DNA of 64,000 bases from NCBI GenBank assembly GCA_018001935.1, contig JAGNHB010000017.1:784-64783 (forward strand), given 5' to 3'. Shown here piece after piece: positions 1 through 64,000 of the stretch (position 1 is its first letter; every line of letters begins with the position of its first letter). Source of the DNA: Acidobacteriota bacterium (GTDB taxonomy: Bacteria; Acidobacteriota; JAAYUB01). Position numbers and translations under genes: made by a program. The notes below the pieces were generated by a model that saw only the letters and a program-made list of their open reading frames with translations, ran no database searches and was not told the origin of the DNA.

Positions 1-35
1 GATCGCCGAGGCCGACCGTCGTCCCGATCTGCTGA

Positions 36-2504
36 TTGAACCGGCGGCCGGCGGTGAGCCTCTTCAGACGTCCTGCCGCTCCATCCGGAAGCTGGAATGG
101 ATGCAGAAACGCCTGGAAGCGAACAGTTTCACGACCTTCTGGCCGTAGCGGGCGGCGGGCCATGCCTGACGTTCTCTCCGTCAAAACAGCCGTTTGGCAC
201 TTGACCGTCTGGACGAAAGACGCGGAATCCCCCTGCAGCCGCTTGGCCGCCATGCTGAAAACCCGGGGGAAAGAACTTTCTCCGAGCAGGATTCGCCTGT
301 CCCCCCCCTTGGAGATTCTGGACACCCATCCTCTGCCTGTATCGGCACTGCGTGAACAGGCGGACGAATTGGTTCTCCCCAAACCGGTCTTTTTTGAGAA
401 CAGATTGTACGAGTTCGATTTCCAGTTTTCTGGGGACATGGTCGATCTGCAGCCCCGGGTCGTCCACTGGAGGAAGGACATTGAGGACGGGTTCCACCAG
501 GCTGGAAAAAACCTGCGAGGGGGCATCCATTTCGGCAACGACATCGGGTGGTTCCGACTGGGCCTCGAATTCAGCTTAGGCGGGGCGCGCACCAGACAGC
601 ACCTCTCCTTTGAAGTTTTGCCGATCAAGATGGACTTGGACGGCGATTTCGGCATGATCTGCAAGGATGTGGACGCCGAATACCCGCTTTGGCGGCTTTC
701 TTTCGCCAGGAAGACGGAGCTGGAACTCGCCTCGTCGCGCTGGCCGTACGAGCGGTTCCCCTTGCTCTGGCTGGCTATGTTCCGGGTGCTCCGCCAGGAA
801 CTGGAGGATGCCGTTCGGCTGATCTGCCGATCACCTCACGCCCGGCTTCTGCCGGAAGGGCGTTTCCTGTGCCCGGACCGATTGCGGGGAAAGCTGCCGT
901 CGAAGCAGGAGGAGCGGGTGACCCGGGACCGCATGAACGGAGATCTGCACCGCCGATATCGGGTGGAAACCCGTCGGCTCTCGGTAGACACCCCGGAAAA
1001 CCGCTTTGTGAAGATGGTCCTGACCCGGTGCACGCGTGAACTGTCCGGCTTGGTCAGAAAAGCGCGGCAAAGTGACAGGGCCCCGGACCAAGGGCGGCTC
1101 AGCGATGCGTTTTTCCGAGAACTCCAGTCATGGTTGAAACCCTTGAAACAACGGCTGTCCGAACCACTGTTCCGGGAGACCGGTGATTTTGCGGGGCTGG
1201 CACACGAGTCGTTGGTGCTGCATTACCGAGCCGGCTACGCCAGGGTGTACCGCATATGGCAGGAACTCAAGCTCTACCTCGACCTGTTCGGACAGCGGGC
1301 GTCTGTCTGCCTGAAGTCCGCCGCCGAACTTTACGAGGTCTGGTGCCTGCTGGAAATTCGACGAATGCTGCTCTCCCTCGGGTTTGTTGAATCTATGGCC
1401 AGACGGGGGTCGCTGAAGACCTCCGGCCTGGAAAAAAAACTCGAGGACGGCATGGGGACCGCTTTCTGCTTCACCCGCCGCGACGGTCTGGAGGTCCGGC
1501 TAGCCCATGAACCGCTGTTCGGATTTTGGAATCAGACGGACACCCGGGGTATCTTTTCCTGGACTACGCCACAGAAACCGGACATTCTGCTGGAGGCGTC
1601 GTTTCCCGGCGGCCGCAGAATCCGTTGGGTTTTCGACGCCAAGTACCGTCTTTCTCCAGACGAAACCGGCGAAGACCGCATCCCCGAAGACGCCCTCAAC
1701 CAGATGCACCGATACCGTGACGCGCTGATCCATCTCGAACCGGCGGATGACGGGGTGGCCGAAAAAAGCCGTCCGGTGGTCGGCGCCTTCGTCCTGTACC
1801 CCGGGTTCTACGATGAAATTCTAAGGCCGAATCCGTACGAGGCGGGGATCGAAGCGGTAGGCATCGGCGGCTTCCCGATGTTGCCGGGGAGGGAGAATCG
1901 CTGGCTCAGGGCGTTTCTGAAGGAAAAATTCAGCGACCTTTCCGATGGCTATCTCACGGAGCATATTCCGGAATTCGACGAGCACCTGCTGCACGAGTCG
2001 GTGCGCATCGCGCCCACGGGGCTGAGATTGGCCCGCTACGGCGACCTGGTTCTGGCCGCCTCGCTGGGCGGGACCGCGGGCAGGGACGGCGCATATGTCG
2101 ACCGCTTTCTGACAGGCACGGCCAGCTGGTACCACATCCCGGTCAGCACCACTGACAAGAAAATCGCTCGAACCGTCATGCGCGAACTCCGATTCTGCGC
2201 TGTCGCTGTCCATCGCCCTGACATCCACGACCGATGCATCGAGTATTTGTACGACGTCCTTTCGGTCCGCCGGGTGAAGCGGTGTGAGCTGACCGTCGAG
2301 CAGGCCGGCAAGGTTGAAACCAGCAATCGGAACGACTATTGGCTTCTGCGGCTGGGCAATTCCAGGCGCCTCAAGGAACTGGTGAGCACGGGCGGAACCC
2401 GGCACTTCCGATTCCGACTGACCGGCGCCGCTGAAATCCTCGCTGCCTGTCGGTGGGATAACCTTCCGGATCGATACCCGCGCATCAGTTGCCCTGCGGA
2501 GTGA
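36..2504 (+). CDS. McrC-like PD-(D/E)XK nuclease-family protein (DUF2357/DUF524-like); N-terminus may continue upstream of the window
   Basis: 822-aa ORF with high GC3. It carries TPENRF (DTPENRFVKMVL) and D...E-A-K-like motifs (PDILLEASF...WVFDAKYR), typical of restriction-endonuclease-fold proteins of the DUF2357/DUF524 type. A 320-bp AT-rich gap follows. Confidence 0.6.
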   Translation: MNRRPAVSLFRRPAAPSGSWNGCRNAWKRTVSRPSGRSGRRAMPDVLSVKTAVWHLTVWTKDAESPCSRLAAMLKTRGKELSPSRIRLSPPLEILDTHPLPVSALREQADELVLPKPVFFENRLYEFDFQFSGDMVDLQPRVVHWRKDIEDGFHQAGKNLRGGIHFGNDIGWFRLGLEFSLGGARTRQHLSFEVLPIKMDLDGDFGMICKDVDAEYPLWRLSFARKTELELASSRWPYERFPLLWLAMFRVLRQELEDAVRLICRSPHARLLPEGRFLCPDRLRGKLPSKQEERVTRDRMNGDLHRRYRVETRRLSVDTPENRFVKMVLTRCTRELSGLVRKARQSDRAPDQGRLSDAFFRELQSWLKPLKQRLSEPLFRETGDFAGLAHESLVLHYRAGYARVYRIWQELKLYLDLFGQRASVCLKSAAELYEVWCLLEIRRMLLSLGFVESMARRGSLKTSGLEKKLEDGMGTAFCFTRRDGLEVRLAHEPLFGFWNQTDTRGIFSWTTPQKPDILLEASFPGGRRIRWVFDAKYRLSPDETGEDRIPEDALNQMHRYRDALIHLEPADDGVAEKSRPVVGAFVLYPGFYDEILRPNPYEAGIEAVGIGGFPMLPGRENRWLRAFLKEKFSDLSDGYLTEHIPEFDEHLLHESVRIAPTGLRLARYGDLVLAASLGGTAGRDGAYVDRFLTGTASWYHIPVSTTDKKIARTVMRELRFCAVAVHRPDIHDRCIEYLYDVLSVRRVKRCELTVEQAGKVETSNRNDYWLLRLGNSRRLKELVSTGGTRHFRFRLTGAAEILAACRWDNLPDRYPRISCPAE

Positions 2505-2794
2505 GGGATTCCGCACTTGCTTAGGGAATTTATGAATTTCATAATCAGCGTTTTTTTAGCGTTATTCGCGAGAGATCTCCTTTTCGTGACTTTTGCGGAC
2601 GCGGATAAGGTAAAGAATCTTTCGCACAATTGAGGGGTAGCCCGCCAATCTGCCGGAAGGTGAACTCCATGGCCGGCTGGCTTGTTTCTCCGGTTATTCC
2701 TTCGCAATCTTAAGTTTGCGCCATCCTTTCCGCGGATGAAACCGGTCGAAAACGGCAGCGAGAAGGTCAGGGGGGTAAAGCCAGAAAGACAATT

Positions 2795-2830
2795 GACAAT
2801 TTCACCTTGACAGGTGTAAATGGGAAGTGT
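2795..2830 (+). promoter_or_regulatory. sigma70-like promoter (TTGACA-18 bp-TAAATG) in AT-rich gap upstream of the SNF2 helicase gene
   Basis: gacaattgacaatttcaccttgacaggtgtaaatggg has a -35 TTGACA and a -10-like TAAATG at 18 bp spacing. Local GC is far below the window average. Confidence 0.3.
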
Positions 2831-2982
2831 TGGTTGTTTTCCCATGGCTTAGATGCGGGAACCCGGGCATGTCCCGGGCAGGGTTCATCTTGCCGATCCC
2901 CCGCCGGGGTCGGGACCGGTTAAACGGAATGGCGGCCTCGCGGTCGGCGCCCTGGCGGAGAGTTTCTCCGGGGAAAGGACGG

Positions 2983-6174
<3,192 letters not shown>

Positions 6175-6195
6175 CCGCTGTGGAGGAGGTACGCC

Positions 6196-7725
6196 ATGAT
6201 GGTGCAGAACACTGGCGGGAAGGGCCCTGGCGGGGCCGGTGCCGTCCGGACCGCCCGGGATGCGGGCCTGACCCGTCCCCTCGATCTTCACGTCGGGCTG
6301 GATTTCGGGACGTGCTTTACCAAGCTCTGCTGCCGCCACCTCGGGCGGGACGAGTCCTTCGTGGTCCGGTTGGGCGTCCTGGGGACGGGCCTGGAGGACG
6401 CCCTGATCCCGTCCGTGGTCGGCATCGCCCCGGACGGTCGGCTGGTCGGGGGCCTGACGGAAACCGAGTGGCGGAAGAACCCCGAGCCTTCGCTGCAGCG
6501 GGTCCGCTTCCTGAAAATGCTCCTGGCCGGCGGACGTGTCCCCCATCGGGCCATGAGCTGGGCCGGCGTCAGCGGCCTGAAAACGGCCGACGAGGACCGG
6601 ATCCGCGCCCTCAGCACCTACTTCATCTACCGGGTTCTGGACCGCTTCCGGGGTTGGGCCCGCCACCATTTTCTCGGAGCGGGCAGCACCCGGCCGCTTC
6701 GTCTGTCCTTCAGCCTGGGCGTGCCGGTGGAACAGTTCGACTCCCCGGCGCGGAGGACCTTCCAGGGGGTCCTGAACACCGCCTGCCGGTGGCTGGACGG
6801 CGGACCGATCGACGGCCCCTGGACGCTCGAGCGCGCGCTCAAGCTCATGGCTTCCGGCGAGGGGCGGGAATCCCGGGAGACCGTCGCGGACACGGTGCCG
6901 GAGATCGCCGCGGCGGTCCACGCCTTCCTCGCGTCCCGGCAGTCCCAGCGGGGGGTCTACTTCTACCTGGACATCGGCGGGGGAACCCTGGACGCCGTGG
7001 CCTTCAAACGGTGGGACAAGGACGGCGAGCCCCAGGTGAATTTCTACTGCGGCAAGGTGGAGCCGCTGGGCCTGGATGCCCTGTCCGAGGCCGCCGCGCG
7101 GCGGCTGGACCGGGAGCCGGGAAGCCTCCTGCACTACCTGTCGCGCTCGGAGCCCGGACCCGGGAAGCGTGCGGTTAACCCCCCGGCACCGCGTTTCAGC
7201 TGGATGAAAGGGAAGGAGCCCGCCATGCGGTCCACGGGCCCGGCGAGTCCTGGCCCGGTCGCTGACGAGGGCATTTTTACGCTGCTCGAGCCGGAGCGAC
7301 GGCTGATTCACCGCCAGGTGGGGACCGTGCTGGCGACCTCCCTCAAGAAGGACCCCGTCGCCTTCCGGGCCGGCCGGGGCGACAACCCCTTCCAGAAAGA
7401 CCCGGGGGAGAAGATCTGGGTTTTTTCCGGCGGCGGCGGGGCGGCGTCTACGTTCTATGCGGAGGCCGTGGACGAAGCCTGGCGGCTTCGGCTGAAGCAG
7501 TGCGGGCTGCCGGGGCTCAGCCGCCAGGTCATCGAGGTCCCGGGAGACCTGGAGTTTCTCGGGCTGCCGGCCAGCAGTTACCGTCGCTTCGACATCGCCT
7601 ACGGCTTGTCCATCCCGGAGGAGGACCGTTTCCGGGCCTGGATGCCGAGCCTCTTCGAGCCGCAGGAGGAAGATTCCGGCGCGGCCCGGGGGCTGGACCA
7701 CGTCGACACCCACGACTGGCAGTAG
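6196..7725 (+). CDS. Hsp70/actin-fold (ASKHA) ATPase, NBD-only, no Hsp70 substrate-binding domain
   Basis: Phosphate-1 GLDFGTCFTK, IPSVVGI (compare Hsp70 TPSVVAF), phosphate-2 DIGGGTLDAVAF. RBS GGAGGAGG sits 8 nt upstream. It lies 21 bp after the SNF2 stop. Confidence 0.65.
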   Translation: MMVQNTGGKGPGGAGAVRTARDAGLTRPLDLHVGLDFGTCFTKLCCRHLGRDESFVVRLGVLGTGLEDALIPSVVGIAPDGRLVGGLTETEWRKNPEPSLQRVRFLKMLLAGGRVPHRAMSWAGVSGLKTADEDRIRALSTYFIYRVLDRFRGWARHHFLGAGSTRPLRLSFSLGVPVEQFDSPARRTFQGVLNTACRWLDGGPIDGPWTLERALKLMASGEGRESRETVADTVPEIAAAVHAFLASRQSQRGVYFYLDIGGGTLDAVAFKRWDKDGEPQVNFYCGKVEPLGLDALSEAAARRLDREPGSLLHYLSRSEPGPGKRAVNPPAPRFSWMKGKEPAMRSTGPASPGPVADEGIFTLLEPERRLIHRQVGTVLATSLKKDPVAFRAGRGDNPFQKDPGEKIWVFSGGGGAASTFYAEAVDEAWRLRLKQCGLPGLSRQVIEVPGDLEFLGLPASSYRRFDIAYGLSIPEEDRFRAWMPSLFEPQEEDSGAARGLDHVDTHDWQ

Positions 7726-7743
7726 GGATTGGCCAGCGTTGAT

Positions 7744-7838
7744 GCGTTCGTAAAAAGTACCATCACCCTCCGGGTGATGGCTCAAACAAAGGCTTTACAG
7801 ACACTTTTCCGTCCGTTTTCCGACTTTTTGCGAGGACA
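7744..7838. repeat. IR-L: ~92-bp repeat unit (GC hairpin ccatcaccctccgggtgatgg + T-run on minus strand) in inverted copy relative to 11885..11975
   Basis: The reverse complement matches 11885..11975 nearly base for base (cgcaaaaagtcggaaaacggacg.aaaagtgtctgtaaagcctttgtttgagccatcaccc.gagggtga.ggtactttttgcg). Confidence 0.8.
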
Positions 7839-8286
7839 TCAGCGTTGAGAAATAACTGCTTTTGCTGCAAAAATTTCGCCCCTGGCGGGGCGAGGCGTTC
7901 CCCGCCAGGGTCGACCGGGCCTGCGGTTTTCCGGCGCCGCCTCCGGGGCGCAAGGATTTTCAAATGGCCCGCAACCGGCGGGAGTACCCCCTGCCGGGGG
8001 AACACCCGCCGGCTAATCTCTTTTATCCCTTCGGGATAGGGATTGCCTGGGTGCGGGTTGTTCGCGTTGTGGTTACACAGAATGAAGCCCTGACGGGGTT
8101 CTCCCCGTGCGGTTTGTTCGTCATCGGCCCGGGTTACCCGGGGCGTTCGAAGCGGAGGACGAACCCCTTGCCCGCACCGGCCTTGCCCCGGGTCCCGAGC
8201 GAAGCGCCCCTTTTCCCGCCAGCGTCCCGCCCGGATCCCGACGTCGTCCCGCCCGCGCCCCGCCCGGATCGCGGCCGTTGGCTCTT

Positions 8287-8455
8287 CACCCCGTCAGGGG
8301 TGAAATGTTTGTAGAATAAGCGGTTATCAAGAGTTCCCCCCGCGCGCCGCCGGCCCGGGATGGCGCCCCGCGGCACGATCTCCCCCCGGCGGCGCGCGGG
8401 AGGGGGTGTTTTATAAACCGTTTTACTACAAATGTTTCACCCCTGACGGGGTGAG
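8287..8455. mobile_element. Complete MITE/REP-like composite element (copy A): 30-bp terminal inverted repeats caccccgtcaggggtgaaatgtttgtagaa flanking a ~70-bp GC palindrome cccccgcgcgccgccgg...ccggcggcgcgcggg
   Basis: TIRs sit at 8287-8316 and 8427-8455 with 2 mismatches. The internal hairpin is shared with copies at 22291, 35100 and 60269. Confidence 0.6.
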
Positions 8456-8675
8456 GGCGCGAGGGGGTGACGGGATTGCGGTGGGGTGACGGCGTACGGC
8501 TCGCCCGGCGTACGCGCGCCGAGCCGAGGCGCGCGCCCGGCCGAGGGGGCGTCGGGGGGGGTTACCGCCGGGCTCGGCTCGCCCGGCGTACGGCTCGCTG
8601 TTCGCGGCCGAATGGACGGCCACCCCGCCGCCCTCGCTCCCGGGGTTGCCCCCCCCGCGCTTTCGAATGCGCGGG

Positions 8676-11600
8676 CTACTCGCGGATGCAATTGCGCCCG
8701 TCGCGCTTGGCGCGGTAGAGGGCCGCGTCCGCGGCGGCGACGAGGTCCGCCGGGGCGGCCCGTTCGTCCGGCTTCACCCAGGCCGCGCCGATGCTGACGG
8801 TGACCCGGGGTGACACCGGGGAGGCCGGGTGGGGCAGCCCCAGCGCCTCGACGTGGCGGCGGACGAGTGCGGCGGAGATCAGCACGCTCTCGCGGTTTGC
8901 CCCCGGGACGATCACGGCGAACTCCTCCCCGCCGTACCGGGCGGTGATCTCGCCGGCCCGGGTGTGGGAGTCGGCGATCGCCCCCGCCACGAGCCGGAGA
9001 CACTCGTCGCCGGCCTGGTGCCCCAGCGCGTCGTTGTACTGCTTGAAGTGGTCGATGTCCAGGATCAGCAGGCCCAGCGCCTCCCGCCCCCGCAGGGCGC
9101 GGCGCCACTCCTCGTCCAGCGCCTGGTCGAAGCGCCGGCGGTTCGCGATCCCGGTCAGCGGGTCCTGCTGGGAGAGCTGGTCGAGCCGGGCGTTCGCCGC
9201 CGCCAGTTCCGCGGTGCGCAACGCCACCACCTTCTCGAGCGCCGCCTTCTGGCGGGAGAGATGCCGGGTGCGGAACCGGTAGAGGAACGCCCCCGACAGG
9301 ACCAGGAGCACCATGACGCCCGCCCGGAACCCGACGTGCTGCCACCAGGCGGGGAGGACCTCGATGGGGATCTCGAGGGGGGCGGTCTCGAGGCCGGCCG
9401 CGTCGCGCCCCTTCACCTGCAGGAGGTAGCGCCCGGGCGGAAGCGCCCCGAAGACCCGCTCGTTCGTCTCGACCCAGGGGCCCGGGTGGGGGTCGTAGCC
9501 CAGGAGCTGCCAACTGAAACGGTTCTCGTTTTCCCGCTGCCAGGACAGGAGGGCCACCTTGAACGACAGCTCCCGGGTCGAGGAGGGAATGCACACCGGC
9601 GCCCCCGCCACCTCCCCGCCGTCGGCCTGCACCCGCATCAGCCGCAGCGGTTTGGGGTGCTGCTCGGGGACCGCCCCGGTCGGGTCGTAGACCGACAGGC
9701 CGCCCATGGTGCCGCACCAGTACCGGCCGAGCGTGTCGACGAACTGGGCGTTGGTGTTGCACTCCTCGTGAAGGAGGCCGTCGCGGCGGACGAACACCCG
9801 TTCGTCCCACCCGCCGGACGCCTTCGGGGTCAGCAGCTGCACCCCCGCGTCGGTCGACACGAAAACCCGCCCCCGCGGGTCCCGGATCGCCTGGTAGGCG
9901 GTGGGGACCGGCGGGCGGGGCAATTCGTCCCCCGGCAGCACCCGCGGCCGGAGCGGGTCGGTGATGTCGACGCGGATGATCCCGCTGTTCAGGCTGCCGG
10001 CCCAGAGTATGGGTTTCCCCTCCCGGTCCGGGATGAGCGTGAGCCCCAGCAGGTGGATGTCGGGCAACCCGTCCCCCCGGCCCAGGAAGGTCCAGTCGGT
10101 CCCGTCGAACCGGGCCAGGCCCTGGCTGGTGGTGGCCCACAGCCACGACCGGTCGTCGGCGTCTTTCGACGCCACGATCCGCGTCACCTGCAGGCGTTCG
10201 GAAGCGGACGACGGAAAGGCGGCCCAGCGGCCTTCGCGAAACCGGTACATCCCGCTCTTGCGGGTCGCCACCCAGAGTTCCCGGGCCCCGTCGAAAAACC
10301 GGGAAAGGACGTCCATCACGTGCTGGCCGGCTTCCTTGGGCCAGGGCGTCGGAACGGTTTCGAAGACGGGCCCCTCCCGCACCCGCACCAGTTCCCCGGG
10401 GACGACGGCCGTGAAGAGCGTCGGCTGCCCCTTTTCGTCGGGCGCCCGGACCAGCAGGCGGGAGTTGGAACCCGGCAGGGTGCTGTTCGAGCTGTTGAAG
10501 GTCCTCCACTGCCCGTCCTGGTAAAGGCCGAGGCCGTCACCCGAGGACGCCACCCAGAGGCGCTCGCCGCCGTGCCCGTCCGGCTCCGCCAGGACCCCGA
10601 AGACGCCGTTGGACCGGGAACCGAGGAGCGACACGGTCCGCCAGGGGCTGCCGCCGAGGACGGTCCGCGCCAGCCCCCCCTCGGTGGCCAGCCAGAGGAC
10701 CTCGATGCCCTCGGGGCTCCTCCAGAGGTGCACGTTGCGCACCGCATTCGAGGGAAGCCCGTGACTGCGGCCGAAGGCCTGAACCTGCTCCCCGTTGACG
10801 CGCACCAGGCCGCCGCGCGTCGCCGCCCAGAGGGTGGGCTCCCCGCCGGGAGCGGCGCCGGCCGCCAGGGAGTAGACGATCCGGGTCTCCATCCCGGCCT
10901 CGGTGTCCGCCAGGTTGCGGATGCCCTCGTCGGTGAGCCGGAACAGGCCGGCCCCGTAGGTCGCGATCCAGAGTTCCTCCACCCCGCGGCGACGGACCGT
11001 CAGGAGGTCCTGCACCTGGGCCACCTGCGCCGGGGTGAACCCCGGGGCGCTGAAGCGCTGCCAGGCGCCGCCGCTCTCGCGATACCAGAGCCCTTCGTTG
11101 TTGGTGGAGACCCACAGGCGTTCCCGACCCCCGATTTCCCAGGTTCGGGCCAGGCCGTTGAGGCACCCGGGCGGAAGCTGCCGGTTGCCGGGGTCGGCTC
11201 GCCACCGCCCCGCCACGCGCTGGAAAAGGCCGGCGTCCAGGGTCAGCGCCCAGGTTTCCGTTTCCCCGACGCGGACCGGGACTTCGACCACCCGGAAAAT
11301 CCGTCCGGCCGGGAGCCCGCTTTCCGGCCCCTCGATGTGCCAGCCGGCGGCATCGAGCCGTCCCAGAGCGGAACTGGTGGACGGGGCCCAGAGGTTCCCC
11401 TCGTGGTCGAGCAGGAGGTTTTCCACCACCCCCTGGAGGCCGGGCACCCGGACGGGCTCCCAGCGGTGGCCGTCGTAGCGGTAGAGGCCCTGGGGCGAAC
11501 CCAGCCAGACAAAGCCCACGGCATCGGTGGCCACGGAGACGACCGTGGTGTCCGGCGCGCCGTCCGAGGCGGTGAAGGTCCGGAACGCCGGCAGGCCCAG

Positions 11601-11708
11601 CCGGGACAGGTCGAGCGGGCGGAGCGCCGCGGCCCCGCCGTCCCACCCAGGGACAAAGGCGAAGAGGGCAACCGGGAGAAGGCGGCGGAGGATGGTCAAT
11701 CGCGTCAT
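8676..11708 (-). CDS. Sensor diguanylate cyclase: signal peptide, beta-propeller/Y_Y_Y periplasmic repeats, TM, GGDEF domain
   Basis: The C-terminus has DHFKQYNDALGHQAGDECL and RYGGEEFAVIV (GGEEF). The N-terminus is MTRLTILRRLLPVALFAFVPG. Propeller-like repeats: WLGSPQGLYRYDG, WVSTNNEGLWY. Confidence 0.85.
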   Translation of the reverse strand: MTRLTILRRLLPVALFAFVPGWDGGAAALRPLDLSRLGLPAFRTFTASDGAPDTTVVSVATDAVGFVWLGSPQGLYRYDGHRWEPVRVPGLQGVVENLLLDHEGNLWAPSTSSALGRLDAAGWHIEGPESGLPAGRIFRVVEVPVRVGETETWALTLDAGLFQRVAGRWRADPGNRQLPPGCLNGLARTWEIGGRERLWVSTNNEGLWYRESGGAWQRFSAPGFTPAQVAQVQDLLTVRRRGVEELWIATYGAGLFRLTDEGIRNLADTEAGMETRIVYSLAAGAAPGGEPTLWAATRGGLVRVNGEQVQAFGRSHGLPSNAVRNVHLWRSPEGIEVLWLATEGGLARTVLGGSPWRTVSLLGSRSNGVFGVLAEPDGHGGERLWVASSGDGLGLYQDGQWRTFNSSNSTLPGSNSRLLVRAPDEKGQPTLFTAVVPGELVRVREGPVFETVPTPWPKEAGQHVMDVLSRFFDGARELWVATRKSGMYRFREGRWAAFPSSASERLQVTRIVASKDADDRSWLWATTSQGLARFDGTDWTFLGRGDGLPDIHLLGLTLIPDREGKPILWAGSLNSGIIRVDITDPLRPRVLPGDELPRPPVPTAYQAIRDPRGRVFVSTDAGVQLLTPKASGGWDERVFVRRDGLLHEECNTNAQFVDTLGRYWCGTMGGLSVYDPTGAVPEQHPKPLRLMRVQADGGEVAGAPVCIPSSTRELSFKVALLSWQRENENRFSWQLLGYDPHPGPWVETNERVFGALPPGRYLLQVKGRDAAGLETAPLEIPIEVLPAWWQHVGFRAGVMVLLVLSGAFLYRFRTRHLSRQKAALEKVVALRTAELAAANARLDQLSQQDPLTGIANRRRFDQALDEEWRRALRGREALGLLILDIDHFKQYNDALGHQAGDECLRLVAGAIADSHTRAGEITARYGGEEFAVIVPGANRESVLISAALVRRHVEALGLPHPASPVSPRVTVSIGAAWVKPDERAAPADLVAAADAALYRAKRDGRNCIRE

Positions 11709-11884
11709 GGGTCCTGGGCCTCACCCTGTGATCCGGACGATCGGCGGATATTCTAACAGATATCGGGGGTCCCGTGAAAACCCCGAAAGCAGGTTGAAAG
11801 AGGTTTGGCCGGAATCCCCGGCAACCCGCGGGGGGAGACTGAATTGTGACCCCATTCCCCCGCCGGTATGGTAAGATCGAGGGG

Positions 11885-11975
11885 TTCGCAAAAAGTCGGA
11901 AAACGGACGAAAAAGTGTCTGTAAAGCCTTTGTTTGAGCCATCACCCGGAGGGTGAGGGTACTTTTTGCGACCGT
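11885..11975. repeat. IR-R: inverted partner of 7744..7838; on plus strand reads as hairpin + TACTTTTT intrinsic-terminator-like end
   Basis: Near-identical reverse complement of IR-L. The hairpin ccatcacccggagggtgagggtacttttt lies 180 bp upstream of the FAAL gene start. Confidence 0.8.
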
Positions 11976-12156
11976 GTCAGGCTTGCCCGTCCCGGCCTCG
12001 ACACTCTCGGCACCGCTCTGGAAGGCGTCGCCACGGCGGCCGACCCTCGAGGAGGACAAACATGCGGGAAGTGTGTTTTCTCGTCTCCGACGACGCCGAC
12101 CGGGGGACCGGCCGGCTGAAGGCCGTCAGGACGGGGTGCGGCGGGGGGCGACGTTC

Positions 12157-15090
12157 ATGAGGGAGACCGCCGGGCCCGCCACCCTGGTCGACGTCCTGCG
12201 GCATCACGCCCGGATGCAGCCCGAAAGGGCGGCGGTGGTCTTCCCCGGCGCCGACGGGGCCCCGGAAACGACCCTGACCTACGCCGAACTGGACCGCCGA
12301 GCACGCGCCGCCGCCGCCGCCCTGCAGGCCCGGGTCAGTCCCGGCGATCGCGCGCTGTTGCCGCTCGAGTCGGAAGAGGGCTTCCTGACGGCCTTCCTGG
12401 GTTGCCTTTACGCCGGGGTCGTCGCCGTGCCGACCGCGCTGGAGGCCTCCCGCGACGCGGCCGGCCCCCGGCTGCGCGCCATTCTCCAGGACGCCACGGT
12501 CAGCCTCGTGGCGGCCACGGAAACGGCACGGCGGCACCTGGCCCCCTGCCTGAAGGACCCGGCCGTCCCGCCGGTCACCTGGCTGTCTCTCGACACCGCG
12601 CCGCCGCCCGGAACCGAGGACGACTGGCAGCCGCCGACCCTGGGCGGCGGCGCCCCGGCCCTGTTGCAGTACACCTCCGGTTCGACCGGGACGCCCCGGG
12701 GGGTCCGGGTCGACCACGACAACCTGTCCTACGACCTGCGGGTCATACGGCAGATCCTGGATTACGACCCGGGTTCCACCCTCGTCAACTGGATGCCCCT
12801 CTTCCATGACGGCGGCCTGATCCTGATGACGCTCGCCGCGCTTTACAGCGGCGCGCGGCTGGTTCTCATCTCCCCGGCGGCCTTCATCCGCGACCCCCTG
12901 GGGTGGTTGCGCCTGGTCTCCCGCTACGGCGCCTGCAGCACGGTCGGCCCGAACTTCGCCTACGACCTGTGCGCCCGCCGGGCCGCGCCCGAACGGTGCC
13001 GGGAGCTGGACCTGCGGTCCCTGCGGTGCGCCATGAACGGCTCGGAGCCCGTCCACGCCGCCACGCTGGAGCGGTTCAGCCGCGCCTTCGCCCCCTGCGG
13101 TTTCCACGCCGACGCCTTCACCCCGAATTACGGCCTGGCGGAGGCCACCATCCTGGTCACGTCCAAAATCCTCTCCGACCCGCCGCTGATCCAAAGCTTC
13201 GACGCCCGGGGCCTGGACGACGGCCGGGTCGTGCCGGTCGCCGCGGGGGCCCCGGACAGCCGGCCGCTGGTGGGCTGCGGAGCGCCCTGCCCGGGGCTGA
13301 CGATCGCCGTCGCCGACCCCGAATCCGGCCGGCGAGCCGCCCCCGACCGGGTCGGCGAAATCTGGGTGGCCGGCCCCGGCGTCGCCCGGGGCTACTGGAA
13401 CCACCCGCGAACCACGGCCCGCGTGTTCGGCGCCGTCCTGGCCGACAGCGGGGAGGGCCCCTTCCTGCGGACCGGCGACCTGGGCTTCCTTCACGACGGC
13501 AACCTGTTCGTCGCCGGCCGGATCAGGGACCTGGTCATCATCCGCGGGCAGAACCACTACCCGCAGGACATCGAGGCCGCGGCCGGCGAGTGCTCCCCCT
13601 GCCTGCGCCCCGGGGGCGGCGCGGCGTTCCCGGTCACCGTGGACGAGGAGGAGCGGCTGGTCGTCCTGCACGAGGTGCGCGCCGAGTGCCGGGAGGGCCT
13701 CGACGGGCCGGGGGTGATCCGGGCGATCCGGCGGCGGCTGGGCGAACGTCTCGGGCTGGCGGCGCACGCCGTCGCCCTCGTGGCGCCGAAGAGCCTTCCG
13801 AAGACCACCAGCGGGAAACTCCAGCGTTTCGCCTGCCGCGAGGCGTTCGAGGCGAATCGCCTGGAAACCTGGGCCGCATGGCGGGAAACGGCGGCGCGGG
13901 AAGAAGAAGAGCCGGGACCGCGCGAAGCGGCTTCCCTGGCGGCGCTCCTGGCTGACCCTCCCCGGCTGGAAACCGCCCTGACCGCCCTGGCGGCCAACGT
14001 GCTGCGCGAACCCGCCCTTCAACCGGGGGACAACTTCTTCCACTCGGGCGGGGATTCCCTCCGGGCCGCCCGGTTCATCCTGGCGGTGGAGGATGGGCTC
14101 GGGGTCCGGGTCGCGGCGGCCTTCCTCGAAAATCCCACCGTCGCCCACCTGGTCCGCCGGGTCACCCGGCCGCCCGGGCCGGGCGAGGGGCCGTCGACCG
14201 GGCCGGTACCGGGGGAGGACGGCGGCCCGCCGCTGGGTCGCCCGCCGCATCCTGCCCGGAAGGCCAGGTGGTGGACCCGGGGGCCGGTCTGCGGCGGCCG
14301 GAACCTGCCGTACGGGCCGGGTTTCTTTCTCCAGCGGGTGTGGCTGGGCGTACCCGGGATGCGGCGGCTCCTCTTTCGCCCCGGTATCGCCGCCGTCCGG
14401 CGATGGAGCGAACTGGTCGGCGAAGAGAGCCCCTCCCGGGCCGTCCGTCAAAGCCTGCTCACCAACACCTGGATCCACTGGCGGAACCGGGTCCTGGCCG
14501 CGCCGCCGGCGGCATCGCCCTGGCTGCGGCTGCAGGGTGACCTGGCCGGTCTGTGGCCAGGAGGCGGGAGCGTGGGCACGATCCTGCTCCTGCTTCACAG
14601 CCCGCTCAGCGGGCTCTTCCGGCGCTGCCTCGCGGCGGAGGGCCGCCGCTTCGTGCTCATCCGCGGCGAGGACGAAGAGAAGTCGACCCAGGCACAGAAC
14701 CGCTCGATGCAGGTCTACCTCGCCCACACGGCCTTGCGGGACGGGGGCGCCGTGGTGATCTACGGGGACGGCGGCAAGGGCCGGCAGGGCGTCACCGTCC
14801 CCTTTTTCGGCGCCCCCCGCACGTTCCGGCCGGGGGCGGGCGAACTGGCGGCGGAGACCGGGGCTTCCGTCGTCCCGGTCTTCGGCGTCCTGGAGGGCAA
14901 CGGCCGGGTGGTCTTCGAGATCTGCCCGCCCCTGGCAGCCGGGGGGGGATCCCCCCACGACCAGGCCCTGTCCCTGACGCGGGGCTATGCCGCGCTCGTG
15001 ACCGAGCGCTGGCCAAGGGTGTACCCCTTCCAGAGCTGGAGCAACCTGGAGCGGCTGCTGTTCCTTCGGGCACGGGACGGCGGCCGCTGA
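12157..15090 (+). CDS. Tri-domain fatty-acyl-AMP ligase (FAAL) - acyl carrier domain - LpxL/LPLAT-family acyltransferase
   Basis: The adenylation domain has YTSGSTGTPRGV and a GDLGFLHDGNLFVAGRIRD core. The phosphopantetheine site is FFHSGGDSLRAARF. The C-terminus reads VIYGDGGKGRQGVTVPFFGAPRTFRPGAGELAAETGASVVPVF, like lauroyl/myristoyl acyltransferases. ATG at 12157 was chosen over the ORF-track start 11953, which overlaps IR-R. Confidence 0.75.
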   Translation: MRETAGPATLVDVLRHHARMQPERAAVVFPGADGAPETTLTYAELDRRARAAAAALQARVSPGDRALLPLESEEGFLTAFLGCLYAGVVAVPTALEASRDAAGPRLRAILQDATVSLVAATETARRHLAPCLKDPAVPPVTWLSLDTAPPPGTEDDWQPPTLGGGAPALLQYTSGSTGTPRGVRVDHDNLSYDLRVIRQILDYDPGSTLVNWMPLFHDGGLILMTLAALYSGARLVLISPAAFIRDPLGWLRLVSRYGACSTVGPNFAYDLCARRAAPERCRELDLRSLRCAMNGSEPVHAATLERFSRAFAPCGFHADAFTPNYGLAEATILVTSKILSDPPLIQSFDARGLDDGRVVPVAAGAPDSRPLVGCGAPCPGLTIAVADPESGRRAAPDRVGEIWVAGPGVARGYWNHPRTTARVFGAVLADSGEGPFLRTGDLGFLHDGNLFVAGRIRDLVIIRGQNHYPQDIEAAAGECSPCLRPGGGAAFPVTVDEEERLVVLHEVRAECREGLDGPGVIRAIRRRLGERLGLAAHAVALVAPKSLPKTTSGKLQRFACREAFEANRLETWAAWRETAAREEEEPGPREAASLAALLADPPRLETALTALAANVLREPALQPGDNFFHSGGDSLRAARFILAVEDGLGVRVAAAFLENPTVAHLVRRVTRPPGPGEGPSTGPVPGEDGGPPLGRPPHPARKARWWTRGPVCGGRNLPYGPGFFLQRVWLGVPGMRRLLFRPGIAAVRRWSELVGEESPSRAVRQSLLTNTWIHWRNRVLAAPPAASPWLRLQGDLAGLWPGGGSVGTILLLLHSPLSGLFRRCLAAEGRRFVLIRGEDEEKSTQAQNRSMQVYLAHTALRDGGAVVIYGDGGKGRQGVTVPFFGAPRTFRPGAGELAAETGASVVPVFGVLEGNGRVVFEICPPLAAGGGSPHDQALSLTRGYAALVTERWPRVYPFQSWSNLERLLFLRARDGGR

Positions 15091-15200
15091 TCCCTGTTTC
15101 GTTCCGCCCCGTGTTTTCGGCCCTTGTTCCCACGCCCGCACGCGTTGACGGACCGCTCCGGGCATCGCCCCGAAATCCGGCACGCGACGGCAGAGGCGAA

Positions 15201-17450
15201 TCACACGGTCCCAGCGTCTCCGGGCGTCCCGGCCGATGGTTCCGGGGACGGGCAAAGGGGAAGGCGGACGTGGAAGGTGCTGCCCTTGCCCACGGTGCTC
15301 TCCACCCAGATTTCCCCCCCGTAGTGGTCCACGATCTCCTTGCAGATGGTCAGCCCCAGGCCGGTCCCGGTGGAGGGCGTCCCCGTCAGGGTGTCGCCCA
15401 CCTGGCGGAACTTCTCGAAGATCGTCTCCAGGGACTCCGGGGGGATCCCCGCCCCCGTGTCGCTCACCGCGATGACGAGGGCGTCCTCCCCGTCCCGGCG
15501 GGCCCGCAGTTCGACCACCCCTTTCCGGGTGAACTTGGCGCTGTTGGAGAAGAGATTGGTGATCACCTGGATGAACCGGTCCCGGTCGATGCGGAGGAAG
15601 CCCGAAACGCCGGCGGTCTCGGCCTTGAAGAAGAGGTCCGGGCGGTTGTAGAAGAACCCGTCGCCGATGGACTTCACGCCCAGGAGGAGGTCCGCGGCGG
15701 GGTAGACCTGGTCCTGCCACTCCATCTTCCCCGAGTCGATCTTGGCCAGGTCCAGGACGTTGTTGATCATGCGGGAGAGCCGTTCCACCTCCAGGATGAT
15801 GATGCGGAGGTCCTCGATGATGCGCAGGTGGGACTTCTCGATCCCCGGGTCCGAGCCGCTGAGCCGGAGCGCCTTCGCCACTTTCCGGTAGTCCCGGTCG
15901 ATGATCTTGGCGAAGCCGAGGATGGAGGTGAGCGGGGTGCGCAGCTCGTGGGACACCGACGACAGGAAGTCGGTCTTCATCCGGTCCACCCGGCTGAGCT
16001 GGTCGTAGGCGAGCTGAAGCTCGGCCTGCTGGCGGGTCAGTTCCGCGTTCTTCGCCGCCAGGTCCAGGGTCCGCTCCTCCACCTTCATCTCCAGGGAGCG
16101 GTTGACGACCCGGAGTTCGGCGTTGAAGCGCTCCTGGATCTCCTCGTTGTGGCGCAGGGCCTCGATCAGCCGGGCCCGCGCGGTCTCCTTCTCCGCCTGC
16201 AGCGCGTTGATCTTGTCGGGGATGGCGAAGAAGAGGAAGAAGACCTTCAGCACCGCGCCGACGTAGAGCCCCCCCTCGGTGAAGGAGGTGGAAGGGAGGA
16301 TGCCGAACTTGGAGAGGCCGTAGATGGTGGCGAAGATGAAGAAGGTGCAGAAGGCGACCAGGTAGTACCGGGCGTAGCGGTGCCCGCGGATGCGGCAGAC
16401 GATCCCGATGGCGAAGGCCAGGGTCGGCGAGACGAGGGTGCCGATCCCCGCGAGCCGAACCCCCGCGGGGTAGCCCCAGACGATCCCGGCCAGCGGGATG
16501 AGGACGGCGTAGAGCATCATCACGCGGAAGAGGGCGTTGAGCGTGGTCATCCCGCGGTGGATCCCGAGGAACTCCCGGGTGAAGAAAAACATGGAAAAGA
16601 CGGTGAGGCCGGCCATGACCGGCAGGGCGTAGAGGTTCCACCCGGGGAGCTTCGGCCAGAAATACTGGAAGGCCTGGCCGTTGAGGACCATCTGCAGGAT
16701 GGTGTAGCAGAGGATGTAGAGGGTGAGGAACAGGTAGTTGCGCTCCCGCATGGAGAAGAACACGAAGAGGCTGTAGAGGGCGAAGGCCGCCATGACCCCG
16801 TAGCAGAGCCCCAGCACCACCGACTCCCCGATGACGCCCCGGATGAAGTCGGACGGGTACCACAGGAACAGGGGGAACCAGCTGGAGGAGTCGGTCCGGA
16901 AGCGGAGGAAGACGTGCCGGGTCTGGCCCGGCGGGATGAAGATGCTGGTCACGAAGTTGCGGTTGGCGATGTCCCGGTCGGCGAAGGGGTGGCGGTCGCC
17001 CATGACCCGGACGTCCCACCCCGGGCCCGCCCGGGACACGTAGACCTCGACGTGGTCCAGCAGGGGGTAGGCGATCTCCAGGAGGCGGAGCTTGTCCTTC
17101 TCCGTGGGGTTGTGCATGGCGAAGCGGACCCAGAACACGGACTGCGAGAAACCGAAGGCGGGGAAGCGGGGGCCGCAGGGGCGGAACGCCTTGCGGGTCG
17201 GGTCGCTGGAGACGTCCCCGATGGCCAGCCGGCCCTCCGGGTCCTCCAGGACCTCCATCCAGGGGCCGAGGGCCAGTTCCCGCACCGCGTCCGTCAGGAC
17301 GAGCACCGGGGCCTGCCCCCGGGCGAAGGGCCCCAGCAACAGCACCACCCCGGCCAGCAGGAGGCCCCGCCACGGCGCACGGCGCCGGCCCGCGGGAGGG
17401 GGCCCCGTCCCGACCGGGTCACGGGCGAAGCTGCCGCGGGAGGGGCAGGC
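15201..17450 (-). CDS. 7TMR-DISM (extracellular + 7TM) sensor histidine kinase
   Basis: Signal/TM region, then 7 TM helices, a coiled coil, the H-box FLSSVSHELRTPLTSILGF, and HATPase motifs GLGLTICKEIVDHYGGEIWVES. The start codon is 2 nt downstream of the AOR stop. The 1300-aa track ORF is an over-extension. Confidence 0.8.
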   Translation of the reverse strand, partial: ACPSRGSFARDPVGTGPPPAGRRRAPWRGLLLAGVVLLLGPFARGQAPVLVLTDAVRELALGPWMEVLEDPEGRLAIGDVSSDPTRKAFRPCGPRFPAFGFSQSVFWVRFAMHNPTEKDKLRLLEIAYPLLDHVEVYVSRAGPGWDVRVMGDRHPFADRDIANRNFVTSIFIPPGQTRHVFLRFRTDSSSWFPLFLWYPSDFIRGVIGESVVLGLCYGVMAAFALYSLFVFFSMRERNYLFLTLYILCYTILQMVLNGQAFQYFWPKLPGWNLYALPVMAGLTVFSMFFFTREFLGIHRGMTTLNALFRVMMLYAVLIPLAGIVWGYPAGVRLAGIGTLVSPTLAFAIGIVCRIRGHRYARYYLVAFCTFFIFATIYGLSKFGILPSTSFTEGGLYVGAVLKVFFLFFAIPDKINALQAEKETARARLIEALRHNEEIQERFNAELRVVNRSLEMKVEERTLDLAAKNAELTRQQAELQLAYDQLSRVDRMKTDFLSSVSHELRTPLTSILGFAKIIDRDYRKVAKALRLSGSDPGIEKSHLRIIEDLRIIILEVERLSRMINNVLDLAKIDSGKMEWQDQVYPAADLLLGVKSIGDGFFYNRPDLFFKAETAGVSGFLRIDRDRFIQVITNLFSNSAKFTRKGVVELRARRDGEDALVIAVSDTGAGIPPESLETIFEKFRQVGDTLTGTPSTGTGLGLTICKEIVDHYGGEIWVESTVGKGSTFHVRLPLCPSPEPSAGTPGDAGTV

Positions 17451-17452
17451 CA

Positions 17453-19236
17453 TCAACCGGCCCCCTCCCCCGCGCCCGACACCAGGGCGTCCACCTGCCG
17501 GCGGGCGTGGGCCAGGCCGGCCTCGATGAAGGCCCGGTCGAAGGGCATGGAGGGGTTCTCGAGCTCCAGGGCCCGTCCCGGGAGGACCTGTTCCTCCAGC
17601 CGGAAACCCTCCCGCCGCTTGAAGGCGTGCTTGCACCCCAGGATGGCGCGGCCCCGCGCGAGGATCTCCTCGTCCGTCAGGGAATAGCCCGCCACGGCCA
17701 GGGCTTCCCGGACCACGTCCGCCGGGTAGACGCCCCGGGCGAACAGGCAGATGCAGAGGCTGGTAAGGACCTGCCGCCAGGCTTCCTCCTTCAGGAGGCT
17801 GTCGACGATCTGCTCCGCGGTCATGGGCTGGCCCTTCCGCAGAATGGCGTCGTCGAGGCTGTAGCCGGCGTTGCAGAGGTGGCTGTGCCGCCCCCCGATC
17901 ATCAGGCCGAGCCAGGACCCGGGGCCGGTGGGGTACCCGGGCATCTCGAGCCCGCCGAACGCCATGGCGAAGTCCTTCCCGCCGTAGACGGACGCGGCGT
18001 GGGCGACGCCCCGGGCCAGCGCCCGGTAGAAGTCGTTGGGCTGCCCCACGATGAGGTCCACCGCCTCGACAAAGGTCTTCCAGTCCCCCCAGGCCAGCGG
18101 CAACAGGGTCTGTGCCGGGGTGACGAGCCCCTTCTCCAGCGCCTCGGTGGCCCAGGCCAGGCAGACGCCGGTGGAGATGGAGTCGATCCCGGCCTTCTCC
18201 ACGGCGTCGAAGAGGAGGAGCATCCCCTGGGGGTCGCCGATCCCCAGGTCCGAGCCCAGGGCGTAGATCAGCTCCCAGTCGTACCCCACCATGGTGGTCT
18301 TGTAGAAGTAGGCCTCGTTGGCGTAAGGTTCCCGGACCGCGGCGATGTGGATGCACCCCACGGGACAGTGGGCGCAGGCCAGCCGCCGGCCCAGGTAGTT
18401 CTCCGCCAGCGCCTCCCCCGAGATCCGCCCGGCGTGTTCGAAGGTCCCGGAGAGCAGGTTCCGGGTGGGCATGGCGCCGATGGCCTGCATGGTCATCACG
18501 TTCCCCGCCGTGCCCAGGTTGTGGTACTTCTTCATGACCGGGGACTCCACGGCGGCGTCGTAGATCCGGTCGTAGACCCGGCGGTACGCCGGGCGGTCGG
18601 CGACGGGGATGGAGCACTCCCCCGCGATCACCACGGCCTTGATCTTCTTGCTGCCCAGGACGGCCCCCAGGCCCATCCGCCCGAAGTGCCGGTAGGTTTC
18701 GGAGGTCACCGACCCGAAGGCCACCCGGTTCTCCCCGCCCCGCCCGATGCGCATGATGGAACGCGAGCCCGCGCCCGGCTCCTTCTCCCGGATGATGCTG
18801 CCGGCGGTGAAGAGGCTCCGCATGCCCCAGAGGGTGGTGGCGTCCCGGAAACCGACCTTGCCGCCGTGGATGGCCAGGTAGATCGGCAGGGGGGACGCGC
18901 CCTTGATGACGATGGCCCCGTAACCGGCCATCCGGATCGCGAGGGCGCTGCGGCCGCCCGCGTGGCTCTCCCCCAGGTTGCCCGTCAGGGGCGACTTGAA
19001 CATGGCCACGCTCTTCGAGGCCAGGGGGAACAGCCCCGTGAGGGGGCCCACGGAGAAGATCACGGGCGCCTCGGGGGCGTAGGGGTCCACCCCCTCGGGG
19101 CACTCCTCGCGGAGGAGCCGGATGGCGGCGCCGGCGCCGCCGAACCAGGACGCGAAGAGGTCCGGACGGTCCACCACCTTGTGGCTCTTGCGGCCGACGT
19201 CGATGTAGAGGACGCGGGTGGGATGGGCGGCACTCA
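17453..19236 (-). CDS. Tungsten-containing aldehyde:ferredoxin oxidoreductase (AOR family)
   Basis: MSAAHPTRVLYIDVGRK...GGRSALAIRMAGYGAIVIKG...CPVGCIH, typical of the AOR N-terminal and catalytic domains. RBS and ATG at 19236. Confidence 0.85.
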
Positions 19237-19653
19237 TGGACGCACCTCCGGGGCGGGTTCGGTCTTCTCCAGTTCCAGGACGCCGTGGGGGCAATACTTC
19301 GCGCAGAGCCCGCACTGGATGCAGATCAGCGGTTTGCCCGTCTCGCCGTTCCAGAAGACGGCCCCGATGATGCAGGCCTGGCGGCAGGACCCGCAGCCGA
19401 TGCAGCGGTCCGCCTGCAGCCGGACCCCGCCGGTCGGCTTCTGCGAAAGCGCCCCCACCGGGCAGGCCCGGACGCAGGGGGCGTCCGCGCAGCAGCGGCA
19501 GACGATCACCTTGAAGCCCTTGGACATGCCCCCCGCCGACATGACGCCGATGCAGGAGTTGCTCAGCCCGGCGTCCCCGCCCCGCCGCGAGCAGGCGAAC
19601 ATGCAGAGCTGGCAGCCGACGCAGCGCTGGGAATCGACGACCTTCAGTTTCAT
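19234..19653 (-). CDS. 4Fe-4S ferredoxin (four CxxCxxC(xx)CP clusters), AOR electron partner
   Basis: CVGCQLCMFAC, CRCCADAPCVRACP, CIGCGSCRQAC, CIQCGLCAKYCP. It overlaps the AOR start by 3 nt. Confidence 0.75.
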   Translation of the reverse strand: MKLKVVDSQRCVGCQLCMFACSRRGGDAGLSNSCIGVMSAGGMSKGFKVIVCRCCADAPCVRACPVGALSQKPTGGVRLQADRCIGCGSCRQACIIGAVFWNGETGKPLICIQCGLCAKYCPHGVLELEKTEPAPEVRP

Positions 19654-19711
19654 CAGGCCTCCCTGTTCGTGGCGGCGCCGGTTTCAACCGGCGCGGACGC
19701 CCCCTTTTCAG

Positions 19712-22159
19712 TCACTTTCCACCCTGCCGCGGCTCGATCTTCCAGATGTCCCGGCAGTAGTCCCGGATGGCCCGGTCCGAGGAGAACCGCCCCATCCGCG
19801 CCACGTTGAGCACCGACATCCGGGCCCAGGCGTCCGGGTCGCGGAAGGTGAACGCGGCGCGGTCCTGGCTCTCCACGTAGGACCGGAAATCGGCCAGCAG
19901 CATGTACTCGTCCTGGAACAGGAGGGAGTCCACCAGGGGGCGGAAGATGTTCCGGTCGCCGCCGGAGAAGGCCCCCGACGCGATCGGTTCGACAACGGCG
20001 CGGATGACGGGGTCCGACTCGTAGAGATCGGCCGGGCGGTAACCCGACCGGCGCCGCTCCATCACTTCCGCCGCGGTCAGGCCGAAAAGGAAGAAATTCT
20101 CCTCCCCCACCGCCTCGCGGATCTCGACGTTGGCGCCGTCCAGGGTGCCGATGGTCAGGGCGCCATTGAGCGAGAATTTCATGTTCCCGGTCCCCGAGGC
20201 CTCCTTCCCCGCGGTGGAGATCTGCTCCGACAAATCGGCGGCGGGGTAGATGCACTGGGCGTTCCGGACGTTGAAATCGGGCACGAAGACCACGCGGAGG
20301 AGCCCCTGCGCCTCCGGGTCGTTGTTCACCACCTCCGCCACCGCGTGGGCGAGCCGGATGATGAGCTTGGCCATGTGGTAGGCGGGGGCGGCCTTCCCGC
20401 CGAAGATCACGGTGCGGGGGGTCATGCCCTCCGTCTCTCCCCGGTGGATCCGGTTGTAGAGGTGGATGACGTGCAGAAGGTTCAGGTGCTGGCGCTTGTA
20501 CTCGTGGATCCGTTTCGCCTGGACGTCGAAGAGGGACTCGGGGTCGGTGACGATCCCGGTCCGGGCGGCGATCACGTCCGCCAGGCGCTGCTTGTTCTCC
20601 CGCTTGACGGCCCGCCACCGGGCGAGGAAAGCGGGGTCGGCGGCCAGGGGTTCGAGGGCCCGGAGCCGATCCAGGTCCGTCAGCCACCCGGGGCCCGCCG
20701 CCTCGTCCAGGAGCCGGGCCAGCCTCGGGTTGCACAGGGCCAGGAAGCGGCGGGGGGTGACCCCGTTGGTGACGTTGTGGAACTTGCCCGGCCACAGGTC
20801 GAAGAAGTCCTTCAGGACCGTCTGTTTCAGCAGCTCGGAGTGGAGGGCGGCCACCCCGTTGACGGCGTGGCTCCCCACCACCGCCAGGTTCGCCATGCGC
20901 ACGTAGCGCTCGCCGGTCTCGTCGATCAGGGAGAGCCGGCGGACCCGGTCGAGATCGTTCGGGTCCAGGGCGCGGACGCGGTCCAGAAACTGCCGGTTGA
21001 TCTCGTAGATGATCTCCAGGTGCCGCGGCAGGAGGTTCCCCAGCATCCCCACGGGCCACTTCTCCAGCGCTTCGGGCAGCAGGGTGTGGTTGGTGTAGGC
21101 GAAGAGGCGTTCGGTGATGCCCCAGGCCGGGCCCCACTCCAGGTCGTACTCGTCCACCAGGAGCCGCATCAGCTCCGCCACGGCGATGGCGGGGTGGGTG
21201 TCGTTGAGCTGGGCGGCGAAGCGCTCCGGGAGCCGCTCGAGGTCCGTCTCCTTCACCAGGAAAACGGCGAGGAGGTTCTGCAGGGCGCAGGAGGCGAGGA
21301 AGTACTGCTGCTTGAGGCGGAGTTCGCGCCCCGCCAGGGGTTCGTCGTTGGGGTAGAGCACCTTGGACAGGTTCTCCGAGACCATCTTCTCGTGGACGGC
21401 GCCGTAGTAGTCCCCCACGTTGAAGGCCCGGAAGCTGAAGGACTCCACGGCCTCCGCCTTGAAGAGCCGCATCAGGCTCACCGTGCCCGTCCGGTAGCCC
21501 GGGATCACGACGTCGTAGGCCACCCCCTTGACCACCTGGTCCGGCTTCCAGCGGACCCGGGTGTGCCCGTCCGGGTCGCGGTACCACTCGGTGTGCCCCC
21601 CGAAGCGGACGTCGTAGGCGATTTCCGGGTGGGGCATCTCCCAGACGAAACCGCGGCGGAGCCACTTGTCGGTGAGTTCCTCCTGCCAGCCGGCCCGGAT
21701 GTCCTGGCGGAAGATCCCGAACTCGTACCGGATGCCGTACCCGATGGCCGGCACGCCCAGCGTGGCGGTCGAATCGAGGAAGCAGGAGGCCAGCCGGCCC
21801 AGCCCCCCGTTCCCGAGGCCCGGCTCCTCCTCGCAGGCCAGGACGGCGTCGAAGTCCTTGCCCAGCCCCGCCACCGCCTCCCGCACGACCTCGTAGAGGC
21901 CCAGGTTCACCAGGTTGTTCCCGAGCTGCGGCCCGGCGAGGTACTCCGCGGATAGGTAGGCCAGCATCCGGGGCTCCTCGTGGTAACAGAACTCGACCCC
22001 GGCTTTCCAGTGCCGCATCATGAGGTCCCTCACGGTGTAGGCCACTGCCTGGTAGTAGTCGTTGAGCGTCGCCAGTTCGGGGATGCGCCCCCGCATCGTG
22101 GTGAGATGATCCAGTATGGCCGCCTGAATATCCGCTGCCTTCACCGTGATGTCTTGCAT
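19712..22159 (-). CDS. glgP: Glycogen/alpha-glucan phosphorylase
   Basis: 815 aa. Contains the EASGTGNMKFSLNGALTIGTLDGANVEI pyridoxal-phosphate region and an overall GT35 signature. Confidence 0.9.
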   Translation of the reverse strand: MQDITVKAADIQAAILDHLTTMRGRIPELATLNDYYQAVAYTVRDLMMRHWKAGVEFCYHEEPRMLAYLSAEYLAGPQLGNNLVNLGLYEVVREAVAGLGKDFDAVLACEEEPGLGNGGLGRLASCFLDSTATLGVPAIGYGIRYEFGIFRQDIRAGWQEELTDKWLRRGFVWEMPHPEIAYDVRFGGHTEWYRDPDGHTRVRWKPDQVVKGVAYDVVIPGYRTGTVSLMRLFKAEAVESFSFRAFNVGDYYGAVHEKMVSENLSKVLYPNDEPLAGRELRLKQQYFLASCALQNLLAVFLVKETDLERLPERFAAQLNDTHPAIAVAELMRLLVDEYDLEWGPAWGITERLFAYTNHTLLPEALEKWPVGMLGNLLPRHLEIIYEINRQFLDRVRALDPNDLDRVRRLSLIDETGERYVRMANLAVVGSHAVNGVAALHSELLKQTVLKDFFDLWPGKFHNVTNGVTPRRFLALCNPRLARLLDEAAGPGWLTDLDRLRALEPLAADPAFLARWRAVKRENKQRLADVIAARTGIVTDPESLFDVQAKRIHEYKRQHLNLLHVIHLYNRIHRGETEGMTPRTVIFGGKAAPAYHMAKLIIRLAHAVAEVVNNDPEAQGLLRVVFVPDFNVRNAQCIYPAADLSEQISTAGKEASGTGNMKFSLNGALTIGTLDGANVEIREAVGEENFFLFGLTAAEVMERRRSGYRPADLYESDPVIRAVVEPIASGAFSGGDRNIFRPLVDSLLFQDEYMLLADFRSYVESQDRAAFTFRDPDAWARMSVLNVARMGRFSSDRAIRDYCRDIWKIEPRQGGK

Positions 22160-22290
22160 GGGTTCCTCGCCGGACGGGATTTGAAAAGAACGATTTCAGT
22201 GTCTCACAACCGCCGGGGTTCTTCAACAGCTTTCGCCGCGGCAGGCGCTTGGGCGGCTGCGTTCATGACAGTAAAAGAGGCTTTTATTCA

Positions 22291-22640
22291 TTTCCCCCGC
22301 GCGCCGCCGGGGGTGAAGCGTGCTCCGAAGCACCCTTCCGGCCGGCGGCGCGCGGGGGAGGAGAATCATTATAACTACCTTTTCTACAAACATTTCACCC
22401 CTGACGGGGTGAGGACGCAGAGGGCATGATCCCGGCGGGGTGGAGACGCGGCAGGCACGCCCCACACGGGATGAGGACGCAGAGGGCATGATCCCGGCGG
22501 GGTGGAGACGCGGCAGGCACGCCCCACACGGGATGAGGACGCGGCAGGCACGATCCCGGTGGGTCGGGACGCGGCGGGCACGACCAATGCGCGGTGAAGA
22601 CACGAAAGGCCACGATCCGCACGGAACAAAGGGGTGGCGA
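22291..22640. repeat. Composite repeat copy B: GC palindrome + 31-bp TIR-like block ttctacaaacatttcacccctgacggggtga + ~7 degenerate 30-31-bp tandem units
   Basis: Contains tttcccccgcgcgccgccgg...ccggcggcgcgcggggg. The TIR is followed by contiguous units of consensus GGGTGAGGACGCGGCAGGCACGATCCCGGCG with no spacers. Confidence 0.7.
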
Positions 22641-22880
22641 GGTCGATTCAGGATCAGGACACCCACCCATTGCCGAGGGGGGCGTTCCGTGCTCATGAAG
22701 CTTTCGCAAAAGCGTTGCCCATTCACGCAAGACAGAGGGGGCGATCTCTCGAAACGTCGGCCGGGATAGGTATTGCTTTCCCCTCTGAAACAAGGTAACG
22801 TTACCTGTTTTGACGGTCCCGGGTCGCCCGCCCCGCCGGCCGGCCCGGGGACCGCCCCATCCGACCGCACGGAGACGTCC

Positions 22881-24203
22881 ATGAAGCGAATCATGACCGC
22901 GGCCGCGCCCCTGGTTCTCCTGGCCTGCCTGACCGCCGGGCTGGGCGCCCTGACACCGGACGAAGTCCGGCAGCACGACCTGCCCAACGGCCTGAAGGTG
23001 CTCCTGGTTCCCCGGCACAACATCCCCAGCGTCGCGCTGTACACCTTCTTCCGCGTCGGCTCGCGGAACGAGCGGGTCGGCCTGACGGGCGTGTCCCACT
23101 TCATCGAGCACATGATGTTCAACGGGTCGAAAAACGTGCCCCCCGGCGAGTTCGACCGGATCATGGAGTTCCACGGCGGGTCCAACAACGCCTACACCGG
23201 GGACGACATGACCGCCTACACCGACTGGTTCCCGCCCGAGGCCCTCGAGCCCATGATCCGAATCGAGGCCGACCGGATGCAGGGCCTGCGCTTCGACCCG
23301 AAGGTCCTGGAGTCCGAGCGGAGCGTGGTGGCCAACGAACGCCGGCTGACCACCGAGAACGACAACCGGAGCCTCCTCAACGAGCACCTCCGGGCCACCG
23401 CCATCATGGCGCACCCCTACCACTGGGACGTGATCGGGTGGATGAGCGACATCCTCTCCTGGCGCCGGGACGAGATCGTAGCCTACTACCGCACTTACTA
23501 CGCCCCCAACAACGCCGTGCTGATCCTGGTGGGGGATTTCGATCCCGCCAGGGCCATCGGCCTGATCCGGAAGCACTTCGGGGCCATCCGGCGCGTCCCG
23601 CCCCCGCCGCCGGTTTCCACCGTGGAACCGCCCCAGATGGGCATCCGCCGCGTGGTTGTCCGGAAGCAGTCCCAGGCGCCGCTCCTGATGCTGGCCTTCC
23701 GGGGCGTCGCCTGCACGGACAAGGACTTCCCCGCCCTCCAGGCGCTCGAATCCGCCCTCCTGGACGGGGAGAGCAGCCGCCTCTACCGCCGCCTGGTCTG
23801 GCAGGAGCAGTCCGCCCTGTCGGTTCGGGGCGGCATCGAGGAGAACCTCGACCCCTACCTCTTCACCATCGTCGTCCAGCCCAAACCCGGCGCCGACCTG
23901 GCCCTCGTCGAGCGGCAGGTCCTCGAGGAGATCGAGAAGGTGCGCACGGACGGCGTGTCGGAGCGGGAAGTCCAGAAGGCCGTCAACGGCATCCGCTCGG
24001 CCCACTACCGGCGGCTCCAGAGCCAGGCCGACATCGCCAACGCCCTGGGGAGGGCGGAACTGCTCCACGGCGACTGGAAGAAGCTCTTCGATTTTTCCGC
24101 CCGGTACGACAAGCTCGGGCCCGAAGCCGTCCGCGGGGCCGCGGCCCGGTACCTGGTGGAGGACGCCCTGACGGTGGGCACGCTGATCCCCAAGGAGAAC
24201 TGA
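22881..24203 (+). CDS. M16 (pitrilysin) family zinc peptidase, active subunit with HxxEH
   Basis: Signal peptide MKRIMTAAAPLVLLACL. Has the HFIEHMMFNGS inverted zincin motif. Confidence 0.85.
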   Translation: MKRIMTAAAPLVLLACLTAGLGALTPDEVRQHDLPNGLKVLLVPRHNIPSVALYTFFRVGSRNERVGLTGVSHFIEHMMFNGSKNVPPGEFDRIMEFHGGSNNAYTGDDMTAYTDWFPPEALEPMIRIEADRMQGLRFDPKVLESERSVVANERRLTTENDNRSLLNEHLRATAIMAHPYHWDVIGWMSDILSWRRDEIVAYYRTYYAPNNAVLILVGDFDPARAIGLIRKHFGAIRRVPPPPPVSTVEPPQMGIRRVVVRKQSQAPLLMLAFRGVACTDKDFPALQALESALLDGESSRLYRRLVWQEQSALSVRGGIEENLDPYLFTIVVQPKPGADLALVERQVLEEIEKVRTDGVSEREVQKAVNGIRSAHYRRLQSQADIANALGRAELLHGDWKKLFDFSARYDKLGPEAVRGAAARYLVEDALTVGTLIPKEN

Positions 24204-24205
24204 CC

Positions 24206-25594
24206 ATGAAGAAGACCGCGAGCCTCTCCGCCCTTGCCCTCCTCGCCACCTTCACCCTCCGGGCCGGCGAGTTCCGCCTGCCCCCCCCGGAGGTCTTCAC
24301 CCTCGACAACGGGATGACCGTGCTCTACCGCCTCGACCGGACCGCCCCCCTGGTCAGCTTCCAGGCCATCCTCGGCGGCGCGGGGACGGCGGACGAGCCC
24401 CAGGGGAAGGAGGGCGTCGCCGGCCTGACCGCGGACCTGCTGCTCAAGGGGTGCGGCGGGAAGAGCGCCCAGGCCGTGGCGGAGGCCATCGACTTCATGG
24501 GGGCGTCCCTCACGATGAGCTCCGACGCCGAAAGTGCCCAGATGAGCGGCCTGTGCCTCCGGGAACACTTCCCCGTCCTGCTCGACCTCGCGTCCGCCGC
24601 CCTGACCACCCCCGATCTCCCCGCCGACGAGTTCGAGCGGGAGCGGGCCCGGCGCCGGGAGTCCTTCAAATCCCTCAAGGACGACGCCCACGCCGCCATC
24701 CGGCCCTACTTCATGAAGGCCTACTTCGCCGGGCACCCCCTCGGCCGCCTCGCCCTGGGCACCGAGGCCTCTCTCGGCGCGCTCGGGCCCGACGACGTCA
24801 AGGCGTTCTACAAGGCCTGCTACCGGCCCGACCGGATGATTCTCTGCGTGGTGGGCGACATTTCCCCGGACGACCTGAAGGCGGCCCTCGGGAGAACCCT
24901 GGGGACCTGGGCCCGGCCCGCCGCCCCCGCCGGGGCGCCGAGCCTCCCCGAGTTCCCGAAACCGTCCGGACGCCGGCTCCTGCTGGTGGACAAGCCGGAC
25001 CTCAACCAGAGCTTCTTCATCCTGGGCGGGCCCGGCTTCGCCTTCGGCGACCCCGTGGAACCCCGTGCGCAGGTCTTCAACACCCTGTTCGGCGACCGCT
25101 TCACGTCCTGGCTCAACACCGAGCTTCGCATCAAGCGCGGCCTCACCTACGGCGCCGGCAGCGCATTCCAGGGCTGGCGCAACGGCGGTCTCTTCACCAT
25201 CGCCTCCTACACGAAAAACGAGGACCTCGGCACGATGCTGGACATCACCCTCGACCTGATGAAGAAGGCGCGGGAGCAGGGCTTCGCCGCCGCCGACGTG
25301 GAGAGCGCCCGGAACTACATCCGGGGGCAGACCCCCCTGGACCTCGAGACCGCCGGCCAGCAGGCCGACGCCTACGCCCAGCTCCGCTTCTACGGGATCG
25401 GCTGGGATTACTTCGACCGCTTCCTCGCGGAAGTGTCCCGGGTGACGCCGGCCGCCGTCGCCGACGCGGCGAAGCGGCTGGTCCCCTCGGAGGACTTCAC
25501 CCTGGTGGTGCTGGGCAAGGCGGAGGCGGTCCTGCCGATCCTGGAGAAATACGGCAAGTTCGAGGTCCGCAAGATCTCCGACCCGGGCTTCTGA
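24206..25594 (+). CDS. M16 family peptidase, second (likely non-catalytic) subunit
   Basis: Starts 3 nt after the upstream stop. Signal peptide MKKTASLSALALLATF. M16 C-terminal-type domains, no HxxEH. Confidence 0.8.
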   Translation: MKKTASLSALALLATFTLRAGEFRLPPPEVFTLDNGMTVLYRLDRTAPLVSFQAILGGAGTADEPQGKEGVAGLTADLLLKGCGGKSAQAVAEAIDFMGASLTMSSDAESAQMSGLCLREHFPVLLDLASAALTTPDLPADEFERERARRRESFKSLKDDAHAAIRPYFMKAYFAGHPLGRLALGTEASLGALGPDDVKAFYKACYRPDRMILCVVGDISPDDLKAALGRTLGTWARPAAPAGAPSLPEFPKPSGRRLLLVDKPDLNQSFFILGGPGFAFGDPVEPRAQVFNTLFGDRFTSWLNTELRIKRGLTYGAGSAFQGWRNGGLFTIASYTKNEDLGTMLDITLDLMKKAREQGFAAADVESARNYIRGQTPLDLETAGQQADAYAQLRFYGIGWDYFDRFLAEVSRVTPAAVADAAKRLVPSEDFTLVVLGKAEAVLPILEKYGKFEVRKISDPGF

Positions 25595-25596
25595 AA

Positions 25597-25825
25597 GTAC
25601 GCGCCGCCTGCCGGGCGGCGCTTTGTCTTTCCCCTTGGCGCCTTCCGGCAGAAGGCGCCTACCGTACGCGCCGCCTGCCGGGCGGCGCTTTGTCTTTCCC
25701 TGGCGCCTTCCGGCAGAAGGCGCCTACTGTACGCGCCGCCTGCCGGGCGGCGCTTTGTCTTTCCCTGGCGCCTTCCGGCAGAAGGCGCCTACCGTACCCG
25801 CCGCCTGCCGGGCGGCGCACGTTCT
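25597..25825. repeat. Tandem array (3.5 x ~63 bp) of paired GC hairpins (gcgccgcctgccgggcggcgc and ggcgccttccggcagaaggcgcc)
   Basis: Direct near-perfect repeats begin 3 nt after the peptidase stop. Each unit has two perfect palindromes, and the first is followed by TTTGTCTTTCCC. Confidence 0.85.
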
Positions 25826-26069
25826 CCCCCCCGGGGACGGCGATCACCTTCGTGTGCAACCGCTGGACCCGGTCACCGGCGTGCACTTGGAGGAGATCCG
25901 TCTTTTGATATCTTTGGTTTCATGATCTGAAATGATTTCTTTCACACATCTTTTCTATTACAGGGCAAAGGAGAAAGCAAACCCGATAATCGTCTTGGCA
26001 AAACCAATACGCTGAGGGTGCTTCAGCCTACAGCCTAAACCCCTACAGCCTAAACCCCTACAGCCTACT

Positions 26070-27917
26070 TCAGTGCCCCCGGATCTCCGTCCAGGCCTTC
26101 GTCAGGGGGTCGAGAAAGCGGCCCACGTCATGGAAAAGCGGGTACTTCCCGAACCCCCCGCCGGGCGCGAAGAGGGTGGGGTGATCCCGCAGGTCCGGCG
26201 GGAGGAGCTTGAACGCCTCGGGGTTGGGCATGGCATAACAGATGAAGTTCATGTTGCGGGCCGAGACCTCGGGGCGGAGGAGGTAATTGATGAAGATCTC
26301 CACCTCCCTCGCGTTCTTCGAACTCCCGGGGATGCAGAAGTTGTCCACGAACATCTGGCACCCCTCCCGGGGGAAGGCCAACCTGAACCGCTTCGGGTCC
26401 TCCCGGCACAGCTTGACCCCCTCGCCGGACCACACCTGGGCGAGCCAGATCTCCCCCGAGCGGAGCATGTCCTTGAAGAGGGCGCTCTCGTACTTTCTAA
26501 GAAGCGGCTTCTGCTTCAGGAGCAGGGCCTTGGCCCGGGCGAGGTGGGCGGGGTCCGTGTCGTTGATGGAGTAACCGAGGAGCAGGTAGGCGACGGCGAA
26601 GACCGGCCGCATCTCGGCGACGAAGGTCATCCGTTCCCTGTAGGCGGGGTCCCAGAAGACCTTCCAGGAGTCCACCGGCTCCCGGACCTTGTCGGCGTTG
26701 TAGGCGATGGCCACGAGCCCCCACGCGTAGGGAACGTAGTACCGTCCGGAGGGGTCGAAGGAGAGGGCCCGGAAGCCGGGGTCCAGGTACCGGGCGTTGG
26801 GGATGTTCCCGAAGTCCAGCGGGCGCAGGTGCCCCTGCTTGATCATGATCTCCACGAAGTGGTCGCTGACCATCATCAGGTCCTCGGAGCAGGTGCCGGT
26901 GTCGAGCTTGGTGAGCAGTTCGTTGACGTCGCCGAAGTAGTCCATCACCACCTCGATCCCGGTCTCCTTCCGGAAATCCTCCAGGATCGACTCGTCGAAG
27001 TACTCCGAGTAGTTGGCGAAGTGGATCACCTTGTGCCGGGGGGCGGCCAGGCAGAGGAAGGCCACGAGCCCCGCGGTCAGGGTCAACAGGCCCCCCGTGA
27101 CCCAGCGAAGCTTTCCCTCGAGCCGATCCCGCTTCAGGGCGAGGAGCCCCCCGCCGGCCACGGCGGCGCAGGTCACGAGGATCAGGAGGGTGGAGACCGC
27201 GTTGATGGACGGGTTGATCCCGTACTTGAGCATGGAGTAGACCTTCAGGGGGAAGGTGGTGAACCCGGCCCCCGTGGTGAAGAAGGTCACGACGAAGTCG
27301 TCGATGCTGAGGGCGAAGGCGAAGAGGGCCGCCGAGACGATGCCGGCGGAGATGTTGGGCAGGACCACGTCGAAGAAGGCCCGGACCGGCCTCGCCCCGA
27401 GGTCCAGCGCCGCGTGCTCGATCTCCCGGTCGAAGTTGAGGACCGACGTGAGCACGATGATGATGACGAAGGAGAGGCTGAAGGTGACGTGGGCGCAGGT
27501 GACGGAGAGGAGCCCCAGGGGGAGGCGGATCACCATGAACAGGATGAGCAGCGCCACGCCGAAGACGATCTCGGGGAGGATGATGGGGATGTGCACCAGG
27601 TTCCGGAGCAGCGCCCGCCCCCGGAACCGGCGGGCCCCGATCGCCAGGGCGGCCAGGGTGCCCAGAACGGTGGAGATGAGGGTGCTCAGGACCGCCACCA
27701 GGAGCGAGTTCCGGACGGAGATCCACAGGGAGGTGTCCCGGAAGGCCTTCCCGTACCATTCCACGGAGAACCCGCCCCACTGGGTGACGTTTTTCGACGC
27801 GTTGAACGAGAACAGGATGAGCAGGACGAGGGGCGTCAGGAGGAAGAGGAGCCCGGCGAAGAAGAGCACCCGGACCCAGGGGCTTTGGCCGATGCGGAGG
27901 TCGTTGCGCCCGGACAC
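26070..27917 (-). CDS. Fused ABC polyamine transporter permease (PotC-like, 6 TM) + periplasmic substrate-binding protein (PotD-like)
   Basis: The N-terminal 270 aa form a permease with an EAA-like loop. The C-terminal 340 aa (HKVIHFANYSEYFDE...) form an SBP type 2 fold. A single 615-aa ORF. Confidence 0.75.
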   Translation of the reverse strand: MSGRNDLRIGQSPWVRVLFFAGLLFLLTPLVLLILFSFNASKNVTQWGGFSVEWYGKAFRDTSLWISVRNSLLVAVLSTLISTVLGTLAALAIGARRFRGRALLRNLVHIPIILPEIVFGVALLILFMVIRLPLGLLSVTCAHVTFSLSFVIIIVLTSVLNFDREIEHAALDLGARPVRAFFDVVLPNISAGIVSAALFAFALSIDDFVVTFFTTGAGFTTFPLKVYSMLKYGINPSINAVSTLLILVTCAAVAGGGLLALKRDRLEGKLRWVTGGLLTLTAGLVAFLCLAAPRHKVIHFANYSEYFDESILEDFRKETGIEVVMDYFGDVNELLTKLDTGTCSEDLMMVSDHFVEIMIKQGHLRPLDFGNIPNARYLDPGFRALSFDPSGRYYVPYAWGLVAIAYNADKVREPVDSWKVFWDPAYRERMTFVAEMRPVFAVAYLLLGYSINDTDPAHLARAKALLLKQKPLLRKYESALFKDMLRSGEIWLAQVWSGEGVKLCREDPKRFRLAFPREGCQMFVDNFCIPGSSKNAREVEIFINYLLRPEVSARNMNFICYAMPNPEAFKLLPPDLRDHPTLFAPGGGFGKYPLFHDVGRFLDPLTKAWTEIRGH

Positions 27918-27926
27918 GGCGTCCCC

Positions 27927-28778
27927 CTAGCTCGTCGCCCAGCGGTCGGCGTAGCGGAGGTAGAGGTAGACGAAGACCATGATCACGGCGATCAGGACGG
28001 TGGAGAGGGCCGACCCCAGCGGCCAGTTCCGCGCCACGGTGAACTGGTCGGTGATGACGTTGCCGATGAGGACATGGTTCTTCCCGCCCAGCACCTCGGG
28101 GATGATGAAGCAGCCCAGCGTGGGCACGAAGCAGAAGATCACGCCGGCGAAGACCCCTGGCAGGGCGCAGGGGAGGGTGACCCGCAGGAAGGTCCGGACC
28201 CGGCCGGCGCCCAGGTCCATGGAAGCCTCGATCCAGGACATGTCCATCCGGTCGAGGGAAGCGAAGATGGGCAGCACCATGAACGGGAGGTTCCAGTAGA
28301 GGAAGCCCAGGTAGAGCGAGAAGTCGGAGCGACCGAGTCGCAGGGGGGCGTCCGTGAGCCCCAGGGCGCCCAGCACCGTGTTGATCCACCCGCTTTCGGC
28401 GAAGAGGACGGTCATGGCGTAGAGCCGGATCATGAGGTTCGTGAAGAAGGGCACGATGAGGAGGAAGAGGAGCACGTACCTGGCCCGGCCGGCCCCGAAC
28501 GCCAGGAAATAGGCCATGGGGAAACCGGCCAGGAGCGTCAGGGCGGTGGCGAAGCCCGCCACGCCCAGCGACCGGACGAAAACGTTCAGGTAGAGCGGGT
28601 CGAAGGCGGCGCCGAAGTTCTTCAGCGTGAAGTCGAGCCGGACCCCGCCGTAGAGCTGGGGCTGGGACACGCTGAACACCCCGACGAGAAGCAGGGGGAG
28701 GACGAAGAAAACCGTCAGCCAGAAAAACGGCGGGAACAGGAGCGCCAGCCGGCGGCGGCCCTCGGGGTCCCTAGGCAT
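27927..28778 (-). CDS. potB: ABC transporter permease (PotB-like)
   Basis: 283 aa, 6 TM. Binding-protein-dependent transport inner-membrane motif region. Confidence 0.8.
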   Translation of the reverse strand: MPRDPEGRRRLALLFPPFFWLTVFFVLPLLLVGVFSVSQPQLYGGVRLDFTLKNFGAAFDPLYLNVFVRSLGVAGFATALTLLAGFPMAYFLAFGAGRARYVLLFLLIVPFFTNLMIRLYAMTVLFAESGWINTVLGALGLTDAPLRLGRSDFSLYLGFLYWNLPFMVLPIFASLDRMDMSWIEASMDLGAGRVRTFLRVTLPCALPGVFAGVIFCFVPTLGCFIIPEVLGGKNHVLIGNVITDQFTVARNWPLGSALSTVLIAVIMVFVYLYLRYADRWATS

Positions 28779-29850
28779 GGATCACCCGCCCCGAGGTCCG
28801 GCTCCAGAGGACGTTGACCGCCTCCCCCGCCTCGAAGAACCCCTCCCCCAGGGCCGAAAGGTAGTTCTGGACGTTCACGGAGACGACGTCCCCCGTGTTC
28901 AGCCGGATGTCGAAGACCGTGGTCTCCCCCAGGTAGACCGACCCCAGGATCTCCCCCTGCAGGGCGTTCTCGTAGGGCTCCGGCGGGAGAAGGCTGAGCT
29001 TGAGGCGCTCCGGCCGGAGGCAGAAGAGGACCTTGTCCCCGGCGGCGGCCCCCCCGGGGACGCTGAGGGTGACGGGGCAGGCGTCGAACAGGTCGATCCG
29101 GCAGGACCCCTCGTCCGCCGACCGCACCGTGCCCGGGAAAAAGTTCATGGAGCCGATGAAGCCCGCCGTGAAGACCGTGTCGGGCGACTCGTAGATCCCC
29201 CGGGGCGTGCCGGCCTGCTCCACCCGGCCCGCGTTCATCACCGCCACCCGGTCGGCCAGGGCCAGCGCCTCGGTCTGGTTGTGGGTCACGTAGACGAAGG
29301 TGATGCCCACCTGCTTCTGGAGGTCTTTCAGCTCGCGGCGCATCTGCTCGGAGATCTTCTTGTCCAGGGCGCTCATGGGCTCGTCCAGCAGGAGAACGGA
29401 CGGCTCGTTCACCAGGGCGCGCGCCAGGGCCACCCGCTGCTTCTGCCCGCCGGAGAGCTGGGAGGGCATCCGATCGTCGTAACCCGGGAGTTCCACCTGG
29501 GCGAGGGCCTTCGTCACCCGCTCCCGGATTTCCCCCTTCGGCTTTTTCCGGATCCGAAGCCCGTAGGCCACGTTGCCGTACACGTTCAGGTGGGGGAAGA
29601 GCGCGTAGTTCTGGAAGACCATGTTGACGTCGCGCCGGTAGGGCGGAAGCCTGGAAATGTCCTTTCCGTTCAGGAGGATTTCGCCGGCGTCCTGGTTTTC
29701 GAAGCCCGCGATCATCCGAAGGATGGTGCTCTTCCCGCAGCCGCTGGGCCCCAGGAGGCAGAAGAACTCCTGCTTCTCCAGGCGGAGGGAGACGCCGTCC
29801 ACCGCCACCGTCTTCCCGTAACGCTTGGTCAGGTTGCGGATTTCGAGCAT
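28771..29850 (-). CDS. potA: ABC transporter ATP-binding protein (spermidine/putrescine PotA-like) with C-terminal TOBE domain
   Basis: Walker [12 protein letters not shown], signature [15 protein letters not shown], Walker B LLLDEP. Start [12 protein letters not shown] with RBS GGGGAGGAA. Confidence 0.85.
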
Positions 29851-29928
29851 TTTCCTCCCCATCGAACCCGGGTGGATCGGATTATAACCACGAACCCCGC
29901 GAACCACACGAAAAAATCCGGCTCGCCG

Positions 29929-30327
29929 TCATCGTGCTGCGTCTAAATGGACGGCCGAACTGGGAAAGCAATCCAGCACCTGCTTGTCCAGGGTGACCAG
30001 ACGGGTCTTCGAAGCAATAGCCAACGCGACGAACTCGCAGTCATAGGCGGTGCATCCCGATCTCGCGGCCAGATCCAGGACTGCCCTTGAGGCCACCGGG
30101 TATTCCGAATTCCGCATCAGGGCCTCGGCATCCTCCATGACTTCCTGGGCCTCCTCCAAGCTCAACCCGCCCCGGCGCACGTAATGGCTCAGGACGTTCC
30201 GAAACTCGCTTCGCCATAGCAACGGGGCGATCCAATCGCCGTCAAATCGCCGCAGGGCCTCGGCGGACCGGGCATGTTCTCCCGCCAGTAGAAGAGCCGC
30301 GATGACGTTGGTATCGACCACGATCAC
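29929..30327 (-). CDS. vapC: PIN-domain toxin VapC
   Basis: MIVVDTNVIAALL... with the conserved D5. PIN acidic residues present. 132 aa. Confidence 0.8.
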   Translation of the reverse strand: MIVVDTNVIAALLLAGEHARSAEALRRFDGDWIAPLLWRSEFRNVLSHYVRRGGLSLEEAQEVMEDAEALMRNSEYPVASRAVLDLAARSGCTAYDCEFVALAIASKTRLVTLDKQVLDCFPSSAVHLDAAR

Positions 30328-30566
30328 GCTCGCCCCTCCCGCTTGGCTTGGGTGATTTCATCGTCCGAGAGCGGAAGCGACGCCGTCCGCTCTCGCCAGT
30401 GCCTGGCCTTGACCAGGATCTCTTCTTCGGACCCGAAACCCGGACCTTCCGCTTTCTCGAGGCAGACGATGACCTCGCTGTTGAGGCTGCGACGATGTAG
30501 CCGGGCTCGTTCCTTGAGGCGTTCGTACAACTCCGGGGGCAGGTTTTTTATGGTGAGTGTAGGCAT
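30324..30566 (-). CDS. vapB: VapB-like antitoxin (ribbon-helix-helix/plasmid-stability type)
   Basis: 81 aa, MPTLTIKNLPPELYERLKERARLHRRSLNSEV. 4-nt overlap with vapC. The ORF-track start at 30623 is an over-extension. Confidence 0.6.
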   Translation of the reverse strand: MPTLTIKNLPPELYERLKERARLHRRSLNSEVIVCLEKAEGPGFGSEEEILVKARHWRERTASLPLSDDEITQAKREGRA

Positions 30567-30659
30567 GTAAAAGCTCCCAAGCGAGAATACAACCATTTTG
30601 GTACCGAAGCGGAACCATGTCAACCCTTTTCCCCTTGATCGCCAGCCAATTGTGTTGCG

Positions 30660-30790
30660 TTCGCAAAAAGTCCTTTTCTCTCACAGAGGCACGGAGGCAC
30701 AGAGAAATGCGAATCGTATTTAATAGAATCAACAATCGTTACGATTCTTCTCCGTACCTCTGTGCCTCTGTGAGATCACAACCAAGACTT
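30660..30790. repeat. Long imperfect palindrome (~40-bp arms) around a low-GC core
   Basis: tcacagaggcacggaggcacagagaaatgcgaatcgta...tacgattcttctccgtacctctgtgcctctgtgag. Confidence 0.55.
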
Positions 30791-30928
30791 TTTGGACTGC
30801 TTTCTGAACAACCTGCCGAAAAAGCCCAAGACCGTCTCCTCCATGCTCGAAGCGTACAAGCCAGAGCGGCGCCACGAGGTGTGGCGCCGCAATCCAAAAG
30901 CTCGAAGACTCGCTGCCGTAAGCTAAAG

Positions 30929-33073
30929 TCACTTCGCCGGCGGGATGATGGGGGCCGGCATCGTGGGCTTGACCGGGGCCGGTTTCGGGGCCGGGGTCAC
31001 CACCGGGGCCGTGGACGGCGCGCCGGCGGGCGCGGCCGGCTTCGCGGCGATCTTGTCGGTCAGGAACGCCGAGAGGAGCCCGCCCAGGTTGTCGCCGCCC
31101 TGCACCAGGAAGTCGGGCGTCACCTTGATGTTGCCCATGGCGATCTGCTTGGCGATCTCGATGGCCGTGACGCCCTGGGCGCCCACGGCCTTGTTCTGCA
31201 GCTCGTAGGCCTTGGCGGTGGACTCGCCGATGGCCAGGATCTTGGCGCCCTCGGCCTCGCCCTTGGCCCGGATGCCGGCGGCCTCGCCCTGGGCTCTCAG
31301 CTTGATGCCCTCGGCGTCGCCCTCGGCGGTGCGGATGACCTTCTGCTTCATCTGCTCGGCGATCTTGACGCCGATCTCGGCCTCCACCAGGTTCTTCTGC
31401 TGGTCGGCCTCGGCCCGGGTCTTCTCGGTGGCGATGCGGGTCTGCTCGGCCTTCTGCATCTCCTGGTACATGGCCAGCTGCTGCTGGGCGATGATCTTCT
31501 TGGTCTGGGTGTCCATGAGTTCCTGGGGCAGCTTGATCTGGCAGATCAGGACGGAGACGCACTCCACGTGGTAGCGCTCCAGCTCGGCCCTCGCCCGTTC
31601 CTCTGCCTTCTTCTGCTCCTCCTGGCGGTCCTGGAGGAAGTTCATGGCGGAGGTGGAGGAAGACTGGTTGCGGAAGGAGGAGTCGATCATGGGGTGGATG
31701 ACGTGCATGATGAGGTTCTGGATGGAGCCGATCTTGGCCACCATGTAGGGGGCCTGGTCCGGCCGCACCCGGACGATGACCTTGACGGAGACGTGGATTT
31801 CGAACCCGTCCCGGGAGACGATCCGCAGGGGGTCGAAATTGGTCTGCTTGGAGTCGTCCCAGTCCACGGAGATGTTGGTGGTGTCCACGATGTAGACGAT
31901 GTAGGCCCGCCGGTTCAGGTAGTAGATGCCGGGCCCGGCCACCTCCTGCTGGATGCCCCGGAAGCCCTTGGGCACCACGTAGCGCTCGATCCCGAGGTTC
32001 AGGCGCTCCTCCAGCGGCTGGGCGGTGCCCGCCGCCCCCCCCGATTCCCGCCGGGCCACGGCGTCGACCAACTCCTTCACCTGGTGGGGCTCCTCGCCCA
32101 CGTTGGAGACCACCACGGCCACCTGGCCGCGCTCCACCACCGCCACGTCGTCCATCTCCACGTGGAACATGAGGGTGTTCACGTAATAAGTGCCCGGCTT
32201 GAGGACGTCGAACTGCGGACCGCGTTGTCCCCCGGCAGCCAGGAACCTCGAGGCGTCCTGGTAGTCCGCATGCCCCTGCACGGCCTTGGCCACGTACTCC
32301 TTTTCGGGGAGGGGTTCCCCGTCCAGCGCCGTCACGAGGCCGATCTTGTTGGGCGGGATGATGGTGGCCGCGCGGATGTCCACCCGGAAGAGGTCCGTGT
32401 TGACCCGGTAGGTCCCGGGAAGGAGCACCTCGATCTGGGGCCCTTTCTGCCCCCCGTTCTCCAGGAAGGCCTCGCCGTTCTCGAAGGTGTTGTGCCCCGT
32501 GACCTTGTGGGCCAGCAGGCGGCCGGCGGGGATCGGGACCCCGTCCGTGGCGGTCACCAGGCCGACGAAGCCCTTGTCGATGCTGATCGCCGGCACCTTG
32601 CGCACGATGAAGAGGGCGGGGTTGATGCGGTAGTTCCCGGGGGGCAGGATCTCGATCTGGGGCCCCTTCTGGCCGCCGTTGGTCAGGAAGGCCTCGCCGT
32701 CCTGGAAGGCGTTGTGTCCCGGCGCCACCCGGGCGAAGATGCGCCCCGGCGGGATGGGGTCGCCATCGATGGACTCCACCAGGCCCACCTCGCTCTCCTC
32801 GATGACGGTGAAGGGGCGCTTGCGGGCCTTGTAGAGGAACGGGATCACGAAGTGGAGGCCGGGCCCCAGGGTCCTCGCCTGGATGCCGACCTCGTCGGCC
32901 ATGGCCATGACGCGCCCCTGGGGCATGTTCCGGCCCAGGTACTTGCGCTCCAGGATGGCGATCTCCGTCCCGCCCACCACCACGATCGCCTTGACGACGA
33001 CGATGAGGAACAGGAGCAATCCGCCCAGGGCCCAGTAGATCATGTGCGGGTTCGCGGCGAAGTATTCCGGCAT
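30929..33073 (-). CDS. Flotillin-like SPFH/band-7 protein with three ~75-aa N-terminal internal repeats
   Basis: N-terminal TM, then three repeats of (D/N)G-PIP-GR... NGG(Q/E)KGPQIE. The C-terminus is a flotillin coiled coil with an Ala/Pro-rich tail. RBS GGAGG before ATG at 33073. Confidence 0.8.
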   Translation of the reverse strand: MPEYFAANPHMIYWALGGLLLFLIVVVKAIVVVGGTEIAILERKYLGRNMPQGRVMAMADEVGIQARTLGPGLHFVIPFLYKARKRPFTVIEESEVGLVESIDGDPIPPGRIFARVAPGHNAFQDGEAFLTNGGQKGPQIEILPPGNYRINPALFIVRKVPAISIDKGFVGLVTATDGVPIPAGRLLAHKVTGHNTFENGEAFLENGGQKGPQIEVLLPGTYRVNTDLFRVDIRAATIIPPNKIGLVTALDGEPLPEKEYVAKAVQGHADYQDASRFLAAGGQRGPQFDVLKPGTYYVNTLMFHVEMDDVAVVERGQVAVVVSNVGEEPHQVKELVDAVARRESGGAAGTAQPLEERLNLGIERYVVPKGFRGIQQEVAGPGIYYLNRRAYIVYIVDTTNISVDWDDSKQTNFDPLRIVSRDGFEIHVSVKVIVRVRPDQAPYMVAKIGSIQNLIMHVIHPMIDSSFRNQSSSTSAMNFLQDRQEEQKKAEERARAELERYHVECVSVLICQIKLPQELMDTQTKKIIAQQQLAMYQEMQKAEQTRIATEKTRAEADQQKNLVEAEIGVKIAEQMKQKVIRTAEGDAEGIKLRAQGEAAGIRAKGEAEGAKILAIGESTAKAYELQNKAVGAQGVTAIEIAKQIAMGNIKVTPDFLVQGGDNLGGLLSAFLTDKIAAKPAAPAGAPSTAPVVTPAPKPAPVKPTMPAPIIPPAK

Positions 33074-33480
33074 GGGGTGCCTCCTTCGGGGGAAAACTGG
33101 TGTCATTTTATCCCACAAGAAAGAACCCCGCAAGGGGTACCCCTTGAAGACGCGCTGAATTCGGCGGAGAGGGGCGGGGGCGGAAAGGTTTTGGGCGCAC
33201 GGCTTCCCGGGGCGGCGCCGCGGACGCCCGTCACGGTTCCCGAGACGCTTGTGTATCGCCGGCGTCCGCGGCTTGCCCCGGGCTGAAACGCCTTTCCCCT
33301 TCGGGGAAAGAGGGCGGGGGGGGCACAAATCAAATTGGGAGAGGACGTTCGTGGAACCTAACCGGGTTCGAGAACCTGTTGGTCAAGCCGCAGCCGGTGA
33401 AGCGGCGAAAAACCTGGCGATGGGGACAGCGATAGCAGCGATGGCGATACCGATACCGATACCAATACCGAAGTGAGGAG

Positions 33481-34194
33481 TCAGAACAGGGGAACCGGCC
33501 GGAAGCCCACGGCGTCGGCGCTGGCCAGGACGTAACGGACCCCGTCCCTGGGGCCCTGGAACGCCCCGGCGATGGACGGGCCGTGGAGGTGCCCGTAGAC
33601 GCAGACGGCCCCCGGCCACTTCCGGATCTGTTCCGAGAACCCGCTGGGCTCGAAACGGTCGTTCCAGGGGGGGTAGTGCAGCGCGATGACCAGCCGCTTC
33701 CACGAGACCTTCCCGAGGCCGGCCAGCGAGGCCTCCAGGCGGAGGACCTCCCGCCGGTAGATCTTCTCGTCCCCGGCGGTGAACCCCTCGCGCTCGCCGC
33801 CCTCCGGGGGCTCCGTCCCGGGGCAGGTCCAGGCGCGGGTCCCCGCCACCGCCACGTCCCCGACCACCACCGGCGCCCCCTGCAGAAGGGCGGTGGAAGG
33901 CCCCAGGACCGCCCGGATCTTCGACGCGGACTCCCACCAGTAGTCGTGGTTGCCCTTGAGCAGGACCTTCCGGCCCGGCAGGGACTCGACCCAGGCGAGG
34001 TCGGGGAGGGCGTCGGCCAGGCGCATGGCCCAGGAGATGTCCCCGGGGACCACCACCAGGTCGTCGGGGCCGACGACGGAGCGCCAGTTCTCCGCCATCA
34101 CGCGGGCGTGGTCGCGCCAGGCCTCCCCGAAGATGTCCATGGGCTTGGGGTCCGAAAACGACAGGTGCAGGTCGCCGAGGGCAAAGACGTTCAT
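33481..34194 (-). CDS. Calcineurin-like metallophosphoesterase
   Basis: MNVFALGDLHLSF, GDISW, GNHDYW and HYPPW motifs. Confidence 0.75.
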   Translation of the reverse strand: MNVFALGDLHLSFSDPKPMDIFGEAWRDHARVMAENWRSVVGPDDLVVVPGDISWAMRLADALPDLAWVESLPGRKVLLKGNHDYWWESASKIRAVLGPSTALLQGAPVVVGDVAVAGTRAWTCPGTEPPEGGEREGFTAGDEKIYRREVLRLEASLAGLGKVSWKRLVIALHYPPWNDRFEPSGFSEQIRKWPGAVCVYGHLHGPSIAGAFQGPRDGVRYVLASADAVGFRPVPLF

Positions 34195-34395
34195 GCGCAG
34201 CTCCCGGGCGGCGGAAAACGGCCGGCCCGGGGCATCATACCAGACGGGGGCCGCGGGGAACAGGGGGGTGTTGGGTGAACGAACTGACCGGCTCCCGCCG
34301 GCCGCGAAAACGAGCCGGGGCCCTGGCGGAAAACGGAAAAATCTTGGAAGGAGGGGCGCTTTGTGTTGAAATAGCCGCACGGCGCCGGACGGCCC

Positions 34396-34830
34396 GTGAA
34401 CCCCTTGATCGAGGAGCCCGCCATGACGGCCCTGCAGCTCGTGGCATCCATCGCCAACCTGCTTGCCCTCTTCATGATCCTCTCCTTCCTCCGACGGGAG
34501 CGGCTCAAGGAGAAATACTCGCTGCTGTGGCTCCTGTGCATCGTCGTCGCCGAGGTCCTCATCCTCTCCTATCACTGGATCGACCGCTTCGCCGCGTGGA
34601 TGGGCGTCTTCTACCCGCCGTCCCTGATCTTCTTCCTGGCCATCCTGTTCCTCTTCGTCATGGTGCTCCACCTGACCCTGGTGGTCTCGAAACAGAACAA
34701 GCAGATCCAGATCCTGGCCCAGCAACTCGCGCTCCTGGAGGCGCGGGTGTCGCCCGGGACGCCGCCTTCGATCACGGGGGACCCAAAGGACATAGAGGAC
34801 CTGCGCTCTTCCCGGGACGTCGCCCGGTAA
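34396..34830 (+). CDS. Small membrane protein (DUF2304-like, 2-3 TM)
   Basis: 144-aa ORF with hydrophobic helices and GC3 consistent with coding. The start is uncertain. Confidence 0.4.
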   Translation: MNPLIEEPAMTALQLVASIANLLALFMILSFLRRERLKEKYSLLWLLCIVVAEVLILSYHWIDRFAAWMGVFYPPSLIFFLAILFLFVMVLHLTLVVSKQNKQIQILAQQLALLEARVSPGTPPSITGDPKDIEDLRSSRDVAR

Positions 34831-34851
34831 CCGTGGTCTCGAAAGGCAACC

Positions 34852-35180
34852 GGGATCGTACCCGCCGCGTCATCACCCCGTGTGGGGCGTGCCTGCCGCG
34901 TCCCCACCCCGCCGGGATCGTACCCGCCGCGTCTTCACCCCGTCAGGATCGTACCCGCCGCGCCCTCGCCCCGCCGGGATCGTACCCGCCGCGTCTTCAC
35001 CCCGTCAGGATCGTACCCGCCGCGCCCTCGCCCCGCCGGGATCATGCCCTCTGCGCCTTCACCCCGTTAGGGGTGAAATGTTTGTAGAAAAGGCAGTTAT
35101 AGAGATTGTTTTCCCCCGCGCGCCGCCGGTCCGGGAGGGTGCTCCGGAGCACGGTTTACCCCCGGCGGCGCGCGGGGGAA
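34852..35180. repeat. Composite repeat copy C (inverted relative to copy B): ~6 alternating 31-bp tandem units, TIR caccccgttaggggtgaaatgtttgtagaa, GC palindrome
   Basis: Units of gatcgtacccgccgcgtcttcaccccgtcag alternate with gatcgtacccgccgcgccctcgccccgccgg. The array ends in the TIR and the cccccgcgcgccgccgg hairpin. Confidence 0.7.
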
Positions 35181-35678
35181 ACGATTTCCGGCACCCCTCC
35201 GGGGTGCGGCGGGTTTATGGGGCTCCGACCGGTGGGAGTTCGCCTCTCCAGGGGAACTACGGTATCGGTATCGGTATCGCTCTCGGTCTCGCTATCGCCC
35301 TCGCCCTCGCTCTCCCCCTTTCTCCCCGGCCCGATCAGTCGGAAAGACGGCGCTCCGGCGACCTGCGCGCCTTGCTCCTGGGGTTTGTCAAAAAGCGGCG
35401 CTCCGTCAGACCTCCGCGCCGCACTCCCCAGGACACCCCCACCGTCACTCCGGCGGCCTGCGCGCCGCACTCCCCATCGGTCCATTCAGATTCAACTGGC
35501 GGGGTTCGGGCATGCGCCAGGTGGGGGCGTTCTTCATCCCCGCCAGGGGATGAATCTGTGTAGAACCGGCGGGGGTTTCGGTCTGTTCCCGTCCCGCACC
35601 CAACGGGAAGGGTGAGCGCCCCCATAAAAAAACCGGCGCCACGGGGCGCCGGTTCGGGATTCAACGCGTTGGGGACGA

Positions 35679-39920
<4,242 letters not shown>

Positions 39921-39946
39921 GGGAATTCTCCTTTATCGGGAAGTCG

Positions 39947-44212
<4,266 letters not shown>

Positions 44213-44422
44213 GGTGTCCTATCTCCCAGAAAAAATTGTCGGAGGGGCAATATGGGGTCGGTCGGGGGCGGGCCCCGGCAAGCTGCGGACGAACCTTTGT
44301 CAGATCCCGAATACGCTCGGACAAGGTTTCCTTTTCAAGCCTCGGAAAAGACTCAAGAATGAACGGAATGAAAGGGAGACGCCTCCCTTTCATTCCCAAA
44401 ATGAACGGATGGTTGCGGTTTG

Positions 44423-44812
44423 CTACTTGATGGTGACCTTCGCGCCAACTTCCTCGAATTTCTTCCGGATGCTCTCGGCCTCTTCCTTCTGAACGGCTTC
44501 CTTGATCGGCTTGGGAGCGCTCTCGACCAGGTCCTTGGCCTCTTTCAGGCCGAGGTTGGTGACCTCGCGGACGACCTTGATCACCTTGATCTTCTCGGCG
44601 CCCACGTCGGACAGGATGACGTCGAACTCGGTCTTCTCTTCGACCGGGGCGGCAGCGGCGGCGGCGGCACCCGGCATCGCGCCCATCATCATGGGGGCGG
44701 CGGCGGCGGCGGAAACCCCGAACTTCGTTTCAATGTCTTTCACGAGTGCGGAAATCTCCATCATGGAAGCTTGCTCGATCCAGCTCAGGACCTCTTCTCT
44801 GCTGATAGCCAT
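44423..44812 (-). CDS. rplL: 50S ribosomal protein L7/L12
   Basis: 129 aa with an Ala-rich hinge. The C-terminal domain has [22 protein letters not shown]. Confidence 0.9.
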
Positions 44813-44839
44813 TATACGATACCTCCAGTATTTTTTTAT

Positions 44840-45373
44840 CTAGTTCGAGTCGGGCGCGGCACAGGATTCCTTCTTGACCTCTTTCATGACCAGGCACAGA
44901 TCGCGCAGCGGGGCCTGGAGAACACGCGCCAGCGACGTGATGGGATGATTCAGCAGGAACATCAACTGGGAGATCAATTGGGGCTTGCTGGGCATGGACG
45001 CCACGGCGTCCAGGTCTTCGCCCTTATATACTTTCCCATCCACCAGGATGGACTTGTAGGTGAATGCCTTGTTGTCCTTGGAGAAGTCCTTGAAGATCTT
45101 GGCCAGGGTGATGGGGTCGGCCTCGCAGTAAGCGATGGCGGTGCTTCCCTGGAAGTTGGGGACCAGTTGTTCCATGGGGGTGTCCTTGGCGGCGATGCGC
45201 GCCAGGGTGTTCTTCACCACCCGGTAGGTGCAGTTGGCGTCGCGGAGCTTGCGCCGGAGCGCGGCCGAATCGTTGGCCTTGAGCTTGGAGAAGCTGAAGA
45301 CCACGGCGTTCGCGTTCTGGGCGAAAATGCTGTGGAGCTGGTCTTTCAGTGTTTCTTTCTCGGTGCGTTTCAC
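44840..45373 (-). CDS. rplJ: 50S ribosomal protein L10
   Basis: 177 aa, L10 family, in the conserved position between rplA and rplL. Confidence 0.9.
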   Translation of the reverse strand: MKRTEKETLKDQLHSIFAQNANAVVFSFSKLKANDSAALRRKLRDANCTYRVVKNTLARIAAKDTPMEQLVPNFQGSTAIAYCEADPITLAKIFKDFSKDNKAFTYKSILVDGKVYKGEDLDAVASMPSKPQLISQLMFLLNHPITSLARVLQAPLRDLCLVMKEVKKESCAAPDSN

Positions 45374-45375
45374 GG

Positions 45376-46089
45376 CTATTTCCTCCCGATTTTATCAATG
45401 GACGCCAGGGAGATGGGAACGCCGGGCCCCATGGTGGATGCGGCGTAAACGCTGCGAATGTAGCGGCCCTTGGCGGTGGCCGGCTTGGCCCGGACGATGG
45501 CCTCGATGAGGGCGAGGGCGTTCGCCTCGAGCTTGTCCAGTTCGAAGGAGATCTTCCCGACCGGGGCGTGGACGATCCCGGTCTTGTCGACGCGGAACTC
45601 GACCTTGCCGGCCTTGATCTCCGTGACGGCCCTGGCCACCTCGGTGGTCACCGTACCGGTCTTCGGGTTGGGCATCAGGCCCCGGGGCCCCAGCACTTTC
45701 CCGAGTTTGCCGACGAACTTCATCATGTCGGGGGTCGCGATGAGAGCATCGAAATCCAGGTAACCCTTGGAGATCCGATCGACCAGGTCCTCGCCGCCGA
45801 CCTCGTCGGCCCCGGCGTCCTGGGCGTCCTTCAGCTTGTCGGCGGACGTGATGACCGCCACCTTCTTGGTCTTCCCGAGGCCGTTGGGCAGAACCACCGT
45901 CCCGCGGACCATCTGGTCGGCGTGCTTCGGGTTGACGCCCAGCCGGAGGGAGAGTTCCAGGGTCTCGTCGAACTTCGCGAAGGCGATGGACTTGATCAGG
46001 CCGAGGGCTTCGTTGATCTCGTATTCCCGCGCTTCGATCCGCTTGCTCGCATTGTTGTATTTTTTTCCATGTCTGGCCACGGATCTCAC
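45376..46089 (-). CDS. rplA: 50S ribosomal protein L1
   Basis: 237 aa, [10 protein letters not shown] motif. Confidence 0.9.
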
Positions 46090-46091
46090 CT

Positions 46092-46517
46092 CTACTGAAT
46101 GATTTCGATTCCCATGCTGCGGGCGGTGCCCATGACGATCTTGACGGCGGCGTCAAGGTCGTAGCAGTTCAGGTCGGGCAGCTTGATCTTGGCGATGTCC
46201 CGAACCTGGTCCATGCTCAGCTTGGCGACCTTGTTCTTGTTCGGCTCGGCGGACCCCTTCGCCAGCTTGGCGGCCTGCTTGAGAAGGACGGCGGCGGGAG
46301 GGGTCTTCAGGACGAAGGTGTAGGACTTGTCCTGGTAGACCGTGATCACCACGGGGATGATCAGCCCGGAATCCTTCTGGGTCTTGGCGTTGTAATTCTT
46401 GCAGAAGTCCATGATGTTGACCCCGTGCTGCCCGAGGGCGGGCCCGACCGGGGGCGCCGGGGTCGCCTGCCCGGCGGGTATCTGCAATTTGACCTGTGCT
46501 ACAACCTTCTTGGCCAT
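46092..46517 (-). CDS. rplK: 50S ribosomal protein L11
   Basis: 141 aa, [23 protein letters not shown]. Confidence 0.9.
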
Positions 46518-46526
46518 GGATGCTCC

Positions 46527-47060
46527 TTAAATTTTTTCCACCTGGAGAAAATCGAGTTCCACCGGGGTCTGTCGGCCGAAGATGGTGACCGAGACCTTGA
46601 GGGTGTTCTTCTCCTCGTTGACGTCGTCCACGACACCGACGAAGTTGGCGAAGGGACCGTCGGTGATCTTGACCGTTTCGCCCTTGTCGAACTTGAACTT
46701 CGGCCGGGGCTTCTCGGAGGAGACCACGATGGTGTTCATCAACTGGTTGACCTCGTCCTCGGTCAGGGCGGTGGGCTTGCCCCCGGAGCTGATGAACCCC
46801 GTCACGCGCGGGATGGACCGGATGAGGTGCCAGATCTCGTCGGACATCTCGATTTCCACCAGGACGTAGCCCGGGTAGACGATCCGCGACGTGACGACCT
46901 TCTTGCCGCTCTTCATCTCCACGAGGTCTTCCGTGGGGATGAGGATCTGGCCGACGACTTCCTCGCGGCCGGCCACCTGGATGCGGTTCATCAGGGTCTC
47001 GGCGACCCGGCGCTCGAAGCCGCTATACGTGTGAATGATGTACCACTTCTTGTCGCCCAT
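46527..47060 (-). CDS. nusG: Transcription termination/antitermination factor NusG
   Basis: The start [16 protein letters not shown] was chosen over the upstream track start. KOW motif at the C-terminus. Confidence 0.9.
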
Positions 47061-47079
47061 CGCGTGTTCCGGATACCCG

Positions 47080-47301
47080 TCAGAATCGGTTGCGGACGAA
47101 CGTGACGCCGTACTCGATCGCCACGTCGACGGCAAAGAGGAAGAGACCGAAGAAGAAGGACGTCACGATCACCACCACCGTGGTGTTCATGACCTCGTTC
47201 TTGTCCGGCCAGGTCACCTTTTTCATCTCCGCCCGGGTGTCGCCGATGAAACCGCCGAACCGGGTGAAGATCGCTGCTGTCTTTTGAACGAGAGCTTTCA
47301 C
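47080..47301 (-). CDS. secE: Preprotein translocase subunit SecE (GTG start)
   Basis: KKVTWPDKNEV plus a single TM helix. The GTG start is preceded by AAGGAAGGG. The track ORF runs into tRNA-Trp, so it was trimmed. Confidence 0.75.
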   Translation of the reverse strand: MKALVQKTAAIFTRFGGFIGDTRAEMKKVTWPDKNEVMNTTVVVIVTSFFFGLFLFAVDVAIEYGVTFVRNRF

Positions 47302-47321
47302 GGGCCCTTCCTTGGTAAAAA

Positions 47322-47398
47322 TGGCAGGCCAGGAGGGACTCGAACCCCCAACATCCGGTTTTGGAGACCGGCGCTCTACCAATTCGAGCTACTGGCCT
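47322..47398 (-). tRNA. tRNA-Trp (CCA anticodon), CCA end encoded
   Basis: Reverse complement: AGGCCAGTAGCTCGAATTGGTAGAGCGCCGGTCTCCAAAACCGGATGTTGGGGGTTCGAGTCCCTCCTGGCCTGCCA. It folds as a cloverleaf. Confidence 0.85.
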
Positions 47399-47410
47399 GC
47401 TCGGGGTACG

Positions 47411-47560
47411 CTACTTGGTTTCCTTGTGCGGCGTGTGCTTCCGGCAGAACTTGCAATACTTGCTCAGGAGATACTTCTCCGTGTGCTTCTTCTTGTTCCG
47501 CGTGGTGGCGTAGTTGCGGTTCTTGCACTCGCCGCACTGCAACTGGACTTTATCGCGCAT
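47411..47560 (-). CDS. rpmG: 50S ribosomal protein L33
   Basis: 49 aa, [49 protein letters not shown]. Not present in the ORF track. Confidence 0.8.
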
Positions 47561-47589
47561 GTCGTTCTCCCCGGCCCGGAAGGACCGAG

Positions 47590-48780
<1,191 letters not shown>

Positions 48781-48821
48781 GATGGTATCCTCCAGTCTTC
48801 GTTTTTTTCATGCGGGAAAAG

Positions 48822-48896
48822 TGGAGCCCAAGACCAGGATTGAACTGGTGACCCCCTCCTTACCAAGGAGGTGCTCTACCACTGAGCTACTTGGGC
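48822..48896 (-). tRNA. tRNA-Thr (GGT)
   Basis: Reverse complement: GCCCAAGTAGCTCAGTGGTAGAGCACCTCCTTGGTAAGGAGG...CTTGGGCTCCA. Confidence 0.85.
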
Positions 48897-48921
48897 CCTG
48901 ACGCGTTCCATTGTCAAGGAG

Positions 48922-48997
48922 TGGAGCGGGAGACGGGATTCGAACCCGCGACCCTCAGCTTGGAAGGCTGACGCTCTACCAACTGAGCTACTCCCGC
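48922..48997 (-). tRNA. tRNA-Gly (TCC)
   Basis: Reverse complement: GCGGGAGTAGCTCAGTTGGTAGAGCGTCAGCCTTCCAAGCTGAGGGTCGCGGGTTCGAATCCCGTCTCCCGCTCCA. Confidence 0.85.
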
Positions 48998-49081
48998 GGT
49001 CAAAGTGCTCCAGGCTCGCCGCCGCCGAGGTCGCCGAGCTGTCGCTCTTCCTCGTGACGTCCGGTTTCGCCGGGAGAACTG

Positions 49082-49166
49082 GTGGAGAGGGGAGGATTCG
49101 AACCTCCGTAGGACCGAAGTCCGGCGGGTTTACAGCCCGCTGCCATTAGCCGCTCGACCACCTCTC
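49082..49166 (-). tRNA. tRNA-Tyr (GTA), long variable arm, CCA not encoded
   Basis: Reverse complement: GGAGAGGTGGTCGAGCGGCTAATGGCAGCGGGCTGTAAACCCGCC...GGTTCGAATCCTCCCCTCTCCA. Confidence 0.8.
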
Positions 49167-49196
49167 CATACCGTTGGTTCAAATAACAGGTTTCAA

Positions 49197-49269
49197 AAGC
49201 TGGCGAGAGGACTTGAACCCCCAACCCGCTGATTACAAATCAGCCGCTCTACCGGTTGAGCTACGCCAG
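49197..49269 (-). tRNA. tRNA-Thr (TGT)
   Basis: Reverse complement: GCTGGCGTAGCTCAACCGGTAGAGCGGCTGATTTGTAATCAGCGGGTTGGGGGTTCAAGTCCTCTCGCCAGCT. Confidence 0.8.
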
Positions 49270-49369
49270 CGCGCGAGCGGGGGAAGTTAGCACAACCGCG
49301 GCCAATCTGCAAGCGAAAACGCAAGGAAGTTTCCCCGGTGGAAATCCTCCGAGCGAATGATGAAGTTTA

Positions 49370-49774
49370 ATGATCCTTTCAAAAAAAGCAAGAAAAAAAA
49401 TCGACTGGGCGAAAAATTTTCGGCGCCCTTCCTCCCTCCCGGCCGTGCCGATTGCCTTCCGGTCTCCCTGGCGGACGTTGCGCCTTGGCGCGATCGGCGC
49501 GGTGTTCGCGCTTTACCAGCTTTTCTCGTGGTTGTTGTTCTACGCCCTGATCCTCCTTTCGTTCCGGAGTTCCAGTACGGACCCGGCCTCGGTTTTCATC
49601 CTCGGCGAACTGATGGCCATCGCGTTCGAAGCGCTTCTCTACCACGAGTACTTCCGGCGGAATTCATTGAAAAGGACGCTCCGCAAAAGCCTGCTGGTCA
49701 GCCTGCTCGGGAACCTCCTCTCGCTCTTGCTGGGCTTCGGCGCCGCTTGGATCCTGTCGCGATTGGGATATTGA
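49370..49774 (+). CDS. Hypothetical small membrane protein
   Basis: 134-aa ORF with three hydrophobic segments and high GC3. There is no recognisable motif, and the start is uncertain. Confidence 0.3.
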   Translation: MILSKKARKKIDWAKNFRRPSSLPAVPIAFRSPWRTLRLGAIGAVFALYQLFSWLLFYALILLSFRSSSTDPASVFILGELMAIAFEALLYHEYFRRNSLKRTLRKSLLVSLLGNLLSLLLGFGAAWILSRLGY

Positions 49775-50253
49775 CCCTGATCCCCGAGGCGATTCCTCGG
49801 AACACCGCAAACCGCACCCTCGATCTGTAGACGTCCTTCGTCGGAGCCGCGACCGTCAGGGAGCGGTAAGCGTTAAATTCCGACCGTTTGCTTCCGGCGC
49901 GGCCCCGATCCGTTTCAAACCCATTGGACGGCGCCCCTGTCCGCGAAGCAATGCCGCCGATGCGGCCGTTCTCGAATTCGGAGGTTTATCTTCACTCGGC
50001 AGAAAGGGTCCCGGGTTCTCCCCGCCGGGCATGGGAAAGACCATACCCCGGCAATTCTCCGGTAAAGATAATGTGCCGGAGTTCAACAGTGTGATATAAT
50101 CAAATTGCCATTTTTCTCTGCCAGACGTGACGGTCGGGACACGAAAAGTTCATCGGCTTCGACGCGCCTTCCGTCGGGAGTTCCTCCCCGGTTCCACCTG
50201 GTTGACGCGGGAAGAAGCATTCATGGCCCTCTCAACGGATGGGGAGGTTGAAC

Positions 50254-53058
50254 ATGACCCAGGAAGAACCTCCGGGAAAAGACGCTGAACGCGCTCCCGG
50301 CCGCTCCGAACAAGTCGACGAGGCCCCCGGGCGACCCTTGGGGCACGGCCCGGGGAGCCTCGGACGACAGATGGACACCCGGGGAATGGACACCACGCCG
50401 GTCACGGGTTTTCACTTCGACGACGCACCGGAGGGCGCACCACCGGGCGCCCCCTCCCCCGAGGCCTCGGCCGCCGCCTTTTCCGCCGAGGCGCCGAACC
50501 CGGTTTTCCCCGAACCGGACCCGGAGTTCCCTCCCCTGCCGAACGTCCGCTACAACGGTTTCCTGGCGGAAGGCGGGATGGGGCGGCTTTTCCGGGCTTT
50601 CCACCTCGGGCTCTCCATGCCGGTGGCGGTCAAGGTATTAAAGCCCGAGGTGGCCTCCCCCGCCATGCTGGAACAGTTCATCGAGGAGGCCCGCATCGCG
50701 GCGAGGATCCGCCACGCTCACGTGGTGCGCGTGCTGGATTGCGGGATCTCCCAGGGGCGGCCTTTCATCGTCATGGAGTATGTCGAGGGGGAGTCGTCCG
50801 CGGACCTGGTGGAGCGGGAGGGCCCGCTTCCGTGGCAACGGGCCGCCCACATCGTCCGCTGCGTGGCCCGGGGGCTGTCGGTGCTTCACCAGGCTCAGAT
50901 CACGCACTGTGACATCAAACCCTCCAACATCCTTCTGGGGAAGGACGGGTCCGTGGTGCTGGCCGACTTCGGCCTCGCCCGCCGGAACCTCGGGGGGGAA
51001 GGCCCCCTCAAGCCGCGGACCCTGCTGGGGACGCTGCAATACATGGCCCCGGAGCAGGTCCGCAACCCGGGACACGCCGATGTCTCCTCCGACCTCTATT
51101 CCCTGGGGGCGAGTTTTTTCCACCTTCTGTCGGGGGACACGCCCTTCACGGGGTCGATCCTGAAAGTCCTCCAGGCCCTGATGACCGACCAGGCCCCCCC
51201 ACGGCTGGAGAGCCTGAAACCGGGTATCCCCCTGGCGCTCTGCGAGCTGACCCACCGGATGATCGACGTCAACCCCTCCCACCGCCCCGCCAGCGCGGCG
51301 GCCGTCGAACAGGAACTGGACCAGGTCCTCGCCCGGTGCGCCGCCCCCCGGGCCGCCCAGCGCTCCGGGGCCGCCCGGGGAGGCCTTCCGCGCCGTGCCG
51401 TCGACTTCGCCTTTCTCGGCTACGGGAGTTCCGCGGACCCTTGCGGGGACGGCATCCCCCGGCTCTACCTGGACGTGGGAAACTCCCTCGGACCGGGGGT
51501 GATCGACCAGCACCACCTGCTGGCGTACATGGGGTCCACCACTTCGCTGCTCCGGCAACATCCCGAGTTTGTCCGAGCCACCCTGAACCCCGGGGCCGTT
51601 CCGCCGGAGGTCTACACGATCCTGGTGCACCAGCAGCCGGACCTGGACTGCGTCTGCGCCGCCTTCCTGGCTGTCGGCCTCCTGTGCGACGGCGAACTGC
51701 CCGAGGGCGCCGAGGTCCTTTCCCACTACACCGACCGGGTGGACGCGGGGTATTCGGGCACGATCCCCGAGAACCCCTTCTCGCTGTACACGGCCTACGT
51801 GTACCTGAGCCACCGGTTGAGCCTCCGTGCGTGGCGTTGCCCTGAAGACGGCTGGTCCCGTCGCCTGGCGGAGGGGCTCGAACTGGTGGGGTACGCCCTT
51901 CGGGAGTCGCTCCGGGCGGGCGTTTCACTCTGGGAGGTGGACGCCTTCGGCTGCCCGGGGCTCTTCAGCGAAGTCGACCGGAAGGAGGTGCGGCGGGACC
52001 GCGACCGCTACGAGCGGAAGCTCGCCGACCCGGAGTGCAGGGCGCGGATGAGCCGACTCGCCCTGCCGGCCCTTTTCGGAAGCTCCCGGGAGATCGACGC
52101 GCTGATGATCCGCCGTGTCCAGGGGGCTTCGGACCCCGACCGGTGCATCTTCTTCAAGGACTGGGCGAGGTCCGACACCCGCCGGACCGAGACGGGGTTC
52201 ACGTTTCTCTCGGTCTACGAGCCCCTCTCCCCGACCCGCGGGCGGGCCATCCTCTCCGTGAAGCCCGAGAGCGGGCTGATCCTCCGGGGGCTCGGGGAGG
52301 CCCTGGACCGCTCCGAATCCGAGTTGCGCCGGAGCCGCGAAGGGCGGGACCCGCGGCTGGACAGCGCTCCCCGCCAGGGGTATTCGAACGCGGATCCCTG
52401 GTACGACGGGAGGGCCCACGTCTACACCATCGTCGACGCCCCGAGGGAAGGCACCGTCCTGTCGGCGGACGAGGTGGAGGCGCGGGTGCTGGAGTTCTCG
52501 GCCCACAGCGCCATCGGCCCCCGGGCCGCCTTACCCGGCCCGGACCAGCCCACCGCCGCCGTCACCGGGGAATCGGTCCGCTGGTACACCTTCCTGGCCC
52601 GGCAGTGGCGTTGGGAAATGGGGGAGCCCCCGGGCGACGCCGTCCCGTCCGTTCTCGTCTGGACCGTCCCGGACGGTGAGGCGTGGGCCCGGGAAAACCT
52701 GGTTCTGCCGCTCAGGGCGAGGCTCCCCGCGGCAGCGGGCCCCGAGGCCGTCCGGCTGTTCGCCGCGTCGGAGCCGCTGGGCGGGCCCTTGTTGGCGGAA
52801 TTGGCGCGCTGGATCGAGAGGTGCCGGGTGTTCCTCCCCGTCCTGGACGCGTCCTTTCTTTCCCGGGAGGACTGCCTGTGGGCCTTCCAGAGCGCCCTGA
52901 CCCGGGACCCGCGCGGCGAGAAGGGGATCGTCCGGCCCCTGTTCGCGGAGGGGACCGACCTTCCCCGGTGGTGTTCGGAGCTTCGCCGGGGGACGGCCAT
53001 CCCCGCCGCGTCCCCGCCGGCGCTGATCGAGGGGATCGTGCAGGCGTTCGGGCGATAG
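50254..53058 (+). CDS. Eukaryotic-like Ser/Thr protein kinase fused to an unknown ~450-aa middle region and a C-terminal TIR-like (flavodoxin-fold) domain
   Basis: The kinase has a GxGxxG-like GGMGRLF, VAVK, HCDIKPSNILL, DFGLAR and APE. The C-terminal 160 aa read SVLVWTVPDGE...RLFAASE...CRVFLPVLDASFLSREDCLWAFQSAL...IVRPLFAEG, which resembles a TIR beta-alpha pattern. RBS GGGGAGG before ATG at 50254. Confidence 0.8.
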   Translation: MTQEEPPGKDAERAPGRSEQVDEAPGRPLGHGPGSLGRQMDTRGMDTTPVTGFHFDDAPEGAPPGAPSPEASAAAFSAEAPNPVFPEPDPEFPPLPNVRYNGFLAEGGMGRLFRAFHLGLSMPVAVKVLKPEVASPAMLEQFIEEARIAARIRHAHVVRVLDCGISQGRPFIVMEYVEGESSADLVEREGPLPWQRAAHIVRCVARGLSVLHQAQITHCDIKPSNILLGKDGSVVLADFGLARRNLGGEGPLKPRTLLGTLQYMAPEQVRNPGHADVSSDLYSLGASFFHLLSGDTPFTGSILKVLQALMTDQAPPRLESLKPGIPLALCELTHRMIDVNPSHRPASAAAVEQELDQVLARCAAPRAAQRSGAARGGLPRRAVDFAFLGYGSSADPCGDGIPRLYLDVGNSLGPGVIDQHHLLAYMGSTTSLLRQHPEFVRATLNPGAVPPEVYTILVHQQPDLDCVCAAFLAVGLLCDGELPEGAEVLSHYTDRVDAGYSGTIPENPFSLYTAYVYLSHRLSLRAWRCPEDGWSRRLAEGLELVGYALRESLRAGVSLWEVDAFGCPGLFSEVDRKEVRRDRDRYERKLADPECRARMSRLALPALFGSSREIDALMIRRVQGASDPDRCIFFKDWARSDTRRTETGFTFLSVYEPLSPTRGRAILSVKPESGLILRGLGEALDRSESELRRSREGRDPRLDSAPRQGYSNADPWYDGRAHVYTIVDAPREGTVLSADEVEARVLEFSAHSAIGPRAALPGPDQPTAAVTGESVRWYTFLARQWRWEMGEPPGDAVPSVLVWTVPDGEAWARENLVLPLRARLPAAAGPEAVRLFAASEPLGGPLLAELARWIERCRVFLPVLDASFLSREDCLWAFQSALTRDPRGEKGIVRPLFAEGTDLPRWCSELRRGTAIPAASPPALIEGIVQAFGR

Positions 53059-53244
53059 GCGCTTTAGCAGCTGCGTTCTTACCAACATGTTGTCGTTTCC
53101 GGTTGCCTTCCCAGGCCACTGTTACCGGGCGAAGTCCCGGAAAAAGCGCAGGCCCTTCGAAGTGAGATCTTTGGCAAAATGAGCAAGATTTGAGATCGTC
53201 GGTGGGCTCCCACCGCTTTCGGAGCAGGGAAACCCGATGAGGGC

Positions 53245-53540
53245 ACGGAGGGAATCCCCACAGCGTCGCCAGGCAGTTCCCAGGGCTGAAATGCCCCGCT
53301 CGTGCCGATCCTGGTCCGGAATCGACGAGAAAAGTCTCTCGCCAAGACGCCAGGATGCAAAGCCTCGCAAAGGGATCCCCCTTTTCCGGTTCCGGCTTTG
53401 CGTCTTGGCGAGAGGTTGAGACCGCCTGTTTTTTATTTTCTGTTTTCTTCGTTCGTGTGGTTCGTGTGGTTCGTGGTTCTTTTCCCTTTCGTGTATTCCG
53501 TGTATTTCGTGGTTCCTTCTCCGGTTTATCCGGCTTGGGC
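53245..53540. repeat. Repeat family E copy 1: ~100-nt structured stem-loop (tctcgccaagacgc...gcgtcttggcgaga), U-tract, then 9-bp iteron-like direct repeats (ttcgtgtgg x3; cgtgtattc x2), directly upstream of gene start 53557
   Basis: A homologous copy lies at 60657..60940 and a partial copy at 55195..55245. Each sits immediately 5' of a + strand gene. Confidence 0.7.
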
Positions 53541-53556
53541 ATCCCAGGAGGTCCCC

Positions 53557-54492
53557 GTGAAAGAGCGCTACATTCGCGAGATCCTGTCGGGTTTTCCCTA
53601 CCCGATCACCGCCTACTTCACGAAGCTGGGGACGGACGAGTGCCTGGACCCCGGCCCGCTGCGGCTGAAGTACCTGCTGGCCACGGGGGAGGCGGTGGGG
53701 CGGTTCCTGGGGGTGGTGGTCCTGGCCGAGGTGCGGGACCGTCTGGAGGAGCCGGGGGCGCCGTCGCTGCCGGCGTCCCTGGTGTCGGACTTCGCGAAGC
53801 GGTACCGGTCGCCCTCGTGGGGGAACTGGCTGCACTTCGCCCGGGAGGGGCTCAAGTGGCTGAGCCTGGGCGGAGTGAGCCTGGTGATGCCGGAGCTGAC
53901 GGGGTTTTACTTCGGGAAGTTCCCGGCGGAGAGCGAGGCGGCGGAAGCGCTGGGGAAGATGCTGACGCTGCGGAACGGGCTGAGCCACGAGCGGATCCGG
54001 GCGATGACGGGGCGGGAGTTCCAGGGGCTGTGCGAGGAGGCGGAGCCGCTGCTGGAGGCCGTGCTGACGGCGCTCGCGTTCCTGCCGGACCACGAACTGG
54101 TGTTCGTGAGCCGGATCGAGGTGACGAAGCGGCGGCGGACGCCGGCGTCGTTTTTGCACCGGCTGAGCCGGATCGTGGGGGACTCGTCGGACTTCCGGGG
54201 GGACCGGAAGACGCTGCCGCGGTACCTGGACCCGGGGTGCATCCTGCTGGAGGGGGAGGGGGAACGGCTGCTGAACCTGGACCCGTTCCTGGTGTACGAG
54301 CCGTCGGCGGGGAAGGCGCCGGACGTGTTCTTCTACGACGGGTTCAAGCGGGCGGGGAGCGCGGAGTACGTGGCGTGCAACCACGGGGGGGGCTTCGGGA
54401 GCGCGGCGGCGGAACGGGGCGGCGAACTGTGGGAGGAGGCGGCGTACCTGCTGCGGCTGGTGACGGGCGAAGCGCCCGGCCAGGGGGCGTGA
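53557..54492 (+). CDS. Hypothetical protein (no recognisable domain) boxed in by inverted iteron blocks
   Basis: 312 aa with a GTG start after AGGAGG. Strong GC3 bias. No catalytic motif recognised. Confidence 0.55.
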   Translation: MKERYIREILSGFPYPITAYFTKLGTDECLDPGPLRLKYLLATGEAVGRFLGVVVLAEVRDRLEEPGAPSLPASLVSDFAKRYRSPSWGNWLHFAREGLKWLSLGGVSLVMPELTGFYFGKFPAESEAAEALGKMLTLRNGLSHERIRAMTGREFQGLCEEAEPLLEAVLTALAFLPDHELVFVSRIEVTKRRRTPASFLHRLSRIVGDSSDFRGDRKTLPRYLDPGCILLEGEGERLLNLDPFLVYEPSAGKAPDVFFYDGFKRAGSAEYVACNHGGGFGSAAAERGGELWEEAAYLLRLVTGEAPGQGA

Positions 54493-54600
54493 GGGTGCCG
54501 GGAGGACTCGGATTGAACCACGAAATACACGGAATACACGAAATGAAAAACAGCATCTTCTGCACGGTTTACGCATATTGTTTGGTCTGTCCTGTGAAAT

Positions 54601-55020
54601 ATGGCATATTTCACTCGACAAATCGGGCAAATCAGGAAGCAGATGAATAAAGAGCATTTAATAGAAGCGCTTACGGAATGGAACTTCTGGAAACGGCCGT
54701 TTCCCCCGACCCTGAATCGCCCGGCTTATGAAACGGAATTGACCCGGAAAGCGTCCGCCGGGGAAATCGTGGTCCTCAAGGGAGTCCGTCGGAGTGGAAA
54801 ATCCACCCTCCTGATCAACACGATCAAGTCTCTGCAGGCGGGCGGGACCCCACCCGAGGAGATCCTCTACGTGAACCTCGAGGACCCGCGGTTTTCCGGT
54901 GACCTGCGGCCGGAATTCCTCCAGGAGATCAAGGACACCTTTCTGGAATACCTTGCTCCCCGGCGAAACCCCTGGATCTTTCTCGACGAGATCCAGAATG
55001 TCGCGGGGGTTGAAAAGTGA
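54601..55020 (+). pseudogene. Truncated AAA_14/DUF4143-family ATPase (N-terminal 139 aa only); paralogue of 61058..62329
   Basis: Walker A GVRRSGKST and Walker B IFLDEIQNV are present. It ends at VEK-stop where the full-length paralogue continues for ~280 aa. A 21-bp perfect palindrome gtgaaatatggcatatttcac overlaps the ATG. Confidence 0.6.
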
Positions 55021-55261
55021 CTGGCAAAGGAACACGACCTGGGCGGGGGAGGCGCGGTGGAACTGCTGATCCTGGCTCCGGATCGGGAGGAGGTCATCCC
55101 GGTCAACGGGCGGCAGGTCCGGGTCCGAAACCTCCTGAACTGGCTGTTGGAGGCCCAGGCATGAAGAGCATTGAACAGCCGGAACCTCGGAGCCCTTGGC
55201 GAGGCTTTGCGTCTTCGCGCCTTGGCGAGAGGCTTATAACATCGACCGATCGAGGTGAGCC

Positions 55262-58200
55262 ATGACTGAACCCGAACGCCCGGACGGTCCCGAGTCTTTG
55301 GACGACCTTTTCGGCCCGGTGAAGGAAGCCGCGGCGTTAGGGCGGAAGCCCTTCAAGTTCCTCGACCCCTACGGTCCCGAGGACGCCGACCTGTTCTTCG
55401 GGCGGGACCCGGAGATCCGGGAGGTCTACGCACGCTACTACGGGAGCCGGCTGCTGCTGGTGTACGGGGAGTCGGGGGCGGGGAAGACCTCGCTGCTGCA
55501 GTGCGGGCTGCGGGGGCGGGTGCCGCCGGAGGAGGCGCTGTTCGTGCCCTTCCGCTCGGGGGAGGACCCGCTCGAATCCCTCCGGCGGGAAGTGCTGCGC
55601 CGCGTGGCGTTCCCCGACGGGGCGCCGGAAGACGACCTGGAGCTGCTGCGGGAGGCGGCGTTCCGGAAGCGCAAGACCCTGGCGCTGGTGTTCGACCAGA
55701 TGGAGGAGTGCTTCCTCTTCGCGCCGAAGGCGGCGCGGGAGCGCTTCGCGAAGGCCCTGGCGGCCTGGATGGCGGCGGGGGTGAACGTCAGGGTGGTGCT
55801 GTCCATCCGGGAGGAGTACCTGGCGCGGCTGGGGGAGTGGGAACCGCTGCTGCCCGAGCTGTACCGGAACCGGCTGTGGGTGCGGCGGGTGGACTTCGGG
55901 GACGTGAAGGAGCTGGTGGAGGGCCCGTGCCGGGCGGTGGGGGTGCCGGTGGAGCCGGACCTGACGGCGGCCGTCACGCGCCTCTTCGAGCGGGAGGCGC
56001 GGGGGGTGGACCTGCCCACGTTCCAGGTGCTCATGGACCGGCTGTACGACGAAGCCTCCACGCGCGGCGAGACGCCGGTGGCCCTGAAGGCGGCGGACCT
56101 CGAGCGCGTGGGCGGCCTGGAGGACGTCCTGGCGGCGTTCCTGGAGCGGGCGGCGTCGGAGCTGCCCGACCCGGCGGCGGGGCGGGAGCTGCTCAAGGCC
56201 ATGGTGTCGGCGGAGGGGACGAAGCTCCGGGCCGGGGCGGAGGCGCTGGCAGCGGGGGCCGGCCTGGACCCGGCGGCGGCGGTCCCGCTGCTGGCGTCCC
56301 TCGAAACCGCGCGGGTGGTGCGCCGGCTGCCGGAGGGTGAGGAGTGGGAGCTGCGGCACGACCGCCTGGCGAAGGTGGTGTTCGGCTGGCTGTCGGAGAC
56401 GGAGAAGGACCTGCTGGAAGCGCGGCGGATGGTGGAGGGGCGTCTGAAGGACTACCAGTCCCGGGGCCTGCTGCTGGACACGGCGGCGCTGAAGGCGATC
56501 GTGCCCTTCGAGAAACCCCTCTCGCGGCACCCGGCCACGGCGGAGCTGATCCGGAAGAGCCGTGAGCACCTCGCGGCCCTCTCCCGCCGCCGGAAGCGCC
56601 TCGTCGCCGAGGTCACGGGCATCGCCTTCCTGGTGCTGGCGCTCTTCACCGTCTGGAACGTCCGCGAGCGCCGCGCGGCGGAACGGGAACGCGATCGGGC
56701 GGAGCAGATGGCTGCCGAGGTTCGGGCAAGCGAGGCGAAAACCACACAAGCCTTCGCTCTTTCCCTCTTCCACCGGATGGAAATCGCCTTGGAAAAAGGC
56801 CGGCGAAACGAGGTCATCTCCCTCCTCGTGGGGGCCATACGGCTATCACGCGCCAATGGGCTTTATCTGGACCGGCTCGTGAATCAATTGACGGTTGTCG
56901 GTATCGCCCTGCCCGTTTCTCCACCCCTGCGTCATTCGGACGAGGTTTGGTACGTCGCCTTCAGCCCCGACGGATCAAGAGTGGCTACGGGATCTGCGGA
57001 CAAGACTGGCCTAGTATGGGATGCGCGGACAGGGGTTGCGTTGACGCCTCCGTTACAGCATGGAGGTCCCGTCAGCGGAGTAGCCTTCAGCCCGGATGGA
57101 GCCAGAGTGGCCACGTCTTCATGGGATGGCACTGCGCGGGTATGGGATGCGCGGACAGGAGCGGCCTTGACAGCCCCGCTTCGCCACGAGAAAGCCGTCG
57201 ACCGGTGTATCACCTTCAGCCCGGATGGAACCCGCCTGGCGACCGGTTCCATGGATAATACCGCTAGGGTCTGGTGTTCACAAACGGGGAAAGCGATTAC
57301 CCCTTCGCTGAAACACGGGGGGCTGGTCTTTGCACTTGCATTCAACCGGGACGGCACAAGGCTGGCAACGGCTTCTTTCGACAAGACCTCCCGCGTGTGG
57401 AATGCCCTGACAGGAGAACCGGTTACGGCTCCGCTAAAGCATGATGACGAGGTTGTGGACGTCGCGTTCAGCCCAGATGGAACCAGGGTGGCAACCGCGT
57501 CGCTTGATAAAACAGTCCGGATCTGGGATGCACGGACTGGCGCGGCGGTGACGGCCCCGCTGATGCATGAAAACAAGGTCTGGAAGGTCGTGTTCAGCCC
57601 GAATGGGAAGCAGGTCTTTTCTTTCACCGACACTTCGACGTATATCTGGAATGCCCAAACAGGTGAGTCGATTGAAATTCCCTTCAGAGATCATCAATGG
57701 AGTTGTGTGGCATTCAGCCCTGATTTGACGAGGGTCCTTTCACAGAATCCGAATTGCGCACGCGTGAAGGACATACGAACGGGAGCCACGGTCACGGAAT
57801 TCATGCAACACAACGCAACCCTCTTGCTGGGGATTTTTAGCCCGGACGGGCAGTGTGCTGCCACGTATTCCAGGGATCAGACGGCTCGCATCTGGGACGC
57901 CCGCGGGAGAGGGGCCCTGCCGATTCCTTTGAATCTTGAGAATCGAGGAACCTGTGCTGCCTTCAGCCCGGACGGGACACGATTGGCGGCGCCAAGCGGA
58001 GATCGTGGGGTAAGGCTTTGGGACACAAAATCCGGAGGGGAGATTCTGCCCTCACTCAGGCCTGAAGGCAAGATAGGTTATATCGGTTTCGACCCGAGAG
58101 GGCTTCGGGTGGCCACCGTGTCCGATGTTGCGGCGCAGCTCTGGGATGCCCGGACAGGGCAACCGCTGTGCGCACCCTTGAGGCTTTCCACCACCATCCG

Positions 58201-59191
58201 CGCGTTTGCCTTCAGCCCGGACTGGGGATGTCTGGCCATGGCCTCCACGGACAGAACCGTCCAAATCTGGGAAACACGAACAGGATCGGCATTGAAAGCC
58301 CCCCTTCGATGCGACGGCGATATCCTGGACCTGGCTTTCCACGCGGACGGAACTCGATTGGTCGTGCTGTGTGGGGATCGCACAACCTGGCTTTGGAATT
58401 TCCGGAAAAGGACCTTTGAAAAGGTCACGCTGCGGTGTGGGGAAAAGTGTGACATATACCTGAGTCCTGAGGGGACGAAAATCGCCTCACGATCCGAAAA
58501 TCAAAGTGTAGTGCGGGTCTGGGATGCCCGGACAGGTTTGGCATTGACGCCACCGCTGAAGCACGAGGCTCCAGTCAAGTTCATTACTTTCAGCTTGGAT
58601 GGGACTCTGCTAGCCACTGGATCTTTATGGATAGTGCATCTTTGGGACCTGCGTACCGGCGCGGCAACAGCAAAGCTAATTCATGAAGGAATGGTCGAGG
58701 GAGACGCTTTCGTCCCTGTCATCAACGCAAGCTTCAGCCAAGATGGCACGCGATTGATTACGGAAACAAAAGACCGAGCCGTCCGGATCTGGGATGTCAA
58801 AGCGGGGGCGATGGCCACCGAACCGCTCCAGCATGACGAGCCTGTACACTTTGCTATTTTCAGTCCTGACGGGAAGCGGGTGGCCACGATGTCAGGCGAC
58901 CACACCCTGTTGGTCTGGGACCTCGGGCTCGGGCTTCGGAACCCGCCCGACTGGTTCTTGAGCCTGGCCGAAGGGTTGGCGGGGTTGCGGTTAGACGATT
59001 CGGGCAACTTGATCCCCGTGATCGATTCCTGGGACCGTCTCCAAAAAGCCCGGGCAATCGCTGCGACAGGAGATCCAACAGATCCGTGGATTCACTGGGC
59101 GCGCTGGTTCCTGGCCGACTGCGACACGCGCACTGTCTCCCCTTCCTCCGACGCCACCGCAGCGCAATACCGCGCCCTCCACCCCCGGTGA
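55262..59191 (+). CDS. STAND-type P-loop NTPase - helical region - single TM helix - ~14 WD40 repeats (1309 aa)
   Basis: Walker A LVYGESGAGKTSLL and Walker B LALVFDQMEE. A TM helix IAFLVLALFTVWNV at ~aa 455. Repeated motifs VAFSPDG.R.AT.S.D.T.R.WDA.TG from there to the C-terminus. Confidence 0.85.
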   Translation: MTEPERPDGPESLDDLFGPVKEAAALGRKPFKFLDPYGPEDADLFFGRDPEIREVYARYYGSRLLLVYGESGAGKTSLLQCGLRGRVPPEEALFVPFRSGEDPLESLRREVLRRVAFPDGAPEDDLELLREAAFRKRKTLALVFDQMEECFLFAPKAARERFAKALAAWMAAGVNVRVVLSIREEYLARLGEWEPLLPELYRNRLWVRRVDFGDVKELVEGPCRAVGVPVEPDLTAAVTRLFEREARGVDLPTFQVLMDRLYDEASTRGETPVALKAADLERVGGLEDVLAAFLERAASELPDPAAGRELLKAMVSAEGTKLRAGAEALAAGAGLDPAAAVPLLASLETARVVRRLPEGEEWELRHDRLAKVVFGWLSETEKDLLEARRMVEGRLKDYQSRGLLLDTAALKAIVPFEKPLSRHPATAELIRKSREHLAALSRRRKRLVAEVTGIAFLVLALFTVWNVRERRAAERERDRAEQMAAEVRASEAKTTQAFALSLFHRMEIALEKGRRNEVISLLVGAIRLSRANGLYLDRLVNQLTVVGIALPVSPPLRHSDEVWYVAFSPDGSRVATGSADKTGLVWDARTGVALTPPLQHGGPVSGVAFSPDGARVATSSWDGTARVWDARTGAALTAPLRHEKAVDRCITFSPDGTRLATGSMDNTARVWCSQTGKAITPSLKHGGLVFALAFNRDGTRLATASFDKTSRVWNALTGEPVTAPLKHDDEVVDVAFSPDGTRVATASLDKTVRIWDARTGAAVTAPLMHENKVWKVVFSPNGKQVFSFTDTSTYIWNAQTGESIEIPFRDHQWSCVAFSPDLTRVLSQNPNCARVKDIRTGATVTEFMQHNATLLLGIFSPDGQCAATYSRDQTARIWDARGRGALPIPLNLENRGTCAAFSPDGTRLAAPSGDRGVRLWDTKSGGEILPSLRPEGKIGYIGFDPRGLRVATVSDVAAQLWDARTGQPLCAPLRLSTTIRAFAFSPDWGCLAMASTDRTVQIWETRTGSALKAPLRCDGDILDLAFHADGTRLVVLCGDRTTWLWNFRKRTFEKVTLRCGEKCDIYLSPEGTKIASRSENQSVVRVWDARTGLALTPPLKHEAPVKFITFSLDGTLLATGSLWIVHLWDLRTGAATAKLIHEGMVEGDAFVPVINASFSQDGTRLITETKDRAVRIWDVKAGAMATEPLQHDEPVHFAIFSPDGKRVATMSGDHTLLVWDLGLGLRNPPDWFLSLAEGLAGLRLDDSGNLIPVIDSWDRLQKARAIAATGDPTDPWIHWARWFLADCDTRTVSPSSDATAAQYRALHPR

Positions 59192-59733
59192 ATTTAATGA
59201 AAAGCAATTTTTTCTTCGGGAGTTACGAATATTGTTCGATCTTTCCTGAGAAAATAGCATATTTGATGCCCTCGTAAAAAGACACGCGGTGCAGGGGAGG
59301 GTTGGAAGCAAATTTCGGGCTTAGTGAAAGCGAAAATCGGTCAGACCCCGGTTTTTCCCTGTCAGCAACAGTAAATTTTTAAGCCATCAGCAACGATGTA
59401 GGACCAGGCCAATTGGAACTAGCCCCATCCGTGGGGAGGTGGTAATAAACTCTATACAACGTTTCAGCTGCCCTTCTAAAAGCTCTCTTACTGTCTCTTC
59501 TCGATGACCTAATTCAATACCGCTGCTTTGGCCTCATTCCTGACCGCTGCTGACAGTTTTTCCCGAACGACCCCCTGAAAAACGAGACGATCGTCCCCCG
59601 CGCGACGAAAAAGGAGACGAAGAAGGGCGAATCAGCCGTAGCAAGCGTCCCAGCGGCCTGCCCGGCTTCCTATTCCGCATAGGTTTTACGCGAGGCTTCC
59701 ACCAGTCGGGTCGCCCGGACTGCCACCCCCCGG

Positions 59734-60231
59734 GTGTGGGACGTCCGGTCGGGGTTGACGGTGACCGGGCCGTTGGGCGGGTCCGCGGAAAGTGCCGCGG
59801 ACCCGCACGGGGCGGGAAAGGTGTACGACGAGCTGATGGAGTGGGCCGACGGCCCGGCCGGGCCGAACCTGATGACCGTGGGGTACGACGGGTACGTCAG
59901 GGCCTGGGAGCTCGGGCTCGGCCTGCGCAACCCCCCCGGCTGGGTCCTGGACCTGGCCGAGGCGGTCACGGGGCTGCGGCTGGACGAAACCGCCTATCCG
60001 TTGCAGATGCCGGCCGCCGAGGTGTGGGAGCGGATCCGGCGGGCCCGGGAGGAGGCGGCGCGCGGGGACCCGAAGGACCCCTGGGTCCGCTGGCTGCGCT
60101 GGTTCCTGGCGGACCGCGACACCCGGACCCTCTCGCCCTTCTCGGACGTCACGCCGGCGCAGTACCGCGACCTCCACCCGAACCCGGCGCCGGCCCCGAA
60201 GACCCCTGCCCCGCCGGGTGCCGGGCCCTGA
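59734..60231 (+). pseudogene. Orphan fragment homologous to the last WD repeat + C-terminal ~90 aa of the 55262..59191 protein
   Basis: WELGLGLRNPPGWVLDLAEAVTGLRLDE...DPKDPWVRWLRWFLADRDTRTLSPFSDVTPAQYRDLHP aligns to ...WDLGLGLRNPPDWFLSLAEGLAGLRLDD...DPTDPWIHWARWFLADCDTRTVSPSSDATAAQYRALHPR. There is no start context, and the frame is open upstream into low-GC DNA. Confidence 0.6.
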
Positions 60232-60268
60232 CCCTCTGAAGGTTCGGAGTAAAAGCGGTTGTTATTAA

Positions 60269-60565
60269 TTTCCCCCGCGCGCCGCAGGGTCCTCACCCCG
60301 TCAGGTTAAATGTTGGTATTAAAAGAGGTTATTTTTCATTCCCCCCGCGCGCCGCCGGGGGTTTACCATACTCCGGAGCGCCCTCCCGGCCGGCGGCGCG
60401 CGGGGGAGGAGAATATTTATAACTGCCTTTTCTACAAATATTTCACCCCTGACGGGGTGAAGACGCGGCGGGCACGATCCCGGCGGGTCGAGGGCATGGC
60501 GGGCACGATCCACACGGGGCGAGAACGCGGCGGGCACGATCCCGACAGAGTGGGGACGCGGTGTA
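60269..60565. repeat. Composite repeat copy D: degenerate hairpin+TIR half copy, full GC palindrome, TIR ttctacaaatatttcacccctgacggggtga, ~4 tandem 30-bp units
   Basis: Same architecture as copies B and C. The tandem units are gacgcggcgggcacgatcccggcgggtcgagg and similar. Confidence 0.7.
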
Positions 60566-60656
60566 CACGACCCTGGCGGGGAAGAACGCCTTGCTCCCGC
60601 CACCTTCGGGGTGGGTTTGTTTTTGCGAGGCGTCGTTTCTTCCCCGGGGCGGGGAC

Positions 60657-60940
60657 GGAGGAGGGAATCCCGGCAGCGTCGTCCGGCATGCCCCGGGGCT
60701 AAAATGCCCCACTGGTGCTGATTCGGTTCCGGAATCGACGTATCCGGTCTCTAGCAAAGACGCAAAGCCTCGCAAAGGAATCCCCCTTTTCCGGTTCCGG
60801 CTTTGCGAGGCTTGGCGTCTTTGCGCCTTTGCGAGAGGTAAAGACCGCCTGTTTTTTTTCTGGAGCGTCCGGATGATCCGTGCCCATCCGTGTTCATCCG
60901 TGTTCATCCGTGGTTTCTCTCCGGTTTATCCGGGTTGGGA
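60657..60940. repeat. Repeat family E copy 2 (structured stem-loop + 10-bp direct repeats atccgtgNNc x4) upstream of the full-length AAA_14 ATPase
   Basis: It shares ggagggaatccc...gctaaaatgcccc...ccggaatcgacg...caaagcctcgcaaagg.atccccctttttccggttccggctttgcg...cgagagg...gaccgcctgttttttt...ctccggtttatccgggttggg with copy 1. Confidence 0.7.
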
Positions 60941-61057
60941 CGGCCTTTTCGGTGAGGATGGAATTCTAGCCGGACCTTCGTCGGAGCCAGGAAAAGCGAG
61001 GTCGGCTGCGCATGATAATTCTTGAACTGCACAAATAATCATGTTATTGTGCAGTTC

Positions 61058-62329
61058 ATGATCACTGATGCGATATATCAACACAGAATCGAACGGGACC
61101 GGAATCTCGCCGCTCCCACTGTTCCGAGAGAGTTACTCCGCGGTGCGCGGGCGGAGATGTCCAGTCCGCTGATCAAGGTCATCACGGGTCCGCGACGGGC
61201 CGGCAAGTCGGTTTTTGCGTTTCAACTGCTTGCCGGTCAGAATTTTGCTTACATCAACCTTGACGATGAACGCCTGGTCGGCCAGCGGGATTTCGACGAG
61301 ATCATGAAGGCCCTGGTGACGGTCTACGGCCCCGTCACTTCCCTGCTTTTCGACGAGATCCAGAATTTCCCCAGCTGGGAGTTGGTCGTGAACCGCCTTC
61401 ACCGGCAAGGGTATGCCATCGTCGTCACCGGCTCCAACGCCCACCTTCTCAGCCGCGAACTCGGCACCCATCTCACGGGACGGCATGTGGAATTCCGGAT
61501 TCTGCCGTTCTCTTTCCGGGAGTACTGTCTCGCCCGGGGAGAAACCGCAAGGCAGGGCATGCCCGATCCCGAAGCCGTGATGCTCCATCGCTTCGGCCAA
61601 TACCTCGAAACCGGCGGTTACCCCGAAGTCGTCATCGGGGGGGTACAGGCAAAGAGCTATCTCGCCACCCTTTTCGAAAGCGTCCTTTTCAAGGATGTTG
61701 TTAAGCGGTACCGGGTCAAATACCCGCGGAAACTCCATGAACTGGCTCTCTACCTCACCTCCAATCACTCCAGCGAGTACACGTTCAATGCCATCAGAGG
61801 GGCTCTTGGTTTCCGAAGTGTTCATACCGTGGAGAACTACACCGCCTACCTGGCGGAGTCATACCTCTTCTTTTCGGTGGAGCGTTACTCCCCGAAGCTT
61901 AAGGAGCTGTTCAAGGCTCCCCGAAAAGCGTATTCCATAGACCTCGGCCTGATCGATGCCGTCAAGTTCAAGAGTCTGCCGGACCGGGGCCGACTGCTGG
62001 AAAACCTGGTTGCCCTGGAACTGCTCCGCCGGGGAAACCGCTTCTATTCCTACAAATCCGCCGGCAGCAGGGAGTGCGACTTCGTCGTCCGCGAGGGGAA
62101 CACAACGGCCGAACTGATCCAGGTGGCTTATGAGACCCCTTCGCCCAAGACCTTCAAGCGTGAACTGACTGGCCTGGCCGCCGCGGCGAGGGACCTCTCC
62201 TGCGATCGCCTGACCTGTCTGACCTGGAACGAGACCTGGGAGCGGCGCATCGACCGGTGGAAAGTGAAGGCCCAACCGGTATGGCGGTGGTTGATGGAAA
62301 GCCGCGACACCGGTCCCCCTGAGGCCTGA
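61058..62329 (+). CDS. AAA_14/DUF4143-family ATPase (full length)
   Basis: Walker A ITGPRRAGKSV, Walker B LLFDEIQNF, and a C-terminal DUF4143-like region. Start taken at MITDAIYQ (61058). A 34-bp palindrome gaactgcacaaataatcatgttattgtgcagttc sits immediately upstream. The track start at 61022 lies inside the palindrome. Confidence 0.75.
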   Translation: MITDAIYQHRIERDRNLAAPTVPRELLRGARAEMSSPLIKVITGPRRAGKSVFAFQLLAGQNFAYINLDDERLVGQRDFDEIMKALVTVYGPVTSLLFDEIQNFPSWELVVNRLHRQGYAIVVTGSNAHLLSRELGTHLTGRHVEFRILPFSFREYCLARGETARQGMPDPEAVMLHRFGQYLETGGYPEVVIGGVQAKSYLATLFESVLFKDVVKRYRVKYPRKLHELALYLTSNHSSEYTFNAIRGALGFRSVHTVENYTAYLAESYLFFSVERYSPKLKELFKAPRKAYSIDLGLIDAVKFKSLPDRGRLLENLVALELLRRGNRFYSYKSAGSRECDFVVREGNTTAELIQVAYETPSPKTFKRELTGLAAAARDLSCDRLTCLTWNETWERRIDRWKVKAQPVWRWLMESRDTGPPEA

Positions 62330-62454
62330 TACGAACGCGGGGGACTCCTTCTGGATGGATGCCCTTTTTCTGGTATTTCCTCTCTTCGCTTCGCGGCGGT
62401 TCGCGGGATTCGCGGTCGGCAAAGGAAAGGTCGCGGGTTCGTCCAGGTCCCGGG

Positions 62455-63564
62455 TCAGAGGCGGGTATCGTCCAGGCAGCGGAGGGCTTCCGCGACGTCG
62501 GCGGCGATCCGGGTGCGGAGGGCGTCGAGAGACGGGAAGCGGACCTCGTCGCGCAACTTGCGGTAGAGGCGGACGACGAGGGCCTTCCCGTAGAGGTCCC
62601 CGTCGAAACCGGGCAGGTGGGCCTCGAACACCTTCTTGTGGTGGGGAACGCCCGGGATGGTGGGGCGGTGCCCGATGCTGACCACCGCCGGGAGCCACGG
62701 CGCCCCTTCCCCCGGAAACGCCGGGTTCGGCGCGAGCGGAGTGCCGGGAACGGGCCCGGCGGGAAAGCCCGTCGTCGCCCCGGCCCGGCTGACGTGGAAG
62801 GGCGAAGCGGCCAGACCGGCCGGGGCGGCCGGGGAGAGGACGGCTCCCTCCGGGCCCACGCCGGGAGAGACCCCGACGGCCACGCGCCCGGCGTAGACGC
62901 CCGGCGGCGGCAGGAGGGGGATGCGGGGCCTCAGGTTGGCCGTCGGGAACCCGAGGGAACGCCCGAGGTGAAGGCCCGGTTCCACGACGCCCGTGACGGC
63001 GTAGGGGCGCCCCAGCATCCGGGCGGCCTCCTCGAGCTTGCCGCCGGCGATCAGCGTCCGGATGCGGGTGCTGGACACCACGTGCCCCCCGACGCTCACC
63101 TTGGGGAGGACCACGGTCTCCCAGCCCAGCCGCACCCCCGTCTCCCGAACCAGCGCCAGGTCGCCCGCCCCGCCCTTTCCGAAACGGAACTTCTCCCCCA
63201 GCACCACGGCCCGGACGCCCAGGGCCTCCCCGAGGACGTCCGAGAGGAAGGTCCCGGCGCTCGTCCCGGCGAGGGCCTCGTCGAAGGGGAGGACCACGGC
63301 GCCGTCGACCCCCGAGGCGGCGATGAGGGCGAGGTTCTCGTCGGGGGCCTGCAGGGCGGGCGGGGCTTTCTTCGGGGCGAAGAGGCGGAGGGGGTGACGA
63401 TCGAAGGTCAGGACCACGGACGCGCCGCCATGCCGGGACGCCGCCCCGCGAACCGCCTCGAGGAGGGCCCGGTGACCGAGGTGGACCCCGTCGAAGATGC
63501 CGATGGTCACCGCGGGGGACCGGAAGGCTCCCCTCGCGGCGTCCGCCCCCCGGACCACCCTCAT
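62455..63564 (-). CDS. ribF: Bifunctional riboflavin kinase / FAD synthetase with a ~55-aa Pro/Gly/Ala-rich insertion in the kinase domain
   Basis: [14 protein letters not shown] marks the nucleotidyltransferase domain. The kinase motifs are GFPTANL, GVYAGRV and SIGHRPT...[13 protein letters not shown]. The start was trimmed to MRVVRG (63564). Confidence 0.85.
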
Positions 63565-64000
63565 TCCGCCCCTCCCGGGGCCAGGTCCGGGGCGACGTCC
63601 GGCGGGCTCGCGTCCGATGCCCGGCGCCGCTGCAGGCGGGCCTTGATGAGTTCCATGTAGATGTAGAAGACAGGCGTCAGGTAGAGGGTGACCACCTGGG
63701 AGATGAGCAACCCGCCGACCACCACCAGGCCCAGGGGCCGTCGGGACTCCGCGCCGGCGCCCATCCCGAGAGCGATGGGCAGGGTCCCCATCAGGGCCGC
63801 CATGGTGGTCATCATGATGGGCCGGAACCGGATCAGGCAACCGTCCACGATGGCCTCCGCGGGCGGCTTCCCCTGCTTCCGCTGCGCCTCGAGGGCGAAG
63901 TCGATCATCATGATGGCGTTCTTCTTCACGATGCCGATGAGCATCACCATCCCCACCAGGCCGTACAGGTTCAGCTCGACCCGGAAGAGGAGCAGGATGA
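63561..64000 (-). CDS. RND-family efflux transporter permease, C-terminal end only (gene continues beyond window)
   Basis: The C-terminal TM segments read ...[50 protein letters not shown]..., typical of AcrB/CzcA. The reading frame is open to the window edge. Confidence 0.7.

Follow-up and report, generated by a model that had tools for sequence, protein, structure and literature searches.

Immune receptors of the NLR/STAND kind are viewed as sensors that work inside the cell. The nSTAND1 clade of STAND NTPases was described by Kaur, Iyer, Burroughs & Aravind (2021, PMC8195603). The HEPN superfamily, including its MAE_28990-like branch (PF18737), was surveyed by Anantharaman et al. (2013, PMC3710099). 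That survey places MAE_28990 in ParB and methylase operons rather than beside STAND genes, and HEPN-STAND-TPR fusions are reported for other HEPN families.

Here we describe a locus that appears to join these two groups, in a window of 64,000 nucleotides (the whole stretch of DNA that was analysed). We read it as a split module of two genes, with the effector encoded at 53557-54492 and the switch and sensor at 55262-59191, that together form a membrane-anchored NLR-like (STAND) system; our probability for this reading is about 0.55. The domain identities, the conservation of the helix, the coupling of the genes and their fusion are established here.

The nSTAND1 protein and its predicted membrane helix

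The gene at 55262-59191 (forward strand) runs from an ATG to a stop codon and encodes a protein of 1309 amino acids with an nSTAND1-TM-WD40 architecture. Only about 29 residues stand ahead of the NTPase module (aa 30-400, 55349-56461), which comprises a nucleotide-binding domain (NBD), a helical domain and a winged-helix module. An earlier note on this DNA had recognized a P-loop NTPase distinct from NACHT and NB-ARC, and both points hold. The Walker A motif GESGAGKT lies at aa 69-76 (55466-55489) and the Walker B motif LALVFDQMEE at aa 140-149 (55679-55708), where D145, Q146, E148 and E149 are invariant among 27 relatives. The classification by HMM comparison that the note had proposed gives a match to nSTAND1 (PF20703) with E=3e-43 and 149.2-151.2 bits against a gathering threshold of 27.1 bits, covering profile positions 1-373 of 379 and aa 30-400. 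NACHT (PF05729) scores 14.9 bits, below its threshold of 26.7 bits (E=0.024), and NB-ARC is absent from the ten families listed at E<=1 in the Pfam search of aa 1-558. Judged by these profiles, the NTPase is a full-length member of nSTAND1 and belongs to neither NACHT nor NB-ARC.

The AlphaFold (AF2) model (pLDDT 87.7) places the NBD at aa 64-207, the helical domain at 212-312 and a winged-helix-like region, built as helix-helix-beta-hairpin-helix, at 326-376. The model thus contains the helical and winged-helix modules whose absence the earlier note had said would speak against its assignment. The features by which Leipe et al. (2004) define STAND proteins, i.e. Walker A and B motifs (the latter of the hhhhD[DE] type), helical and winged-helix domains and C-terminal repeats, are all present. 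In Foldseek the NTPase matches a plant resistosome as well as Apaf-1, CED-4, Avs4 and Orc1/Cdc6, the latter four with E 1e-9 to 1e-5 over 370-490 alignment columns; on the model, the resemblance to Apaf-1 and CED-4 is structural only.

A membrane-spanning helix is predicted at aa 447-467 (LVAEVTGIAFLVLALFTVWNV, 56600-56662), with RRRKR just before it, from hydropathy and the AF2 model. This agrees with the single helix near aa 455 noted earlier: the segment is the top hydrophobic window of the protein (Kyte-Doolittle 2.17 over 19 residues, against 1.45 for the second-best window anywhere in it), and the model embeds it in one continuous predicted helix, aa 424-511. The polybasic stretch and the helix after the NTPase are kept in 39 of 40 scorable relatives, regardless of the type of C-terminal repeat. 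In these 39 proteins the N-terminal flank carries a mean of 6.4 K+R and the C-terminal flank 3.4, the net charges of the flanks are +5.1 and +0.7, and the N-terminal flank is the richer in K+R in 36. Across the family this charge bias is that of a signal-anchor, which predicts a positive-inside, single-pass protein of the N-in/C-out type. The WD40 repeats probably lie on the outer side of the cytoplasmic membrane. In the searchable texts on nSTAND1 we found no mention of a conserved membrane helix after the NTPase.

Beyond the helix the protein continues with a helical stalk (aa about 473-560), a WD40 array and a C-terminal tail (aa 1237-1309, 58970-59188). The array, at aa 561-1236 (56942-58969), consists of 16 units of about 42 amino acids each, which revises the earlier count of about 14. 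Pfam scores the WD40 repeats at 256 bits, nine stretches score individually, and the repeats would serve as the sensor. A word-indexed database search with the tail returned a sole match, the neighbouring remnant at 59734-60231 that is described below; more distant homologues of the tail came from a pattern scan of metagenomes. A related WD40 and tail module occupies the same position in Ser/Thr kinases (at loci L025 and L028), in the order kinase, hydrophobic helix, WD40, tail.

A different arrangement would leave the WD40 array in the cytoplasm and make the hydrophobic helix either the effector itself or a mere anchor. Oligomerized helices would then perturb the membrane in the manner of the ZAR1 funnel or of TM-effector defence proteins, with the partner protein acting as a regulator or adaptor. 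Bacterial STAND and NACHT proteins are known to use transmembrane segments as effectors, WD40 repeats that carry the FSPDG...WD signature typically belong to cytoplasmic STAND proteins of bacteria, and in this protein the C-terminal flank is also Arg-rich and the region after the helix Cys-rich. The cysteine content, 0.7% before the helix and 0.8% after it, is uninformative on topology. However, a single helix of 21 residues within the continuous helix of the model could not keep the two large domains that flank it on one side of the membrane, the charge bias seen across the family is of the signal-anchor kind, and in the kinases the same WD40 and tail module follows a hydrophobic helix. The invariant RN-x3-H of the partner also speaks for catalysis. 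On balance, we consider this arrangement quite unlikely.

A coupled partner gene and its predicted function

The earlier note called for a search for a linked effector, and one was found in the gene at 53557-54492 (forward strand, 311 amino acids). An nSTAND1 gene directly follows a homologue of this partner at 11 of 11 genomic loci examined. The two genes abut or overlap at every other locus; only this genome has them split. In other bacteria the partner forms the N-terminal part of fusion proteins that continue as nSTAND1-TM-WD40/TPR. The STAND gene had been called the centrepiece of the island. The phrase is an understatement, because the gene is one half of a two-gene module, and the note had not identified the other half at 53557-54492.

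The N-terminal domain of the partner (aa 1-172) is helical; a beta-rich domain (aa 180-281) follows on the C-terminal side, and the protein closes with a terminal helix. The helical domain carries the motif R139-N140-x3-H144, which conforms to the Rx4-6H signature of the HEPN superfamily. The motif is invariant in 36 sequences at identities down to 22% and is retained in the fused homologues; the relative at locus L018 is without it. Profile searches are less informative. The 311-aa protein has no Pfam match and no significant match to HEPN profiles; 13 of 36 relatives match HEPN_MAE_28990 weakly (best E 9.4e-6, below Pfam thresholds), while three match Swt1 and three RiboL-PSP. A profile of the partner finds nothing below E=0.6 among PDB sequences, and Foldseek against the PDB returns nothing significant, with weak OB-fold-like matches (uS12, EF-P, SSB) for the beta domain. 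NCBIfam scans of both proteins gave no informative matches, PADLOC-DB v2 has no match for the partner, and no relatives of the partner were found in the viral contig scan.

We predict a HEPN-like fold for the helical domain. From motif, coupling and fusions, the partner is the probable linked effector, the killing module that the STAND protein lacks, and a probable RNase; we consider RNase activity likely. One can also picture a helical partner without catalysis that gates the STAND protein as an adaptor or inhibitor; the true effector would then lie elsewhere or be absent. The missing HEPN and Foldseek matches and the relative without the motif are what this would lead one to expect, and catalytically inactive HEPN domains are known as binding modules (PMC3710099). 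Yet the R, N and H residues do not vary even at 22% identity or in the fusions, and the partner occupies the N-terminal position that is usual for STAND effectors, so we regard a non-catalytic role as unlikely. The family, with about 1,500 representative clusters, has no annotation at present; naming it a probable HEPN effector therefore improves the annotation of many genomes.

A kinase gene lies upstream at this locus and in the closest relative (71% identity), and there is also one at locus L006. We considered the upstream kinase/TIR-like protein as the effector and rejected it as a component of the system, as it is missing at all loci other than this one and that of the closest relative.

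Remodelling of the locus

In this genome an insertion of 769 nucleotides (54493-55261, forward strand) parts the partner from the STAND gene, as judged from the abutting or overlapping genes elsewhere. Within it are a repeat arm rich in CACGAA (54515-54550), a dead gene of the AAA_14/DUF4143 type (54601-55164) and a fragment of about 45 nucleotides (55198-55243) of a dispersed element. The dead gene retains its N-terminal 138 codons, an in-frame stop and about 47 C-terminal codons, and its AAA_14 match covers only profile positions 3-78 of 129 before the reading frame is interrupted. A recent duplication of the intact gene at 61022-62329 was rejected as its source, since the two are only 32% identical. 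The dispersed element is about 190 nucleotides long, with full copies at 53240-53434 and 60655-60857. The earlier note had reported a leader fragment of this repeat upstream of the STAND gene: the fragment is there, while the role as a leader found no support. An Rfam scan of 48.5-64 kb finds only four tRNAs, and therefore no known RNA element or leader upstream of the gene; a scan for promoters and terminators was not above shuffled expectation.

The relative at locus L022 keeps an overlapping ATGA start, which encodes MSAPDGP, ahead of the same repeat as in the insertion. The sequence CCGGACGGTCCC (PDGP) recurs at 55280-55291. At L022 a 41-codon reading frame follows the partner and the contig then ends; no nSTAND1 match is obtainable from that stub.

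A second change concerns the sensor. The GC3 of the STAND gene has a change point at codon 473, with 0.953 before and 0.641 after, and all sequence past the membrane helix (56681-59188, i.e. stalk, WD40 units and tail) is compositionally foreign. A foreign cassette seems to have taken the place of the entire ectodomain. Downstream, at 59734-60231 (forward strand), lies a paralogous sensor remnant of 165 codons that holds the last WD40 blade and the tail. It matches aa 1175-1307 of the STAND protein with 47% amino acid identity (E=9e-43), and its codon usage is host-like (GC3 0.95). The remnant is probably what was left of the former sensor's 3' end after its displacement. Together with the break in composition at the membrane helix, it makes a concrete case of a bacterial NLR-like gene in which the sensor cassette was replaced.

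Such changes raise the idea that the locus is a decaying relic in this genome, uncoupled, with a replaced sensor and pseudogene fragments alongside, and perhaps no longer functional. The insertion with its dead AAA_14 gene, the WD40-tail remnant and the mosaic composition could all be read this way. But both reading frames are intact (311 and 1309 amino acids), both genes have a Shine-Dalgarno-like sequence of their own, no family-invariant residue is missing, and nine stretches still score individually as WD40. Decay therefore seems very unlikely to us, and the reading that we prefer is a two-gene operon remodelled by an insertion that uncoupled its genes and by what looks like a swap of the whole ectodomain.

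Proposed mechanism and comparison with known systems

In the mechanism that we propose, the HEPN-like partner would be cytoplasmic and act as the effector, most probably as an RNase through its invariant R-N-x3-H motif. The nSTAND1 ATPase module would also be cytoplasmic, followed by the single transmembrane helix; the helical stalk, the 16-blade WD40 array and the tail would lie beyond the cytoplasmic membrane, on its outer side. A ligand on the WD40 ectodomain may cause clustering and nucleotide-dependent oligomerization of the nSTAND1 modules, which would bring the bound partners together. HEPN nucleases generally require dimerization for an active site, and oligomerization could thus activate them. 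Cleavage of RNA would then stop growth or kill the cell, in the manner of immunity of the abortive-infection type or of another response to conflict between organisms.

Many of the relatives' neighbourhoods consist of housekeeping genes, EAD, caspase, GAP1 and TCAD conflict genes adjoin several loci, and the relatives are spread patchily over many phyla with shuffled domains and sensors. For the pair, a role in immunity has about even odds in our view. As a transmembrane signalling device akin to receptor Ser/Thr kinases, the same architecture could instead tune RNA turnover or dormancy to cues from the envelope, other cells or the environment. It shares a sensor module with receptor-type kinases, there are kinase genes upstream here, in the closest relative and at L006, and the housekeeping neighbours and the absence of PADLOC matches would fit as well. 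Against it stand the patchy spread and the shuffling, the adjoining conflict genes and the fact that HEPN-STAND combinations are otherwise tied to conflict systems (PMC3710099 and PMC8195603). We think a non-immune role unlikely.

If the switch is inside and the repeat sensor outside, STAND signalling would be extended to surveillance at the surface, e.g. of neighbouring cells, damage to the envelope or adsorbing phages. The pair would also be a tractable two-component model, sensor-switch on one polypeptide and RNase on another, for STAND-driven activation of an effector in trans. More tentatively, and with the odds somewhat against it, there may be a widespread group of bacterial NLR-like receptors that act across the membrane. 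Their WD40, TPR or FGE ectodomains would be exchanged with those of receptor Ser/Thr kinases, as cassettes cut at the transmembrane boundary; they would sense periplasmic or extracellular ligands and switch a cytoplasmic nSTAND1 oligomer onto an unrecognized HEPN-family RNase.

Compared with the nSTAND1 clade as described, the NTPase is likewise full-length and high-scoring, relatives carry C-terminal superstructure-forming repeats or FGE domains, and some of their loci adjoin EAD and caspase genes. Published descriptions stress EADs or effectors at the N-terminus (TIR, caspase, kinase and others), whereas the predicted effector here is a separate, unannotated HEPN-like gene. Avs and other bacterial NLR-like proteins (Avs4, PDB 8dgf; bNACHT) share the effector-NOD-sensor logic and a similar NBD-helical-winged-helix fold, and fused relatives of our protein have the effector at the N-terminus. 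They differ in that this NTPase belongs to another clade, WD40 repeats beyond a membrane helix take the place of a TPR sensor, and the effector is encoded separately. PADLOC-DB v2 gives no Avs or NACHT match for the STAND protein, only HEAT-ARM_XIII in the WD40 region and a marginal mad8.

The Apaf-1/CED-4 apoptosome has a similar NOD structure and a STAND ATPase followed by a WD40 array of double-propeller size (15 blades in Apaf-1, 16 units here). However, the STAND clade is different, and Apaf-1 is soluble with a CARD adaptor whereas here there are a membrane anchor and a HEPN-like partner. With the MAE_28990-like HEPN branch the partner shares the Rx4H motif with N after R and, by prediction, an all-alpha bundle, but it falls below Pfam thresholds and carries an extra C-terminal beta-rich domain. 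PknB-like receptor-type Ser/Thr kinases also combine a catalytic domain, one hydrophobic helix and a repeat array, and the WD40 and tail are homologous in the two examples above, whereas the cytoplasmic output here is a STAND ATPase and a HEPN-like protein in place of a kinase. If true, a family of transmembrane nSTAND1 receptors would be, in prokaryotes, an NLR crossed with a Toll-like or receptor-kinase sensor.

A predicted membrane-spanning nSTAND1 protein

The open reading frame at 55262-59191 (+) runs from ATG to stop and encodes 1309 amino acids, exactly as the earlier note described it, with Walker A (GESGAGKT, aa 69-76) and Walker B (LALVFDQMEE, aa 140-149) motifs. That note also held the NTPase to be a STAND protein of a clade other than NACHT or NB-ARC, and this is borne out. 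Residues 30-400 match the Pfam family PF20703, "Novel STAND NTPase 1", at 149-151 bits (cut-off 27.1) over profile positions 1-373 of 379; NACHT stays below threshold in Pfam at 14.9 bits and NB-ARC is not among the families listed. An AlphaFold2 model of aa 1-558 (27 homologues in the alignment, pLDDT 87.7) has an alpha/beta NBD at aa 64-207, a helical domain at aa 212-312 and a helix-helix-beta-hairpin-helix module at aa 326-376. The assignment was to be given up if the STAND helical and winged-helix modules were missing; both are present in the model, therefore it holds. Foldseek matches the modelled NTPase to PAB2304, Orc1/Cdc6, Apaf-1, CED-4, the wheat resistosome and Avs4 (E 1e-9 to 1e-5). 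We are all but certain that the NTPase is nSTAND1; genuine STAND NTPases of this clade with WD40 repeats are a known kind, and the protein is one of them. It has 16 WD40-like units of ~42 aa each (aa 561-1236), where ~14 had been counted. Overall, the earlier observation is confirmed and its interpretation supported with corrections.

Kaur et al. 2021 (PMC8195603) named nSTAND1 as a clade occurring in predicted counter-invader systems, its proteins usually bearing N-terminal effector or adaptor domains. The clade is also found in DGR-diversified sensors (PMC10907252) and is included in a 2026 STAND phylogeny (PMC13581612).

The most hydrophobic 19-residue stretch of the entire protein, aa 447-465 (Kyte-Doolittle 2.17), lies inside LVAEVTGIAFLVLALFTVWNV; RRRKR precedes the segment, and the model encloses it in a single unbroken helix (aa 424-511). 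No second stretch exceeds 1.45 elsewhere in the 1309 residues, and hydropathy finds no N-terminal signal-like segment. Searching with the N-terminal 558 aa gave 45 homologues, none more than 47% identical and each carrying PF20703. A polybasic stretch and then a hydrophobic segment of 19-36 residues (typically ~21), ~380 residues after Walker A, occur in 39 of the 40 that could be scored, regardless of whether the C-terminus is of WD40, TPR, FGE-sulfatase or short type. Judged from these sequences, a predicted membrane helix after the NTPase is a family feature.

The charges flanking the helix obey the positive-inside rule. Across the 39 homologues, K+R within 15 residues average 6.4 on the N-side versus 3.4 on the C-side, net charges are +5.1 versus +0.7, and the N-side is the richer in K+R in 36. 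Given these charges, an NTPase that needs cytoplasmic nucleotide and the lack of a signal peptide, the simplest predicted topology would place the NTPase in the cytoplasm and the repeats outside. That said, the C-flank of the protein under study also holds 6 K/R and its post-helix part 13 cysteines, both of which are caveats for this topology. For TM-bearing bacterial NACHT proteins, sensing of intramembrane or periplasmic signals has been suggested, therefore the idea of trans-membrane sensing is not unprecedented; we found no description of such a layout for nSTAND1 in the literature searched.

The upstream partner gene

A search for a linked effector, called for in the earlier note, yields a candidate at 53557-54492 (+), an ORF of 311 aa with a GTG start and an AGGAGG Shine-Dalgarno sequence. 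The protein has no Pfam match. At two homologous loci, L002 and L003, a gene of 317-347 aa that has no annotation abuts the nSTAND1 gene start; the window partner is 25% identical to the former product (E=2e-18) and 56% to the latter (E=5e-118). A database search recovered 58 relatives of ~310 aa from many phyla, and 1513 of 1.84 billion representatives matched the partner profile at E<=1e-3 (390 at E<=1e-10). The family lacks annotation and counts ~1,500 representative clusters.

An nSTAND1 gene lies directly 3' of the partner, on the same strand, in all 11 reference-genome loci recovered (Competibacteraceae, three Accumulibacter, two Thiothrix, Chromatiaceae, Elusimicrobiota, Desulfobacteraceae, Gemmatimonadaceae and a deltaproteobacterium). 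WD40 forms at greater distance (L015, L016/L017) have this order too, and in L024 the partner precedes an nSTAND1-TM-WD40 protein of 1202 aa that shares 36% identity with the window protein. We have very little doubt about the linkage. Furthermore, 11 full-length representatives (1156-2368 aa) are fusions, with the partner domain at aa 1-~310, nSTAND1 at ~350-775 and then WD40, TPR or HEAT repeats; a hydrophobic helix directly follows nSTAND1 in 10. Fusion and adjacency thus show that the partner, separately encoded in this lineage, fills the N-terminal place in a canonical effector-NOD-sensor architecture.

Three residues, R139, N140 and H144, are invariant in 36 aligned partner sequences down to 22% identity, and 9 of the 11 fusions retain the motif as RNDFHH, RNAFHH or RNDFAH. 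The spacing matches Rx4-6H, the signature of HEPN nucleases (PMC3710099). Weak matches to Pfam HEPN_MAE_28990 occur in 13 of the 36 family members (best E 9.4e-6), with HEPN_Swt1 and RiboL-PSP-HEPN matched in 3 each; the window partner itself matches no HEPN profile in Pfam. From motif and profiles, the partner is probably HEPN-fold and an RNase. Its C-terminal beta-rich domain (aa 180-281, window 54094-54399) gives weak, non-significant Foldseek matches to the OB-fold proteins uS12, EF-P and SSB and may be a nucleic-acid-binding or STAND-docking barrel.

A possible variant is seen on two ENA contigs (L018/L019), where a 464-aa distant partner relative (E=2e-16) without the RN-x3-H motif precedes a short, 578-aa nSTAND1-TM form without repeats, and an EAD11 gene is present too. 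The arrangement could represent a degenerate form of the system or an adaptor form.

Rearrangement of the locus

The window is chromosomal. A block with rpoC, rpoB, ribosomal-protein-sized genes, tuf and a tRNA cluster (35.7-49.3 kb) is followed by the region of interest and then ribF. The exact window protein is on record solely on one 5.9-kb Logan contig, and the names of its gene neighbours at NCBI derive from an Acidobacteria MAG (locus tags KA419_08955 and KA419_08970).

Here the partner and STAND genes do not overlap but lie 769 nt apart. The spacer between them is made up of a CACGAA-rich repeat arm, a dead AAA_14/DUF4143 gene and 45 nt (55198-55243) of a ~190-nt dispersed element. The dead gene is internally deleted (138 N-terminal codons, an in-frame stop, ~47 C-terminal codons) and just 32% identical to its intact paralogue downstream. 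Both copies look foreign to this genome because their GC3 is low (intact 0.72, dead 0.69). In the closest relative, L022/L023 (partner 82% and upstream kinase 71% identical), an ATGA-overlapping start survives as a relic of the ancestral arrangement (L022 4600-4742); it encodes M-S-A-P-D-G-P and is followed by the same repeat as in the spacer. A 12-mer encoding PDGP recurs at 55280-55291, the 5' end of the present STAND gene. These sequences are consistent with an insertion that hit the STAND gene at its 5' end, the duplicated 12-mer being a possible target-site duplication.

The CACGAA-rich 36-nt inverted repeats (53480-53515 and 54515-54550, 94% complementary) bracket the partner gene almost exactly. 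Copies related to them lie at 53452-53485 and 29879-29912, and the element may be MITE-like or a dispersed intergenic repeat. The ~190-nt element, "repeat-E" of the earlier note, lies before the partner gene (53240-53434) and before the intact AAA_14 gene (60655-60857), ends in a strong hairpin (z = -4.2, 53320-53440 copy) and a T-run, and has no Rfam match.

Within the STAND gene, GC3 falls from 0.953 to 0.641 at codon 473 (window 56681), six codons past the membrane helix; it is ~0.95 in partner, nSTAND1 module and host genes alike. This drop of 0.31 compares with 0.03-0.16 in WD40 homologues and at most 0.04, i.e. none, in TPR forms. Downstream, 59734-60231 encodes a last WD40 blade and tail, 47% identical to the current C-terminus with a host-like GC3 of 0.95. 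Metagenomic proteins of Pkinase-hydrophobic helix-WD40-tail layout share the tail motif (PDWFLSLAE...RWARWLL.D...R.LSP) at 27-31% identity. Together, the break, the remnant and the kinase-borne tail suggest that a foreign cassette, of the type used by same-layout kinases, replaced the entire post-membrane sensor and that 59734-60231 is the old 3' end left over. No donor was found. The tail is itself a conserved unannotated module after WD40 arrays (metagenome contigs L025, L026 and L028).

Several other features of the window are recorded here. A 939-aa Ser/Thr kinase (50239-53058, +) has its kinase domain at aa 109-358, a long middle part without annotation and, at the C-terminus (aa 816-906), a TIR_2-like match that is weak and below threshold (22.6 bits versus 28). 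It shares synteny and 71% identity with the L022 kinase and is missing from other partner-STAND loci. Tandem arrays of a 31-nt repeat with conserved flanks occupy three or four sites (22398-22602, 34819-35071 and 60446-60552, with flanks also at 8245-8466) and occur in both orientations; one array separates the WD40 remnant from the AAA_14 gene. At 25566-25827 a 65-nt unit that carries a GC-rich hairpin (GCGCCGCCTGCCGGGCGGCGC) and then TTTGTCTTT is present four times in tandem. A 94-nt inverted repeat (7740-7833 and 11886-11979, 94% complementary) encloses ~4 kb with a 1010-aa ORF at 8676-11708 (-).

Proposed activation and role

What is established is the identity of the modules, the conservation of the helix, and that the two genes are coupled or fused. 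We infer the remaining mechanism from STAND/NLR proteins and from dimerisation-activated HEPN nucleases (RNase L/Ire1, Csm6, Cas13). Ligand bound by the repeat ectodomain would cause clustering, upon which the cytoplasmic nSTAND1 modules would swap nucleotide and oligomerise; bound HEPN partners would thereby be gathered and would cleave RNA, leading to arrest or death. We give this composite explanation, a membrane NLR-like sensor with a HEPN-like partner, a probability of roughly 0.55.

A role in immunity is about an even bet, with moderate support for immunity or conflict. In its favour are the conflict genes beside the pair in L008, L013, L018 and L016 (Caspase+EAD1, GAP1-N1+EAD1, TCAD9, EAD11, caspase), the patchy phyletic distribution and the intact AAA_14+DUF4143 ATPase at 61022-62329 (+), a PADLOC match to PDC-S01, a phage-defence candidate (E=2e-106). 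Against it, several neighbourhoods consist of housekeeping genes, PADLOC has no model for the STAND protein or its partner, and a viral contig scan found no viral copies.

In the literature searched we found no description of the conserved post-NOD membrane helix of nSTAND1, of a dedicated HEPN-like partner or fusion, or of an ectodomain module common to nSTAND1 proteins and kinases, though such architectures may be listed in the supplementary tables to Kaur et al. and to the 2026 Nature study. Because the membrane would separate NOD and sensor, the usual autoinhibition through direct sensor-NBD contact would be inapplicable, and activation would have to proceed much as in receptor kinases or TLRs. 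The components are those expected of an NLR-like system; what makes the case useful and somewhat surprising is its trans-membrane layout together with the split effector.
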